Below are positions 1 to 64,000 of a stretch of 64,000 bases of DNA, one piece after another (positions within the stretch are counted from its first letter, which is position 1; each line of letters begins with the position of its first letter). The stretch comes from an uncultured Candidatus Poseidoniales archaeon. Lineage in GTDB: Archaea > Thermoplasmatota > Poseidoniia > Poseidoniales > Poseidoniaceae. The stretch is taken from NCBI GenBank assembly GCA_964587885.1, contig CAZPME010000008.1, positions 1-64,000 of the forward strand, read 5' to 3'. The translations under genes and the position numbers were made by a program. The notes under the pieces are model-generated. The model was given only the letters and a program-made list of their open reading frames with translations. It was not told the DNA's origin and ran no database searches.

Positions 1-3000
1 CAAGGACATCGCACAAAGTTCAGCAACAGGTTCCGCTCTTTACATCGGTGCCAACGCAATCTTGAAGATGACTAATGGTGGAGTCGTATATGGATTAGCA
101 GCAACATCTGTTGATATGGCAACTGTCAAAATTAACGGCGGAACCCTAACAGGAGATAATGGTTCAATAATCAATAGTGGTGGAACCGGTATTTGGTTTG
201 AAAATACTCAGTCGGCAATGGCTAACCTAAAGGTTTCTGGCGCTGATGTTGGAATCAAGTCGCACAATGCTGCACCTCAGTTAGATGGCTTCGAAGTCAC
301 CGGCAGTGATGTTGGTGTGGATGTTTACGGTGGAATGAGTCTACCTATGCTCTATCGCTCGACCAGTCTATCTGGAATGAATGCTGGATGGAATACCTAC
401 TCATTCGATATCAGTCAGTTCATGGACAAGGACTACTTGCAATTAGGATACAACAGTGTTTGGGCTGGCGGTAACGCTCACCCTCGCTACAACTATGCTA
501 CATCCAAGTATTACATGATGACCGACCGAATGTGGGTTGAATTCGACCTAGACACAACTGGCGATGGGGTAGCTGATACCACATACAACCAATCCTCTCG
601 AACCGCAGCTATGCGAACTTCGGCTGGCTTCTACAATGGCCACGATGGAGCTGGTGGACAGCTTGGTGGTGGTGGTTCAGATACCAGCGGTGAATATGCC
701 GGCTACAACTACTGGGATTGTAACTTGTATGCCTATAATCAAAATCCTTCTTACCAAGACTATGGTTACTGGTATTACTTGGTTAATGCCAATTACCAGA
801 ATCAACAGGGTATATCAGGAGCTTACTCCCAAAACGGAAATTACTACGGCGCCGGTGCTGAACCGACTAATTTCGGCTACCGTGTTGAGCCTGTAGATGG
901 TTTGTCTACATCTTCATCATTGTACTATCCTTACCATTATTGGGGTTACTACTACAATGCATTCAATGCATATAACAACCCTGCATTCTACCCGCCTGAG
1001 GGCTTTAATGGATTGTTCGGTGGTTACAACATCTGTATGGATTATGTTTACACCTACTATACTACACCAGGTAAGCTAGAGGGTTACAGAATCGCTATGC
1101 CGATTATTGATACCACCAATAATGGTGACGGTGCTTCTAACCCTGGAGTTGACGGAACAGTTGTCGGAGCAACGATGAATATCGATTTCTTCCACAACCG
1201 TGCAGATAATTATCAAGACCGCATTGAATTAGTCATGCGATCAAGCAATGATGTCACAGACATGGGTAGTTGGGCTCGTGAAGCCGGTACCCCTCTGTTA
1301 AAGGATGGATTCATCAACGGTTCAGATACTGGAATTGAAATCGGCGGAAGTTATGCCGCTGCATCATTTGAAAACGTGGATGTAAAATCACCGACCTCGA
1401 CCGGCTTTGAAGTGACTGGATCAGCGTTCGTTGATGTTGATGGTTTGGAAGTTACTGGCGGAAACTATTGTGTGAAGGCAGGACTGACCGCGGCAGGACG
1501 AATGGATCTCAGCAACTTAAATTGTCAAAGTCAATTAGTTGCAGGAGTTTCTTACCTACGTGATATTTCTGGAGATTTCTCCGGAGTGATTACAGGAAGT
1601 GCTGGATCAGCAGTAGAATATGGTTCAGCGACAAGTGCTAACCATGAATATGCAAATTTGAATTTGAATGCGAATGGAGTTGGTATGACTTTGGGAGGTA
1701 AGGGTCATTTCACCTTTACCGACTGTACTTTCACCAATACTCTCGATCTTTCGGTAACGGGTTCAAGCTCAGCATTATTCATTGATGGAACTATTGATGA
1801 CAACTTGACTTCGGTTACTGGTAGTGGTGTTATTAAGCGTGCCCGCTCGTTGGACATGTCATTAACCGAAACTACTGCTTCAACGACAGGTGCAGTAGCC
1901 AATGCCAAGATTATGTTGATGGATCCAGAAGGCCAAGTTACCGGTAGTTCAACTACTGATTCTAGTGGCGATGCCAGCGGACTACTCTACCACACAATGG
2001 TAAGGGATAATACAGGAGCAACATGGCCAGACCTATCCGGTTATACCGTGGCGACTACTGCAAAGATAGCATATACATCTTCAAAAATGGATTTCCGTTA
2101 CAAGTCTGGATCGGTAACTCTTGATCCAGATGCCTCTTCCACGGGCTCTCTAGATTTGGCTGAAAGTGACATTATTCCGAATCGGATTTGTTATTCTTTC
2201 TCTTCAGCATCATATCTGATGCTAGCATCCTGTCGAGGGTCAATGAGTACTGGTGGCAGCAGGTCATATGATAACAACGGCGATGGAACAGATGACGCAT
2301 GGGAATATGGTTACTATGGTGCGACTCCGAGAGATATGTCGGGCAAAACTATAATGGTTGATGTACCCTTTAACTATGTCCCCTCCGACAGCAATTCAAA
2401 CACCAAAAATAATTGGAACGATACCACAATATTAGTTACAGGTATTTACACATTCAATATGTATCAGCGCTGGACCTCTACAAGTCCATATAACTCACAC
2501 TTGTACATGAATAACACCACCATTTTGACAATGGCTGAAGATGACGGTGAATTAGGTGGACTAATGCTTGGATACTATGCATGGTCTGATATCAACCCGT
2601 GGGTTACTAATAGTACCATCACTGGTTTGACGAGCATCGCTGCAGGTCGTGAAAACCCTAACTGGGATCCCGATCACTTCGTCGTCGCAGACAACACTCT
2701 AATCTACTCTGGTGGACTACAAGATCCTAAGAACAGTTTCGCAATTCATGAAATGTGTATCAGTACCGCTGGCATCCATAATTCGATTATTACCAATAAC
2801 GATATTGTTGGTTGCCCAATTGGTGTAATGATGCGTAATATTGTCTATACCTACTATTTTAATCAAAATGTATGGGGTCCTGATGACTCGGTCATCTCTG
2901 GAAATAACTTTACAGATACAGGATCAATATCAACTTGGTTCTATTTCTCCTATGGCGATGATATCGTAGTGTCTGACAACAAGTTCAGTGGTTCTACCGC

Positions 3001-6000
3001 GCCGAATTACCAAATTTATGGACAGAGTCCATGGACCACCAGATTGACGATAGATAACAATGAAATTACCTCAGGTTCCCAGCCGATTTATTTGCGAGGA
3101 ACATTGGATTATGATGTCAAGAATAACAACATCACCGGTGACCGCAATCAAGCACACCCAGGAATTTACACCTTGAATGGATATGGTTCGATTTCTGATA
3201 ACACCTTGACTGACGCCGATGGCGGAATTATGGTCGATGGTGTACGCAGTGGTCAATCCTTGTCGGTAACCGGCAATACCATCGCTCCTTCTGCTGGCCG
3301 CACTGCACCTGGTGCAGTCGGAATTTGGGCTGAAGACTGTGGTTCATCCACACTTGAGACCGGCGGAAACGATGTCTCGACCATCATGAATGGTCTAGTA
3401 ATCGATGGTTGTTCGGTTTACGATACTGGTTCCAAGTTTACTGGCTCCGGTGGAGTAGGTGGAGCATCTTGGTCTGTTGACGTTATGGCGTCATACTACT
3501 CTCCAGAAAACGTAACCATCAATGATGGCGATTCGATACGATGGAGAGCCAAGGAGTACTACAACAACTCCGGTACTGGTGAGACTCACACAGTTACCTC
3601 AGACGATACCGACGGATCTGGTTCACCACTCTTCGATAGTGGTACTATGAACTTAGGCAGTACATTCGCCTACACGTTCACTTCACCAGGAACCTACGGT
3701 TACCATTGCAGTCAGCACAACTGGATGTTCGGTAACGTGACGGTTTCCTCAACGGGTTCAGCTTCGTTTACTGCCAATGGAATCAATGTTTTGTCCTCGG
3801 GCAACAGAGTTCTCACTTTGAATGGAACTGAAGTAACTGGATACAGTACCGGTCTAAGTATGTCCGGCGGTTCACTAGACCTAACCGGCGATGCAAGCAT
3901 CGGCGGTGTCGGCTATGGACTTGACCTCGACGATGTCGATGTCTCTTCAAGTGGAGCCTCAGTCAGTGCTAACGCAAATAGCGGAGTCGGCCTATACCTA
4001 ACTAATGGTGGAAGCCTAGACCTAGGTGATTTCAGTACCAACGCCGCATACGGTGTCTACACCGACGGAGTTGACTTCAATTGGAATGGCGGAGAAGTAT
4101 CGGGTGGAACAGCCCTCTACGTGGATAACCGCGCTGAAGGTGATTTCCAGAACATCAGTTTCGCTACTGATTTGAACCAGCAAATTTACGCTGGAGCAAA
4201 CACCATAATTACCAGCGTAGGTAACAGTTTGGATGACACCAAAATTGGAATCCATTCAACTGCAATTATTCATGAGGCTAACCTCTTGACTTTGAACACC
4301 GATCGTAATGAGGATTACACTGATCTAACGCCACCAACCGCATCTGCGGACCTTGGTTTGATGATTACATCAACCGATGGTAGTAAGGCAGCATACGTCA
4401 GTTCAACACTACGAGATACCTCGCCGGATATTGACGGAGATATGGCTGAGTGGCTAGCAAACCCACTCAATCCATCTGACGATATGATGCCTGGATTAAT
4501 GTCAGGTGATGCGAATGATGGAATGTCGGTAACTTGGGATGCACAGAATCTGTATCTTGGAATTACCGGAGCAGACATGGATGCGAGCGACTTAGTTGTT
4601 TACATCGGTCACGGCTCCTCGGGAACCTCTAATACCCTACTTTGGGATAACCAGCAACATACAATGCCATTCTTGGCTAACTATGCTTTCTGGGCTGAGG
4701 ATGGAAGCAACCCGCCAAAGGATGGCGACACGACTTTCACATGGGGATTGAAGAGCTGGTCGACCGGTACCAATACTTGGTCGGATACCTCTGAAGGATG
4801 TGGATGGAATAAGGACAGTGCCTATATCGGTTGGTCAAGTAATAACGTAACTGAAGTAGCTATACCATTGTCTTGTATCGGTTCGCCAAATGGCGAAGTC
4901 CGAATGCTTGCAACTGTGTTGAACGAGAGCGATGGTGAAGTAAACACCGTGCACCCAAGCCCTGAAGGATTTACTCTTGCTGGTGGTAACGAAACCTTTA
5001 CTGGTTCGTTATCTATCACCACAGGACAACTCAATCTTGGCGACGGTCAACTCAATGACTACCGTCTAATTTACCGCAGTTATCTCGGTACAACTACCGC
5101 AGAAGAAGGCAAGAATTACGACGTAATGGTTGTCGGTGATGCACCATGTGCAGAAGATTGGGGAACAGCAATGAACATCTCAATGGCAGCAAATGCAGAA
5201 GAGGACATTACAATTCATCGTGCGTGTCCATTTATCGCGGCACCATCGTTCGTAACTGTAACTACTACAGGAAACAACCTAACCGGAACTGGATTTATGA
5301 TTGGATTCGAAGATATGCCAATGCAGACGATTCCATTGACGCCTTACGGTGTTGATGAACAAACTTCCGCTGTTGATATCAATTGGGAAATTACTGACCA
5401 TCCTAACCCAGCGTTCGCACCGACGAGCCTACTATCCTACTACCAATGGGGAGAAAAGGGAGTAACCACTTTCGAGACTGGTGTGACCGTTGACCACGAT
5501 GGTGATGACCCTGATGGCGACGGGTTCTCCGATTCCAGCGACGGAAGCGGTTCAGTAGCTGCGACACCAGAGATACTTGAATGGTATGACCACGATGGCA
5601 ATGCATCTACACCTCCTGTGGCACACTTCATGCCCGCTGGTGACAATCAGCTGGTTAATCTCACGGTTAATGCGAATCAATTCTCTGCCCCACCTACGGG
5701 TACAGGATACAACGTCAAGTTGGTAATCACTGATGAGCATGGATTGACGGATACCGGTTACCTAACTGTTATCATCTTGCCAATTAACGACGCTCCAGTC
5801 ATCTGGAATTTCGGTCACCCGACCAATGCTGACCTAACACAAGCGTTCAACCCACTTACCGGTGCACCTACCGCATACTGGGTTGGCAATGAGCCGATCT
5901 TCGTTACCGACAGTAGCGCTAATGCTAACATCGTCGATGAGGGTCACGGAACTGTGCCTTATCCATTAGGTAGTAAGCCATATGGCCTTACCGCAGATAC

Positions 6001-8131
6001 AACATACATCTTCGACCAAATGAATGAGCAACCGCAAACCTACACATGGGGAGCGAGCGTTCCAGCAGCTTGTGAAGCCTTTGGAGTATCAATTTCGAAC
6101 AACTCGGAATTGTTAATTGCAGAGAATATCGAAAACCAAGAAGGTGGCGAGTGTGCTATCACACTAACACTGTCGGATGACGGAACTGATGCGTTCCCGA
6201 TATCTTACATACACCCGTTATTGGGAGTAGATATCTATGGATGGACATTCAACGACGCACAGCCTAAGTCGGTTAATTTCCGCATAAACCCTGTTAACGA
6301 TGCCCCGTCAATCCACAGCTCTTTTGATGCTGCAATTGGCCGTGAAATCGTCGATGGAACTGGAGAAGCAATCGATCTAGAATGGGCAATTACCGTTCAA
6401 GAAGATACCACTGATGTTGATTTGTTGACATTCAACCTATCACAGATGAAGGCGGATGTTGACCATAATGCGGATGATGTTTATTGGACCTTTGAGCGTA
6501 ATTATGTTGAGCAAACAGACGGCAGCGCACCACAACTACAATGTGAGTATGACAACTACTTCAGCGACATTTCTATCGACGGTGACGAGATGTCTTTCAC
6601 CTTGATTCCTGACGCGACCACCAATGCTCCACCAGAGCAGGTCGACATGATGGATGATGGTGGAATTCACCAATTACGTCCAGACAGCGCAGAAGGATAT
6701 TGTTTCATCGAGATGTATGTGCACGATTCAGCAATCGCACCAGCGTACATCCCGAACTACAACACCTTTGATACTGCTAACTACGTGCAAGAGAGTTCTT
6801 CGACACCTCAACTATTGAAGATTAAGGTCAACAACGTACTAGAGCCTGTACCAGACTACTACTTCGATGCTGATGCATCAGGTTCAATGTTCAACTTCCA
6901 TGGCGTAAGTCACGTTATATCTGGAACTGAAGTACCTGTCTCAGTCGATATCGTAGCAGGTGGCTCAGCGCCACCTAACGCAGATGGCACTTACAAGTAC
7001 GACCATGTTCTCGAAGTTACGTTCAAGTCGGACGGTCACTCTGAGGGTGACAAGACCGCAGGACGAACCATCTTCGTCGACCCACCAGCGCACGGTGAGA
7101 GAATCACTGTTACGCACCCTGGTGTCGAGATTTTGGATTCATCGAGAAAGGTTTCAGTCTACGTGGATGTTAAGACTTGCACAGCTGAATCATGTCCAGC
7201 ACCAACAAATGTGACCAAGGACGATTTCGTCAATGACGATCCAGAGGCTCACGTTTGTGCTGGCAAGAATCAATCTTGGAGTTGTCCTGGACTGTTCCAA
7301 GAGTTGGCTGACAGGCGAACTGCGCTTGAGGACCAAAACTTCACCAACAACATCATGACCAATATGGCTCCACCAACTGATCTTGCAGCAGGTGCAAAGT
7401 GTTCAAGCGATCACCCATACCTATGTCTCTCGACCGGGCAGTCCTTGCCTGAAGTCGTAGACACCAAGGGACTTGCTTCAGTACCATCGTTTGCTCCAAG
7501 TATCATGATGGTCAGCCTAGTAGGAATGTTCGTAGGAGCATTGTTGAGCATGGGTCGCCGTGATGAAGAAGACGACTATGAAGAGATTGTAGACGATGAT
7601 TCTGCAGTCAGCCCAGTAATTGCCACCATCTTGATGGTAGCAATTACAGTTGTTTTGAGCGGTGTAATCTACGTGTGGGCATCATCACTTGCCAACACAG
7701 ATGCGAAGACAGTTCCACGACTTGGAATGAAGGTCGTTGATGTCAACCCAGAATCGCCTGATGGCTACTGGAGACTTGACGTAACTGACGCAAAGACCGA
7801 GTTGTCGAGCCAAGGAGTAATCGTTCAACTAGAGTGGGGTGGCGGTGTATATCAGACCAGTCTGACTAACACTACCAACTACGGATTCGTTCCGACTAAT
7901 GTCCCTGATAAGTTGAGAGCAAATGCTCCGGTCGTTGTTACGTTTGCCGACAAGGTTGAGTGTGATGCTAATGGAAACAATTGTTTCACCACCTTCGGTG
8001 TTGGTGACTCGATTCTAATCGGCACCCACGATACCAATGGCGACAAGATGAACGATGTCAAGGTGACGCTAAGATATGAGCCAGGTGCAGGCGCTGCAAC
8101 AGTATTGCAGACCTTTACCGGCTTGAACTGA
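1..8131 (+). CDS. Giant secreted/cell-surface protein, 5'-partial (reading frame open to window edge, so longer than 2689 aa). Modules seen: parallel beta-helix (PbH1-like) repeats, Tyr/Asn-rich low-complexity insert, amicyanin-like cupredoxin domain, cadherin-like (NDAP) modules, CBM9/DOMON-like module, C-terminal TM helix followed by an archaeal pilin-like hydrophobic segment plus a small globular domain.
   Basis: ORF track 62..8131 has no in-frame stop upstream to nt 2. Repetitive 'NNxITG/SGNxF/DNxI' beta-helix turns; 'HTV...YGYHCSQHNWMFGNV' type-1 Cu ligand set; 'INDAPVI' and 'VNDAPSI' cadherin-like motifs; N-x-S/T sequon-rich; C-terminal 'SIMMVSLVGMFVGALLSMGRR' TM, then 'VSPVIATILMVAITVVLSGVIYVW'. 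Confidence 0.85.
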   Translation, partial: KDIAQSSATGSALYIGANAILKMTNGGVVYGLAATSVDMATVKINGGTLTGDNGSIINSGGTGIWFENTQSAMANLKVSGADVGIKSHNAAPQLDGFEVTGSDVGVDVYGGMSLPMLYRSTSLSGMNAGWNTYSFDISQFMDKDYLQLGYNSVWAGGNAHPRYNYATSKYYMMTDRMWVEFDLDTTGDGVADTTYNQSSRTAAMRTSAGFYNGHDGAGGQLGGGGSDTSGEYAGYNYWDCNLYAYNQNPSYQDYGYWYYLVNANYQNQQGISGAYSQNGNYYGAGAEPTNFGYRVEPVDGLSTSSSLYYPYHYWGYYYNAFNAYNNPAFYPPEGFNGLFGGYNICMDYVYTYYTTPGKLEGYRIAMPIIDTTNNGDGASNPGVDGTVVGATMNIDFFHNRADNYQDRIELVMRSSNDVTDMGSWAREAGTPLLKDGFINGSDTGIEIGGSYAAASFENVDVKSPTSTGFEVTGSAFVDVDGLEVTGGNYCVKAGLTAAGRMDLSNLNCQSQLVAGVSYLRDISGDFSGVITGSAGSAVEYGSATSANHEYANLNLNANGVGMTLGGKGHFTFTDCTFTNTLDLSVTGSSSALFIDGTIDDNLTSVTGSGVIKRARSLDMSLTETTASTTGAVANAKIMLMDPEGQVTGSSTTDSSGDASGLLYHTMVRDNTGATWPDLSGYTVATTAKIAYTSSKMDFRYKSGSVTLDPDASSTGSLDLAESDIIPNRICYSFSSASYLMLASCRGSMSTGGSRSYDNNGDGTDDAWEYGYYGATPRDMSGKTIMVDVPFNYVPSDSNSNTKNNWNDTTILVTGIYTFNMYQRWTSTSPYNSHLYMNNTTILTMAEDDGELGGLMLGYYAWSDINPWVTNSTITGLTSIAAGRENPNWDPDHFVVADNTLIYSGGLQDPKNSFAIHEMCISTAGIHNSIITNNDIVGCPIGVMMRNIVYTYYFNQNVWGPDDSVISGNNFTDTGSISTWFYFSYGDDIVVSDNKFSGSTAPNYQIYGQSPWTTRLTIDNNEITSGSQPIYLRGTLDYDVKNNNITGDRNQAHPGIYTLNGYGSISDNTLTDADGGIMVDGVRSGQSLSVTGNTIAPSAGRTAPGAVGIWAEDCGSSTLETGGNDVSTIMNGLVIDGCSVYDTGSKFTGSGGVGGASWSVDVMASYYSPENVTINDGDSIRWRAKEYYNNSGTGETHTVTSDDTDGSGSPLFDSGTMNLGSTFAYTFTSPGTYGYHCSQHNWMFGNVTVSSTGSASFTANGINVLSSGNRVLTLNGTEVTGYSTGLSMSGGSLDLTGDASIGGVGYGLDLDDVDVSSSGASVSANANSGVGLYLTNGGSLDLGDFSTNAAYGVYTDGVDFNWNGGEVSGGTALYVDNRAEGDFQNISFATDLNQQIYAGANTIITSVGNSLDDTKIGIHSTAIIHEANLLTLNTDRNEDYTDLTPPTASADLGLMITSTDGSKAAYVSSTLRDTSPDIDGDMAEWLANPLNPSDDMMPGLMSGDANDGMSVTWDAQNLYLGITGADMDASDLVVYIGHGSSGTSNTLLWDNQQHTMPFLANYAFWAEDGSNPPKDGDTTFTWGLKSWSTGTNTWSDTSEGCGWNKDSAYIGWSSNNVTEVAIPLSCIGSPNGEVRMLATVLNESDGEVNTVHPSPEGFTLAGGNETFTGSLSITTGQLNLGDGQLNDYRLIYRSYLGTTTAEEGKNYDVMVVGDAPCAEDWGTAMNISMAANAEEDITIHRACPFIAAPSFVTVTTTGNNLTGTGFMIGFEDMPMQTIPLTPYGVDEQTSAVDINWEITDHPNPAFAPTSLLSYYQWGEKGVTTFETGVTVDHDGDDPDGDGFSDSSDGSGSVAATPEILEWYDHDGNASTPPVAHFMPAGDNQLVNLTVNANQFSAPPTGTGYNVKLVITDEHGLTDTGYLTVIILPINDAPVIWNFGHPTNADLTQAFNPLTGAPTAYWVGNEPIFVTDSSANANIVDEGHGTVPYPLGSKPYGLTADTTYIFDQMNEQPQTYTWGASVPAACEAFGVSISNNSELLIAENIENQEGGECAITLTLSDDGTDAFPISYIHPLLGVDIYGWTFNDAQPKSVNFRINPVNDAPSIHSSFDAAIGREIVDGTGEAIDLEWAITVQEDTTDVDLLTFNLSQMKADVDHNADDVYWTFERNYVEQTDGSAPQLQCEYDNYFSDISIDGDEMSFTLIPDATTNAPPEQVDMMDDGGIHQLRPDSAEGYCFIEMYVHDSAIAPAYIPNYNTFDTANYVQESSSTPQLLKIKVNNVLEPVPDYYFDADASGSMFNFHGVSHVISGTEVPVSVDIVAGGSAPPNADGTYKYDHVLEVTFKSDGHSEGDKTAGRTIFVDPPAHGERITVTHPGVEILDSSRKVSVYVDVKTCTAESCPAPTNVTKDDFVNDDPEAHVCAGKNQSWSCPGLFQELADRRTALEDQNFTNNIMTNMAPPTDLAAGAKCSSDHPYLCLSTGQSLPEVVDTKGLASVPSFAPSIMMVSLVGMFVGALLSMGRRDEEDDYEEIVDDDSAVSPVIATILMVAITVVLSGVIYVWASSLANTDAKTVPRLGMKVVDVNPESPDGYWRLDVTDAKTELSSQGVIVQLEWGGGVYQTSLTNTTNYGFVPTNVPDKLRANAPVVVTFADKVECDANGNNCFTTFGVGDSILIGTHDTNGDKMNDVKVTLRYEPGAGAATVLQTFTGLN

Positions 8132-8162
8132 GCAAAATAACAGGCGCTAGCCGCTTGTAAAT

Positions 8163-8226
8163 GGAGGCGTGGGCTTCCGAGACCTGCGGGTCTCGGAAGC
8201 CCATACCCCTCCACTTTTTTCTTTTC
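8163..8226 (+). terminator. Long GC-rich hairpin (GGAGGCGTGGGCTTCCGAGACC-TGCG-GGTCTCGGAAGCCCATACCCCTCC) followed by a T7/T4 tract. Putative intrinsic terminator of the giant gene.
   Basis: Near-perfect inverted repeat read directly in the sequence, immediately 3' of the stop at 8131, followed by 'CACTTTTTTTCTTTTCT'. Confidence 0.5.
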
Positions 8227-8336
8227 TAAGTGGTTATTTTGGTGATCACGTTCTTCCCATTTCAAGAGACTAAGAGCCTGACTAATCTGTGGTGAAGTAT
8301 TCATAGCGGGCCGTCTTGGTCCGGTTGGGTCAATCA

Positions 8337-9017
8337 ATGTTGAAGTGTGTCGCCTTTGATTGCGATGGCGTACTTGTCGATGCCGTATCCTCATGGCGTA
8401 CATTGCACGACCATTTTGGCACCAATAGCGATGAGGCCTTTGCTGCCTTCTTACGCGGTGAAATCGATGATCAAGAATTCATGCGTATCGATATTAAATT
8501 GTGGAAAGCAGTTTCACCACGTATCCATCGCGATGAAATATTTCGTGCCTTTGCAGGGGTGAAATTGATGAGTGGAGCCAGAGCAGTTGTCGAGGCCCTT
8601 AAGGAAAGAGGAATCTATGTGGCGATAGTTTCAGCTGGAGTAGATGTATTCGTCTCGTCGATTGCAGCAATGCTTAGTGCGGATGACTGGATTGCCAATG
8701 GCTTCGAATTTGATGACGATGGTTGGCTTGGTGACGAAGGTATTGCGAGGGTTAGTGGTTCAAGGAAGGATTTGGTGATTGCCAAATTATTGGAACAAAA
8801 TGGCTTTACTGCAAACGAAGTAATCTCTGTTGGCGATAGTGATATTGATTTATCGATGCGTATTGACGGTAGCAAATTTATCGGCTTCAATCCCTCACGC
8901 CAGCGTAGTATCGATATGTTCACCTCTGCCGGTGTACCAATAATCAATGACAAGGACTTGCGAGCGATTTGGCCGGAATTATTTCAAGGTGAAGAATTTC
9001 CAGAAGGTGAGTTGTGA
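8337..9017 (+). CDS. HAD-superfamily hydrolase (phosphoserine-phosphatase-like, HAD-IB).
   Basis: Motif I 'FDCDGVLVD'; 'SAG' motif II; Lys-containing motif III; 'GDSDID' motif IV. ATG at 8337 preferred over the TTG at 8316 used by the track. The stop lies 3 nt before the start of the next gene. Confidence 0.75.
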   Translation: MLKCVAFDCDGVLVDAVSSWRTLHDHFGTNSDEAFAAFLRGEIDDQEFMRIDIKLWKAVSPRIHRDEIFRAFAGVKLMSGARAVVEALKERGIYVAIVSAGVDVFVSSIAAMLSADDWIANGFEFDDDGWLGDEGIARVSGSRKDLVIAKLLEQNGFTANEVISVGDSDIDLSMRIDGSKFIGFNPSRQRSIDMFTSAGVPIINDKDLRAIWPELFQGEEFPEGEL

Positions 9018-9020
9018 TTT

Positions 9021-10304
9021 ATGTCGATTAGGCCTTTCCTTTCTATGCTTCTAGTGTTTATGCTAGTGTTGTCAGGTTGCATTGGTGGAGATGGAGTTAG
9101 TGCGCGTGACTCAGTTTCAAGTGTAGATGGGGGTACAATCACTTTGGTAGTTTGGTCTACCTTCGAGGCAGATTCACTTGAAGATGAGGTTTTTCTCGAT
9201 GCAGTGGAATTGTTTGAAAATGAGCATCCAAATATTGTTGTCGATGTATCAAATCGCCCATTTATGCAGGCTACAGATTCTTTTCGAGTGGCTGCACAGG
9301 GTGGAGAGGCTCCAGATTTGATGCGTTTTGCCAGTGACCAGTTGGGGCAAATTGGAGCAATGCGGGTAAATGGTTATCCTCTACTTGAGGACCTAAGACC
9401 ACATCTTACCCCAAGCGACCGAGCGGTATATGATGCACAAGCACTTTCTTCTATGCGGATTGGGGATGAGTTGTATGCATTACCGGCTAGCCTTGATTGT
9501 GTTAGTTTAATTTACAATGCAGATATTTTTGCCGCCGAAGACATCGCTCTACCCGATAGCAATACTACGTGGGAAGAATTGTTGGAAAAGGCAGATCAAT
9601 TGACTCACGGAAAGCAAGTAGGACTTTCGGTTCCTGTCAAAGACCCATATCGCTGGTTGGCGATGCAGCGCGGTTGGGGTGGTGAATTATTTGACCAAAA
9701 CGGACTACCTACGCTAAACTCAAATGGTTCGGCAGAGGGGCTTTCAGCATGGATTTCCTTAGATGAGTCTCACGGGGGAGTGGTTCCTACTGGTACCAGT
9801 ATTGATGCCATGAAGGCCCAGTTTCGTGAGCGTCAAGCCGCGATGATAATCGACGGACCTTGGAATTGGGCAACTTATACTCAAGCTCGTATTAATGTCG
9901 GTCAAGCACCATTGCCTTTGGTTAATTCTAGTGGTGAAAGAATTTCTCCGATGGTTACCTACAAAGGATGGTCAGTGAGTAAACAAAGCCAGCACAAAGA
10001 GGCTGCGGTAGAACTTGCAATGTGGCTTTCTAGTGAATCGGTGCAGAAGCGTTTTGCACTAGAAACTTGGACAATGCCCACCGCTTTCAATGTGCAAAAT
10101 GACCAACAAGTTCGGGATGATGTCGTACTGACGGGCTTCCTAGAGCAAGCCGAATATGGTTTCCCAGCCCCTACCAGCCAGACGATGGGAATGGTGTGGG
10201 ACCCCCTTTCAGCAGCAATCGAAAATGTATATGCCGAACAATTGAGCGCTGAAGATGCGTTGAATCAAGCAAACCAGCAATTGTTAGAAGAGGTGAATGG
10301 ATGA
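9021..10304 (+). CDS. ABC transporter solute-binding lipoprotein, maltose/maltodextrin (MalE)-like.
   Basis: N-terminal signal with lipobox-like 'VLSGCIGG'; family-1 SBP fold signatures; first gene of an SBP-permease-permease-ATPase operon next to amylolytic enzymes. Confidence 0.8.
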   Translation: MSIRPFLSMLLVFMLVLSGCIGGDGVSARDSVSSVDGGTITLVVWSTFEADSLEDEVFLDAVELFENEHPNIVVDVSNRPFMQATDSFRVAAQGGEAPDLMRFASDQLGQIGAMRVNGYPLLEDLRPHLTPSDRAVYDAQALSSMRIGDELYALPASLDCVSLIYNADIFAAEDIALPDSNTTWEELLEKADQLTHGKQVGLSVPVKDPYRWLAMQRGWGGELFDQNGLPTLNSNGSAEGLSAWISLDESHGGVVPTGTSIDAMKAQFRERQAAMIIDGPWNWATYTQARINVGQAPLPLVNSSGERISPMVTYKGWSVSKQSQHKEAAVELAMWLSSESVQKRFALETWTMPTAFNVQNDQQVRDDVVLTGFLEQAEYGFPAPTSQTMGMVWDPLSAAIENVYAEQLSAEDALNQANQQLLEEVNG

Positions 10305-11788
10305 GACATTGCCTGTTGCTTCCATTCTGGTGTCTATCATTGGTGCTGACTCTTTCCCTTGCTGCGAATGAGGTTGGGGCGGCCCCAGTTGAACAAATCA
10401 GCGCCGATGGCAATGCTGGATACCGTCAGGTGAATTTGACTTGGCATCTACAAAGCCCATCCCAAGATGGTGACGGATTCCAAGTGATGTTTGCGGCGTC
10501 AGATTTCAATGTTTCAGATCAAGCCGAATTGCATTCTATCATTTGGACAGGTGCGACTGAAGATTTGTCTCAACCAGCCGCCGGTGAATGGTATGATGAT
10601 TGTATCAGTCGAAGCGGAACAGGTGAGTGGAATGCAGTCCATCGATCAGTCAATGGCAGTGCGGTTGTACCCGTGGGTGTTGATGAAATCCAATGCACAT
10701 TAACAGGAATGCCGGCTGGCGAAGAGATATTTGTGGCGGTAATTCCAATTGATTGGCAATGGGCTCACGGTGAGTTGAGTGAAACTGTTGCAGTCACCTC
10801 TTCGGCAGTAGATGAATTGCCTCCAAGTTCTGATTCAAGTCCAGTATGGTTTGCAATCGGGAGTATTGCATTATCATTGATCATTCTGCTTTCGTTTATT
10901 GGTTGGAAAGAACGCAGTGCCCAAGGTCGCTCGGCGATGTTTTATGTCGCTCCAGCCTTAATGGCGTTGGCATTGTTGACATTTTATCCGGTTGGATATG
11001 GCATCGTATTATCATTTACCGATGCTAATCAAGGGGCGTTAGGCGAGGAGTCGTTCAATGGTTTGGATAATTATCTCACAGTATTTACCAGCGCCGGATT
11101 CATCCGAGTTCTTGGATTCACACTGCTTTGGACAGTGGTCAACGTTAGCGCCCACATCGGAATTGGCTTGGCTTTAGCTATGGCTTTGCAGGGCAAGATA
11201 AGAGGCAAGGTTGCGTACCGAACGATCCTCCTCTTGCCGTGGGCGATTCCTTCATACATTTCCGTCTTGGTATGGCGTGGGATTTTCCAAAATGACGGAT
11301 TGCTGAATGGGTTACTGGGTACTGAAATCGATATCTTGGGTCTGCCAGCAACCGCGGCAGCGGCTGTAATTTTGGTTAATATTTGGCTCGGTTTCCCTTT
11401 CATGATGATGACGATTTCAGGTGCACTTCAGACTATACCTCGTGATATCTATGAGGCGGCTGAAGTGGACGGAGTATCAGCCATTTCTCAGTTCAGACAT
11501 CTTACTTTACCGATGTTAAAACCGGCGATTGTACCGGTTTCTTTGCTCGGATTTATCTGGACATTCAATATGTTTAACGTGATTTATCTAATGACAGATG
11601 GTGGCCCAAATCTTTGGTTTGGTCAGCCTGGTTCGACAGACATTTTGGTGACCTACGTCTATGATGTCGCATTTAGAAGAGGATTGTATGGTGTGGCAGC
11701 GGCTTGGTCGGTAGTGATTTTCTTGATGCTGTTATGGTTCTCTTATGTCTATATGCGCAAGACCAATGCAACGGAGTCGGTAGTGTGA
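10301..11788 (+). CDS. ABC sugar permease (MalF-like) with an N-terminal signal peptide and an extracellular extension of about 170 aa.
   Basis: Multi-TM MalF/MalG-type permease core with an EAA-like loop; 4-nt overlap with the upstream SBP gene; N-terminal secreted domain 'AAPVEQISADGNAGYRQVNLTWHLQ...'. Confidence 0.8.
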   Translation: MRHCLLLPFWCLSLVLTLSLAANEVGAAPVEQISADGNAGYRQVNLTWHLQSPSQDGDGFQVMFAASDFNVSDQAELHSIIWTGATEDLSQPAAGEWYDDCISRSGTGEWNAVHRSVNGSAVVPVGVDEIQCTLTGMPAGEEIFVAVIPIDWQWAHGELSETVAVTSSAVDELPPSSDSSPVWFAIGSIALSLIILLSFIGWKERSAQGRSAMFYVAPALMALALLTFYPVGYGIVLSFTDANQGALGEESFNGLDNYLTVFTSAGFIRVLGFTLLWTVVNVSAHIGIGLALAMALQGKIRGKVAYRTILLLPWAIPSYISVLVWRGIFQNDGLLNGLLGTEIDILGLPATAAAAVILVNIWLGFPFMMMTISGALQTIPRDIYEAAEVDGVSAISQFRHLTLPMLKPAIVPVSLLGFIWTFNMFNVIYLMTDGGPNLWFGQPGSTDILVTYVYDVAFRRGLYGVAAAWSVVIFLMLLWFSYVYMRKTNATESVV

Positions 11789-13053
11789 GTAATTCCGAAA
11801 GCATTGCAGTACGTTGGTTTGTTCCTCTAGAGTTGAGCATTGTACGCGGTGCAGCAATGTTGTCGAGTTCATTTTTGGCCTTTGTTATGGCGGTAGATTA
11901 TTTGCGCCAAGACGTTGAATCATTGTGGCTTCATGGCCTTGGAATCATCTGTTTATTGGTGATGATTTGGGCCGTATCTAACCATTCTGTGGAAGGAAGA
12001 TTGAGACGCCGAGATATCTCATTACTTGTTAGTGGAGTGGGAATGTCCGTGGGTGTGCTAGGCCTTGCACTACGCAGCCCAGAATACTTGCTAGTGGATA
12101 TTTGGGCGGTGATGTTACTGATTTTTCCTTCGGCATTGTGCCTCTATTCGGCCTCATCACCTGTGGTTTCACGTTGGGCTAAACAGAAACTGTCGCAAGA
12201 TGAAGCCGAATCCGGATTAGTGCGCAATAAGCGTTTATTGCCGCGTTGGAAATCAGCTCTCAAACATGCAGTATTGGCTCATATCCTCATTGTCGTTATC
12301 GTTCCAGTTTTATGGATTATTGATGTTGCAACTTCAAGCGGAAATAGCCTGTTTGGAGGCGAGATGTTTGCCGCCCCAACCGGCGAGCATTTCGCTAATA
12401 TTTTGGGCGGAGATGATTTTTGGATCTGGGCCCGCAACTCAATCATCGTTAGTATCGGCACCACTCTACTGGGGTTATGTCTAGCAATTCCAGCCGGCTA
12501 TGCCTTCTCTCGCTTCCGCTTCAAAGGTCGTGGTGCGATGATGTTTGCATTTTTATTGGTGCAGATGTTTCCAGGCATTATCATCTTGGTTCCATATTTC
12601 ATGGTGATGAAATCACTCGGTCTACTGAACTCGGCTCTAGGGCTGATTCTCGCATATTCTGTTACTGCCTTACCGCTGTGTGTTTGGATGTTAAAGGGTT
12701 TCTTTGATACTGTGCCTAAAGAGTTGGAAGAGGCCGCATTATTGGATGGTTGTAGTCAGTTTGGGGTGTTTTACAGGATAATTTTACCTCTAAGTCTCCC
12801 CGCAATTGCAGTTACAGCACTATTTTCATTCCTCGCTGCTTGGAATGAATTTCTCCTAGCCCTAACCTTCAATACCAGCGATGAAATGTTCACTTTACCC
12901 GTTGGGCTAGCCTCGTATATTTCTGAAACTAATTCGGCTTGGGGTGATTTTGCTGCTATGTCTTTATTGGTTGCAATTCCCGTAGTATTGCTATTCATCG
13001 TCTTCCAGAAATTCCTCATTGAGGGATTGACGGCGGGAAGCGTAAAAGGTTGA
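11785..13053 (+). CDS. ABC sugar permease (MalG-like) with an N-terminal multi-TM extension of about 160 aa. The start is uncertain: GTG 11785 overlapping the upstream stop as GTGA, or ATG 11857.
   Basis: C-terminal 280 aa is a typical MalG-type permease ('FLLVQMFPGIIILVPYF', EAA loop 'ALLDGCSQFGVFYRIILPLS'). Confidence 0.7.
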   Translation: MSNSESIAVRWFVPLELSIVRGAAMLSSSFLAFVMAVDYLRQDVESLWLHGLGIICLLVMIWAVSNHSVEGRLRRRDISLLVSGVGMSVGVLGLALRSPEYLLVDIWAVMLLIFPSALCLYSASSPVVSRWAKQKLSQDEAESGLVRNKRLLPRWKSALKHAVLAHILIVVIVPVLWIIDVATSSGNSLFGGEMFAAPTGEHFANILGGDDFWIWARNSIIVSIGTTLLGLCLAIPAGYAFSRFRFKGRGAMMFAFLLVQMFPGIIILVPYFMVMKSLGLLNSALGLILAYSVTALPLCVWMLKGFFDTVPKELEEAALLDGCSQFGVFYRIILPLSLPAIAVTALFSFLAAWNEFLLALTFNTSDEMFTLPVGLASYISETNSAWGDFAAMSLLVAIPVVLLFIVFQKFLIEGLTAGSVKG

Positions 13054-13064
13054 GAGTGGAAAAA

Positions 13065-13838
13065 ATGAGCAGTGTAAGTTTTGTTGAAGCAGTAAAGACA
13101 TATCCCGATGGTACGACCGCGGTAAAAGGGCTAAATATTGAGGTCAAATCTGGCGAATTTCTAGTATTAGTGGGACCTTCCGGTTGTGGTAAATCGACCA
13201 CATTACGAATGTTGGCTGGGCTTGAGGACATCAGTGGCGGCGAGATCCGGATTGATGGAGCAAGGGTCAACGATTTACCACCCAAAGCACGTGACATTGG
13301 CATGGTTTTCCAGTCTTATGCGTTGTATCCACACATGACCGTAGAGGAAAATCTAACTTTTGGATTACGGATGCTGAAAGGGGATGAGCGATTATCTAGT
13401 GATGAAATCGAGACTAGATTGAAAGAGACCGGTGATTTATTGGGAATTAGTGAATTACTCAGCAAGCGACCTAAGGAACTCTCTGGTGGTCAACGCCAAA
13501 GGGTGGCATTAGGGCGAGCGTTAATTCGAAGGCCGAAGGTATTACTGATGGATGAGCCGCTTTCAAATCTCGATGCAGAATTGCGTAATCAAATGCGCAT
13601 TGAGTTGCGTCGTCTACACGATGAATTGGGAACTACTACGGTTTACGTTACCCACGACCAAATTGAGGCAATGACCTTGGCCGACAGAATCGCCATCTTG
13701 AACGATGGTGAATTGCAGCAACTTGCCCCACCACTAGAGGCCTATAACCAACCAGCGAACGATTTCGTCCGAGGTTTCTTGTGCAAGCATATCGACGAAA
13801 TTGTTTCGACAGCAACTGAGATTTTTTCCAGCAAGTGA
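13065..13838 (+). CDS. ABC transporter ATP-binding protein (MalK/UgpC-like nucleotide-binding domain only; the C-terminal regulatory TOBE domain is absent).
   Basis: Walker A 'GPSGCGKST'; signature 'LSGGQRQRVALGRAL'; Walker B 'LLMDEPLSNLD'; H-loop 'VTHDQ'. The protein ends about 25 aa after the H-loop region. Confidence 0.8.
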   Translation: MSSVSFVEAVKTYPDGTTAVKGLNIEVKSGEFLVLVGPSGCGKSTTLRMLAGLEDISGGEIRIDGARVNDLPPKARDIGMVFQSYALYPHMTVEENLTFGLRMLKGDERLSSDEIETRLKETGDLLGISELLSKRPKELSGGQRQRVALGRALIRRPKVLLMDEPLSNLDAELRNQMRIELRRLHDELGTTTVYVTHDQIEAMTLADRIAILNDGELQQLAPPLEAYNQPANDFVRGFLCKHIDEIVSTATEIFSSK

Positions 13839-13847
13839 GGTGAATTC

Positions 13848-16352
13848 ATGTATAGTCGGCAGAAATCAATGCTATTGGTAATACTGCTCGTCTTCCAGAC
13901 TTGGATGGTCATTCATGTTCAACCTATTGCATCGTCTGATGGCGAGGGTGTCAGTGCTCCTTTACGTGTTCGCAGCACGATGACTGAATTTTCTTGGCAA
14001 CCGCCGGTTGGTGATGAGATCCCGAACAATGTCAGCCTCGTTGGGGAATGGAATTGGGAGATTCCAGCAGAGATGTCTTTGAACTCGTCTACCGGAATCT
14101 GGTCGGTTGAGTTGGAGTTGGACGAAGGAATATATTGCTACAAGATCATTTTGGATGGCACCGATTATATCTTTGATGTCCACAATCCTGAGCGCATATA
14201 TTGCGATGGAATGGAAAATTCCCTTGCCCGAGTGAATAACCACACTCGCTCAACCTTCTCATTAGAGCTTGATTCAGTCACTGGCTTACCGGCACGAATA
14301 CTATTGCACTCAGGCTCTGATGGCTCAACGCTATTAACAGGGGGGCCAATTTTGAAGAGTGGCTTCTACCCTGGAGTTACCACTTTCAACCAGACAACTG
14401 AAGCATGGGATATCAACCTCAGTGTTTTGCCTGATGGGAAGCACACATTTCACGTCAATGGAGTCGATGATGATGGGTATCATGCCGAGGATATCCTAAT
14501 CCCTTTTTGGCTAGGAGAATCGGCTGATTTTGAATGGCAACAAGCGCTTATCTACATGGTTATGACCGACCGATTCGTCAATGGAAACTCCAGTAATGAT
14601 GGTGCAAATGCTCAATCAACCGCCGATGGAGCAGAATGGCAAGGCGGTGATTTTGCCGGAGTCACAGAAATGATTGAGTCGGGTTATTTCTCCAATCTTG
14701 GAGTAAATGCCCTTTGGCTCACCCCTTTCAATAGTGCAGCGCAAGGTAGTGAAATGGCCGGAGATGGAACTCATGAAGTAAGTTCTTATCACGGCTATTG
14801 GCCAATTGCACCGCGTTCTGTAGATGAGCGTTTGGGAACTGAGGCCGAATTGGAAGAGATGGTGGATGCTGCCCATGAAAATGGAATACGCGTGATGATG
14901 GATTTTGTAGTGAATCATGTGCATGAGGACCACCCATACTATTCCGAAAACCCGGACTGGTTCAATCAAGGATGCCTATGTGGAAGCACAGATTGTGATT
15001 GGACTGAGCATCGCCTCGATTGCTTATTTAGAAATTACATGCCTGATCTCGATTGGACCAACCGCAATGCTAGCGAACAGATGATTGCGGATGGTCTGTG
15101 GTGGTTAGAGCGCTTCGACCTTGATGGTGCTCGCATTGATGCGGTGAAACATGTTGATGATCTTGCAATTTACAATTTTGCTAGTCGAGTTAGTGAGAGG
15201 TTTGAATCTGGCGGCTTGGACTACTATCTCAAAGGTGAGACTGCTATGGGGTGGTCGGGCCATGAATTGAGTGATAATCTCGGTCAATACGAGATGATAA
15301 ATCGCTACATGAGTGAAGGGGGACTGGATGGGCAAGCCGATTTCGTACTCTATCATGCGGTAATTGACAATGTGTTTACAACCGGGCAAATGGATTACCA
15401 ACATCTCGATTATTGGACCAACCGCAGTAATGACCAATATGTTGATGATGCACTTATGGTCAATTTCATTGGTAGCCATGACTCTCCACGATTCATTAGC
15501 CGAGCCGACTCGGGTACTGCGGATGAGTGGAATCAGTGGTCTGAGCAAGGGCTACCGGGACAACCTGGAATTGACGAACCTTACTCGGCAGCGTTGCAAG
15601 CGTTTACCTGGCTGCTGACCTCTCCCAATGTGCCGATGATTTACATGGGTGATGAATATGGAGAATATGGGGGTGCTGACCCCGATAACCGCCACATGTA
15701 TCGCAATATGTCGCAATGGAATGACAGAGAGTCTTCATTGGCTGAAAATGTAAGCGCATTAGGTCGATTGCGCGCCGACCTGAAGGTGCTTCAATATGGT
15801 AATTATTCGACGATATATTCTGCTGCAGACACTTTGGCGATAGAACGTGGTGGTACTAATGTCTCGGCATTAGTGGTGCTGAATCGTGGCGATGAGGTAG
15901 TGGAATTTGCTTGCCCCGCGGGCGCTAACAACTCATATGACTTGCGTTTTGGTCAAGGTCAATGGCAAAATGACCTTGTAACAATAGCGGCCAATCAAGT
16001 AGCCATCTTCGCCTTGAACACCTCTATTGGGGAGGGAAGTGAAACTGACGAGGACAATAATTCGACCAATAACAATAGTGATAATGGTACAAATAATTCA
16101 ACTTCTCCGCTGGATGGCAACTCTACCCAGAATATGACTAATAGTTCAGATACTGGCCCAGATGTGGGAAATGGTAGCGGTAATACTAACGGGACTGACA
16201 TAAACAACACTGAGGATGGTGGGAATGGAGACCAAACTGAGGTTGACGAGCCGAATTCTAGCAGTAGTCAAATCACCGTAGTGAGAGCCATATTGTTAAT
16301 AATTCTTGGTCTACTGATAATACAAGTAGGTATTCACCGGTCCAAAGAATAA
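13848..16352 (+). CDS. Secreted GH13 alpha-amylase with a C-terminal Asn/Ser/Thr-rich stalk and a single C-terminal TM anchor.
   Basis: Signal peptide; GH13 conserved regions 'DFVVNHV', 'GARIDAVKHV', 'FIGSHDSPRF'; N/S/T-rich linker full of N-x-S/T sequons; C-terminal hydrophobic 'VVRAILLIILGLLIIQVGI' plus 'HRSKE'. Confidence 0.85.
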   Translation: MYSRQKSMLLVILLVFQTWMVIHVQPIASSDGEGVSAPLRVRSTMTEFSWQPPVGDEIPNNVSLVGEWNWEIPAEMSLNSSTGIWSVELELDEGIYCYKIILDGTDYIFDVHNPERIYCDGMENSLARVNNHTRSTFSLELDSVTGLPARILLHSGSDGSTLLTGGPILKSGFYPGVTTFNQTTEAWDINLSVLPDGKHTFHVNGVDDDGYHAEDILIPFWLGESADFEWQQALIYMVMTDRFVNGNSSNDGANAQSTADGAEWQGGDFAGVTEMIESGYFSNLGVNALWLTPFNSAAQGSEMAGDGTHEVSSYHGYWPIAPRSVDERLGTEAELEEMVDAAHENGIRVMMDFVVNHVHEDHPYYSENPDWFNQGCLCGSTDCDWTEHRLDCLFRNYMPDLDWTNRNASEQMIADGLWWLERFDLDGARIDAVKHVDDLAIYNFASRVSERFESGGLDYYLKGETAMGWSGHELSDNLGQYEMINRYMSEGGLDGQADFVLYHAVIDNVFTTGQMDYQHLDYWTNRSNDQYVDDALMVNFIGSHDSPRFISRADSGTADEWNQWSEQGLPGQPGIDEPYSAALQAFTWLLTSPNVPMIYMGDEYGEYGGADPDNRHMYRNMSQWNDRESSLAENVSALGRLRADLKVLQYGNYSTIYSAADTLAIERGGTNVSALVVLNRGDEVVEFACPAGANNSYDLRFGQGQWQNDLVTIAANQVAIFALNTSIGEGSETDEDNNSTNNNSDNGTNNSTSPLDGNSTQNMTNSSDTGPDVGNGSGNTNGTDINNTEDGGNGDQTEVDEPNSSSSQITVVRAILLIILGLLIIQVGIHRSKE

Positions 16353-16358
16353 TGGCGG

Positions 16359-19300
16359 TTATTCCTTACCGAATCGGGTATAAAATTCGCCATAATCATC
16401 GAGCATTCGTGCTGCACTAAATTTCGAACCAGCGGTAATTGCCCCGCGCACAATGGGCAACCATTTTTCCGCTCCGGCCTCCCATAATGGAATTACTTCA
16501 TGCTCTAACACATCGAGGATTGCTTCACCATCGCGCTCATCATCTCTATCCATCTCATCATTGCCAATCGCCCAGCCATTGATTCCGTGGGCACAAGCCT
16601 CTGGCCACCATCCGTCGAGGATTGAGCAGTTAGGCACTCCACTCATACTTGCCTTCATTCCGCTGGTACCACTAGCTTCCATTGGTCGGACCGGATTATT
16701 GAGCCAAATATCGACACCATTGGTCATCACACGACCGGTTTCCATCGAGTAATCTTCCAAGAAAGCAACTGGAATCTTGCCTTGCAATTCAGTTGCAGCC
16801 TCAAAGACATTGCTGATCAATTGCTTACCACCCTCATCCCGAGGATGAGCCTTTCCTGCGAATACAAATTGGATTTTACCGGCTCCAATACGCTCTAATC
16901 TTTTGAGGTTGCGAAATACTAAGTCTGCACGCTTGTAGGTGGCAAAGCGGCGAGCAAATCCTATGGTTAGTGCATTTGACTCAAATTCGACACCGGTGCA
17001 GACTTTGACCAAGTCGTGTAATATTGAACGGGAGGTATTCCTCGCCGCCATTAAGGCATCATCCGGTGCTAGATGGTTGTCTACTAATTTAGCAGGATCT
17101 TTTCTCCATTCTGGTAGATGAACGTCAAATAATTCCTGCATAGGTGGACCAACCCAAGTTAGGTGGTGCACGCCATTGGTTATGGGATGAACTTGGTATT
17201 CAGGAAACATTCCTGCTGCAACTTGTGCATTTAGTATGGATACTGCGTTTACTTGACCAGCGAAATAGGCTGCTAAATGTGACATTGAACAGGCATTACC
17301 ACCCAAATAATTCCGCACCTCAATTGGTAATAATTCGCCTAATATCGCTTCAACATCTTCCCATGCAAAGTAGTCGTGTCCTGCTGGAACTGGAGTGTGG
17401 GTGGTGAATAGACTGCGCTGAGATAATTCCTCACGACTCCAACCTTGAGACAACATTTCCAGTGCTGCGAAGGCACAATGGCCTTCATTCATGTGAATTC
17501 CCTGCAAGGGCCACCGTCCGAGAGCCTTCAGAGCCCTTACACCACCGACGCCGAGCAAATATTCTTGGCGAATACGTGTTTCATCACCTCCTCCATAGAG
17601 GCGCTCACCTAACGAGGAATGAATGGAGTCATTATCCGGATGCATGGTGTCGAGAAATAAGACGTCGATTTCGTTACCGAATTCCGACTTTATGGTATAT
17701 TTCCAAATTCTACTAATCAGAGATTTTCCGTCGAGTGGAATGGCGATGTCGACGCCGGTATCGTCGAGAATAGTGCGTGGGTCAAAAGCGGGAAAGGTTT
17801 CGGTTTGTTTGCCTTTTTCATCGAGGTGTTGGCGTCCGTAACCGTGGCGGTATAGTAAGGTGACAGCGATAAAATTGAGCCCCTTGTCGGCGGCGGCTTT
17901 GATATGGTCGCCGGCTAGAACTCCTAGGCCACCTGAATAGGTAGGTAGGTCACTACGCAATCCTATTTCAGCACTGAAATAGGCGATTATATTCGTCCCA
18001 CTCTTGGAATCTTTTGGCTCATTGATAATACTCCGACCACTCTCAATGGTTTTGTTGGCGAGCCAAGAAAAATCACTTGGTTCAATATCATCCCATTCAA
18101 ATTGCCACAGCCAGTTGCCGATTTTACTACCGGGTGTATTCATGCGCGCTGATGATTCTAACCCCATCACATCTTGCAAGGGTATAATCGTAGTTTGGGC
18201 ACGACTAAAAAGGGCTGAGCGCATTAGACGACGGTGGATTGGGCGGTCATTCTTATCGATGATGATTTCATCATCAAGGGTGTTAGCAACTTGATCACGA
18301 CCCTCTTGATTGAGATTAGAAAACCAACCGACTGTTGTGTTGTTATCGTGAGTTCCACTATAGCAAATCACATCTTCAGCAATATTAGTAGGTAGGTGAG
18401 GGTTGTCACTATTACCATCAAAAGCGAATTGTAAAACTGCCATTCCTTGCATTTCATGCCGTTGCCGTAATTCAATAACCTCTGGTGGGATGATGCCGAG
18501 GTCTTCAGCGATGAGGCGTCCTTCACCCGCGACATCCTTCAGTGCATCTAGCAATTCATCGCGCGGACCTGCGACCCATGCACCATCAGCAGCACTTTCA
18601 GACGAAGCAGGAATCGACCAATAGTCGTGAATAGCGCGGAAGTGATCGATTCGCAGGCGATGAAAACGGCCAAGAGAAGTTGCGATTCTAGCCCGCCACC
18701 AAGCGAAACCTTCACTCTGATGGGCATTCCAATTGTAAAGTGGTGTACCCCAAAATTGACCCTGGTCACTGAATGCATCGGGTGGCACTCCAGATACATG
18801 TGTTGGCTCTCCATCTTCATTGAGTTGGAAGAGGTTCTGATTGGCCCATACGTCGGCGCTATCATAGGCGATGAAAAAAGGAATGTCGCCAATCAATTCA
18901 ATGTCTCTTTCTTCAGCAGCAGCACGCAATTCATCCCACTGTTTGGCAAAGGCCAACTGCTCGCCTATATGCCGCCAATAATCGTGAATATTTTCGGCCT
19001 TCAACGATTCCAAGGCGGCACGTTTACGGTTTCTTAATGGCTCATCCCACTGCGACCAAGGAGCCCAATCATTGAGTTGCTTGGCGATTTGATATAGTGC
19101 CCAATCATGTACCCAAGGATTTTGAAGACGAAATTCCATCAACCCGCCATGAGCAAAAACCCTAGTTGCGATTTCTTTGTCGAGTAGAGTAATATCTCCA
19201 GCGAAGGCAGATGTGCTAGCATAGGGCGAATCGTATTGGTCGGGGGGGTGGATTGGCAACATCTGCCACGCCGATTGTCCTGCACTCTGCAATAGGTCGA

Positions 19301-19418
19301 GAAAGCGCATGGCATGCTGACCTAATCCTCCCCTTGCCTTGTCATTAGGCAGGGAAGTTAAATGGCAAAGGAGGCCACTCTTGCGCATATTATCGTGGCG
19401 GCCGAGAAGGGGATTCAA
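16359..19418 (-). CDS. Fusion protein: N-terminal GH77 4-alpha-glucanotransferase (amylomaltase, MalQ-like) plus C-terminal GT35 alpha-glucan/maltodextrin phosphorylase (MalP-like).
   Basis: N-terminus 'RKSGLLCHLTSLPNDKARGGLGQHAMRFLDLLQSAGQSAWQMLPIHPP...DSPYASTSAFAGD' is the canonical GH77 signature; C-terminal half has the GT35 PLP-site 'EASGTSGMKA'. Single 1019-aa ORF, no internal stop. Confidence 0.8.
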   Translation of the reverse strand: MNPLLGRHDNMRKSGLLCHLTSLPNDKARGGLGQHAMRFLDLLQSAGQSAWQMLPIHPPDQYDSPYASTSAFAGDITLLDKEIATRVFAHGGLMEFRLQNPWVHDWALYQIAKQLNDWAPWSQWDEPLRNRKRAALESLKAENIHDYWRHIGEQLAFAKQWDELRAAAEERDIELIGDIPFFIAYDSADVWANQNLFQLNEDGEPTHVSGVPPDAFSDQGQFWGTPLYNWNAHQSEGFAWWRARIATSLGRFHRLRIDHFRAIHDYWSIPASSESAADGAWVAGPRDELLDALKDVAGEGRLIAEDLGIIPPEVIELRQRHEMQGMAVLQFAFDGNSDNPHLPTNIAEDVICYSGTHDNNTTVGWFSNLNQEGRDQVANTLDDEIIIDKNDRPIHRRLMRSALFSRAQTTIIPLQDVMGLESSARMNTPGSKIGNWLWQFEWDDIEPSDFSWLANKTIESGRSIINEPKDSKSGTNIIAYFSAEIGLRSDLPTYSGGLGVLAGDHIKAAADKGLNFIAVTLLYRHGYGRQHLDEKGKQTETFPAFDPRTILDDTGVDIAIPLDGKSLISRIWKYTIKSEFGNEIDVLFLDTMHPDNDSIHSSLGERLYGGGDETRIRQEYLLGVGGVRALKALGRWPLQGIHMNEGHCAFAALEMLSQGWSREELSQRSLFTTHTPVPAGHDYFAWEDVEAILGELLPIEVRNYLGGNACSMSHLAAYFAGQVNAVSILNAQVAAGMFPEYQVHPITNGVHHLTWVGPPMQELFDVHLPEWRKDPAKLVDNHLAPDDALMAARNTSRSILHDLVKVCTGVEFESNALTIGFARRFATYKRADLVFRNLKRLERIGAGKIQFVFAGKAHPRDEGGKQLISNVFEAATELQGKIPVAFLEDYSMETGRVMTNGVDIWLNNPVRPMEASGTSGMKASMSGVPNCSILDGWWPEACAHGINGWAIGNDEMDRDDERDGEAILDVLEHEVIPLWEAGAEKWLPIVRGAITAGSKFSAARMLDDYGEFYTRFGKE

Positions 19419-19476
19419 CTTACCCCTCCTCGCAAGTCAGAGAATCACTAATAGCGAAACCGGACTTAGACCTCAT

Positions 19477-22400
19477 ATGTCCGAGCACTGCGGCGTATTC
19501 ATGGTTCTTTCAGTGCTACTGATTATGCCTTGGAGCGGAGTTTACGCTGCCACACCTGACAACATTACCATTGATGGTGATATATCTGAATGGGATTCGG
19601 ACACCCTAATCGACACCTCCTCTCATTCTGTACCATCATTTAGGATAACTTGGGATGAAACATTCCTGTTTATTGCGTGGAGCGGGACTGATTGGTCAAG
19701 TACTAGTGAGGGGGCAGATTTCTTTGTTTATCTAAACACCACAAGTGGTGGCAGTCCGCTGTCAAAGGATTGGAATTCGGTTCACACACTACCATTTTCA
19801 GCCGATTTTGCTTTCATTCTTGAGGATTCATCCTATTATTCATTGCAGACCTACGATGGTGCGGAATGGGTTGATGCAGATCAAACCGGAGTGTCATCAT
19901 ATGTAGGCTGGTCAGGTAATCAAAACACAGAGATTGCAATTCCGTGGGCTAACATCGGTTCGCCTACCAGTTTCGCCTTCCTTGCTTGGGCACAATGGCA
20001 GGAAGATGGAAATGTATGGATATCATTCCCACCTGAAAATCCTGCTTCCAACGATGGTGCTGAGACCTTCACATTCGGCTATGTGGTTGCAGATCGAACC
20101 ATTGAACAGACTCCGGCATACACATGTTTAGCACAAGATTTTTCTGGTAGCGTAGACAAGTTAGATGATGCTCTCAATTTAGCAATAGTATTCCATCAAC
20201 ATCAGCCATATTACAAGAATAAATTGAGCGGGATGTACGAGATGCCATGGGTACGGGTTCACGCCATGACTGAATATGTCGATTCACCGGGAATATTGTC
20301 CAAATATCCCGAGACTAAGATTACCTACAATTTAGTTCCCTCATTCATAGAGCAATTGGTTGATTACCATACTAATTCAGCCCTCGATGTTCACAGTGAA
20401 TTTGCTCGTCGCGATTGGCCTGTAGATGAAAATGGAAGTTTGTCCGGTTATCCAAACGCTACCGCCTTAGAATTGCATACTATGCAATTCCAATCCTTTT
20501 GGAATTCTGGATGGATTTACAATGTTTCATCCGACGATAGCAAATTATCATGGTTGTATCCCTCGAGTCAAAGATATGCCGAAATCTATGACTTGACTTT
20601 ACATAATCTAAAACCGGCTACAATCATGAATGATGAATTGCTTGACCCGCAGGAATTTCTTGACCTGCAAGTTCTATGGTATCTCTATCAATTCTCTCCT
20701 GATTATGTTCTCGGCGATTACCAAGATTTGGATGACTCAATTGGAGATAGTCGGCCCGCACATGGAGATACTGGTTTACAGGCGCTTTTTGCCCAGAATG
20801 GAGGCTATTCAGTAAGTGACCTGACTTACGTTCTCGACGCTCAATATAGTCACATGGCTAATGTTCTACCGATGTATTCACAATTGGCTGCCCGTGGTCA
20901 AGTTGAATTAACAACCACGCCTTATTATCATCCAATAATGCCATTGTTGATGATGGATGGTTGGACTTTTGAAGACGGTATTGAAGTGCAAAAAGATTCG
21001 TGGCCAGAGGACACTCAAAATCATCTTGTCAACGGAATGAATCTGTTTGAGGATGAGTTGGGCTTCCGCCCTACAGGTATGTGGCCGAGTGAGCAATCAG
21101 TTAGTCCAGCAATGGTTGAGCCGGTAAGTGATGTTGGGATTCAATGGATGGTCACTGATGAAGTCAATCTTGCGGGCTCGACCGATTTATCCGGAAATTA
21201 TGTTGATACGAGTATAGCCAGTAATCTTGCAACACCTTGGATTGCTACTGGAGTTGACGGTGGTGAAGTAGCGACTATTTTCCGAGACCGAGTCATCAGT
21301 GACCGTATCGCCTTTGAGTATGGAGTGATGAGTCCTGAAGCAGCAGTTAGCGATTTTATTTCCTATGTTGATGGGATTAGAAATGAATTGAAGGCTGATG
21401 GATTAGACCCGAGCGAGTATATGCTAACTGTAGCTTTAGATGGTGAGAACTGGATGTTCATGTCAGAGTTTCAGCACCACGACAATGCTCGACCATTCAC
21501 CGATGAATGGTTCTCTCGCCTTGCCTTACACCCAAGTATCAAAACTACAACACCAAGCGAATTTTTGGCCAAGAATACAACCTTGCCGCGCATAGGTACA
21601 ATCTCTACCGGTTCGTGGATTGACGGCACGCTTTCGACTTGGGCTGGTGAGGCTGAGGAGAGCCTTGGTTGGCAAAGATTGGTCGAAGCGAGAAAGTCGC
21701 TGGTTGAATTTGAGCAAGATAATCCTCAACACGCGGGATTGGCCAATGCTTGGGAATCCCTTTACATCGCTGAAGGTAGTGATTGGTTTTGGTGGTATGG
21801 TCTTGACCAAGACAGTGGCTATGATGAATTGTGGGATACTCTTTTCAAAGTACATTTAGCCAATATTTACCGCGCTATTGAATTAGAATTACCGCCCTAT
21901 TTACAAGATTTATGGACCAGTGCGGCATTGCCTACTGTACCCTATTCGGGAATTGTCGAGCCACTGATTGACGGTGTCGCATTGGCCGGTGAGTGGGATG
22001 GGGCGGCAAAATATTCGGCTCCAAATAATGGGGATGTATTGGATATCACCTCGTTTCATTTTGGCTATGATGCCAGCAATGTGTACTTGCGAGTAGATAT
22101 GAGCGAAATTAACAACCTCATCAACACAACCGGACAAACCCCAGATCTTTCGGTCTATTTTATGCAACCAAACGCCATCAATTTCAATGAAGTCGAAACA
22201 AATTATCGCACTTATTTCGGCAACCAAATACTCGGTTTCCCATCAAAGAGTATGGTCTCACTTAACCTTGACGACCTGCGTAGTGATGGGCGATGTTCGT
22301 GGATATTATTTACAGCACAAGGCAAGATAGGGGATAAAGAATCGTGGGTTGGCAGCGTCCCTAGTGCACTAGGAACCGCCGCTGCTGCAGAAGTAATTGA

Positions 22401-23991
22401 GTTACAGATTCCCTGGGCTGAATTAGGTTTGGCACCACGGTATACAACTCGAATTAAAGTGGTGACGAGTTTGGCTAATTCCACCGCTTATGGTGATGGA
22501 ATAGACTTGGAAATGGCTCCCCCTGCCCCAGCCGAAGTCCAACTTCCTGACCTTGAATCGTGGATTGAGATGTTAGATATGTCCGACCCCACAGGTGATG
22601 AGAATGGATCTGGCGACGTGGTCTATGCCAACTCTGGGGATTTTGCTCCAGGGCATGGACTCTTTGATTTAACAAATGTGAAAATGATGCAATCATCATG
22701 GAATGTTCGTTTCGAATTCACCATGTCTCAGATGACAAATATCTGGGGGATGAGCAATGGATTCAGCCACCAAATCGTGCAGGTTTATGTTGATAAAGAC
22801 CGCATAAGCGGCTCTGGAAATATCGCCATGCTCGAAGGAGCAAACGCTGAAGCCCATCCTGACTGGGCTTGGGAAGTTGCACTTTCTGCAACCGGAGAAC
22901 CTGGAGCAGTCAAAGCCGTGCTCGCTGATACCGGGGAGACCACAGCCAAGGGAATTGAAGTCACAGCTGAAACTGCTTCCAAGAAGATAACTATGACCGT
23001 ATCAAAGAATTTGATTGGCGCATCACCACAAGATTATGGCTACATTATAGTCGTTGGAAGCCAAGATGGTTTTGGCCCCGGAAAATGGCGTGAAGTTGAT
23101 GCAACGGCAGGAACTTGGGTTCTTGGTGGTGGCGATAATGCTGCTGATGATGGCATAGACTACGACCCAAATATACTGGATATGTTATTGGATCCCGAAT
23201 CCGACCAAGCACAAATGCTGGCCGGATATAGCACTTCGAGCCATTCATTTGCCCAGTTACAGGGAATTGAAATCCCTGAAGTGCCGCAGCAAATATTTGG
23301 TTTAAGCGTGGGTGTTGTGACCGGAACTACTGCAGTAGTTACTTGGTCGACCACCCAAAGTGCAGTATCGGAAATAACTTATCATCCGCTTAACGATTCA
23401 GCAAATAGTTCTCAAGTTTTTAGCCAAAACTCGACCTCACATGGTTTAACTTTGACCGGATTGCTAACCAACACCTCCTATTTGGTCACAATAAATATCC
23501 AAGGAGTTACAGCGGCCAATATTGAATTGACTACCTCTGCTATCGCCGATATTACTGCCCCGGAAATCCTCAACTTTGCGGCCGAGATATTGGGTGCTGG
23601 GCAGGTACGAGTCTCATGGTTTACTTCTGAGGCGACGACTGAGCATTTGACTTGGGATGGTGGTGAGAAAGAAGGCGATACAATCGCACTTTCCAAATCA
23701 CATGAATTTATTATCACCCTGCCAAATGGAACGAATATTGTCACTTTGACTGCCAAAGATGCTGCTGGAAATAGCAATACTTCAAGCATTGAAGTGATAA
23801 TTACCGATGGATTGCCTACATCCGAGGATTGCCCTAATGGCAGCGATTGCGCAAACCTAAATGAGGGCGAAGAAACATCATCAAGCCTAAGCGTCATTGT
23901 CTCCGATCCGCTAATGCAGGTGGTATTGCTGGTGATTGCGATATTAGTAGTGACTGCATTTTGGCGAGTTGCCCGTGAAACCGATGTGTGA
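19477..23991 (+). CDS. Secreted GH57 amylopullulanase-like enzyme with an N-terminal CBM9/DOMON-like module, C-terminal FN3-like domains and a C-terminal TM anchor.
   Basis: Signal peptide from ATG 19477 (the track's 19339 start overlaps the divergent gene); GH57 hallmark 'AIVFHQHQPYY'; FN3-like 'VTGTTAVVTWSTTQSAV...YLVTINI'; C-terminal 'VVLLVIAILVVTAFWRVARETDV'. Confidence 0.8.
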   Translation: MSEHCGVFMVLSVLLIMPWSGVYAATPDNITIDGDISEWDSDTLIDTSSHSVPSFRITWDETFLFIAWSGTDWSSTSEGADFFVYLNTTSGGSPLSKDWNSVHTLPFSADFAFILEDSSYYSLQTYDGAEWVDADQTGVSSYVGWSGNQNTEIAIPWANIGSPTSFAFLAWAQWQEDGNVWISFPPENPASNDGAETFTFGYVVADRTIEQTPAYTCLAQDFSGSVDKLDDALNLAIVFHQHQPYYKNKLSGMYEMPWVRVHAMTEYVDSPGILSKYPETKITYNLVPSFIEQLVDYHTNSALDVHSEFARRDWPVDENGSLSGYPNATALELHTMQFQSFWNSGWIYNVSSDDSKLSWLYPSSQRYAEIYDLTLHNLKPATIMNDELLDPQEFLDLQVLWYLYQFSPDYVLGDYQDLDDSIGDSRPAHGDTGLQALFAQNGGYSVSDLTYVLDAQYSHMANVLPMYSQLAARGQVELTTTPYYHPIMPLLMMDGWTFEDGIEVQKDSWPEDTQNHLVNGMNLFEDELGFRPTGMWPSEQSVSPAMVEPVSDVGIQWMVTDEVNLAGSTDLSGNYVDTSIASNLATPWIATGVDGGEVATIFRDRVISDRIAFEYGVMSPEAAVSDFISYVDGIRNELKADGLDPSEYMLTVALDGENWMFMSEFQHHDNARPFTDEWFSRLALHPSIKTTTPSEFLAKNTTLPRIGTISTGSWIDGTLSTWAGEAEESLGWQRLVEARKSLVEFEQDNPQHAGLANAWESLYIAEGSDWFWWYGLDQDSGYDELWDTLFKVHLANIYRAIELELPPYLQDLWTSAALPTVPYSGIVEPLIDGVALAGEWDGAAKYSAPNNGDVLDITSFHFGYDASNVYLRVDMSEINNLINTTGQTPDLSVYFMQPNAINFNEVETNYRTYFGNQILGFPSKSMVSLNLDDLRSDGRCSWILFTAQGKIGDKESWVGSVPSALGTAAAAEVIELQIPWAELGLAPRYTTRIKVVTSLANSTAYGDGIDLEMAPPAPAEVQLPDLESWIEMLDMSDPTGDENGSGDVVYANSGDFAPGHGLFDLTNVKMMQSSWNVRFEFTMSQMTNIWGMSNGFSHQIVQVYVDKDRISGSGNIAMLEGANAEAHPDWAWEVALSATGEPGAVKAVLADTGETTAKGIEVTAETASKKITMTVSKNLIGASPQDYGYIIVVGSQDGFGPGKWREVDATAGTWVLGGGDNAADDGIDYDPNILDMLLDPESDQAQMLAGYSTSSHSFAQLQGIEIPEVPQQIFGLSVGVVTGTTAVVTWSTTQSAVSEITYHPLNDSANSSQVFSQNSTSHGLTLTGLLTNTSYLVTINIQGVTAANIELTTSAIADITAPEILNFAAEILGAGQVRVSWFTSEATTEHLTWDGGEKEGDTIALSKSHEFIITLPNGTNIVTLTAKDAAGNSNTSSIEVIITDGLPTSEDCPNGSDCANLNEGEETSSSLSVIVSDPLMQVVLLVIAILVVTAFWRVARETDV

Positions 23992-24161
23992 AACTCGACC
24001 ATTATTGTCAATCGAGAGTACGTGGAAGAGCAGAGTTTCCCAGCAAGAAGTTTCATCATTTGGCCGTGACTTCATAATTGTGATTATTTGCAGATGATTT
24101 GGTTTAAGTCGTTATTACAAAACAAATCTAGAATAATGACAAATATTCGCCCCTACTTTTC

Positions 24162-25790
24162 TCAAGCGAACGGAATTGAAGCGGTTTTGTGGGTTCCTAG
24201 ATTAACTACTGTTAGGATGCATGGTTTAGGCTGAAATCCTAGCATTTTTTGGTATGAAGTTTGGTCCTGCCAAGTTGAGGAACACACCAATGTTGTACCT
24301 TTGAAATCAGTGCAAGCGTGTCCATGCACGTGGCCGGTGACAAAAATATCGGGAATAGTAGTAATGACTAGATTATCCTCAGGCTCAGGAGAAAGAGGGG
24401 TCTTTCCACCCCATTGAGGGGCGAGATGACGTCTTGTCATCATCTCCCGCATCGCTTGAACCGGATTGGAATAGGTGACATTGCGCATCCCCGCCACATA
24501 GTCGTCGATGCTCTTGCCGTGATAGGATAGAAGGCGGACTCCATGCAAGGAAAAATCACAGGGATTGCCAACAAAGGTCGTAGTATTGTAGGCTTGCTGA
24601 ATTTCTGCTTCAAGGGCGGGTTGCGGTTCAGCCGGTCGTACTGCATCGTGATTACCAGGCAACATGATGCACTCAACCCAATCAGGCAATAGGTGCAGTA
24701 GGCGAGCGAATTCATCGTATTGGTCGAATAGGTCAGGGATTGCCAATTCTTTGTCTTGATTGGGATATATTCCCACTCCATCGACGCAGTCACCAGAGAG
24801 GATGAGATATTTGATGGTTCGAGCCAAAGGATCTGTATGGAACCACTGCACCATTTTGTGCCATTGTGCAGTCAAGAAGGTCTTGCTACCAACGTGAATA
24901 TCGGATAAGAATGCAACACTTACCGCAGCCTCAGTAGCGCTGGTTTTTTGGCGCCTCAATAATGGTGGGAAGTGTAAATCATCGACATAAAACAAATCAC
25001 CGGATTGGCTGAAAGTACCCGAGACACCGACCACATCATCGGGCATTAATCCATGCTGAATGTAGGGATTAGGGTCATCCTCACTTTTGCGTACCAAGCA
25101 GGTCATTGCTCCACTTTCATCTTCAAGTTCAAAGATTAGGTGGCCATTTTTCGTATTGCGCGGCTCGTTGATAAGGCCGATGGCGCAAGCGAGGTTTTCA
25201 AAGCCAGTATATGAACGTCGATTAGCTTGAAGTTTGCCAATTTCACTGCACCGAGAGGGTAATCGGCCGGCAATTATCATTCGCCTAATCCTCTCAAGCC
25301 GGCTGTTGAAGAGAGAACTAATGTCGTGCATTTTTCCTTCAGTGATACTATTTCCGGTAATATCAAAATGAACTTTGATGTCATTATCTACATCAGTTGC
25401 ATTTACTGGGAAATCATTGATGTCATAATCGGGTAGGCCATGTAGTCGAATTGGTGCTACAGGTTCGGGGGGGTTAATTGGGGCAATAATGCGCCCAATG
25501 GGCTTGCTAGATTCTTTCGGAGCCTGTGGCGAAGGAGTTGGCGAAATATGTGAGGTTTGAGATGTTGATTCCATGGGTGTTGTTTCTGAGCCGGAACTGT
25601 TGTGTTGTTTTACTAGGGCATCGAGTTTCGCTGCATCAAGAGTGCCCTTGGAGATTCCAATATGTGGGGCGTGAGATAATACAGCCAATGGGTCATCCAA
25701 ATCGAGTAGTTTCTGCTTGATTTCTTTGCCGACCAACAGGCCTAGACTCATGCACTCGGCGAATACTGCCGGCCACTTCTCTTCGACCAT
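24162..25790 (-). CDS. DNA polymerase II (PolD) small subunit DP1.
   Basis: Calcineurin-like phosphoesterase motifs 'LSGDCVDGVGIYPNQ' and 'MLPGNHDAVRP'; archaeal PolD DP1 length and architecture. Confidence 0.85.
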   Translation of the reverse strand: MVEEKWPAVFAECMSLGLLVGKEIKQKLLDLDDPLAVLSHAPHIGISKGTLDAAKLDALVKQHNSSGSETTPMESTSQTSHISPTPSPQAPKESSKPIGRIIAPINPPEPVAPIRLHGLPDYDINDFPVNATDVDNDIKVHFDITGNSITEGKMHDISSLFNSRLERIRRMIIAGRLPSRCSEIGKLQANRRSYTGFENLACAIGLINEPRNTKNGHLIFELEDESGAMTCLVRKSEDDPNPYIQHGLMPDDVVGVSGTFSQSGDLFYVDDLHFPPLLRRQKTSATEAAVSVAFLSDIHVGSKTFLTAQWHKMVQWFHTDPLARTIKYLILSGDCVDGVGIYPNQDKELAIPDLFDQYDEFARLLHLLPDWVECIMLPGNHDAVRPAEPQPALEAEIQQAYNTTTFVGNPCDFSLHGVRLLSYHGKSIDDYVAGMRNVTYSNPVQAMREMMTRRHLAPQWGGKTPLSPEPEDNLVITTIPDIFVTGHVHGHACTDFKGTTLVCSSTWQDQTSYQKMLGFQPKPCILTVVNLGTHKTASIPFA

Positions 25791-25844
25791 AGCAGGTGTC
25801 TTAGTGCGACCGTCCTTGAAGGTGACGACTGTTTATGATGCGAC

Positions 25845-26555
25845 TTATTCTTGCTCAATTGGAGCAGGACTACCGTCTTCACTCCACTCAACTTCGTCGC
25901 CGACCGCTGAATCATCATCTGATGCTGACCAAACATCTCCTTGCCAAGGACCTCTAGTCGCAGCCATGGCATCTTTGACAGCCTTCTCACGGGCTCGGTG
26001 AATCTTGTCTTCTAACTCAATTGCATCCTGTTTGCGTTTTTCATCATCCGCCTTTGTGTCTCGGTCACGTAATTTATCCCACTGCTTTATCGCTGTAAGT
26101 AATGCAAATGTAACAAAGGCATCTTTGTTTTCAGCCCTTGTGCCACCGAATAATGCCTGCTTTACACGGCGGCCATCGGCGGTCGAGACTCCAACGTGTA
26201 CAGTCCCCACTTCCTTATCTGAATCATCAGCACGAGGTCCTGCGATACCTGTGACTGAGATTGCTAAGTCAGCACCCGATGCTAAGCGGGCTCCTTCAGC
26301 CATGGCCGCGGCGATGGTAGTGCTTACAGCCCCATGTTTTTCGATTAGGTCAAGAGGGATACCCAATTCACTGGCTTTGGACTCATTTGAGTAAGTTACC
26401 CAACCATGGGAGAACCATTTGCTGGCCCCACTGAGATCGGTTAGTGTGCTTGCAAGGAGGCCGCCAGTGCACGATTCGGCGACTGCAACGGTATAACCAC
26501 CTTTGATTAGACGACGTGAAAGACGGGTGGCGAGGACCGCGGTCGGTTCTTCCAT
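25845..26555 (-). CDS. CinA C-terminal-domain protein (PncC-like nicotinamide-nucleotide amidohydrolase family) with a C-terminal charged (K/E/D-rich) extension of about 90 aa.
   Basis: 'GYTVAVAESCTGGLLAS' CinA_C signature. ATG at 26555 preferred: the track's GTG start at 26636 would run over the tRNA-Val promoter region. Confidence 0.7.
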   Translation of the reverse strand: MEEPTAVLATRLSRRLIKGGYTVAVAESCTGGLLASTLTDLSGASKWFSHGWVTYSNESKASELGIPLDLIEKHGAVSTTIAAAMAEGARLASGADLAISVTGIAGPRADDSDKEVGTVHVGVSTADGRRVKQALFGGTRAENKDAFVTFALLTAIKQWDKLRDRDTKADDEKRKQDAIELEDKIHRAREKAVKDAMAATRGPWQGDVWSASDDDSAVGDEVEWSEDGSPAPIEQE

Positions 26556-26615
26556 CAACAATACGCGTGTCGCTAAGGGTTTTGAGTTTTGACCCTCAAG
26601 AGCCAACCGTTGCGG

Positions 26616-26622
26616 TATTAAA
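26616..26622 (+). promoter_or_regulatory. Putative archaeal TATA box (TATTAAA) centred about 28 bp upstream of the tRNA-Val 5' end.
   Basis: AT-rich heptamer at the spacing expected for archaeal promoters; preceded by a G/C-rich 'GCGG' that could act as a BRE. Confidence 0.35.
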
Positions 26623-26647
26623 CCAAATCCCCCCACGAAGGTTTGGC

Positions 26648-26720
26648 GGGCTTGTGGTCTAGCGGTTATGACGTCACCCTTACAAGGTGAATATCACCAG
26701 TTCAAATCTGGTCAAGCCCA
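26648..26720 (+). tRNA. tRNA-Val (anticodon TAC), 73 nt, no encoded CCA.
   Basis: Manual fold: acceptor GGGCTTG/CAAGCCC; D-arm GTCT-AGCGGTTA-TGAC; anticodon stem TCACC/GGTGA with loop CTTACAA; T-arm ACCAG-TTCAAAT-CTGGT; discriminator A. Confidence 0.85.
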
Positions 26721-26731
26721 CTCTAACTTAT

Positions 26732-26757
26732 CTTGCAAAGCGTGTAGGTTTTGCAAG
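26732..26757. terminator. Hairpin CTTGCAAA-(9 nt)-TTTGCAAG lying between the tRNA-Val 3' end and the convergent kdgK-eda stop. Possible bidirectional terminator.
   Basis: 8-bp perfect inverted repeat 11 nt downstream of the tRNA; flanked by T-rich tracts on the opposite strand. Confidence 0.3.
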
Positions 26758-26810
26758 AATCAATCTCACAAAATACTCATTCCAATAGTAAACTTGCGAG
26801 TATATCATCA

Positions 26811-28346
26811 TCAACTACGAGTGGAAAGTTGTGCTAATTTTTCCCCCATACCGAGTAAAATGAAGCCAAAATCTTCCCAATATTGCCGGTCATCTGGACC
26901 TATTCCACCGACTGGAACCATTGTGGTTGCGGGAAATTTATCCTGAACAGAACGTAATTCTGCTTCATTCCAGTCTGTTCCAGCATGGAATAATTTGACC
27001 GCTTGGGCTCCTAATTCGACTGCCTTGGAAACTTCAACAATGTTTTTTGCCCCCACTATTGGCACCATATTCAACTTCTTGGCAATTTCAATCATACCTT
27101 TAGGGTGGTTGGGTGCGAGACAGAAGGTCGCTCCAAGCGCATTGGCTTTGGGAAGTTGCCCTTCTGGGTCACTTACAGTACCTACTCCAATGCATATATC
27201 GGGTGGTGAATCAGCTCTTATTTGCGCGAGTGCGAGAAATGCATCACGGCTATCGAGGGTAACTTCGAGATTTGAGTATCCCATGTTGATTAATTCCTTG
27301 GCCCGTTGACGCATTGCTATTGGGTCATCACCGCGCAGAATAGCGATTGTCTGGTTGTCAACCAATTTGCTTAGGGTTGCAGAGGTAAACTCTCCATCGA
27401 GTTGTTCGGCAGTAATAGTGGATAAATCTCCGGGGCAAGTTTGGACCAATATCGCATAGCGGTCAGCACGTATTATCGCATCACTAATTTGCATATTTGC
27501 CATCATCCCATCTAGTAGTGCCGCTACCCATGCATCACCTCCTCCTAATGCTTCGACCGGGCATTGGGGTAGCGGAGTGGACCTTGTCGATTCAACTCCA
27601 CTCGGTCCAGAAATGGCTGACCAGCGTAGTTGTGAACCGTCTGATAGTTGTTCTTTGACACTACATGCTACCCAGGTCACCAGCCATTTCCGCCGCACCA
27701 AATTTAGAAGTTCTTCAATAGGAGTTTCATTCGGAGCGAGTGAATAACGAAGATTGATATTTTTCAAGTCTGTAACTGAAAGGGTGAGGAGGTGGACCTT
27801 TCGCAAGTGGGGCTCGACAATTTCCCACAGCCCATCCCATTCTCCAAGTTTGGTGCGGTGATTGAAATCAAGACTAATATTGATTCCATCTAGTTCTGCC
27901 ATTGCAAGTGCACTCGACCATAATCCACGCGGTGAATCTCCAAGCATTGGTGTGATTCCGGTAAGATGTAGCCATTTGGATCCTCTAAGAGAATTACGTA
28001 AATCTTGGGCTAAATCTAGACTTGATAAATTAGCAAATGCAGAATTTTCCCGTTGATAGGTCACTTGCTTAGCCGCGAAATCTACTCGATACTCCCCGGT
28101 CGGATAGATGGGAGAAAAACTGACTGCGGAAGTATCAATTCCGAGCCTTTTGGATTCATTGATGATTCTCTGACCTGATTGGTCATCGCCAAGTGCAGAA
28201 ATCCATTTACTTGAGCGATTTAGTTGGGATAGGGCAGCACATAGATTCAATTCAGATCCGCCGACAGTTTGCAATATTCCATATGGACTTTCAACTGAGC
28301 GCATCATTGCCTCGCCAATAGTTACGACTTCAGCCATGCTACTCAA
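26811..28346 (-). CDS. Fusion protein: N-terminal PfkB-family sugar kinase (2-keto-3-deoxygluconate kinase-like) plus C-terminal KDPG/KHG aldolase (Eda-like).
   Basis: N-terminal 'VVTIGEAMMR...' ribokinase-like fold with 'GGGDAWVAALLDG' (GAGDAF-type) motif; C-terminal ~190 aa 'GVGTVSDPEGQLPKANALGATFCLAPN...IVGAKNIVEVSKAVELGAQAVKLFHAG' TIM-barrel aldolase-like. Confidence 0.7.
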   Translation of the reverse strand: MSSMAEVVTIGEAMMRSVESPYGILQTVGGSELNLCAALSQLNRSSKWISALGDDQSGQRIINESKRLGIDTSAVSFSPIYPTGEYRVDFAAKQVTYQRENSAFANLSSLDLAQDLRNSLRGSKWLHLTGITPMLGDSPRGLWSSALAMAELDGINISLDFNHRTKLGEWDGLWEIVEPHLRKVHLLTLSVTDLKNINLRYSLAPNETPIEELLNLVRRKWLVTWVACSVKEQLSDGSQLRWSAISGPSGVESTRSTPLPQCPVEALGGGDAWVAALLDGMMANMQISDAIIRADRYAILVQTCPGDLSTITAEQLDGEFTSATLSKLVDNQTIAILRGDDPIAMRQRAKELINMGYSNLEVTLDSRDAFLALAQIRADSPPDICIGVGTVSDPEGQLPKANALGATFCLAPNHPKGMIEIAKKLNMVPIVGAKNIVEVSKAVELGAQAVKLFHAGTDWNEAELRSVQDKFPATTMVPVGGIGPDDRQYWEDFGFILLGMGEKLAQLSTRS

Positions 28347-28361
28347 GTCGGGGATAGGCCA

Positions 28362-29423
28362 TTAGACTTTGAACCTTAGAAGGGCGACCGCTCCTCCAAA
28401 TGCCGCCAATTGCTGGCCTGCATCGTGTTCGGTTGAGCATTGATACCATTCACCCCTAATATCCTCTAACTCAATCAGCCATTCAGGCCAAGTGCGACCG
28501 CCGATTACAGCTTCTTCATCACGCAATAGATCGGCGGTGATGAGCAATACTTCGATTGCACCTTGCTGCATCGCGGCTAGCAAGTCAGTTTCGCCATATG
28601 CGATTGCGCCATCAGTTCCTAGTCGCTGCCAAGCCTTTTCTAGAAGATTGATTTCTTTGACCAAAGCATGTCCTGCCATGGTATTCTCGGCAAGACCTTC
28701 GCGTAAAACTTCGTTAGCGCCTGAGCGCCCACCGATTGAGGTAGCGACACTTGTTACCGGACGAGTTACCCCCTCTTGACGCATTAAGTCGAGAAGTTGG
28801 TCTCGGGCCAGTCCAGGGCCAGCCAAAACTACAGGCACATCGTCAGCGAGTTGCAAATCAATATCCTTGCCAAGATTACGGAGAAAACTAGTGCGAACAT
28901 CAGTATTTGCCTTGCCGGTGTATTTCCCCCCACCTCGCATTGTCCATTGATGAATTTCACGAATACCGTGACTGGCTACTTCGTAAAGTGTAACTTCATC
29001 ACTTTCAACTGCCGCTATCGCGACGCGGGGTTTTCCTCCCGCAGCGACAGCATCTTGCAGTAATCGGCGGTCCTCACTAGGAAAGCCATTGGCAGCTAAC
29101 AATTCGACTTCATCACCACATGAGACGATATGAGAATGGTGACTACCTTTGTCGAAATTTGCCTCCTCAATAATTCCATGAACTCGCAAATTATCCGAGA
29201 ATGATTGATATTCACACGATTCAATATTGAGCAAGATCCACATTTTCTTGCGCTCAGCAGATTTTGCCCGCCCCCCTTCCACGCTACCAGTAGTTTGGTC
29301 TCGTCGTTCTCCAAACATTCCAAATTGACGCCCTTTACGGCAAAAGCGAGCTAGTGCCCATAGGTCATCGGCTGAACGTATGCGCAAACGCCACCGGTCA
29401 TGCTCACGCTGTTTTATTTCCAT
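28362..29423 (-). CDS. Pelota/Dom34-like mRNA surveillance protein.
   Basis: N-terminus 'MEIKQREHDRWRLRIRSADDLWALARF' matches the Pelota N-domain; length of about 350 aa; eRF1-like central and C-terminal domains without GGQ. Confidence 0.7.
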   Translation of the reverse strand: MEIKQREHDRWRLRIRSADDLWALARFCRKGRQFGMFGERRDQTTGSVEGGRAKSAERKKMWILLNIESCEYQSFSDNLRVHGIIEEANFDKGSHHSHIVSCGDEVELLAANGFPSEDRRLLQDAVAAGGKPRVAIAAVESDEVTLYEVASHGIREIHQWTMRGGGKYTGKANTDVRTSFLRNLGKDIDLQLADDVPVVLAGPGLARDQLLDLMRQEGVTRPVTSVATSIGGRSGANEVLREGLAENTMAGHALVKEINLLEKAWQRLGTDGAIAYGETDLLAAMQQGAIEVLLITADLLRDEEAVIGGRTWPEWLIELEDIRGEWYQCSTEHDAGQQLAAFGGAVALLRFKV

Positions 29424-29432
29424 ACCCCTACC

Positions 29433-31178
29433 TCAACTAAACATTCCAGTTAGATGGCCACGCGCATCAATGTCCATGTCGTTGGCGGCTGGCACCTTAG
29501 GCAGACCTGGCATCGTCATCATTTCACCGAGAACGGCGACGATGAAACCAGCTCCTGCATTCAATCTAAATTCACGAATTGGTAAGTCAAATCCTTGCGG
29601 CGCTCCGAGTAAATTGGGGTCATGAGAAAAAGAATACTGAGTTTTTGCCATGCAAATTGGGAGGTGTGAATAGCCCCAATCTTCAATTTGCTTCCATTGT
29701 CGATTTGCTTTGCCGTGAATATTCAATCCTGCAGCACGATACAGATTTGTGGCGATTCGCAGTGCTTTTTCAGTAGCATCTTGGTCATGCTCAAATAGCG
29801 GAGTAAAAGGCCGACCTGCAGCCAAGTGTTCTTCGCATGCGACGACTACAGATTTAGCTAAATCCTTGCCGCCAGCACCACCTTCAGCATGGACATTGGT
29901 ACGAACCACAGCGCGTGCTCCAGATTCACGGGCACAATCCTCAAGTGCAGCGAGTTCTGATTCTGTATCGGTTGAAAATTGATTGATACTAACTATGACC
30001 GGGATTCCAAACATCATCATGTTACGAATATGACGGTCGAGATTGCTCTTTGCCCCTTCACGAATAGCGGGAACATTCTTGGCCGCAATCTCTTCAGGAG
30101 TTGGACGATATCCACCTCGTTCACCGAATGCTCCACCATGTAGTTTCATCGAACGAATAGTCACATTTATGACAACACAATCCGGTCCTCGTCCAAGTAA
30201 TGGTGCCTTAATGTGCATGAATTTCTCCGCCCCCATATCTGAACCGAATCCGGCTTCAGTAATGACAAAATCACTAGTGGTTAAGGCTAGACGGTCGGCG
30301 ATAATACTAGAATTTCCATGAGCAATATTTGCAAACGGGCCACCATGAATGAATGCTGTATCATTTTCTAGAGTCTGGACAATATTGGGTAGGAAAGCAT
30401 TGCGTAGCAGTAGAGCCATCGCTCCTGCGGCACCGATATCTTCGGCTTTAACTGGAAATCCATCACGGCGTTGGCCGATAACGATTTGGCCTAGTCGGTG
30501 ACGAAGGTCAGAATAATCCTTGGACAGGGTGAGAATAGCCATCACTTCGCTGGCTGCAGTAATATCGAAGCGATCTTCCCGAGCCATCCCATTGGCGGGT
30601 CCCCCTAGACCGATTGCAACCTGGCGTAAACTTCTATCATTTAGGTCGATTACCCGCGGCCAAGAAATCCGCGTTGGGTCAATATCTAACGCATTGCCGT
30701 GCTTCAGATGATTATCGAGCATGTTGGAAAGCAAGTTGTGAGCGCTAGTGACTGCGTGTAGGTCGCCGGTGAAATGCAAGTTGATATCTTCCATCGGGAT
30801 GACCTGTGAATATCCTCCACCTGCAGCACCACCCTTGATTCCGAATACTGGGCCCATGCTGGGTTCACGAATAGTACAGACAGCATTTCTGCCAATTCGG
30901 TTAATTGCTTGGGTTAATCCAATGGTTGTCACCGTTTTTCCTTCGCCGAATGGAGTAGGGTTGACCGAGGTTACTAGAACAAGAAATCCCTGCGGTTTAG
31001 AAAAGCGCTTTTCAAGAGCAGTCCAACGAATCTTAGCAATGCCATCTCCGACCGGAATCAATTCTTCGACTCCGATTCCCTGTTTCCATGCGATTTCTTC
31101 AATCGGAAGTGGTGTTGCAGCATTTGCGATATCGATATCCGATTGCATAGCATTGGGGCGTTGTTGGGCGGTATTCAA
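29433..31178 (-). CDS. fhs: Formate--tetrahydrofolate ligase (FTHFS).
   Basis: Hallmark 'PTPFGEGKTVTTIGL' nucleotide-binding motif; full-length (581 aa) collinear similarity to Fhs. Confidence 0.9.
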   Translation of the reverse strand: MNTAQQRPNAMQSDIDIANAATPLPIEEIAWKQGIGVEELIPVGDGIAKIRWTALEKRFSKPQGFLVLVTSVNPTPFGEGKTVTTIGLTQAINRIGRNAVCTIREPSMGPVFGIKGGAAGGGYSQVIPMEDINLHFTGDLHAVTSAHNLLSNMLDNHLKHGNALDIDPTRISWPRVIDLNDRSLRQVAIGLGGPANGMAREDRFDITAASEVMAILTLSKDYSDLRHRLGQIVIGQRRDGFPVKAEDIGAAGAMALLLRNAFLPNIVQTLENDTAFIHGGPFANIAHGNSSIIADRLALTTSDFVITEAGFGSDMGAEKFMHIKAPLLGRGPDCVVINVTIRSMKLHGGAFGERGGYRPTPEEIAAKNVPAIREGAKSNLDRHIRNMMMFGIPVIVSINQFSTDTESELAALEDCARESGARAVVRTNVHAEGGAGGKDLAKSVVVACEEHLAAGRPFTPLFEHDQDATEKALRIATNLYRAAGLNIHGKANRQWKQIEDWGYSHLPICMAKTQYSFSHDPNLLGAPQGFDLPIREFRLNAGAGFIVAVLGEMMTMPGLPKVPAANDMDIDARGHLTGMFS

Positions 31179-31214
31179 GTCTTGACCTTTGCAAAGTCTA
31201 GTTCACCTTCATTT

Positions 31215-31235
31215 CGCACCCCCTTAAGGGGTGCG
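31215..31235. other. GC-rich perfect hairpin CGCACCCC-CTTAA-GGGGTGCG in the flotillin-fhs intergenic region.
   Basis: 8-bp inverted repeat read directly; no adjacent T-tract. Confidence 0.3.
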
Positions 31236-31293
31236 GTGGAATAGATGAGTGCCACGGCTGATGGTATCAATTAGCGGCTGATGGGGCGAGATT

Positions 31294-32694
31294 TCATGCT
31301 TCGCTATTATCTTCCTTGACTGAACCGAGATAATCCGGCAATTCAACGCCAGCCATCTTGGCGACATCGTGTACCGGTGGAAGGCTTTGGATTAGACTTG
31401 AGACGAAGTTAGCAGTACTACCTCCGTCTCCACTACTACCTGAATCCCAAACGGTAATCTTGTCGATTTGCAGATTTGAAATAGCCTCGACCTGTCGGGC
31501 GACAATTGGTTCCAATTGTTCGACCATGAGTAAAGTGGCAGCAGCATTGCTATCGCCACCAGCGGCGGTAATTAGGCGCTCATATCCAGCTGCTTTAGCA
31601 CTTAGAACTTCGTTGATTCCTTCGGCTTCGGCCTTTTTGACTGAGAGAATAGCATCGGCTTCACCACGGGCTATTCGGCGAAGGCGTTCTGCTTCTGCTT
31701 CTGCAGCGATTTCCATTTGTTGCTTGGCGATTTCTTCACGGACTATTTCCTCGGCACGGAGGCGTTCTTGTTCCAAATCGTATTGTGCGGATTGAATTTC
31801 TGCTTCGGCCTTGCGCTGAGCAACCTCGGCACGGCGCATTGCTTCAGCTTCTTTTTCGGCCAACATTGCATTCGTATCAGCGATTTGTACCTTGGCGAGA
31901 TTTTCACCTTCAACGGCTAATGCTTCTTGTTCAGTGATGTAGACACGGCGGTCACGTTCAGCACTTTTCTGACCCTTCTCAGATTGGGCGACATTCTCAG
32001 CGACTTGGATTTCACGGTCGCGGTCAGCATTTGCCTTACCGATTGCACCATCGCGCTCAGCGCTGGCGACGTCGACTAGAGCCTTGTTCACGGCCCCTGC
32101 GGCGGCCTTCTTACCGATACTATCGATGTAATTAGATTCATCAGTAATGTCGGTGATATTGACGTTGATTAGGTATAATCCCAATTTGTGGAGTTCGGCT
32201 CCAACGTTATTGCGGATTAATTCAAGGAAGTTATCGCGGTCCTGATTGATTTGTTCAATTGTAAGACTGGCAACTGTAAGGCGAAGTTGCCCGAAAATAA
32301 TCTCCTGTGCCATTTCTTCAATTTGCGGTGTTGAAAGATGCAATAAACGCTCTGCGGCATTATTCATAATCAGTGGATCAGTACTCACACCAATTGTAAA
32401 CGTCGAAGGGACGTGGATGCGGATATTTTGTAGTGAAAGTGCATTAGTAAGAGGAATCTGAATCGTCATAGGTACTAATGAGATTTTCTTGTAATCCTGA
32501 AATAACGGCCACACCAAACGCGCACCACCGTGTATGCAGGCCGAAGCTTGGTTCTTTCCAACCTTACCAAAAACCACTAGAATTTCGTCAGATGCACAGC
32601 GCTTATAGCGTGTAATAAGTAATACTACTCCAAAAAATCCAACCAATATTGCTCCGCCAAAAATCGCTATTAACCAACCTGATGCATCCGCCAT
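31294..32694 (-). CDS. Flotillin-like SPFH/band-7 protein with an EA-rich coiled coil.
   Basis: N-terminal TM; SPFH domain; long 'AEKEAEAMRRAEVAQRKAEAEI...' Glu/Ala repeat typical of flotillins (YqiK/FloA-like). Confidence 0.85.
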   Translation of the reverse strand: MADASGWLIAIFGGAILVGFFGVVLLITRYKRCASDEILVVFGKVGKNQASACIHGGARLVWPLFQDYKKISLVPMTIQIPLTNALSLQNIRIHVPSTFTIGVSTDPLIMNNAAERLLHLSTPQIEEMAQEIIFGQLRLTVASLTIEQINQDRDNFLELIRNNVGAELHKLGLYLINVNITDITDESNYIDSIGKKAAAGAVNKALVDVASAERDGAIGKANADRDREIQVAENVAQSEKGQKSAERDRRVYITEQEALAVEGENLAKVQIADTNAMLAEKEAEAMRRAEVAQRKAEAEIQSAQYDLEQERLRAEEIVREEIAKQQMEIAAEAEAERLRRIARGEADAILSVKKAEAEGINEVLSAKAAGYERLITAAGGDSNAAATLLMVEQLEPIVARQVEAISNLQIDKITVWDSGSSGDGGSTANFVSSLIQSLPPVHDVAKMAGVELPDYLGSVKEDNSEA

Positions 32695-32703
32695 TATTTC
32701 ACC

Positions 32704-33327
32704 TCATTCTTCTTCAATTTCACCTAGTTCTTCGACAATTAGAATCGATCCGATTGAATCGACAACCTTGATGAATGTGCCACTTTGAATTAGTGCAGTT
32801 TTGTCCTTGGCGCGTGCTGACAAAGTCCGCAGACCCCCGTGTACAGGAACTTGCACCTCGCCGGTTTCACCAGGCTTGATGCGCGAGTAAACCGACCCTC
32901 TAGAGCCAACAGCATCGCTGGTATGCATAGTGCCATCGGTTTGCAAATTGTAAATCCCCTGCATCATTACTTTCATCGCGTAAAGCGAGCCTATGGCGGC
33001 AATACCACCTGCAAAGACTGCGAGCACTTCTGTTTGAGTCGACTTTATTGCATACATTCCAACCAAACCGAACATCATTATCGCGGCAGAGATACCCTGT
33101 AGAGTGAATAATTCGAATGACAGATCTGTATCAAGAGTTACATCGGCGTCAAAAACTGTATCAATAGCGCCACCGACAATACCTCCTAGAAGCATCATAG
33201 TCATCATGACGATAAAAAACCCTGCTCCAAAAATCGCACAGGATAAGAAAATTATCTCAAGGGTTGAAGGAGCATCAATACCAAGAATGTCCAGTATCCA
33301 CATCCTTCTCCCTACACCCTCACTCAT
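32704..33327 (-). CDS. NfeD-like membrane protein (partner of the SPFH protein).
   Basis: Multi-TM N-terminal part plus C-terminal OB-fold-like 'GETGEVQVPVHGGLRTLSARAKD...FIKVVDSIGSILIVEE'. Lies immediately upstream of flotillin, the conserved operon arrangement. Confidence 0.7.
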   Translation of the reverse strand: MSEGVGRRMWILDILGIDAPSTLEIIFLSCAIFGAGFFIVMMTMMLLGGIVGGAIDTVFDADVTLDTDLSFELFTLQGISAAIMMFGLVGMYAIKSTQTEVLAVFAGGIAAIGSLYAMKVMMQGIYNLQTDGTMHTSDAVGSRGSVYSRIKPGETGEVQVPVHGGLRTLSARAKDKTALIQSGTFIKVVDSIGSILIVEELGEIEEE

Positions 33328-33566
33328 CGTTGGGGCTTTGACTGTTCCGCCTTAGTCATCTCATCTTGCATATATTGTTTTAGCATTAATTTTTCATATA
33401 CAATCACTGGAGCCAAAGATAATCCAGCAAGAGTTGAGGCTACCCAAAGTGGTGTATTGGCGGCAAAGGCCAGTAAGAAAATCCATATCGGTAATAATAA
33501 CATGACTACGCGTTTAACGATTGGCCACATCCCCTCAAGTAGGTTATCAGACGGATCTTCCATCAT
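33324..33566 (-). CDS. Small 2-TM membrane protein (hypothetical); 4-nt overlap with nfeD.
   Basis: ORF with two hydrophobic helices; operonic position. Confidence 0.4.
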   Translation of the reverse strand: MMEDPSDNLLEGMWPIVKRVVMLLLPIWIFLLAFAANTPLWVASTLAGLSLAPVIVYEKLMLKQYMQDEMTKAEQSKPQR

Positions 33567-33575
33567 CGTAAGACC

Positions 33576-33881
33576 TCAGAAGAAATAGGTTGAAGCGCTC
33601 ATTACTATGAACCATAAGAGAATTATCCACCAAAATCCACGGCCTTGTTGCTTTTGCATGTCTTCATGAACTTCCTTGCTTACCTTGTTGGGATTATTGA
33701 GTAAGTCTACTTGTTCCTTTTTGAATACAAATAGACCTAGGACGAAACATGCCGCGGCCGAAGTCCCGAACAACGTTTCGACTGCTGCAGTAGTTTCGTC
33801 TAGAATCATGACAGTAATCCACATTTGTGTTGCGGCCATCAAGAACCAAACAAAGGAGCCTCGCTCAACAACGTTAGCCAT
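33576..33881 (-). CDS. Small 3-TM membrane protein (hypothetical), first gene of the nfeD-flotillin operon.
   Basis: ORF with three hydrophobic helices; 9-nt gap to the next gene. Confidence 0.4.
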   Translation of the reverse strand: MANVVERGSFVWFLMAATQMWITVMILDETTAAVETLFGTSAAACFVLGLFVFKKEQVDLLNNPNKVSKEVHEDMQKQQGRGFWWIILLWFIVMSASTYFF

Positions 33882-33990
33882 TGTATTGAGGAACGTACAC
33901 TCGCTTTTCCAAGTTTCCCTTCATTGTTCATCAATGCATACACTAATTACGCGTCGCTTGGTTCATTTACGTCCTTGCACATGGGTTGCC

Positions 33991-35019
33991 ATGACACAGG
34001 TTCGTTACGGCGTAGGCGGTGAGCCAGTGACTCATTCTCTTTCACCAATGTTGATGGGATTAATCGTTAGGCATCTTAGTGAAAATGCCATCGATATCAA
34101 ATCACGGCAGTTGCACGAAATCAATCTTGAAAGAATGGACGTAATACCTGCAACTAGGATTGAAGATGCCCTCGCATGGGGTTACGTAGGTGAATTACCA
34201 GGTCAGATTGTAAATTGGGAATCCACTGCTTCTCCGTTATCTGCATTTAGGGCACGAACTTTGATAGAGAGAATTTCCAAGTCAGTAACCGAAATAGTGC
34301 AAGAGCCCGACTCCCGCCTTGAACCCCTCGGAACCGCTGAATTACCTGTCAAAAATAAGAGAATACCAGGTGCTCCTAACGAACGCTGGCTATCGATAAC
34401 ATCACCGCTAAAACATCAGTTGTCAGGAGCGGCCATGAAATTTGTCGATGCAGGCAAGGATGCTGACTGCATCAATGCTCTGCGCTGGAATACACGGGAA
34501 TGGTGGGTGGCTTCGACCGATGGGATTGGTCTTGTTCACGTTGCTAATCATCGCGGAATTGATATTGCCGCAGGTGCGGTTTTAGATTTGCATGGTGGTG
34601 GTGGTGCGGCCCGTTCATGCGCTGCAGCATGGTCCAAAGCTGGGGGGAAAATTCGTTGGAGTGGTGGCCGTCGGGAATTGGCCGAAGATGGACCGTGGGC
34701 TAAATCGCTCTTGCCTGCCGAAAATCATTATGACGCAGACCTGAGTATCAATTTTGATGTCTCACCAGCGGTCAAGGATGACGTTACAGGACAGGGTTTG
34801 GTGATGATGGCCAATTATTCATTAAATGAACTGGAACTAGAAGCTAAATTCGAGGCACTTGCCAGTGAACCTCTAGATGGAAGGTGGCTTCTGTGTGCCC
34901 AACATTTGGCATCATGGAGCACACTTTGGTGCCCTAATCGTGCTCAGGATTTACCATCATTGGAATTATTGTTGACACGTCTTTTACATGCTGAAAACCA
35001 ATTGGCGGATTACCGATAA
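33991..35019 (+). CDS. aroE: Shikimate 5-dehydrogenase (AroE)-like.
   Basis: N-terminal 'YGVGGEPVTHSLSPMLMG' substrate-binding motif; Gly-rich Rossmann 'HGGGGAARS'. ATG 33991 chosen: the track's 33676 start overlaps the divergent upstream gene. Confidence 0.65.
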   Translation: MTQVRYGVGGEPVTHSLSPMLMGLIVRHLSENAIDIKSRQLHEINLERMDVIPATRIEDALAWGYVGELPGQIVNWESTASPLSAFRARTLIERISKSVTEIVQEPDSRLEPLGTAELPVKNKRIPGAPNERWLSITSPLKHQLSGAAMKFVDAGKDADCINALRWNTREWWVASTDGIGLVHVANHRGIDIAAGAVLDLHGGGGAARSCAAAWSKAGGKIRWSGGRRELAEDGPWAKSLLPAENHYDADLSINFDVSPAVKDDVTGQGLVMMANYSLNELELEAKFEALASEPLDGRWLLCAQHLASWSTLWCPNRAQDLPSLELLLTRLLHAENQLADYR

Positions 35020-35071
35020 CCGCTTATCAGCGACGCGAGAGATTCAAGGCCGTCCAATATTAGGCAAGTCT

Positions 35072-37870
35072 ATGGCGGACGCATCAAGATTTGCACCGAA
35101 TGGTTTTCCAATCGGTTCGTTTTTGGTGCTGCTAGTGTTACTAATCGGACCGCTGAACACCTTGGTAAGTGCTGAACCGAATGAATCCAGTGCCTTTTCT
35201 ACATCGCAAGATATCTCGTACTATAATACCGGTTTCCTCGAGGGAAACGTGAATATTGGTGAAGGAACTTCATTCTCGATTCGAATTGATTACCCGAGCG
35301 CTAATGGAAGTGGTGAGATGGCAGAAATGGCTTGGGATGGTGGACCTTTTCCGGTAGTTGTTTTCTTTGTTGATGAAGGCGAGGATACCGATAATTATGG
35401 CTGGATCACTCAATCTATTGCCAGCGCAGGCTTCATTGTAGCGACCCCCGAAGACCGCTGGGATAGTGACGAAACCGAGGATATTCTCGACGAGATGTGG
35501 GGTCTGTACACAGCCCTTACCAGCGTCAATCAATCTGGTTTTGAAGATGGCAATGAACCCGACAATTTCATTGGAGGATTTGACCTTGACCATTGGGGAG
35601 TTGGTGGACATGGTGTGGGTGGAGCATTGGCCGCTATTACCCAAGTAGGATGGGATTTTCGCATTGAAAATGATTCCTTCCCACCGCCCCGTGCACTCTT
35701 CGGCTTAGGGCTGGAAAAAGCTGATATGCCGTCAATTTCATCGCTGATGCCTCATGTTCCTAAACCATCCTATTCACTTTTTTTGACTGGAACGGTAGAT
35801 GATATCGCTCCAGCCCATCAAAATGTCCAAGTGATGTTGCAAAATTGGCCTGGCGGATGGCATTTTATGGAAGTCCTAGGTGCAAATCACTTACAATATC
35901 AGGATGATAGCACCTTCATCGAACGGTTATCTGATGGTAGTGCAACGATGAGCAAATCAGAACAACAGATCCACGCACTTGACCATGTAACCCCATATCT
36001 CAATCTTATCTTGAAGGGCGACCACAGCGCTTGGTTGGCGGCGAGTAATCGTGAGTCCAATGCCTCAGAACCATCTGACGTTGCTTCTTATTTGGAAGAG
36101 GATTTGTCTTTGGCTTCACTTCTTCATGTCGCCGATGCAGAAGGTCCAGGTGAGCCGGTAGAACTAGGTGAAGTGGCGAATTTTTCAATGGTGACGATGT
36201 ATAGAAATGGTGTTTTCATCTCCGCAAATGAAACTGGCTATTCCTTCACATGTAGTGTAATTGGGCATGAATATATCACAGTTAGCGGACAAATTGATCC
36301 ATCCACCGCTCGCTCAAAATGTTCCTTGGATTTGGATTCATTGCCACCAAATATGTACACTGTTCTACTGTCTGTGTCGATAAATGGAATGCCTGCCTCA
36401 CTTCAAATACCCGTGTTACGCGGCAATACAGGTATGGTTTTGTCCGACCCAATTCCAGCAATATTAATTGCTCAGCATTCGCAGACGATAGTTTCAGCCA
36501 GTGAATTTGCCAGCGACCCAGATGGCCAACCTATCAACTTTCACAATGCAACTTGGATGGGGGAAGAAGGGTCGAAATTTAACTTCAGTATCGCTGGGGA
36601 AAATATGACAATCGCCCATACCAGTGATCCGGAGTGGTTTGGATCGGCCTTGTTAGCGATAAATTTGATTGAAGCCAATACCGCCAATCCGGATATTCGT
36701 GGGATTGTAGTCCAAGTGAGCGTTAGCCCAGTAGATGACCAAGTGGTATCTCTAGGACAAATACCAAGCCATCAGATGGCTGAAGATGGGGAGCCCTTGG
36801 TGGTAGATGCTGGGATCTGGTTTTCCGACCCTGAAGGCGCAGAAATTGTTGTCGAAGCATATTCTAGTGATGCTAATCTTATTGTCGTGGTAACAGGCAG
36901 TAACCTAACTCTAACTTCAGTAACCGATTGGTTTGGTGCTGCAGTGGTTTTCTTGAATGTTAGTGATGGTACAACTGCGCCGATTTCTCAGACTTTTCCT
37001 GTACAAATTACTGCTACCGATGATGAGCCGAAATACAATTCAACGGCTTGGAATATTTCGATGGTGGAAGATGTGAATTCAATCATTGACTTAGCGACTT
37101 TGGTTTGGGACCCAGATGGAGTGGAAATGGATTATATTTTCACCGCTGATGAGGGGATTGGGGAGTTTGGCCTCCTAATTGAAGAAGGTATCCTAACCCT
37201 TCAGCCACCGGCGAATTGGTATGGTGAGTTAGTCCTAGGCTGGTTGAATGCTAGTGATGGGAATACCACGATTGGTTTTCCCTTACAAGTTAATGTCACC
37301 CCTGTGAATGATATTCCACAAGTTCAATGGGAGAGCGGGCAAGTCGAATTAAAGCAACTAAATATTGTCTATTCTTATCTAGACGCAGATGATGTCTCTG
37401 AGCATATCCTCCGCTTCCGAATAGATGATAGTCAATGGTTAGAATTACCTTCTAACTGTGAGCCAATGACCAATAAAATGAGTCAATGCACCTTTGAGTA
37501 TAATGCTAGTGAATTATCCCATGGAGGTCATTCAATTGAACTAAGCATCAGTGATGGCGGCCACATAAGTGAAGTCGAGAGGCAAATATTTACCATTGCA
37601 GAAGATGAATCTCAAGCTAGTGATGGTTTGGCTTCAATGGTTAGTAATCCAAGTACTTGGGCAGCAATAGTTGGGATATTAGTAGTCTTATTACTTAGTA
37701 AAACCTTGTTTTCAAGTAACCGCCGCCCCACTTTGGCAGGTGCAATCCAAGACGAATCTTCCGCAGCTCAAACGCAAAGTAAGGAAGTCATTGATATCGA
37801 TGAGCAACCATCGTCAAGTAGTGGCTCAGGATTGCTCGCCCGAGCCGAAAATTTGCAAGGCAAATCATAG
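35072..37870 (+). CDS. Membrane-anchored surface protein: N-terminal alpha/beta-hydrolase (dienelactone hydrolase/chlorophyllase-like) fold with the nucleophile Ser replaced by Gly, followed by cadherin-like modules, a C-terminal TM and a cytoplasmic tail.
   Basis: Signal/TM 'FPIGSFLVLLVLLIGPL'; 'PVVVFFVDEGE...AGFIVATPE' and 'GVGGHGVGGALAA' (a GxSxG elbow reading G-H-G-V-G); 'VTPVNDIPQVQW' cadherin-like; C-terminal 'WAAIVGILVVLLLS' TM. Confidence 0.7.
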   Translation: MADASRFAPNGFPIGSFLVLLVLLIGPLNTLVSAEPNESSAFSTSQDISYYNTGFLEGNVNIGEGTSFSIRIDYPSANGSGEMAEMAWDGGPFPVVVFFVDEGEDTDNYGWITQSIASAGFIVATPEDRWDSDETEDILDEMWGLYTALTSVNQSGFEDGNEPDNFIGGFDLDHWGVGGHGVGGALAAITQVGWDFRIENDSFPPPRALFGLGLEKADMPSISSLMPHVPKPSYSLFLTGTVDDIAPAHQNVQVMLQNWPGGWHFMEVLGANHLQYQDDSTFIERLSDGSATMSKSEQQIHALDHVTPYLNLILKGDHSAWLAASNRESNASEPSDVASYLEEDLSLASLLHVADAEGPGEPVELGEVANFSMVTMYRNGVFISANETGYSFTCSVIGHEYITVSGQIDPSTARSKCSLDLDSLPPNMYTVLLSVSINGMPASLQIPVLRGNTGMVLSDPIPAILIAQHSQTIVSASEFASDPDGQPINFHNATWMGEEGSKFNFSIAGENMTIAHTSDPEWFGSALLAINLIEANTANPDIRGIVVQVSVSPVDDQVVSLGQIPSHQMAEDGEPLVVDAGIWFSDPEGAEIVVEAYSSDANLIVVVTGSNLTLTSVTDWFGAAVVFLNVSDGTTAPISQTFPVQITATDDEPKYNSTAWNISMVEDVNSIIDLATLVWDPDGVEMDYIFTADEGIGEFGLLIEEGILTLQPPANWYGELVLGWLNASDGNTTIGFPLQVNVTPVNDIPQVQWESGQVELKQLNIVYSYLDADDVSEHILRFRIDDSQWLELPSNCEPMTNKMSQCTFEYNASELSHGGHSIELSISDGGHISEVERQIFTIAEDESQASDGLASMVSNPSTWAAIVGILVVLLLSKTLFSSNRRPTLAGAIQDESSAAQTQSKEVIDIDEQPSSSSGSGLLARAENLQGKS

Positions 37871-39451
37871 TGGAATATTGCCGTGTTTTTTACTCGGAAC
37901 GTGCTCTTTTTTGCTACGATACATGCGGAGAGCACGGCATAATCGAAGTCGGGATTCTTCCGGTTCAATAACATCATCAAGCCAACCATTTCGAGCCGCC
38001 ACATACGGGTCGCCGAATTTACGCTTGTATTCGGCGACTAATTCAGCGCGTACAGATTCACGCTCTTCATCACTAGCGGCATTTATTTCACGCCGGTGAA
38101 TGATGTTGACCGCGCCTTCTGCCCCCATTACTGCTAATTCAGCAGTCGGCCATGCGATGTTATAATCGGATTGTAAGTGCTTACAAGACATTGCCAAATA
38201 TGCTCCACCGTAGGCTTTACGAGTAACCATCGTTAATTTTGGTACCGTGGCTTCGGCATAAGCATAGAGTAGTTTAGCACCGTGGCGGATTATCCCGCCC
38301 CATTCCTGCACAACCCCTGGTAAAAATCCGGGAACATCCTCAAGAGTTACCAATGGAATGTTGAAAGCATCGCAAGTTCGAATGAAGCGGGCCGCTTTTC
38401 TCGATGCATCAATATCCAAACAACCGGCTAGAACTTTGGGTTGATTGGCAATAATTCCTACCGACATGCCATCCATTCGTGCTAGGCCGACGATGATATT
38501 GTCGGCATAAGATTCAAACAATTCCAAAAAGTCACCATCGTCGGATATCAACTCAATAATTTTCACCATATCGTAGGGTCTATTGGGGTTGTCTGGAACT
38601 ATTGTGGCTAATTCAGGAATCAATCGGTCGTTAGGATCACCGCTTGGTAATTCCGGAGCCATCGCCATATTGTGGTCGGGGAAAAACGACAAGAGGTCGG
38701 CGGCCATGAACATGGCTTCTTCTTCATCTTCAGCAATTTGGCATGCAATACCTGAACGCGAGGCGTGTAAATCAGCACCGCCAAGGCCATCGGCATCCAA
38801 CTCGCCAGCGACAAACTCAGGAGTCTGAAGTGGACTTGAGAGGAATAGTTGACCATGTTCTCGGCCCAAAATTGTGAAATCAGCCAATCCGGCAGCCAGC
38901 GCACTTACACCAACAACTGGCCCGAGTACAATACTGATGAGGGGAATCCGGCCACTACACCTTACCATATGGTCGAGCATTTCTCCAGTTCCACCCATTG
39001 CAGGGATTCCGTCATGAGCGCGTTGACCTCCACCATCCCAAATACCGATGAGTGGGATTCTCGCCCGCTCGGCCATCTCTACAGCCTTGGTAATTTTCTT
39101 GGCATGCATTTCTCCCATACTTCCTCCATGAATACTGAAATCTTGGGCAAAGCAAAACACTCTGCGGCCATTTATTGTTCCGTGGCCGGCGACGACGCCA
39201 TCACCTAGATGTTTGAGGACATGCAAGTTGTATTCGGTAACTCGGTGAGTTACCAAAGTATCGACCTCAATGAAGGAATCTGGATCGAGCAGCCAGCGAA
39301 CTCGGTCGCGAGCAGTCCCACGTCCACTGGCTCGTAACGCCTCAAGTCGCTTCATTCCGCCGCCCATTTCGGCTTCCTTGCGAAGTTGTCCGAGTTCATC
39401 CAACTTTGATTGGGTAGTTCCACCCGAAGGGGAGTTGGCCATACCCCTCAC
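37865..39451 (-). CDS. Acyl-CoA carboxylase carboxyltransferase subunit (propionyl-CoA carboxylase beta / methylmalonyl-CoA carboxyltransferase family).
   Basis: 528-aa protein with two crotonase-like halves; N-terminal 'LDELGQLRKEAEMGGGMKRLEALRASGRGTARDRV' typical of PccB-family proteins. Confidence 0.85.
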   Translation of the reverse strand: MRGMANSPSGGTTQSKLDELGQLRKEAEMGGGMKRLEALRASGRGTARDRVRWLLDPDSFIEVDTLVTHRVTEYNLHVLKHLGDGVVAGHGTINGRRVFCFAQDFSIHGGSMGEMHAKKITKAVEMAERARIPLIGIWDGGGQRAHDGIPAMGGTGEMLDHMVRCSGRIPLISIVLGPVVGVSALAAGLADFTILGREHGQLFLSSPLQTPEFVAGELDADGLGGADLHASRSGIACQIAEDEEEAMFMAADLLSFFPDHNMAMAPELPSGDPNDRLIPELATIVPDNPNRPYDMVKIIELISDDGDFLELFESYADNIIVGLARMDGMSVGIIANQPKVLAGCLDIDASRKAARFIRTCDAFNIPLVTLEDVPGFLPGVVQEWGGIIRHGAKLLYAYAEATVPKLTMVTRKAYGGAYLAMSCKHLQSDYNIAWPTAELAVMGAEGAVNIIHRREINAASDEERESVRAELVAEYKRKFGDPYVAARNGWLDDVIEPEESRLRLCRALRMYRSKKEHVPSKKHGNIPL

Positions 39452-39478
39452 ATGAGGAACGGGTTATTTGCCCTTAGC

Positions 39479-40837
39479 CTACTCTTTGATGCTACTGGGA
39501 TTCTCACCAACCAAGTTTTGCATCATATCTTGACTTAGGTTTCGTCCTTGTGAAAGTGACCAATGGCACTTCACAATAACCGCCTCTGGCGAGGAATTAT
39601 TGGCCTGACCGAGAATACCGAGTTCCTGTTGAATCCTACCTTTTGAGTACACATTCATGTTAACTGGACCGTGAATACACTGGTTGGCAATAACAACTGG
39701 CATTCCATTCTTGATAACTGCGCCAATTGCTTGCCCTAATTCCTCATTTTCAGGTGCATTAGCATTGGGATTCTCAATTGGAAGGTGGCCCAATCCTGTT
39801 CCGTGAATTACCAAGGCTGAATATCCAGCTGCTGCGGTTGCATTGACCATATCTGCATGAAGGTGGGCACCTGATATCAGTTGACCAATGCGAATATTTT
39901 CAGAAAATTCGGTCGGCGGTGCTTGTCCTCGACTTGGAGTATTGGCTAAGGCGTTGGCATATTCATCGCTTAGAGTATGGCTAATTCCTCCACGAGTAAG
40001 GTGAACATGCCCAAGGGGTGTGGAATTTATTGCTTGGAAAGCATCGCGTCGAGTAGAGTGAAGTTTCCTTGCCGAGCACCCTGGTAATACGGCTATTTCC
40101 CCATCATCTGCTGACGAGTGTAGCATGACTACTGTTGAATCACCCAAACCCCCATTTGGACTTGGACCATTTGCGGCCCAATAGACTGAAGCCAGCAGGT
40201 TTTCGTTGGCATCGGATGAACCTCGGTCCGATGATCGCTGTGAACCGGTGAAGACTATTCGCCCAGGTGGGCAGTTTCCGGCTCCTGCCCAAGAGAATGA
40301 AAGTGCACAGGCGCTAATGGCCAATGTGTCTGTACCATGGGTAACTACGACTCCTGCGACACCATCGGCAAAAGCATCTGCACTAGCTTTGGCAATGGTG
40401 TTCCAATGCTGGGGGCGCATATCATCCGACCACATATTTCCTATTTTTACCGCATCAATGCGAGCAACCTTAGATAATTCTGGAATTGAAGCCAGCAATT
40501 CCTCGGGTTCAAATCTAGCGACTACAGCACCGGTGGCGTAATCAACTTTGGAGGCGATAGTACCTCCGGTGTGAATTATTCTAACCCTCGGTAAATCTTC
40601 CTTCTGCTTGGCTGGCTCGCCACTAGAGGAAGGCGTGGTTGCTGATTCGGGCTTAGCCAGAACTTCGCATCCCAGAATCGCTTCACTTGGGTGACTGATA
40701 TTGTAACCATTCACTAATTTCATAGTTACATGATTTGCTGCTGCAGGAGGCATGATAATGCCCTGCTCTTCAATTTCTCCAGACCATGTGCGCAATCGTA
40801 AGAGAACGGTTGAACCTGCTGGAGGCAGTTCTGCCAT
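39479..40837 (-). CDS. gatD: Glutamyl-tRNA(Gln) amidotransferase subunit D (archaeal GatD).
   Basis: L-asparaginase-like domain 'RVRIIHTGGTIASKVDYATGAV'; about 450 aa with an N-terminal AnsA-N-like domain, as in GatD. Confidence 0.85.
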   Translation of the reverse strand: MAELPPAGSTVLLRLRTWSGEIEEQGIIMPPAAANHVTMKLVNGYNISHPSEAILGCEVLAKPESATTPSSSGEPAKQKEDLPRVRIIHTGGTIASKVDYATGAVVARFEPEELLASIPELSKVARIDAVKIGNMWSDDMRPQHWNTIAKASADAFADGVAGVVVTHGTDTLAISACALSFSWAGAGNCPPGRIVFTGSQRSSDRGSSDANENLLASVYWAANGPSPNGGLGDSTVVMLHSSADDGEIAVLPGCSARKLHSTRRDAFQAINSTPLGHVHLTRGGISHTLSDEYANALANTPSRGQAPPTEFSENIRIGQLISGAHLHADMVNATAAAGYSALVIHGTGLGHLPIENPNANAPENEELGQAIGAVIKNGMPVVIANQCIHGPVNMNVYSKGRIQQELGILGQANNSSPEAVIVKCHWSLSQGRNLSQDMMQNLVGENPSSIKE

Positions 40838-40939
40838 GTTTCCCCCACCACCGAGAGGCTCATGAACGCTACGTCACCATATTGCTGCAAGTATTGATGA
40901 GCGCACGTTTCAAAGAGGGGTGGCGAGTCGGCGGAATAA

Positions 40940-41067
40940 GCCGGGGTGGCGTAGTTGGTAGCGCGTCGGACTCATAGGGTAGCAATAATTGCAGAGTCGC
41001 GCTGAAAGTCAGCCTCAGCGATGTCTGAGACATCCGAAGGCCGCGGGTTCGAGTCCCGCTCCCGGCA
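40940..41067 (+). tRNA. tRNA-Met/Ile2 (anticodon CAT) containing a 55-nt intron at the canonical 37/38 position (exon 1 40940-40976, intron 40977-41031, exon 2 41032-41067); no encoded CCA.
   Basis: Manual fold: acceptor GCCGGGG/TCCCGGC; D-arm GCGT-AGTTGGTA-GCGC; anticodon stem TCGGA ... TCCGA interrupted after CTCATA by 'GGGTAGCAAT...TCTGAGAC'; T-arm GCGGG-TTCGAGT-CCCGC. G1-C72 argues against an initiator. Confidence 0.8.
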
Positions 41068-41223
41068 CTAGAAAATTGGTACATGAGTATGCGTAGTGAT
41101 GATTCTATTGGTTGATAGAGAAAACCCTTGGTAGTATAATTCCTTTAATCTTGCAGTAAATGCGACAATCTAAGATAAAAATGGTAAAATGATTGCTCTT
41201 CTATTTGTTTTTGATGATTTTCA

Positions 41224-42195
41224 ATGCAAATATTGCAATTGGACAAAGCGCAGACTTCAATTGATGAGTGCTACCCGAAGGGGACAATGGTCGACATCTC
41301 TACCGCAATGGCTGCTGCCAGTGTTGACGGGAAAAAGCGGGACAAAAAAGATGGAGATAAGAAGGGAAAATCAGGTCGGAATCATGGGATTGAGCCCTTT
41401 GATCCGCAGAAGTATGTGTACAAGGAAAAAGCCGATACAGCTTCAATGTGGTTGATATTGTCATTTTCATTAAGCGTAGCAATTATTTCTCGATATTTGA
41501 TAATGCCGAAAATGGACCCAACTGAGAATCATGATATTTTGTGGTTTGGCCCGATGGCTCTACTCTTAGTAATTCCATCCTTGCACAGATTGGTAATGCC
41601 GGAGAGATTTGTTGAACATTATACCAAGGGTACCTGGTTCAAGGCTGGTTTCCTACACGTATTCGCTTGGCTCGCATTCACTTTCTTGCTCATCAATCCA
41701 CCATTAGGAGACATCGGTTCGCCAGAGCCCAGTGCTGGATGGACGATAATTGTCGAGCAAGATGATGGTTGGTTATTGGCCAATGATTCTACCTCTGGCT
41801 CAAGTGAAATTGGATGGCAGTTAGAAGATGGAGAGGACAAGGTTGCTGGAACTGCGTGGTTGATGTTTGCTTTGGCCGATAATTCTGATCCAAATGATGC
41901 CGATCTCGAAATCACAATCACCCCTGCTGAAGGTGAAGCACGTACTCTAACTCTCGCTTCTGAGGAGTGGCTACGCTTGGAGTCTGCCCGAGCCGAAGGA
42001 TTTGCCAATCAAACCTATGCACATGATGTTACATTGAGTGATCATGAGAGTGATCGTGTTGTTGCAGTTCAACTTGGTGATGATTTTGCGGCGGGAGAAT
42101 ACACTATTACCATTCATGTGACAGAAGAAGCAGAACCATGGACTAATTCCGCTGAATGGGATTGGACTTTCACTGTAATTGCTCCTCTTGAGTAA
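41224..42195 (+). CDS. Hypothetical membrane protein: Lys-rich cytoplasmic N-terminus, three TM helices, C-terminal acidic extracellular domain of about 170 aa. Start uncertain.
   Basis: Long ORF with clear hydrophobic helices ('MWLILSFSLSVAIISRYLI', 'ILWFGPMALLLVIPSL', 'FLHVFAWLAFTFLLI'); no recognisable family. Confidence 0.5.
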   Translation: MQILQLDKAQTSIDECYPKGTMVDISTAMAAASVDGKKRDKKDGDKKGKSGRNHGIEPFDPQKYVYKEKADTASMWLILSFSLSVAIISRYLIMPKMDPTENHDILWFGPMALLLVIPSLHRLVMPERFVEHYTKGTWFKAGFLHVFAWLAFTFLLINPPLGDIGSPEPSAGWTIIVEQDDGWLLANDSTSGSSEIGWQLEDGEDKVAGTAWLMFALADNSDPNDADLEITITPAEGEARTLTLASEEWLRLESARAEGFANQTYAHDVTLSDHESDRVVAVQLGDDFAAGEYTITIHVTEEAEPWTNSAEWDWTFTVIAPLE

Positions 42196-42441
42196 TCACC
42201 ACGAAGGGGTAATTATTTCGTGATATTCGTGGGCCATCTTTCGACATAATGATTCGGTTTTTCGCTTAAGTTGCAAATCACGAGCTGCTGAGTCGATTCT
42301 TGCTCTCCGGTATACCCTCACCAAACCAGCCAAAGGAGTCCAACAGAATAAATCGAGGAATTTCCAATCACTTATTGGATCTTGTATGTGGCGAAGGGCT
42401 GCGGTTTTAGCAATCTTATTCTGGGTCATCAATTTGGGCAA
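42196..42441 (-). CDS. Small basic hypothetical protein (81 aa).
   Basis: ORF only; abuts the neighbouring genes; no family recognised. Confidence 0.25.
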   Translation of the reverse strand: MPKLMTQNKIAKTAALRHIQDPISDWKFLDLFCWTPLAGLVRVYRRARIDSAARDLQLKRKTESLCRKMAHEYHEIITPSW

Positions 42442-42497
42442 GGTCTTTCTAAAGAGGTGATTTTAGTAGAGACTCTGAGTCAAAGTGAAAGTGAACC

Positions 42498-43463
42498 TCA
42501 CTTCGTCAAACTAGCGCAAATTTTGGCTGTCATTGCATCGAGTTGTAATTGCTCTCCACCACCTTCAACAAGGCGAAAATCAACTTCGGCCATCAGTTCG
42601 GTTAAGTCAAGTTTGGCCGCTTCGGTAAGGAAATCAGCATTGTACAATTCGCGGTGTAGTTGGTTGATAAAATCAGTTCCAGCTAAGCCAAATTTATCGA
42701 GCAATTCGCGTAATCGCCGCCGGGCGGCGTGAAATCCATCTTCGCGACAAGCCAACAGATATTGTTGCAAAACCTCAGGGGGAGCGGTCGCGGTAGTCTC
42801 GTAAATTAATGCGCGACCGACATTATTGTCTATGGCCGCGGCAACCTGCAATGCGGTCAAGGCCTTACGCATGTCGCCGAGGCTAATGTCGACAATTGCC
42901 GTACAGGCATCATCGTCGAGATTGACATCTTCTGATTTGGCGACGTGCTTGACTTGTTTTTCGACATCATCATCTCCCAAGGGACGAAAACGGAATACAG
43001 CACAGCGTGATTGGATTGGCTCGATGATTTTTGAAGAGTAATTGCAGGACAAAATAAATCGGCAAGTCTCAGCATATTGCTCCATGATTCGGCGTAGTGC
43101 ACCTTGAGCGTCATTGGTTAGCGCGTCGGCTTCATCGAGGAAGATGATTTTGAAGGTCGCATCGCCGTAGGGCCTAGTACGTGCAAATTGCTTTACTTTA
43201 GTGCGAATATTTTCTAGTTTCCGCTCGTCGCTAGCGTTCATTTCTAATAGATTGTTGCGAAATTCTTCGCCAAAGATGTCTCGAGTCAGCGCCATAGCCG
43301 CAGTCGTCTTTCCAGTGCCAGGCGGACCGGCAAAAAGTAGATGTGGAAAAGTGCATTTATCGGCATATATTCTCAATCGGTCAACTACGGTGGCCTGCCC
43401 CCGAATATCAACAACTGAGCGGGGCCTATGTTTTTCCACCCACATCTCGTTCATGCGACTCAA
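42498..43463 (-). CDS. rfcS: Replication factor C small subunit (clamp loader).
   Basis: 'MWVEKHRP', Walker A 'FAGPPGTGKTT', DEAD-type 'IIFLDEADALT', SRC motif 'IQSRCAVFRF'. No intein. Confidence 0.9.
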   Translation of the reverse strand: MSRMNEMWVEKHRPRSVVDIRGQATVVDRLRIYADKCTFPHLLFAGPPGTGKTTAAMALTRDIFGEEFRNNLLEMNASDERKLENIRTKVKQFARTRPYGDATFKIIFLDEADALTNDAQGALRRIMEQYAETCRFILSCNYSSKIIEPIQSRCAVFRFRPLGDDDVEKQVKHVAKSEDVNLDDDACTAIVDISLGDMRKALTALQVAAAIDNNVGRALIYETTATAPPEVLQQYLLACREDGFHAARRRLRELLDKFGLAGTDFINQLHRELYNADFLTEAAKLDLTELMAEVDFRLVEGGGEQLQLDAMTAKICASLTK

Positions 43464-43528
43464 CCTTGGTTGCCGGCGATGGCCAAAGAACGTTATGTTT
43501 ACCCCTACTCCATTTTACATGTTTCGCC

Positions 43529-43547
43529 GGCCTCCCTACGGGAGGCC
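43529..43547. other. Perfect 8-bp GC hairpin GGCCTCCC-TAC-GGGAGGCC in the divergent rfcS / giant-gene intergenic region.
   Basis: Inverted repeat read directly; lies about 40 nt upstream of the giant-gene start codon. Confidence 0.3.
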
Positions 43548-43588
43548 TTAGGGAAGTATGATTATCTCTTATCACTTCCCGCAGAGTT

Positions 43589-46500
43589 GTGAGCCCTATG
43601 TCGACCGCGTCTAATTACCGAAACCGCCGACGTCAAGCATTGACGATTGTATTGCTATTTTTGCTAGCAGACTTGATTTCGCCATCAGCGATTCCAAGTT
43701 ATGAACTCGACCAAATCAATTCGCCGTCATTCGTTCAAATGAGTGATAACGCTAGTGCAGACAGTCAAATTTACAGTCTCAGTCAAAACACAAATTATGG
43801 TAACGAAGTTAGCGCGAGTATCGGCCCTGATGAAGTTGGACCAGGGGTGTCCAAAATGGTAATTTCATTCCCATTGAATTTTTCAGGTGCGGTGGATGTA
43901 GCCAGTGCAACAATGTATTTGGTGTGTACGACAGCTGCCGATGACAAAATTTCGACGCTTTTCGTAAGCGAATTAACAAATTCATTTGATGAAATGAATG
44001 TAACTTGGGTAAATTACAATGGTACAGCAACTTGGGCATCTCCCGGTGCAAGCGGCGCTAGTGATCATGGAGATTGGGAGCCACCACTTGTACAAACGAT
44101 GAATTCTACATTTAGTTTCAATATCACTTCCTTTGTACAATCTGCACTTTCCCGCGGCGCAAATTCAGTAGACTTGCTGATCGCAGCCCACGGTGCACAG
44201 TATTCCTGCTCGACCAAAGAGGAGTTGGTCCAAGCAAACCGTCCGCAAATTCTTTTTGTTTATGCTGCTAATTCACCGGCGGCAAGGGGTACTATCCTGC
44301 CTACTTTCGTCGAAGATGGTGACGCACTGATGACTGGTGATTTCATCTTAGCCGCTGAAACTCAGCCTACGATAACTTGGTCGAATCTATTAGGACAAAA
44401 TGTCGAAGTGCAATTGTCACTAGCGAGTGATTTCATGACTGATTCTGATTCATGGTGGTATTTTTCATCGCAGAATAATTTATCTTTCCAATTTTCCGGT
44501 ACTACGGGTCAAATGGAATTGCTAAGTGAAAATGAGCTTAGCAATGGTACGACGATGCATTATCGCATGCGTTCGACCAACTTGAACCAAGTTGGAGATT
44601 GGAGTTCCGGATATTTTCACCTTCCCGATTTGCAAGTTACCGATAATGGTAATCAAACTGCTTCGGTCAGCATTTACCCTGATGATTTGGGGTTGTCTGA
44701 AAAGGCAATAAGTGATACCTATTCCAATAATGCTCTTTCCGGCGGTAACGGTAATTACGGAGGTGATTCTACTGTATTGGTGGGAATGGACTCACCTTCA
44801 GAAGACCAATATGCCTATCACGGAATCAATCCGCATTTATGGGGTATGCACGATAATGCAACGATGTTCCAAGCTGATTTGGTACTTACCCGCAGCAGTT
44901 ACAATAACGATGCAGTAATATCATTCCATTCGTTTGACAATTCGGCATGGACCGAATCCGGTTTGACGATGAATAGTCAAGATGGCAGTACCGCTTGGAC
45001 TGATGGCGGCCGTTCAAATAAGGAAATGGCTGCAATAGATGCGATGTGGAGTAATCAAACCAACTCAGAATTCCGCGTAGATTTATTGACTCAAACTCAA
45101 GTGTGGCTCGACACTTCTTCAAGTACACCACTCTCGATTTTCTCGACAGTACGTGGCGAATACGATCAATATTCTTCTTCAACCAATGTTGAGTTTTATT
45201 CAAGCGAGGATAGTTCTCAAAGCAATTTGCCCTATCTTGAATTAATGTATGGATGGGGTAGTGGTACTTCTCCAACTGCTGTAGAACTGATTGACCCTGC
45301 CGATGGTGTAGGAGTTTGGACCCTAAATGACCACAACCTTTCGGGAAATACCACCCCTACCCTCACTTGGAATGGGTCTGAGGCCACTTCTCAGAGTCAT
45401 GATATAATTTGGCAGTTGTCAGAAGGACCTGAATTCCGCAATATCACTGCCGAAGTAAATACAGTAGAAGATAACGATTTCACTCCTGGTTCAGGGAACT
45501 ATTCACTCACCGGATTAGATGAAGGTAAAACATACGCTTGGCGCATGCAGCACGTTTCTTTTGAAGGTCACCACGGAGAGTGGACAACAAATTCTTTCTT
45601 CGTCCCTAGTGTCACCTCTACATGGCTCGGAGGAAACGATTACCAATTGACTCTTAGTTCAGGTAATTCTTCAGTTTCGGGACCTGATATGCCATATTGT
45701 ACCGACACCTACATTGATAGTGGTTCGCCGAATGATACCTATCCTGATGAGGGGGAAATTCAAGTTTCATACAGTACTTTTTCAGAGACTGCAATCCTCT
45801 TTGGATGTGATATGAATTCGCATTTCTTGCCTAGTGGCTATGCAGTTTCATATGCCAATATGCGCATGAAGTTGTCATTCCACGGAGGTAATCCAATCGT
45901 TGGTGCGTGGGATAATACCCAATCGAACTGGGTTGCTGAATCTGCCAATTGGAATACATTTGACGGAGTAAATAATTGGAGTCAAAGTGGTGCTAAAGGT
46001 AGCGAGCGCGGCTCATTGTTATCTAGCAACACGCTAACGTCTTCCTTCTCAAGTGGAGATTGGGTCAACTGGAATATCACCCTTAATGCTCAAGATGCGA
46101 TGCGCAGTGATGGTTCACTTGATTTCATTATCGGCATTGTAGGTGCTGGATCAGGTGGGACTCGCCAAGCATTATTCGACAGTAGCGAACAATCAACTTC
46201 TTCACGGCCAGAAGTGATATTGGTATATTCACCAGGTTCTAATGCTAAACCGAATAACCCAATTCCCCTTTCTCCGGCCAATGGTTCATGGTCAATTATC
46301 GATGGCATTGAACCAGCACCTGATGCGCGCCCGGTACTCAACTGGAGTTATGGAACTGGTGTTGCCGTAGGCGGTTGGTCTCTACAATTAGATACAACAA
46401 GCACGTTTGATAGTGGTAATTTGTTGAGTTTTGCCTCATGGAATGATAACGGATTTGACCTAACCAATATGTCCTATACTCCTCAACAGGATTTGAGCGA

Positions 46501-49500
46501 TGGCCAGATTTGGCATTGGCGAGTACGAGCAGTTTCAACCACAAATCAACTCGGTGATTGGTCGGCATTTTCTCATTTCTTACTTCCAGATATCACTACT
46601 TGGTTAATTGATAGCAATACCTCAGCGGTTGAATATCATCATCATGATGCTCTGCCATCATTGCACATTCCCGAATTTGAAGATACTTGGGTGAAAAATT
46701 CTGGCGCCAATAATGGCACATCTCAGGGCACTGACACGGTACTCAAAGTTGGAACCCTGAGTGACGGAAGTCGCGCAACAGGAATGTTACGCGTTCCATT
46801 GAGCGCCTTACCAAACCCTGCTAACGCCCACGTGCTAAAGGCGACCTTGAATCTCTATCCTGAATGGGGCTCATCAGAATCGCAGCATATTTCAATTCAT
46901 TCTGCAATGCAAGCGTGGAATTCTAGTGCTAATGGCACGACATATGATGGCGTTAATAATTGGAGTAGCGCAGGTGGTTTAGGAGCTACAGACAGTGGTG
47001 AAATGGTTGACGTGAATACTATAGTAGGGGATTCTTGGGCACAATATGATGTTACTGAATTAGTTCAAAGTGCTACATTAACGGGTAATAATCACCTCTC
47101 TATAATGCTGATAGGCGACGATGCTAGCGGCTTGGTAACTTTCACTTCAGTCGATTCTTCTAGCAACCGCCCATGGTTGAATATAACTTGGGCTACTGGT
47201 AATTCAAGTCAAGTTACTACCACCGGAAGTCCGAATAGTCCAAGTGCTGGCTCAATTCTTTGGGACACATCATCTCATGCTTTGATTCCTACGACAACAC
47301 CTACACTAAATTGGACTCATCCGAATGCTGGTTCAGTTGATGATTGGCGACTTTTCATCTGGAATAATGGCAGTGATGAGCGTGAAGGTTGGACTATACA
47401 CGATACCCGTGAATCCACCACCGGATTCAATATTGGCGCGCTATCGTGGACATCAACTAGTGTCCAAGAGGCCGGACGCACTTATCGCTGGTTTGTACAG
47501 CCTATTATTGACGACATTTACGGTCCGCGTTCCGCGTCATTGCATTATCATCTGCCAGCAGTAATGAGTGGGGAATTGAATTCCACTGATGCTTGGCTAA
47601 ATGTTGTTGAGGGCTCAATGGTTAACGATATCGCTTACCCTGAGGTAATGAGTGACACTTGGATCAACGAAGGCGGGCAAAATTTGAATTACGGAAATGC
47701 TGCAAATTTCACCGTAGGAACAAGTCCATCTTCATCCTCTCTTAGGTCAAAAGCCTTATTGGAAATCGATCTAAGTAATCTTCCGATTCCGCAACCATTT
47801 GATGTGCTTGAAGCAGAGTTGAAACTATACCGAGATGGTGGGCAACAATCGCAAATGACGGTAAGTATTAGCGATTTATTCCTCGCCTTTGACGAAAACA
47901 ACGCTACTTGGAATCAAGCTGATAATGGTACAAATTGGTCGATTACTGGAGCCAGTGGGCAATTAGATTCGGGCCTGCCTGTAGATATTGAGACGATAAC
48001 AGGTAGTGGCTGGTTCTCTTGGGATGTCAGTCAACTCGCTCAAGCGGCATTGGCACGCGGAGACCAAACCATGACTCTCTTGATTCAATCTGAAGAGCCA
48101 TTGAATGCCAGCAACAGTTTCCATACCTTTGCTAGTAGCAATAATATGAATGTGGAATTGCGGCCACAACTGAATTTGACCCTGCGCTCGGTCAACCAGT
48201 GGCTTCCCACCGATTCTTCGTCTCTATATCCGACCAATACTCAAACCATGTGGAATATGTCGGCTGACCTGCCTTCGCCAATGCACGACATTGTATTCAG
48301 TTGGAACTCAACCGATACCAATGCTACAGCACAGCATTTCCAGATGTCTTCTAATCCACGTTTCATAAATCCAGAACTATTCGCCATGTCAAACGATTCT
48401 ACGACATTAGACAATGGTACCTTTACGAATACCGGACAACGCTACTCTTACAACCATAGTACTGATTTGATGCCTATTGACGAATGGATATTTTGGCGTG
48501 TTAGGACTGTACAAGACTATCGTATCGGTAATTGGTCAATGGTCAATAAATTCCGCATGCCGGACTTTGAAGGTGAAGATGATGGAACCGGAAACCTGAC
48601 ATTAAATCTCAACCGTGGAACTGTCTTCACCAATACTTCTGTTTTACCTTTGGTCCCTGACACTACCCTTGATTCAAGCTCGTTAAGCACCAATTATGGT
48701 TCTTCCACCGCACTGAAACTTGGTGCAGGAGCAAGTGGTTCAGGAGAAGCGAGAATCCTCATTGAATATGACCTCAATGAATTACCCTTCCCTGCTAATA
48801 TGATCCCAACTTCAACCATTCTTACGTTGTATAGGTATGGAATTACGGGTGGTCAATCACTCACAGTTGCCGCTTATCCATGTTCTTCATTCTCAGAGTC
48901 TGGGGCCAGTTGGAATAATGCTCCGACTTGCTCGAGTAGTGAAATCACTCGGACTACTCTAGGAGTTGTTCCCCCGACAGGATACATGGAATGGGATATT
49001 ACCTCTCTCGCCCAATCAAATATCGCGGCAGGAAATCGAACATTAACCGTAATGTTAGCAGTTATTGGCACCCCTGGGGCAACTCATGAATTCCGCTCAA
49101 GCGAATATTCGTCAGTTGATGAGCGACCAAATTTGATCTTTGATTATGTCGATAATTCTCAAGGGATCACCCCACCTGCACAACCAACATTGCTTAATCC
49201 AATTGATGGTGATGTATTGTATGATGATAGCAATTGGATTCTCCAGTCTGCAACCCGCCCAGTATTGGAGTGGAATGCGGTTGCTAATGCTACCGATTAT
49301 ATTCTAACTATAGCAAATGCGACTGGGCAAACCAAATATCGTTCGTGGTCGACTAGTGGTTTTGGTAATTCTAATTTCACCTTGAGTACAGATTTAGCGG
49401 CTGGTGAATCTTATGAATGGTGGGTTCAAGCTGTAAATGGAAGTATTCCTGGTCCGTCGAGTAGTCGCTGGACATTCGCGATTGGAAATCCGATAAACAA

Positions 49501-52500
49501 CACTTACAATTCTGATAATACTTACACCTACCAAATTCGTAATGGAGAAGAAGTTCCAACTATCGGCCATGCCAGTATGATTGATTCAGTCATTGATGCA
49601 GCCACTCCAAATTCAGCATTAGAAGATACTAATTTAATGATTGGAAATGACTCAAATGGAGATGAAAAGCGTTCGATAATCGTCCTCGACCCAAGCCAAT
49701 TTCCACTTCCATCAGCGGCTAAGATTCATTCTGCAAGTGTTGGGTTATACATAGAAAATGTAAGGATGAATTCAGGCGTCCTTGTTACTAACATGAACAT
49801 AAGTGTTCATCCGATTATTACCTCTGGTTATACTCCCTTGGGCTCAACTTGGAATGAAGTTGCTAGTGGTTCAAGTTGGTCAGCGGCTGGTTTGCAGCCG
49901 GGAGTTGATTACGGCGCGGCAACTGGAAGTACGACTCTAGTTGCAACAGTCGGATTTGAGGGGTGGATTTGGCTCGACCTCTCACATTCGGGATTGGATT
50001 TGAACAATGCCCATGAATTTATTCTCATCGCTACGGGTCAAGCTTATCTTGATATTTCTCACAGCCAAGATAGTGATGTGGCGCACCGTCCGATAATGTT
50101 ACTCAATTATACTCATATTGACCACGTTACAATAACTCCAGGAAATGGTGCTAGCACTGATGCTGATACCGATTTGCAATATTCATACACAATGTATGAT
50201 GGAAATGGCACTCCAATCTCTGGAGTTATTGAGTGGGGTTCTACCTCTGGAACAATCGACAGCACGGGATTATTTGCTCCTGATCAAGCTGGAATGTGGC
50301 AAGTAAGTGCATGTTTCGGTTTGGTTTGTGACATAGTCACATTGTCGGTAACTTCTGGTTCACCAACCACGTGGGCTAATGTTTTCACTACCGATAGTGG
50401 TAGTTATACCATAGATGCTGACCAAGGGGTCGACTTTACTTTCACAATTTATGACCAGCATGGCAACGTTGTTTCTGGTCAAACCGTAACTGCTACTGCA
50501 ACTAACGGCTCGCTAACTGAGACTTCATCAGGTAATACCCATTCTTGGCATTGGGATGCTTGGGCTGTTGGCGCTCAAACCATAGAAGTAAATTGGGGTG
50601 CGCAGACACATTACCAACAGATAACCGTAGTAGCAGGACAACCGGTCTTGGTGACCATAGGTAACTGTGGTGATGATGATTTGAACGTACCCGCTGGTAC
50701 GACTTGTGCCTTTGATTGGGATGTTTTCGACTCCAAGGGCAATGATGTTGCTAAATCTGTATTGGGGCTTGTCACTTGGACGGCTGAAGAGCATAGCGGT
50801 AATGTGAGTCAAGGAAACTTTACTGCTGACAAGATAGGAACTTGGCAAGTAAACTTGACCAGTGCCTTTGGGCTTGATGCCAACACGACAGTTACAGTTA
50901 TCCATGGAGAGATTGATTACCTTGAGATAATTCCAAGTTCATTATTCGTCACAGCAGATGACCTCCTCTATCTCAACACTACTCGAGTAGATATTCGCGG
51001 CAATCGCTTGATGGTTGATTTGCCGGCTGAAAATTGGACCGTCATCAATGGTTGGCTAACTCCAGGTAGTAATGGCAGTCCTGCAATTTGGGAGCCTGAA
51101 ACCGTCGGTTCTAAGATATTGCGAGGTAATTATGGTACTGAGCAGACCGAATTAATTATCGCGGTATCGCATGGAATAATTTCCCAAATGGAAATCGACA
51201 TCACAACTCCAACTAATATGACTGCTGACGACCAAAGTCTGCTCAAATCATACGGTGTAGACAATAAGGGCAACCGTTGGTCAGTAAATGTCGAGTGGAT
51301 GATTTCTCAAGATCCATCCAACACCAATGATTGGCTTCACGGATACATTTCTGGTGAGGAAGAATCTACAGTGATTTTCAAACCGACTTATGTAGGAGAA
51401 TATAGTATTAGGGCGATTTACACTGAGTCCTCATCAGCATTAAATTTCATGATTTCAACCAATTATTCAATCACCCATGGGCAACTAGCTGATATTTCCT
51501 TTACCGCACCAAATGCATGTACTAGTGGGCCAGATGACGATCCACATTGGACCAATGATTGTGTATGGGAGATGACGGCAGATGAAAACATTCCATTTGC
51601 GGTTGAACTAGTTGACCTAAATGGAAATCAAATATCCGATGAGATCTTAACATGGACAGAAAATGGTAATGATGTATCTTCAGATATGGTGGATGATTCA
51701 TTTGTCTGGAGTGGAGTGAGGGATGAAGGTGAATATGTTATTCGCATTGCAAATGGGACTATTTTTGAAGAAATCACGGTAAATATTAGACATGGTAGAG
51801 CTCTAGTGGTTAACCATGTGGCAAGCGCAAATAGTGTTGAGGCCGGGCAATCATTGACGATCAAATTGACTGGAACAGATGTTGCTGGCAATACTTTCGA
51901 CCAAGATGTTACTTGGTCACATCCAACTGAAACAGTCGACAAGATTGGTGTCGGCGAATACATCTACAATTCCACCATGCAAGGAACGTATGACTTGGTA
52001 TACGAATTGCCGGGCGCCCAAACCGATATGTGGACGATTACTGTTGCTCACACCGACTTGTCACGCTTCGTTTTAGAACTTGATAAAATTTCACTTGAGC
52101 AACAGGCTGAAGTCACAATTACAATTAGTGCATTTGACCGCTTCGGAAATCCGGTGGCGGTTCCTACAGGCGATGCACTAATCGTCGAAGCGACTGGGCG
52201 CGGAACTGTATCATCGGTATCGGATGATACTACAAAATACAAGATTGAAACTCTAGATGAAGGTGAGCATACCATCACTGTGACAACTTTGGTAGCAGGT
52301 ATTATGGTAACATCTCAATCCACATACAACGTTACTGGAACCTTACCTGGATTCTTTGCTTCAGGAGGTCCACTATACTACGTGGCAGGTGGGTTGGGAA
52401 CATTTGTCATACTGGTTCTCTTCGTATTGGTAGTCGTTCTATTCCGCCGTAGCACTACTGGTTATGATGATGAAGACGATTGGGATGGGGATGACGAAGA

Positions 52501-52702
52501 TGAAGATTATCTTGAAGAAGATAAAGAACAGCCAGAAATCCCCGAAACCGAGGAAACCTCAACTTCTGAATCTTCAGATGGTGTCGAAGGTGATGATAGT
52601 TACCGTGTTGACGATGATGGCACTGAATGGTGGGAAGATGAAGCGGGCGTTTGGTGGTTCAAGGAAACTGGCGCAGAAGATTGGCAAGAATGGAATGAGT
52701 GA
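43589..52702 (+). CDS. Giant (3037 aa) membrane-anchored surface protein: signal peptide; about 7 DNRLRE-like domains alternating with FN3/Ig-like spacers; about 8 Big_2-like Ig domains; Gly-zipper TM; acidic cytoplasmic tail ending in a Trp-rich motif.
   Basis: Start GTG 43589 / ATG 43598 then 'ALTIVLLFLLADLISPSA'. Repeated 'DTW(V/I)..G...NYG....L.VG...(R/S)xLLxxDLSxLP.P......A.LxLY' units; Big_2-like 'GxxxxVxWxSTxGTIDxxGLFxA'; C-terminal 'YYVAGGLGTFVILVLFVLVVVLFRR' plus 'EAGVWWFKETGAEDWQEWNE'. Confidence 0.85.
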   Translation: MSPMSTASNYRNRRRQALTIVLLFLLADLISPSAIPSYELDQINSPSFVQMSDNASADSQIYSLSQNTNYGNEVSASIGPDEVGPGVSKMVISFPLNFSGAVDVASATMYLVCTTAADDKISTLFVSELTNSFDEMNVTWVNYNGTATWASPGASGASDHGDWEPPLVQTMNSTFSFNITSFVQSALSRGANSVDLLIAAHGAQYSCSTKEELVQANRPQILFVYAANSPAARGTILPTFVEDGDALMTGDFILAAETQPTITWSNLLGQNVEVQLSLASDFMTDSDSWWYFSSQNNLSFQFSGTTGQMELLSENELSNGTTMHYRMRSTNLNQVGDWSSGYFHLPDLQVTDNGNQTASVSIYPDDLGLSEKAISDTYSNNALSGGNGNYGGDSTVLVGMDSPSEDQYAYHGINPHLWGMHDNATMFQADLVLTRSSYNNDAVISFHSFDNSAWTESGLTMNSQDGSTAWTDGGRSNKEMAAIDAMWSNQTNSEFRVDLLTQTQVWLDTSSSTPLSIFSTVRGEYDQYSSSTNVEFYSSEDSSQSNLPYLELMYGWGSGTSPTAVELIDPADGVGVWTLNDHNLSGNTTPTLTWNGSEATSQSHDIIWQLSEGPEFRNITAEVNTVEDNDFTPGSGNYSLTGLDEGKTYAWRMQHVSFEGHHGEWTTNSFFVPSVTSTWLGGNDYQLTLSSGNSSVSGPDMPYCTDTYIDSGSPNDTYPDEGEIQVSYSTFSETAILFGCDMNSHFLPSGYAVSYANMRMKLSFHGGNPIVGAWDNTQSNWVAESANWNTFDGVNNWSQSGAKGSERGSLLSSNTLTSSFSSGDWVNWNITLNAQDAMRSDGSLDFIIGIVGAGSGGTRQALFDSSEQSTSSRPEVILVYSPGSNAKPNNPIPLSPANGSWSIIDGIEPAPDARPVLNWSYGTGVAVGGWSLQLDTTSTFDSGNLLSFASWNDNGFDLTNMSYTPQQDLSDGQIWHWRVRAVSTTNQLGDWSAFSHFLLPDITTWLIDSNTSAVEYHHHDALPSLHIPEFEDTWVKNSGANNGTSQGTDTVLKVGTLSDGSRATGMLRVPLSALPNPANAHVLKATLNLYPEWGSSESQHISIHSAMQAWNSSANGTTYDGVNNWSSAGGLGATDSGEMVDVNTIVGDSWAQYDVTELVQSATLTGNNHLSIMLIGDDASGLVTFTSVDSSSNRPWLNITWATGNSSQVTTTGSPNSPSAGSILWDTSSHALIPTTTPTLNWTHPNAGSVDDWRLFIWNNGSDEREGWTIHDTRESTTGFNIGALSWTSTSVQEAGRTYRWFVQPIIDDIYGPRSASLHYHLPAVMSGELNSTDAWLNVVEGSMVNDIAYPEVMSDTWINEGGQNLNYGNAANFTVGTSPSSSSLRSKALLEIDLSNLPIPQPFDVLEAELKLYRDGGQQSQMTVSISDLFLAFDENNATWNQADNGTNWSITGASGQLDSGLPVDIETITGSGWFSWDVSQLAQAALARGDQTMTLLIQSEEPLNASNSFHTFASSNNMNVELRPQLNLTLRSVNQWLPTDSSSLYPTNTQTMWNMSADLPSPMHDIVFSWNSTDTNATAQHFQMSSNPRFINPELFAMSNDSTTLDNGTFTNTGQRYSYNHSTDLMPIDEWIFWRVRTVQDYRIGNWSMVNKFRMPDFEGEDDGTGNLTLNLNRGTVFTNTSVLPLVPDTTLDSSSLSTNYGSSTALKLGAGASGSGEARILIEYDLNELPFPANMIPTSTILTLYRYGITGGQSLTVAAYPCSSFSESGASWNNAPTCSSSEITRTTLGVVPPTGYMEWDITSLAQSNIAAGNRTLTVMLAVIGTPGATHEFRSSEYSSVDERPNLIFDYVDNSQGITPPAQPTLLNPIDGDVLYDDSNWILQSATRPVLEWNAVANATDYILTIANATGQTKYRSWSTSGFGNSNFTLSTDLAAGESYEWWVQAVNGSIPGPSSSRWTFAIGNPINNTYNSDNTYTYQIRNGEEVPTIGHASMIDSVIDAATPNSALEDTNLMIGNDSNGDEKRSIIVLDPSQFPLPSAAKIHSASVGLYIENVRMNSGVLVTNMNISVHPIITSGYTPLGSTWNEVASGSSWSAAGLQPGVDYGAATGSTTLVATVGFEGWIWLDLSHSGLDLNNAHEFILIATGQAYLDISHSQDSDVAHRPIMLLNYTHIDHVTITPGNGASTDADTDLQYSYTMYDGNGTPISGVIEWGSTSGTIDSTGLFAPDQAGMWQVSACFGLVCDIVTLSVTSGSPTTWANVFTTDSGSYTIDADQGVDFTFTIYDQHGNVVSGQTVTATATNGSLTETSSGNTHSWHWDAWAVGAQTIEVNWGAQTHYQQITVVAGQPVLVTIGNCGDDDLNVPAGTTCAFDWDVFDSKGNDVAKSVLGLVTWTAEEHSGNVSQGNFTADKIGTWQVNLTSAFGLDANTTVTVIHGEIDYLEIIPSSLFVTADDLLYLNTTRVDIRGNRLMVDLPAENWTVINGWLTPGSNGSPAIWEPETVGSKILRGNYGTEQTELIIAVSHGIISQMEIDITTPTNMTADDQSLLKSYGVDNKGNRWSVNVEWMISQDPSNTNDWLHGYISGEEESTVIFKPTYVGEYSIRAIYTESSSALNFMISTNYSITHGQLADISFTAPNACTSGPDDDPHWTNDCVWEMTADENIPFAVELVDLNGNQISDEILTWTENGNDVSSDMVDDSFVWSGVRDEGEYVIRIANGTIFEEITVNIRHGRALVVNHVASANSVEAGQSLTIKLTGTDVAGNTFDQDVTWSHPTETVDKIGVGEYIYNSTMQGTYDLVYELPGAQTDMWTITVAHTDLSRFVLELDKISLEQQAEVTITISAFDRFGNPVAVPTGDALIVEATGRGTVSSVSDDTTKYKIETLDEGEHTITVTTLVAGIMVTSQSTYNVTGTLPGFFASGGPLYYVAGGLGTFVILVLFVLVVVLFRRSTTGYDDEDDWDGDDEDEDYLEEDKEQPEIPETEETSTSESSDGVEGDDSYRVDDDGTEWWEDEAGVWWFKETGAEDWQEWNE

Positions 52703-52778
52703 TTTCCCCTCTTGTAAAGAGGGGAACTTTTCTGCGTCGACTTCATTTGTGATGCCTCCCCTCGTCGCGTTGGTCGAA

Positions 52779-55460
52779 ATGTCGTTTGCGAAAAAGCATC
52801 GAGTATTGCCGACTACAATTGTCGTGTTTTTACTACTCTCAACTCTAATTACTGTGGTCATTCCTTCCACTAGTGCTGGCACCGTAGACCGTATCGAAAT
52901 CGACCAACAGCCCCCCATAATGCTTTCAGCAGATAGTCAAATGCAATTTACTGCAACAATGTATGATTCTTCAAATAATACCCTTTCGGAAATTGTTGAG
53001 TGGAGTGCTACCAATGGGTCAATCGACGGAGCAGGTTTGTTTACCCCATGGGCAACAGGGAATGTGTCTATCAGCGCAAATTCTGGGGTGGCATCGACAT
53101 TTGTCAACATCAGTGTTGAAGCAGGATGGCCCAGTTCCCTTACCATAGAATCGAATCAATCTGAAATCGGTGTAGATTCAACCGCTCAATTGACTGCCTT
53201 ACTTGCCGATGCTCGCGGTAATGAAGTTCAAGGCCACGCCTTGACTTGGTCTCCTTCCCAAGGTACAGTAAATGAGACAGGAGTTTGGTTTCCCGCTAGT
53301 GTTGGTGTAGCAAGCATTGAAGTGCATTGGGGTGAACTCTCGGCGACAATGAACATCACGGTAATTACCGGTCAACCTGCAAATTTGATACTCCCAACTG
53401 GTCTATCGGTACGCTATGGCCAGAGCATTACTATCGTGCCAGAAATTTATGATTCGCATGGTAATCTATTGTCTCTCGAAGATGCTGGTAGTCTGCAGTG
53501 GGCTGCAGATAGTGGTGTGATTTCTCAAACTGGGTCATTTACGGGTAATGCCGTCGGGATTTGGAATATTTCATGTTCAACTGCAAATGGATTATTCGCT
53601 ACAGTTGAAATTTCTGTAATCTCCGCAGCAATTGAGAGTTTGGAATTAGTTGCAGAAAACCGAGTATTCCGGGCTGATGAAGCGGTTGAAATTAGAGTCA
53701 TTCGAAGCGATGTTTACGGAAACGTCGAGGATATTTCTACCCCACTTTCAAATTGGTCATACCAATCGGGAGCACTTAGGTATGGAGAAAATGCTACTGA
53801 ATGGCTACCCACCGTAGTCGGCAATTGGACTCTTAGTGTTGTTAGTGAAGGATTTACTGCGAGCATCACAATTGAAGTCGTACACGGTTATGCAATTGAA
53901 TTATTATTGGTTACAGAAAATCAGAGAGTTAGTGCTGATGACGATGCAGTAATCCATATGCAAGCCCGTGATATTCGCAATAATCGTTGGATAGTTACCG
54001 GCACATGGGAAGCAGAAAATAGCCTTGCAGAATCGTGGCTTGCCTCGTTTGGGACATGGGCAAACTTTGCCGCTACTAAGACGGGAGAATGGCAAATAAC
54101 TGGTAGTTGGTTTGATGAGGAACAACAACAAATATTCTCTGACAATGTCACAATTGAAGTTTATGCTGGTGAATTATCAACCATTATTTTGCAGGGAGAT
54201 GGCGCCACAGTTTCAGCCGACGAGGTGCTAGATTTAGCGCCGACAATGTTTGATTCAGATGGCAATCAAATCGGCACGGTCTTGCTAAACTGGACTGTTG
54301 ATGGAGAAGACAAAACTACTGATTTCAGACTTCATCGCGGTGTCTATTATCCTTATTCGGTTGGGTTGCACGAAATCCGCGCCCAAGCCGCCTCAGCCTA
54401 TGCCAGTGTGATGATTCAGGTAACTCATGGTCAGGCACGCACATTAAGCATCAGTGTAGCCAACAATCTGTCGATCAATTCAGGCGAGGAAGGAGAGATA
54501 ACATTCACAGTTTACGCTCAAGATTTATCCGGAAATTCCTTCTTAGTCGACGAATTGACTTGGGATATTCCTGAATATGCTGGTGAGATTAGGGCTGGAG
54601 GCGATAGTGGTGAATGGATATTAAGCGGAAAGAAAGCCGGTGATTGGCGTTTCACGCTATATTCGGGAGATGCTCAATTTGACCTTTTGGTCAAAGTTAA
54701 TGCTGGTTTAGCGGCACGTATTGAAGTTGTCATTTCTTCGGATTATTATCATCAAGGTGACGAGATGATACTCGATGTGAGGGTTTATGATTCATTCAAC
54801 AATTCTCTCAAAGTAATACCTTCTGATATGACGGTATCCTCTACTGCCGGCCCAGCAAGTCACGTCAGCGAGGGTAGTTGGAAAGTGATGATGGATACAG
54901 GCGGTAGTGACCACGCTGTAACCGTACGTTATGATGAGTTAACCGAACAGAAATTCTTCGATGTACAAGGGGCCCTCTTAGGGGGTGCATTAGGTTCCTC
55001 TGATGCCGTAGTCCTTGGCGGTACGATGTTCATGGCCTTGATTCTCATTTTTCTTGTTTTAGCAATACGACGCGGACGTCGAGATGAAAATGCCACCGAA
55101 GGAGAGAAGCACTCACCTATTCTAGGTGATTCTACCCTTTCATCACAACCACCTGCGTCTACAGTTTCAGCTCAGCCGCAGGAAAACCAGCCTGAGGCGA
55201 CTGAAACTTCACAACCGGGCCAGCCTCAATCTGGTTCAACCTCTCCAGCCTCCACTTCCTTAGATACTGCTTCGGCTGCTTTGGAAACTCCCGCGCCAGC
55301 CGACCCAGCCAAAGAGGCTGCTCAAAGGGCCAAAGCCACAGGCGTTATGGTTGCAGCCGAAGGTACAACTCAGGGTCAATCGGGATGGTATTACGACACT
55401 ACTGGAACGTTGACGAATTGGGAAGTCGATGCTGAAGGAAGGTGGAATAGGATACAATGA
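52779..55460 (+). CDS. Large (about 893 aa) membrane-anchored surface protein: signal peptide, about 9 Big_2-like Ig domains, Gly-zipper TM, P/Q/S/T-rich cytoplasmic tail ending 'GQSGWYYDTTGTLTNWEVDAEGRWNRIQ'.
   Basis: ATG 52779 ('MSFAKKHRVLPTTIVVFLLLSTLITVVIPSTSAG') chosen because the track's 52464 start overlaps the upstream gene; Big_2-like repeats; 'LLGGALGSSDAVVLGGTMFMALILIFLVLAIRRGRR'. Confidence 0.8.
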   Translation: MSFAKKHRVLPTTIVVFLLLSTLITVVIPSTSAGTVDRIEIDQQPPIMLSADSQMQFTATMYDSSNNTLSEIVEWSATNGSIDGAGLFTPWATGNVSISANSGVASTFVNISVEAGWPSSLTIESNQSEIGVDSTAQLTALLADARGNEVQGHALTWSPSQGTVNETGVWFPASVGVASIEVHWGELSATMNITVITGQPANLILPTGLSVRYGQSITIVPEIYDSHGNLLSLEDAGSLQWAADSGVISQTGSFTGNAVGIWNISCSTANGLFATVEISVISAAIESLELVAENRVFRADEAVEIRVIRSDVYGNVEDISTPLSNWSYQSGALRYGENATEWLPTVVGNWTLSVVSEGFTASITIEVVHGYAIELLLVTENQRVSADDDAVIHMQARDIRNNRWIVTGTWEAENSLAESWLASFGTWANFAATKTGEWQITGSWFDEEQQQIFSDNVTIEVYAGELSTIILQGDGATVSADEVLDLAPTMFDSDGNQIGTVLLNWTVDGEDKTTDFRLHRGVYYPYSVGLHEIRAQAASAYASVMIQVTHGQARTLSISVANNLSINSGEEGEITFTVYAQDLSGNSFLVDELTWDIPEYAGEIRAGGDSGEWILSGKKAGDWRFTLYSGDAQFDLLVKVNAGLAARIEVVISSDYYHQGDEMILDVRVYDSFNNSLKVIPSDMTVSSTAGPASHVSEGSWKVMMDTGGSDHAVTVRYDELTEQKFFDVQGALLGGALGSSDAVVLGGTMFMALILIFLVLAIRRGRRDENATEGEKHSPILGDSTLSSQPPASTVSAQPQENQPEATETSQPGQPQSGSTSPASTSLDTASAALETPAPADPAKEAAQRAKATGVMVAAEGTTQGQSGWYYDTTGTLTNWEVDAEGRWNRIQ

Positions 55461-55469
55461 GGTGCGAGA

Positions 55470-58304
55470 ATGCGCAGAATATGTATCATTATCATCGCCA
55501 TATTACTGTTGTCGGTATTTACTACGGACCCAAAATTATTACAATTGGAAAACCCAAGAGATTTTGCTTTGCCAGGTTGCCCTGAAGAGCCCGCTGCTGT
55601 GTCAATAGAAATCACGCATTCTGGTTCTGGTTCGGTTCCAGCCGACCAACATTTGCAATTGACTGCTATTGTCAAAGACTCCAGTTCCCAAACACTTGGC
55701 GTTTTTCCAACTTGGGGAGTATCGAATGGTTCAATCACCTCAGATGGATTATTCACACCATTAGCAACTGGAGAGGTAGAAGTGTGGGCGTGTATCGGTG
55801 AGGTCAATCAGTCGAAAACTCTCACAGTGTTACAAGGTGAGACGGTCTCCGCAGAATTACAATTGTCTGATTATCAGATTACTTCCGATGAAGTTGTGCA
55901 ACTCTTGCCCAAGAAAATCGATAGCAAAGGAAATCGGGCTGATACCTTTGTCCCGACTGAGAATTTTTCCTTACCAGTGGGTAGCAATATCTCAGGTGGT
56001 CAAATATTGAATTGGTTTCCTGGTCCAGTTGGAAATCATACAATTTCTGCAAATGTATTGGGCTATTCGGTAAGTGTTCAGGTCAACGTTTCTTTTGGGC
56101 AAGCGGTGGGGATTGGGATTGAATCATCGTCAAATGAAATAACCTCGGATCAATCGCTTGAATTAGCGCTATCAATTTTGGACGGCAAGGGAAATACTCA
56201 ACCAATTATTGGTGAATGGTACTCAAGAAATAATACCGAATTGCCGCTATCAATAACCAATACGAGTGCATTAGTCGAAGGAAATGTGGCTGGAATATGG
56301 CGTGTAATTGCCAATTATTCTGGTGCCGAGACCAATGGCTCGACCTGGACTACCTATCGCGATATTACCGTAATACATGGTGCCTTAACGGCGACAAGGA
56401 TTGACGGATTCATCATTAGTCGCAGTGGCCAAGGTAATGACCTTGGACAACTTAGCGGCACTCTCCAAATGAATTCAGATGATCAATTAGTTTTATCACC
56501 GCGCCTTGAAGATGCCGACGGGAACATTCTCCCAACTACTGGATTAACTTGGAAATTGGAATCCGACAACATCGCATTTCCCGAAACTTCGTCTAACAAC
56601 TCATTTACCTTCTCACCGGTGCAAACTGGAAATTATATTGTGACTCTAACTCCTGCAGAGGGCATCCCCGAGCGTTTGACTATTGAGGTTAGGCATGGAG
56701 AAGCTGAAGCGATTGAAGTGTATTCAGGGGCTAGTGAAAACCTCGTGGTTTCAGTAGGTCAAAATCTAAGTTTTGAGGTGTTTGGTGTCGATAGAGACGG
56801 CAATAATTTCCCCTTGGATGTCGAATGGTTTATTCCCGAACACACGGGAAATATCAGCAATGGTTCACTTGGAGTGGGAAATTATGTCTTTACTAGTTCG
56901 CGTGACACTCCAATTAGAATACACACATTAAAAGCAATAACAGCACTCGGAAAACACGATGTTCTTGTCGATGTTAGAATTGGCATATTGCATCATTTAC
57001 AGATTGATTATTCGCCATTGGAAGGTGTTCAGGGTGAAGAGTTACAGATTACTATCACCGGAAGAGACCTAAATGATAATCAAATTCCGATTGCCTTGGA
57101 TGATGTAATTTTGACCTCATCGGCGGGAACTGCCGAATATAGGAATGGCAAGCATTATCTTTACCTTGAGGAGAGTGGAGTACAACATCAGATAACCGCT
57201 GAATACGAAGAATTGCCGCCAGCAATGGTATTTATCGATATTCAAGCGACGATTTTTGGTGGAGTCCTAGGTTCGTCGGAAACGGTTATCATCGGGGGGA
57301 TTGCGATATTATCGGTGATATTACTCGCTCTCGCTGTGATGATTTACAAGATATCGGGCCGGCGAAAAAAGAGTGATGATGAATTAATTGAGGAGATGGT
57401 ACAAACTAATGAAACATCACAATCTCCAGAATTATCTTCACCTGAATCTATTGGAGATTCATCGGGACTTAGGCCTGAAACTGAAATTTCCTTGCCTGTA
57501 ATAATGCCATTGAATCTAGTACCACCACCACCCCTAGCAAATATGCCAGCAATCGCATCTGTACCACAATCAGCAATGGTCCCACCAGTTGCCCAGCCCT
57601 CTCAGCAAATATCTCATGGTGGATTGCCTCCTCCCCTACCTGCTCCAATGTTGGCTCATCCACCCGCACCCCAATCAGCAACCTCTCTTTTGCCACCAGT
57701 TGTTCCAACTTCCATGCCTGCAGGAAACATGTTTCAGCCTCACCCACAGGAATCACCTCAAGAGGTAATGGTAACCCAACCCCAAGCAGAAGTAGACCCA
57801 AACTCACATACTCCAGAACTTCAAGTTCCAACCCAATCACTATTGCCAACATCACAAGAATCCGATTTAGGTCAAGCAACGATTGATTTGTCAGATTCAC
57901 TTTCTGCGTTGGGGCCTATAGGCATGGTTGAGGTATTGGATGAACCAATTACTGAAGCAGAACTACCAATTGAAACTGAGCAACAAGCCCAAGAACAATC
58001 CGCGCTAGAAAATGAAAGTGAACCGGAAACTGAGCCTGAATCACCTGCTGTAGCCGATATTGAAGACCCTTTCCCAGCCCCTTTATTGGAAACCGATGGC
58101 GGCTGGGGTGATGATGACCCGTTCGGAGATTGGGGTAGTGGTGTGGCCAATTCACGGGCCCTTGGCTTGATTGATACCTTCAATGGGCCAATGTCGAATG
58201 ATGGAGTACTTCTAGAGCCGGAACAAGGTACCATTCGTGGTCAATCGGGTTGGTACCGAATGACTGATGGAACAAGGGTTGAATGGAAGTACCCAACTCA
58301 ATAA
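55470..58304 (+). CDS. Large (944 aa) membrane-anchored surface protein, a paralogue of the preceding gene: signal peptide, about 7 Big_2-like Ig domains, Gly-zipper TM, long proline-rich cytoplasmic tail ending '[21 protein letters not shown]'.
   Basis: '[17 protein letters not shown]' signal; '[25 protein letters not shown]' Big_2 motif; '[40 protein letters not shown]'; 10-nt gap to the upstream gene. Confidence 0.85.
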
Positions 58305-59122
58305 GATTCGTCTTGACTGGGGAAATCACCCGAACGCACATCAGTACAAAATTGATTCAAAGCCCCTTCGATTTGTTCCTCTAGATTTAGGTAGCGGCGC
58401 AGGAAACGTGGGCTGAAATCAGTTGTAATACCTAACATGTCGTGAAGTACGAGAACTTGACCGTCGCAATCGTTACCGGCGCCAATGCCGATAGTTGGAA
58501 TATTGATCGCTTCAGAAACTTGTTTCGCTAGCCCAGCGGGTATTTTTTCTAGTACAATAGCAAAACAACCAGCAGTTTCCAATGCCTTTGCATCGGCAAT
58601 TAATTTCTCAGCCTCTTCATCTTCCTTAGCCCGTACTGTGTAGGTACCAAATTTGTAAATTGACTGGGGGGTAAGGCCAAGATGCCCCATGACTGGTATG
58701 CCCGCAGATAATATTCTCTTTACAGACTCACCAACTTCAGAACCTCCTTCAAGTTTTACAGCATGTCCTGATGATTCTTTCATTATTCGAATTGCCGAAT
58801 CAAGAGCGATACGTGAATTCCCTTGGTAGGTGCCGAATGGCATATCTACGACGATAAGAGCCCGGTCGACAGCACGTTGAACACATTGAGCATGGTAGAT
58901 CATTTGGTCGAGAGTAATCGGTACAGTAGTGTCGTGACCAGCCATCACGTTTGCAGCCGAATCTCCAACCAAAATCACGTCCACACCTGAGCGGTCGACG
59001 AGTTTGGCTAGAGAGAAATCATAGGCTGTTAGCATGGTGATTTTTTCACCAGCCTGCTTCATCTCCTGCAGGGTTTGCGTAGTAACTTTACGGGCTGCGG
59101 AATGAACAGACACCTCTCTCAC
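58298..59122 (-). CDS. panB: 3-methyl-2-oxobutanoate hydroxymethyltransferase (ketopantoate hydroxymethyltransferase, PanB).
   Basis: '[53 protein letters not shown]' is collinear with the KPHMT family. Confidence 0.85.
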
Positions 59123-59173
59123 CGTAACTGCGGACTAACGAAATAGGTTTCAACCCCTCGCAGTGGCGAAATG

Positions 59174-60844
59174 CTACTCTGCTTCGGAAATAATGCCAAT
59201 GAAGTCGCAGAATTCGTCAACGTCAATGGCTCCATCATTATTTGCATCAGCTTCATGGAAGTACATTCTTATTGCAACATGTTCATCTGATTTTAATCCC
59301 AATCCAGCTATTGCTTTTGTGAATTCTCTCAAATTTATGCTTTTGTTATTATTTTTATCTGCGGCTTCGAATGCTTCATGTAGTCGCATTTTTTCGACTT
59401 TATCAGGTTCCGAAATCATCATTTTGAAAGTATCCCAAGGTGTTATTTCAGGATTAGCGTTCTTTTGACCATATGTTTTGTATATTGCAATGCCTAAAAC
59501 TACTGCTACACCTGCACCAATAAATGATTTTGAACCCATCAAAATAAGCAAAATAATACCAGATATAATTCCCATTATTTGGGTGAATGGGTAAAGCGGA
59601 GATTTCCATACTGGATTATACCATGAATGCGACTTTGCGGACCTACGTAGAACAATTACGCATGCATTGATAACGATGAAAATCATAATTTTGAAACCGG
59701 ATGCTAGTTCTGCTACATCATGAACTGGCAGAAAGATGATTGCTAAAGCCATAGCCAATCCAGTACCAATGATTGCGATATGGGGTGTTTGGAATTTAGG
59801 GTGCACGTTTTCCAGTGCTTCTGGGAGGAGATTGTCTCGAGCCATAGCAAAGGGAAAACGGGATGAGGCCATTATTCCTGCTAGTGCCATTGAAGTCATA
59901 GTCAAAACCGCTAGTAGTGCCGCAATGATTCCCATATTGCTGCCGCCTACAGCAGTTGCGAAAATGTAGATCGGGTCTTCTCTAGCATGCCCATCGCCTT
60001 TCATGAATCCACTCGGATCTACAGTGGCGGCCATTATGAGGGTAATGAAAACGTATAATGCGCAACTAATCAACAATGAGAGCAAAATTCCATACGGTAT
60101 GTTCCTACTTGGGTTCTTTATCTCTCCACCTACTGCCGCAATTTTTGTTACACCTGCATATGATACGAATACGAATGCTGAAGTTGTTGCTATTGCTTTC
60201 CAATCGGAACCAAATGCCTCTTTCGAACTGACTGCCTCCCAATTCATGTCCATAGTTAGTGCAGCATAAATTGAGATTGTGAAAAGAAAGGTAATGGCAA
60301 TCAACACAATTGGAGCTTGTATTTTCTTGATTCTCTTAACTCCCAATATGTTGATGACGACAATTAGTATCAAAAGAACCATTGCAGCAATTTCTATGTT
60401 TATGTTGACTCCAATAATTTCCTCTAGAACCCAAAGGTATGCTTTAAATCCAATTAGTGCGAAAGCAGATTTGAGCATGAAATTTGCCCACAAACCTAGG
60501 CCCGCAATAGTACCAAACATGGGTCCAAATGTCCTTTCTACATAGACATATGAACCACCCGATGACGGCATTGCTGTTGCTAGTTCTGCCTTTGAAATCG
60601 CTCCAGGCAGGACAACTATTGCTGCCAGCAGGTAGGCGATCCAAATGCCACCTACTGGTACAGTGTCACCTCCCATCTCCAGCATTGCCAGTGCAGGTAG
60701 TACGAATAGGCCAGAACCTAACATTGCCGAGAGTGAAATTATTACAACAGAAAATAGTCCTAATTTCCTCTCTAAAGTGTCCGATACTTTATCGATTGGT
60801 TTCAATAAAGTGTCAATAATATTGGAGACAGTTAATCTAGTCAT
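59174..60844 (-). CDS. APC-superfamily amino-acid permease carrying a C-terminal pair of EF-hand calcium-binding motifs.
   Basis: About 12 TM helices of APC type ('GSGLFVLPALAM...'); C-terminal 80 aa with two canonical EF loops 'DKNNNKSINLREF' and 'DANNDGAIDVDEF'. Confidence 0.8.
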   Translation of the reverse strand: MTRLTVSNIIDTLLKPIDKVSDTLERKLGLFSVVIISLSAMLGSGLFVLPALAMLEMGGDTVPVGGIWIAYLLAAIVVLPGAISKAELATAMPSSGGSYVYVERTFGPMFGTIAGLGLWANFMLKSAFALIGFKAYLWVLEEIIGVNINIEIAAMVLLILIVVINILGVKRIKKIQAPIVLIAITFLFTISIYAALTMDMNWEAVSSKEAFGSDWKAIATTSAFVFVSYAGVTKIAAVGGEIKNPSRNIPYGILLSLLISCALYVFITLIMAATVDPSGFMKGDGHAREDPIYIFATAVGGSNMGIIAALLAVLTMTSMALAGIMASSRFPFAMARDNLLPEALENVHPKFQTPHIAIIGTGLAMALAIIFLPVHDVAELASGFKIMIFIVINACVIVLRRSAKSHSWYNPVWKSPLYPFTQIMGIISGIILLILMGSKSFIGAGVAVVLGIAIYKTYGQKNANPEITPWDTFKMMISEPDKVEKMRLHEAFEAADKNNNKSINLREFTKAIAGLGLKSDEHVAIRMYFHEADANNDGAIDVDEFCDFIGIISEAE

Positions 60845-60894
60845 GACAACACTCTCTCAGCCTATTTCCGCTCAAGATTTTAGGGCTAATAATT

Positions 60895-62277
60895 CTAATT
60901 ACTGAATATTGCAATAACCTTCATTTCAACGGCGATAGGTGTTGGAAGGGAACTAATTTCCAATGTGGTCCTAGTTGGCTGAATTTCTCCAAAAAATTCT
61001 GCATATACTGAATTGTATTCTGCAAAATCTCTATCCATATTAATCAAGAATGATGTAACATCTACAACACTCTCAATACCCAATCCTGAATCTTCAAGTA
61101 TTCTTTTGATGTTTTCAATACATGCAATAGTTTGTGCTTTCATATCATAATCCAATAAGTCACCCGAAGAATCTCTTACAGGTCCACCTGGGATTTCATT
61201 TGAATGAGGTTGTCTAGGGCCCACTCCTGAGAGATAAAGCAAATCCCCAACTTTCCTTGCGTGAGGATATGCACCCACAGGTTTTGGTGCATTTTCAGAA
61301 TTCACTAGTCCATCATCTGTAACTTTGGAAATCTCATCGCTATTTTCTTCATCGGCATCTGCATTTTCGACATCAAGGACATCCCTATCACCAGAGTAAT
61401 ATTCTACATCATCTTCATCGTATTCCTTGTCTCCAGAACTGTTCGGGTTAGGGCTCAAGCAAACTACTGCTCCGCCAGCTCCGTGTAATGCCTCATAGGC
61501 TAGGACCTCACCTTGCAGATTATTGGTTTGACCATTTACTCCCGAAAGGAACCACATCGGTTTGAAAGAAACCACTTTTTGCACCCGGACTTGACTGTGA
61601 ATCTGACGTGATAATTGAGCTACATCCTCGACCCTTCCTTCGGATAAGAATTCAAGAATCTTCTGATTCCACTCATCATCTTTGAGTGAATGAATCTTGT
61701 CGTCTTGGGGAGAAATAGGTTCGGTAAACATTCGATTAGACAGGCTCATTGCACAGATGATGGCAACCTTGCGGCCAGTCTTTTCTATTGCATCGAGACA
61801 AGATTTCGCTAGAACAATTGTTTCAGCCCGATTGGAATATACATTGCTTGAAACGATGCTAACCGGCAAGCGATTATCTGGATTAAGTAAACTCACTGCT
61901 ACTACCGAACCGACATCGATAGGAAATCCGTAATAATTTACGCCGCGACTATCAAGTCCGCGTTCTCTATTGGAGACATTCCACGCTTCGGCTAATGCGA
62001 CATCGACATTGAAGTCATATGGCATTGACCCCAAGTCATGAAAATCTGCATCGACTAAAGTCCACTTTGGATTGGGGTCGGTAATCAATTGATGACCGAT
62101 AATACTTGGCCAGGTAGTTGAATAAATAATGATTGAATCTGCACCGCTGTCGATAATGCGTTGACGTAATTCTTCAAATCCCTGACGTAAACGCATCCAA
62201 CCTTCATTTTGCTCGGCTGCTAATAGTGGGTGGGGGTGGACTGGCACTATTGCTGACATTACTACTTCGCCACTCAT
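60895..62277 (-). CDS. Fusion protein: N-terminal LigB-type (class III) extradiol-dioxygenase-like domain, an acidic linker, and a C-terminal RidA/YjgF-family domain.
   Basis: N-terminal 'VMSAIVPVHPHP...SIIIYSTTWPS' LigB-like; C-terminal 'PVGAYPHARKVGDLLYLSGVG...TRTTLEISSLPTPIAVEMKVIAIF' RidA signature. ATG 62277 overlaps the upstream stop as ATGA. Confidence 0.65.
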   Translation of the reverse strand: MSGEVVMSAIVPVHPHPLLAAEQNEGWMRLRQGFEELRQRIIDSGADSIIIYSTTWPSIIGHQLITDPNPKWTLVDADFHDLGSMPYDFNVDVALAEAWNVSNRERGLDSRGVNYYGFPIDVGSVVAVSLLNPDNRLPVSIVSSNVYSNRAETIVLAKSCLDAIEKTGRKVAIICAMSLSNRMFTEPISPQDDKIHSLKDDEWNQKILEFLSEGRVEDVAQLSRQIHSQVRVQKVVSFKPMWFLSGVNGQTNNLQGEVLAYEALHGAGGAVVCLSPNPNSSGDKEYDEDDVEYYSGDRDVLDVENADADEENSDEISKVTDDGLVNSENAPKPVGAYPHARKVGDLLYLSGVGPRQPHSNEIPGGPVRDSSGDLLDYDMKAQTIACIENIKRILEDSGLGIESVVDVTSFLINMDRDFAEYNSVYAEFFGEIQPTRTTLEISSLPTPIAVEMKVIAIFSN

Positions 62278-63173
62278 ACAAATCCCTCCTGAGAATAACA
62301 AGGCCATTCAATGAGTACATTGCCGGTACCGATAATTGAACCATAACCGTGGACGATGGCTTCGTATTCAGGATAATCAAGGGCAGCCAGTAACCAAGTC
62401 AATGACCCACCATCGGTTTCACTGACCGCCTGTTCGGTAAACTCTGGCATCAGGTCATGGGCTTCTCTAGTCCGACCGGTACGGAGTAGTTCGATCATTT
62501 TCATATCCCACAGATAGAGATGATGGCTAGTAATGTGCTCTTTGCTCATATCCTCAGGTACTTCAGATTCGGTGGTGAAGTGGCGGTGTGATAGTGAATT
62601 GCTGGCAATGACCAAGGCACGCTTACCGGATTTTTCAATTGCTCTGGCTGTTGCACGACCGAGTTGTGCAGTCATCTCTTGCATCACTTCGACCGAGTAA
62701 TAATGACGTGAACGATTGCTGGAAATGCACACGATTGGCTTGTCCCAAGCTGGGCGAGTTAGGTGGCAAGAAGTGATGGTGCCATAATCAACACGGAAAT
62801 CAGGATTCTCCATCATTTTCACCGCCAAGCCATCGGCTGCGGCTTCATCGTGTATTGCTTTAGACAATTCTACATCGACTTCAATATCATAATTGTAGCG
62901 AAATAGGTTGGGGAATATAGGGTCTACAGATAGTGATTGAAAATTTGGTAAGCCGAGAAAATGAGTTCCAACATAGGTTTGCCAGTGGGGTGACATGATA
63001 ACGATGACATCGTAATCTTGGGCATCTAGATTGACCCGCATACGCTCATATGCCCAGCGTAGATTTTCCCATCCACATTCGGCAATTGGCTCGTTTTGGG
63101 GAGGGTTTTCAGCATAGACCAAATGAGGCGGATGTGGAGCAATTGCTCCTGCGACAATTTTACCTTCGGCCAT
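62274..63173 (-). CDS. LigB-type (class III) extradiol ring-cleavage dioxygenase subunit-like protein.
   Basis: 'GKIVAGAIAPHPPHLVYAENPPQNEP...VIVIMSPHWQTYVGTHFLGLPN' LigB-family pattern. Start ATG 63173 preferred over the track's upstream alternative start (63266). Confidence 0.65.
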   Translation of the reverse strand: MAEGKIVAGAIAPHPPHLVYAENPPQNEPIAECGWENLRWAYERMRVNLDAQDYDVIVIMSPHWQTYVGTHFLGLPNFQSLSVDPIFPNLFRYNYDIEVDVELSKAIHDEAAADGLAVKMMENPDFRVDYGTITSCHLTRPAWDKPIVCISSNRSRHYYSVEVMQEMTAQLGRATARAIEKSGKRALVIASNSLSHRHFTTESEVPEDMSKEHITSHHLYLWDMKMIELLRTGRTREAHDLMPEFTEQAVSETDGGSLTWLLAALDYPEYEAIVHGYGSIIGTGNVLIEWPCYSQEGFV

Positions 63174-63280
63174 GTGATTCAGTCTCTCGAAAGGGCGACC
63201 ACCCTTGAGCCTGCCCCCTCCCATACAAGCCAAAGTCATCTCAGCGAAGTGCCTAAACCAAACCACTTTGAGCGTGTCTC

Positions 63281-63838
63281 ATGGCCGAGAAAGGTGAGAC
63301 GGTCGAACTAGATGCAAAGATACCTATAGGCGGCGAGGGTGCTACTCTTCCTTCAAATCAAATAGCACTCGCGCATGATCGTGAGCAAGCGCGAAAATCT
63401 TCATCTGAAAAGTTTGTCTTGGTAGTGCAACCAGCAATACTCGGAGCAATACTCGGTGTGACTGGACAGTTAGCCATCATTAAGGATTATATCGACACTC
63501 CATACGCTGAAGAGACTTACTTGGGTGGTTTACTAGATTTGCTGGTAATTCTTGCCCTATCCCTTCCGGCAATTCTCATCAATGTGTTTTTGCAGGGGCC
63601 ACAATCCGAGCGTAAAGAAATGCTTAGTGGCGGATTATTGGTACTATTTTTCTGCTCAGTATTCGGGCTGTTATTTTCATATTGCTTGCTACCAGTTACA
63701 ATCATGATGTGGTTTTATGCAACTATGTCATGGTCGTCACAAGAATTGCAGGATTTCCGGCTCGGATTTTGGGCCGGCTTAAGTTGCATCGTTGGCTCAC
63801 TTTCAGGCTCGGTAGCGATATCGATGTTTTTGGCCTAA
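63281..63838 (+). CDS. Hypothetical membrane protein (185 aa, about 4 TM helices).
   Basis: ORF with hydrophobic helices; no family recognised. Confidence 0.45.
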   Translation: MAEKGETVELDAKIPIGGEGATLPSNQIALAHDREQARKSSSEKFVLVVQPAILGAILGVTGQLAIIKDYIDTPYAEETYLGGLLDLLVILALSLPAILINVFLQGPQSERKEMLSGGLLVLFFCSVFGLLFSYCLLPVTIMMWFYATMSWSSQELQDFRLGFWAGLSCIVGSLSGSVAISMFLA

Positions 63839-64000
63839 TCAAGCCGGCGGCTCTACTAGATTTCCGATTAATTCATCCATTGCATCATCGATATTATCGT
63901 ATTCAAGAATCGCCTGACGTGCCCAAGGATCATGAACCAATACACTAGCAATACGCCATAGTGCTCCAGCATCAGCCTGCGCTACAGTTGCCGATTGAGC
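63839..64000 (-). CDS. 3'-terminal fragment (53 codons plus stop) of a gene that continues beyond the window end; product unknown.
   Basis: Open frame from the window edge to a TGA at 63839-63841 on the minus strand ('...DNIDDAMDELIGNLVEPPA*'); absent from the ORF track because there is no start codon inside the window. Confidence 0.3.
   Translation of the reverse strand, partial: AQSATVAQADAGALWRIASVLVHDPWARQAILEYDNIDDAMDELIGNLVEPPA

Follow-up and report, generated by a model that had tools for sequence, protein, structure and literature searches.

Ring cleavage of the 2-aminophenol 1,6-dioxygenase type has the same regiochemistry as that catalysed by 3-HAO. Described enzymes of this type are AmnBA and CnbCaCb, known from Pseudomonas sp. 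AP-3, Comamonas testosteroni CNB-1 and the ARO microcompartment of Micromonospora rosaria (PDB 8ihg, 3vsg-3vsj, 7txy). Genes for these ARO enzymes often lie away from those of the lower pathway, and an upstream precursor, not free 2-aminophenol itself, is considered the natural substrate (PMC10470539). The product of ring cleavage, 2-aminomuconate 6-semialdehyde, cyclises spontaneously to picolinate (PMC3790839), while 2-aminomuconate has a half-life of about 160 min (bioRxiv 10.64898/2026.06.05.730449). The latter is the substrate of 2-aminomuconate deaminases (AMDs), RidA-fold proteins with an insertion, Lp2, that corresponds to Ala49-Pro59 of AmnE (PMC6742747). The AMD of Aspergillus flavus accelerates the deamination of 2-aminomuconate, not that of 2-iminopropanoate, with earlier work cited for bacterial AMD (bioRxiv 10.64898/2026.06.05.730449).

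Here we describe a pair of genes in a stretch of 64,000 nucleotides from an uncultured Marine Group II archaeon (Poseidoniales), referred to below as the window. We consider it highly probable that they encode a two-subunit enzyme of the 2-aminophenol 1,6-dioxygenase type together with a fused AMD, and that these form the core of a shared gene set likely degrading kynurenine.

Gene arrangement and host

The features of the locus are listed in Table 1. As the initial annotation had read them, the two LigB-family genes are adjacent and overlap by an ATGA; both are on the minus strand. Sequence inspection showed that, in the stretch tgtATGAgtg, the ATG of the fusion gene occupies positions 62277-62275 and the TGA of the amnB-like gene positions 62276-62274, and that an aggaggg motif is located 7-13 nt upstream of the fusion-gene start (62284-62290). 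A longer, GTG-initiated amnB ORF reaching to 63266 was rejected, since homology begins at ATG 63173; this ATG was taken as the start because the alignments with CnbCb and AmnB run from residue 1 to residue 1.

Table 1 Features of the dioxygenase-deaminase locus, with positions counted along the window.
Feature	Position	Strand	Evidence
amnB-like gene (ORF A)	62274..63173	(-)	299 aa from ATG (MAEGKIV...)
ATGA start/stop overlap of the two genes	62274..62277	(-)	read off the sequence
Fusion gene (ORF B), AmnA-like + linker + RidA-fold	60895-62277	(-)	460 aa
amnA-like domain, putative non-catalytic alpha subunit (aa 1-275)	61453..62277	(-)	phmmer, Foldseek
Acidic, low-complexity linker (about aa 276-322)	61312..61452	(-)	35% Asp/Glu, pLDDT about 28-30
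RidA-fold domain, AMD clade (aa 323-460 + stop codon)	60895..61311	(-)	PDB, motifs
APC-family amino-acid permease with C-terminal EF-hands	59174..60844	(-)	Pfam AA_permease + EF-hand_7

The archaeal host presumed by the initial annotation is borne out by genes for DP1, RFC and aRF1/Pelota-type proteins and by close relatives, which are all Poseidoniales MAGs. The remainder of the window consists of unrelated genes, and the window contains no gene for the dehydrogenase, luciferase-like monooxygenase (LLM), AsnII, short-chain dehydrogenase (SDR), cyclase, tryptophan 2,3-dioxygenase (TDO), 3-HAO, ACMSD or kynureninase. A promoter and terminator scan with bacterial signal models, which are uninformative for an archaeal host, gave counts at shuffle level.

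The dioxygenase subunits

The product of the amnB-like gene, the beta subunit, matches Pfam LigB (2.4e-22) and, in phmmer searches against the PDB, CnbCb (3vsg_B, 8.5e-109), AmnB (8ihg_A, 1.6e-108) and 7txy_B (2.7e-100). The similarity to AmnB/CnbCb spans residues 1-291, with 55% identity to CnbCb. Matches to other LigB subfamilies were far weaker (HpaD-type 8iq8, 1.6e-08; NCBIfam MEMO1 model, 0.03), and no DODA or MEMO structure was among the PDB matches of either LigB domain at E < 0.01; an identity as MEMO1, DODA or HpaD was rejected on these E-values. In the alignment, the beta subunit keeps the iron ligands H14, H63 and E252 as well as H196 and Y130, which are invariant or present in at least 191 of 192 archaeal and bacterial homologues. 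We take the iron site of CnbCb to be His13, His62 and Glu251, with His195 as the catalytic residue; these align with H14, H63, E252 and H196. Judged from its sequence, the beta subunit is an orthologue of the catalytic subunit AmnB/CnbCb of 2-aminophenol 1,6-dioxygenase, its substrate specificity being extrapolated from the 55% identity to characterised enzymes.

In a midpoint-rooted neighbour-joining tree, the archaeal AmnB sequences form a single clade. We name no donor for them, because the sister group in this tree, formed by the two PDB sequences, is not trustworthy. We also observed that many AmnA and AmnB homologues are systematically misannotated, carrying the name of tRNA-modification proteins at NCBI.

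The N-terminal part of the fusion protein (Pfam LigB, aa 14-268, 4.4e-15) matches the alpha subunits CnbCa (3vsg_A, 2.7e-39) and 8ihg_B (2.1e-36) in phmmer searches against the PDB and is 32% identical to CnbC alpha. When the predicted structure of the fusion protein, a monomer model, was compared by Foldseek, the best matches were 7txy_A/C/E, 3vsg_A and 8ihg_B (TM 0.81-0.83); the model matched the RidA fold as well. The positions of the beta ligands are occupied by T55, N181 and K234, indicating loss of the metal site in the alpha domain, a trait it shares with bacterial alpha subunits. The resemblance to the alpha/beta pair of 2-aminophenol 1,6-dioxygenase noticed in the initial annotation is thus upheld for both proteins (8.5e-109 for beta, 2.7e-39 for alpha, TM 0.83): by E-value and fold, AmnB and AmnA are the relatives of the two domains rather than MEMO1 or DODA, and only beta keeps the His/His/Glu site and the catalytic His, which alpha has lost just as CnbCa has.

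The alpha domain is joined to a RidA/YjgF domain (Pfam Ribonuc_L-PSP/RidA, aa 328-457, 2.3e-25) through an acidic linker, in agreement with what had been read from the sequence at the outset. A 54-residue stretch (aa 272-326) consists of 35% Asp/Glu, and the linker is predicted to be disordered (pLDDT ~29 across aa 298-320). In 127 homologues it measures between 24 and 100 aa, and its acidic character is confined to the archaeal ones.

Distribution and gene neighbourhood

The fusion was found in at least 221 species-level Poseidoniales genomes and also in bacteria, including the cultured Oligoflexus tunisiensis; bacterial relatives belong to Bdellovibrionota, Planctomycetota, Acidobacteriota and Chitinophagaceae. 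Many bacteria and these archaea have a set of genes in common, although in varying order, which comprises an SDR, LLM, a class-3 asparaginase-like hydrolase (AsnII), the dehydrogenase, AmnB, AmnA and AMD. The fused type, SDR-LLM-AsnII-ALDH-B-A::AMD-cyclase, occurs in Oligoflexus tunisiensis, a Chitinophagaceae MAG and metagenome contigs, the unfused type, SDR-LLM-ALDH-B-A-AsnII-AMD, in two loci (L111, L115) and partially on three others (L113, L114, L116), and two bacterial loci (L091, L106) carry ALDH-AmnB-AmnA::AMD only. Bacterial and metagenomic clusters often additionally contain a kynurenine-formamidase-type (KynB) cyclase and sometimes TDO. LLM gave a weak Pfam match, a best E of 0.005 against the PDB and no match to NCBIfam models, and was assigned to no known subfamily. 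The dioxygenase-deaminase fusion as such is no archaeal peculiarity, being widespread in bacteria.

In the archaea, the gene set is broken up by unrelated genes (panB and genes for a LON-substrate-binding protein, PAP2 and a small membrane protein). The aminomuconate-semialdehyde dehydrogenase gene, which the initial annotation had named as a companion to look for, was found four genes upstream, a short distance beyond the window, on a contig whose encoded fusion protein shares 98% identity with that of the window. Its seven best PDB matches are all 2-aminomuconate 6-semialdehyde dehydrogenases (top 4u3w, 1.5e-150), and an ALDH homologue was detected in 64 of the archaeal loci. On the other side, 50 bp downstream of the fusion gene and on the same strand, lies the permease gene (NCBIfam amino acid transporter, 5e-62), the immediate downstream neighbour in 66 of the 82 archaeal loci; a bacterial-type scan, applied here to an archaeal host, found no terminator-like site in the gap. 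We infer that the permease is a candidate importer of the substrate.

Genes of the lower meta-cleavage pathway (4-oxalocrotonate decarboxylase, 2-keto-4-pentenoate hydratase, aldolase, acetaldehyde dehydrogenase) were found neither within 10 kb in the 82 archaeal loci nor in the Oligoflexus-type operons. Some archaeal loci contain an alpha/beta hydrolase (HGGFW...GHSAGG) beside the SDR, which was considered as a replacement kynurenine formamidase of the eukaryote type; this found no support, as the protein matches Pfam BD-FAE/Peptidase_S9 and no kynurenine formamidase is among its PDB matches.

The fused deaminase domain

The best PDB match of the RidA domain is the 2-aminomuconate deaminase 6izh (5.4e-25); like those of the beta subunit (8.5e-109) and the alpha domain (2.7e-39), this match to a solved structure is far stronger than chance would produce. 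The identity of the domain amounts to 44% to AmnE and 57-61% to stand-alone AMDs of kynurenine operons. With these proteins it shares a 12-13-residue Lp2 insertion, YPH, RTT and Lys453. According to the alignment, the window domain and every one of its homologues, whether fused, unfused or from kynurenine operons, have the Lp2 insertion, whereas PH0854, ST0811, TM0215 and TTHA0137 do not. Lys453 stands where RidA has Glu120 in all of 127 homologues, and YPH replaces YSQ. In a neighbour-joining tree, the domain groups with the stand-alone deaminases that classical kynurenine operons encode; AmnE is placed beside them, and generic RidA falls outside this group. By these residues and motifs, the domain carries signatures of 2-aminomuconate deaminase, not those of housekeeping RidA.

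The core enzyme would act as an Fe(II)-dependent extradiol dioxygenase, in which the beta subunit holds the iron and opens the ring beside the hydroxyl to yield 2-aminomuconate 6-semialdehyde. The dedicated aldehyde dehydrogenase would convert the semialdehyde to 2-aminomuconate, which the fused deaminase would hydrolyse to 2-oxohex-3-enedioate and ammonium. In this order of reactions the fusion joins non-consecutive steps, because in the canonical pathway the dehydrogenase step comes between those of the dioxygenase and the deaminase; the fusion would hold the first and third enzymes of a stretch with unstable intermediates together at a fixed 1:1 ratio.

Another order would let the fused domain act directly on the dioxygenase product, converting 2-aminomuconate 6-semialdehyde to 2-hydroxymuconate semialdehyde and ammonia before ring closure to picolinate can occur. 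The hydroxy compound would then be the substrate of the dehydrogenase, and the fusion would join consecutive steps. This agrees with the observation that fusions usually join consecutive steps, with a semialdehyde that is far less stable than 2-aminomuconate, and with the best NCBIfam model of the dehydrogenase, which is 2-hydroxymuconic semialdehyde dehydrogenase. However, the clade of the domain acts on 2-aminomuconate and includes stand-alone members in operons without AmnBA, unfused clusters have another gene between amnA and the deaminase gene, and the seven best PDB matches of the dehydrogenase are aminomuconate-semialdehyde enzymes throughout, so that we regard direct action on the semialdehyde as unlikely.

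The possibility, raised in the initial annotation, that the RidA domain has a general housekeeping role, deaminating imines and enamines to guard against reactive by-products, and is no pathway enzyme is disfavoured by our data and appears very improbable. The RidA-family fold and the conserved Arg (R436) are indeed kept, and the match to archaeal PH0854 nearly equals that to AmnE (6.6e-25 vs 5.4e-25). Yet the domain falls below the NCBIfam RidA-subfamily cut-off (TIGR00004, 93.6 bits vs 106.25), its insertion, YPH and Lys in place of Glu120 are features that AMDs have and generic RidA lacks, and it is found together with the dehydrogenase and the dioxygenase. Moreover, AMD and housekeeping RIDA activities are not interchangeable (bioRxiv 10.64898/2026.06.05.730449).

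Link to tryptophan and kynurenine breakdown

TDO adjoins the cluster in three loci (L113, 8e-89; L107; L121) and is located ~3.7 kb away in another (L085). Classical kynurenine operons (L163, L160, L134) have the order SDR-ALDH-DUF520-AMD-3HAO-ACMSD-KynB-kynureninase, and a further locus (L143) reads TDO-SDR-ALDH-AMD. The SDR, ALDH and AMD of the classical operons are 49-61% identical to those of the cluster. Because classical kynurenine operons share the SDR, the dehydrogenase, AMD and the cyclase with it, the cluster appears to be an alternative route for kynurenine that passes through 2-aminophenol, and the gene set most likely degrades tryptophan-derived kynurenine via this compound. For the archaea, the link to tryptophan rests on orthology with the bacterial clusters, because tryptophan dioxygenase, formamidase-type cyclase, kynureninase, 3-HAO and ACMSD genes were found neither within 10 kb in the 82 archaeal loci nor in the window. 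The suggestion of aromatic ring cleavage in an archaeon stands with regard to the 2-aminophenol-type reaction, whereas its context points to tryptophan/kynurenine catabolism and not to xenobiotic aromatic amines.

A possible, and more tentative, version of this route would bypass 3-hydroxykynurenine, 3-hydroxyanthranilate and ACMS, with the window genes as its core. Marine Group IIa archaea would import kynurenine through the adjacent permease, and LLM would insert oxygen into the kynurenine aryl ketone in a Baeyer-Villiger-type reaction. The product would be the 2-aminophenyl ester formed with the side-chain carboxyl of aspartate or, should an O-to-N acyl shift follow, N4-(2-hydroxyphenyl)asparagine. 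The class-3-asparaginase-like hydrolase would split this product into L-aspartate and 2-aminophenol, which AmnBA, the dehydrogenase and the fused deaminase would convert to 2-oxohex-3-enedioate and ammonium; the SDR may then reduce 2-oxohex-3-enedioate towards 2-oxoadipate.

A biosynthetic role has very little to recommend it by comparison with degradation. The semialdehyde would cyclise to picolinate, or the enzyme, as a non-homologous replacement of 3-hydroxyanthranilate dioxygenase, would turn 3-hydroxyanthranilate into quinolinate for NAD. The regiochemistry would be that of 3-HAO, no gene for ACMSD was found in the vicinity of the archaeal genes, and picolinate arises during aminophenol turnover in Burkholderia (PMC3790839). 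Against this, the dehydrogenase and deaminase that consume the open-chain product are co-conserved, the deaminase even being fused, and AmnBA clusters are without kynureninase and KMO, which are needed for 3-hydroxyanthranilate. Least probable of all is a xenobiotic module (for nitrobenzene, chloronitrobenzene or industrial aminophenol) from pollutant-degrading Proteobacteria such as Pseudomonas AP-3 and Comamonas CNB-1: although the characterised relatives come from such strains and the upper-pathway enzyme set is identical, the module is conserved in the genomes of at least 221 open-ocean archaeal species, with archaeal sequences that form one clade, has relatives across the bacterial groups named above, is without the lower meta-cleavage pathway that the canonical cluster on Ensifer plasmid pC possesses, and is linked in its clusters to tryptophan dioxygenase and kynurenine-pathway genes.

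Degradation of kynurenine via 2-aminophenol would apparently be a widespread, undescribed variant of tryptophan/kynurenine breakdown. Searches for the fusion, for the cluster, for Marine Group II combined with aminophenol, extradiol or kynurenine, and for kynurenine combined with 2-aminophenol or Baeyer-Villiger returned nothing relevant in the literature covered, most subscription journals lying outside it. The gene set, which combines the classical ends of the kynurenine pathway with a different middle in several bacterial phyla, suggests that accounts of tryptophan catabolism have been missing a branch. Marine Group II archaea, which rank with the most abundant archaea of the plankton, have a diet that is largely inferred, and we know of none that has been cultured. 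A conserved catabolic module of bacterial type, presumably acquired from bacteria, gives them a predictable class of substrates, with 2-aminophenols, most likely derived from tryptophan or kynurenine, as candidates; the tentative route from kynurenine, if true, would provide a defined substrate for uncultured Marine Group IIa.

Comparison with known systems

The locus shares with AmnBA/CnbCaCb the beta-then-alpha arrangement of LigB-fold paralogues, a full His/His/Glu site with catalytic His in beta and none in alpha, and a pathway that also has its own semialdehyde dehydrogenase and a deaminase of the RidA type. It differs in the fusion of alpha to the deaminase, in its host, an uncultured marine archaeon, and in the position of the dehydrogenase gene, which is located upstream and not between amnA and amnD. 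Moreover, decarboxylase, hydratase, aldolase and acetaldehyde dehydrogenase genes are not nearby, and the partners are LLM, the asparaginase-II-like hydrolase and the SDR instead. The deaminase domain has the RidA fold, Lp2 insertion, YPH/FPH, RTT and Lys in common with AmnE/AmnD of Pseudomonas sp. AP-3 (6izh), NbaF and the Burkholderia and fungal AMDs. Whereas those proteins are free-standing and measure ~140 aa, this domain forms the C-terminal part of a dioxygenase alpha subunit, so that a domain that forms trimers or hexamers is attached to an enzyme of the alpha2beta2 type.

With the bacterial kynurenine pathway, the gene set shares the KynB-type cyclase, the AMSDH-type dehydrogenase, AMD and the adjacent SDR at about 50-60% identity. 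In place of kynureninase, 3-HAO and ACMSD it contains LLM, the asparaginase-II-like hydrolase and AmnBA, and the clusters annotated with Pfam showed no KMO; 2-aminophenol would take the place of 3-hydroxyanthranilate as the intermediate. The ARO microcompartment of Actinobacteria likewise keeps dioxygenase, aldehyde dehydrogenase and deaminase physically together (PMC10470539). The fusion of a catalytically dead subunit with a deaminase may thus represent a third way to co-locate enzymes of reactive intermediates, besides operon clustering and the actinobacterial microcompartment: co-localisation is achieved by a protein shell in the ARO system and, at the locus described here, which has no shell genes, by covalent fusion.

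Two overlapping genes for a probable ring-cleavage dioxygenase with a fused deaminase

We analyzed an amnB-like gene (ORF A) and the fusion gene that follows it (ORF B; see the table). Pfam detected a LigB domain in both products, and the start of ORF B overlaps the stop of ORF A as ATGA in the sequence 'tgtATGAgtg', with an aggaggg motif 7-13 nt upstream of this start. The two adjacent, overlapping LigB genes of the initial annotation were thus correctly recognized. So was the acidic linker joining the downstream one to a RidA/YjgF domain: Pfam assigns residues 328-457 of the ORF B product to Ribonuc_L-PSP (RidA), and Asp and Glu make up 35% of the interdomain linker. In the AlphaFold model, linker residues 298-320 have a pLDDT of about 29 and are predicted to be disordered. 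Among fusion homologues, linker length (24-100 aa) and composition vary, which fits a tether better than an interface with defined structure.

In PDB sequence searches, the ORF A product matched the characterized beta subunits CnbCb (3vsg_B, E 8.5e-109) and AmnB (8ihg_A, E 1.6e-108) as well as the Micromonospora enzyme (7txy_B, E 2.7e-100), while the next LigB subfamily, the HpaD type, reached only E 1.6e-08. It is 55% identical to CnbCb. H14, H63, E252, H196, and Y130 align with CnbCb His13, His62, Glu251, His195, and Tyr129, the first three of which we take to be the iron ligands according to the numbering of the CnbC and LigB structures. All five positions are invariant or conserved in 191 of 192 archaeal and bacterial homologues. 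Judged by its sequence, the ORF A product is closely related to the subunit of 2-aminophenol 1,6-dioxygenase that performs catalysis, the beta subunit.

For the N-terminal 275 residues of ORF B, alpha subunits were the best matches (CnbCa, E 2.7e-39; AmnA, E 2.1e-36). A Foldseek search with the ORF B model (mean pLDDT 70) likewise returned alpha chains first (7txy_A/C/E, 3vsg_A, and 8ihg_B; TM 0.81-0.83). Both LigB domains therefore side with AmnA/AmnB; a MEMO1 identity was rejected for ORF A, for which an NCBIfam MEMO1 model gave E 0.03. The iron ligands, complete in the beta subunit, are replaced by T55, N181, and K234 in the alpha domain. This pattern is kept across the family and parallels the ligand loss in CnbCa, which is metal-free. 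Taken together, sequence, fold, and context indicate a catalytically competent beta subunit and a catalytically dead alpha subunit.

Coordinates of the features in the window
Feature	Position	Strand	Length	Remark
ORF A, amnB-like gene	62274-63173	minus	299 aa	start ATG, MAEGKIV...
ORF B, fusion gene	60895-62277	minus	460 aa	directly after ORF A
APC-family amino-acid permease	59174-60844	minus		directly after the fusion gene in 66/82 archaeal loci
PfkB sugar kinase::KDPG/KHG aldolase fusion	26811-28346	minus	511 aa	
GH77 4-alpha-glucanotransferase::phosphorylase-like region fusion	16359-19418	minus	1019 aa	
Giant ORFs	62-8131, 19339-23991, 43589-52702, 52464-58304	plus	944-3037 aa	

The RidA-fold domain belongs to the 2-aminomuconate deaminase clade

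The initial annotation placed the C-terminal domain in the family that includes 2-aminomuconate deaminase (AMD) and offered, as an alternative, the detoxification of enamine/imine by-products. The best PDB scores were nearly equal for 6izh (5.4e-25) and archaeal PH0854 (6.6e-25), so that the E-value alone cannot separate the domain from generic archaeal RidA. Residue-level comparison settles its membership in the AMD clade. Like AmnE, the Pseudomonas sp. AP-3 enzyme with this activity, the domain has 12-13 additional residues in loop Lp2, an insertion described as unique to AmnE (PMC6742747). In the alignment, a Y/F-P-H motif replaces Y-S/A-Q of RidA, R-T-T follows the conserved Arg, and K453 occupies the position of the conserved RidA Glu120; YPH and K453 were present in 127/127 fusion homologues. 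Moreover, the domain scores below the curated NCBIfam RidA-subfamily cut-off. In a neighbor-joining tree it clades with stand-alone deaminases of kynurenine-pathway operons (57-61% identity), next to AmnE and the RidA protein of the Ensifer amn cluster, with generic RidA outside. The insertion, YPH, K453, and the low RidA score speak against a generic detoxifier. Along the same lines, a recent preprint shows that the AMD of Aspergillus flavus cannot take the place of human housekeeping RIDA, nor RIDA that of the AMD (bioRxiv 10.64898/2026.06.05.730449). Sequence, fold, and context thus mark the C-terminal domain of ORF B as a member of the AMD clade that is attached through a flexible tether.

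Host and distribution of the fusion

DP1, an RFC small subunit, and a protein of the aRF1/Pelota type, all belonging to archaeal replication or translation, are encoded in the window. The window also contains two other gene fusions (see the table), and next to the GH77 fusion gene lie an alpha-amylase and an ABC transporter of the maltodextrin type. Several giant ORFs, which combine repetitive and probably extracellular domains with C-terminal membrane anchors, fill about one third of the stretch; one homologue carries a CBM96.

In the protein collection, 2557 relatives of the fusion protein were found, and Poseidoniales or 'Euryarchaeota' MAGs are the source of the best-named ones. A species-level scan with one genome per species found the fusion in at least 221 genomes, among them the first MG-II genome (CM001443.1), and all those named to family are Poseidoniaceae (MGIIa). 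The AmnB tree unites the archaeal sequences in one clade. The fusion also occurs, at 40-47% identity, in the cultured Oligoflexus tunisiensis, in one MAG each of Chitinophagaceae and Acidobacteriota, and in many metagenome contigs. AmnB-type partners from Bdellovibrionota, Planctomycetota, Acidobacteriota, and Sericytochromatia are 66-76% identical to the AmnB of the bacterial-type locus L083. The fusion is not confined to archaea and is probably not archaeal in origin.

The transcriptome of the marine protist Diplonema japonicum (EukProt, P0122) also contains a LigB::RidA fusion, with 54% identity to the protein of the window, which reflects either contamination or a transfer between diplonemids and archaea or bacteria. 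AmnA-like domains also lie inside proteins of 680-1030 aa (P0182, P0192, P0205; Rhodospirillaceae, MYF07529.1) whose annotation reads alpha/beta hydrolase or ABC permease fusion. The dead alpha subunit apparently tends to fuse with other partners.

Public annotation names some relatives '2-aminomuconate deaminase' or 'RidA/aromatic ring-opening dioxygenase'. Many LigB subunits are named 'tRNA U-34 5-methylaminomethyl-2-thiouridine biosynthesis protein' by NCBI (e.g. L088 10001-12402; L092 7470-9325; P0285-P0395), which looks like a systematic misannotation of AmnB/AmnA-type proteins that hides these clusters.

A conserved gene set surrounds the dioxygenase

We called and clustered the ORFs of 82 archaeal loci and compared cluster order. 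The usual order is luciferase-like monooxygenase (LLM) - class-3 asparaginase-like hydrolase (AsnII-like) - aldehyde dehydrogenase (ALDH) - (LON-substrate-binding protein) - panB - small membrane protein (opposite strand) - amnB - amnA::AMD - APC permease with EF-hands; in the lineage of the window, panB follows the permease. The ALDH gene, four genes upstream of amnB and past the window end, was read from a 93.8-kb contig with a 98%-identical fusion protein. Its seven best PDB matches are all 2-aminomuconate 6-semialdehyde dehydrogenases (AMSDH; best E 1.5e-150).

In Oligoflexus and the Chitinophagaceae MAG, the genes form a tight operon, short-chain dehydrogenase (SDR) - LLM - AsnII - ALDH - AmnB - AmnA::AMD - cyclase, in which the cyclase (PF04199) belongs to the KynB kynurenine-formamidase/isatin-hydrolase family. 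In tblastn with Oligoflexus queries, six of the seven genes have orthologues in archaeal loci (SDR 43-51% identity, LLM 40-48%, AsnII 58-63%, ALDH 41-49% and up to 67% in partial matches, AmnB 54-62%, fusion 39-47%), the cyclase being missing. In some MGIIa loci (L005, L008, L009, and others), the SDR orthologue lies ~3-4 kb downstream of the fusion on the opposite strand and adjoins a BD-FAE/S9-type alpha/beta hydrolase (HGGFW, GHSAGG); a role of this hydrolase as a stand-in for the missing formamidase was not supported. When the bacterial fusions served as seeds for a metagenome scan, more fused operons were recovered, and an unfused, reordered set, SDR - LLM - ALDH - AmnB - AmnA - AsnII - AMD, occurs in L111 and L115 and partially in L113, L114, and L116. 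In the error-rich long-read contig L085, the fusion ORF (571 aa, 9883-11598) seemingly continues into a KynB-like cyclase segment.

Recurrence of the same gene set despite changing order argues for functional coupling rather than inherited synteny. Sequence, fold, and context identify the AMSDH-type dehydrogenase as dedicated and the LLM, AsnII-like hydrolase, and SDR as co-inherited. Homologies, ligands, AMD motifs, and the ALDH support the aminophenol-type dioxygenase-deaminase module proposed initially for this archaeon. We consider it likely that the genes encode a 2-aminophenol-type ring-cleavage dioxygenase, its alpha subunit fused to an AMD, that works with the upstream ALDH.

The APC permease has a C-terminal EF-hand pair, unusual for a prokaryotic transporter, and in L001/L002 its place is taken by another transporter-like protein, of 480 aa, that has a comparable EF-hand tail. 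Conserved directly downstream of the fusion gene, the permease may import kynurenine or some related amino acid; this putative association is specific to the archaea.

A possible link to tryptophan catabolism

The metagenome scan also yielded many stand-alone deaminases 54-65% identical to the fused Oligoflexus domain, several of which, where flanks were long enough, sit in classical kynurenine operons (Pfam, tblastn). These operons read SDR - ALDH - DUF520 - AMD - 3-hydroxyanthranilate dioxygenase (3-HAO) - ACMSD-type amidohydrolase - cyclase - kynureninase (L163, L160, L134), AMD - 3-HAO - (ACMSD) - cyclase - kynureninase (L122, L170, L171), or tryptophan 2,3-dioxygenase (TDO) - SDR - ALDH - AMD (L143). 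The DUF520 protein is kept between ALDH and AMD there (L163 9232-9717; L134; L160; L172). In AmnBA-type clusters, a full-length TDO (E 8e-89) immediately follows AMD in L113, TDO immediately precedes LLM in L107 and L121, and in L085 it lies ~3.7 kb from the cluster on the other strand (15321-16434). No TDO or cyclase was found within 10 kb in archaeal loci. Kynurenine monooxygenase, part of the textbook classical route, was not seen in these kynurenine-operon and AmnBA-type loci.

Both cluster types thus have entry (TDO, KynB) and exit enzymes (AMSDH, AMD, SDR) in common, whereas the middle consists of kynureninase, 3-HAO, and ACMSD in the one and of LLM, AsnII-like hydrolase, and AmnBA in the other. 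Both middles must yield 2-aminomuconate semialdehyde, which AmnBA can only form from a 2-aminophenol. Provided that the aminophenol-dioxygenase::AMD reading holds, a role of the cluster in tryptophan/kynurenine catabolism appears somewhat favored.

By analogy with the established amn, nba, and kynurenine pathways, 2-aminophenol would be converted to 2-aminomuconate semialdehyde, then to 2-aminomuconate, and finally to 2-oxohex-3-enedioate and NH4+. Type II Baeyer-Villiger monooxygenases of camphor catabolism belong to the luciferase family, and kynurenine minus its aryl group leaves the carbon skeleton of aspartate. Hypothetically, LLM might perform a Baeyer-Villiger-type oxygenation of kynurenine to a beta-aspartyl aryl ester or anilide, which the AsnII-like protein might hydrolyze to 2-aminophenol and aspartate. 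In the AsnII-like protein, the Ser-x-x-Lys, Ser-His, Asp-Gly-Cys, and Lys-x-Gly-Ala-Asp motifs known from Rhizobium etli class-3 asparaginases are retained, with CSGEH in place of CSGKH. Three enzymes could then stand in for three or four as a tidy substitution. We regard this specific Baeyer-Villiger/asparaginase chemistry as a tentative and rather doubtful proposal.

Comparison with known systems

Our literature search, whose coverage excluded most subscription journals, returned no description of the AmnA::AMD fusion, the seven-gene cluster, or aminophenol cleavage in Marine Group II. The enzyme families are well known. The host, the fusion, and most of all the conserved gene set lead to a substrate hypothesis that can be tested in an abundant, uncultured group of archaea, and to a candidate new branch of tryptophan catabolism.

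The canonical amn cluster on Ensifer plasmid pC contains 4-oxalocrotonate decarboxylase, hydratase, and aldolase, whereas none of these was found near the archaeal genes. The cluster SDR matches the enoyl-reductase branch model PF13561 and could, speculatively, carry 2-oxohex-3-enedioate on towards 2-oxoadipate by reduction; the missing lower pathway would then be accounted for. As for the fusion, it may serve to fix a 1:1 stoichiometry and to hold the deaminase beside the dioxygenase. In Actinobacteria, the dioxygenase, the aldehyde dehydrogenase, and the deaminase, the three early enzymes, are enclosed together in a microcompartment (PMC10470539). Encapsulation there appears to meet the same need that the archaeal and bacterial fusions would meet by a covalent tether.
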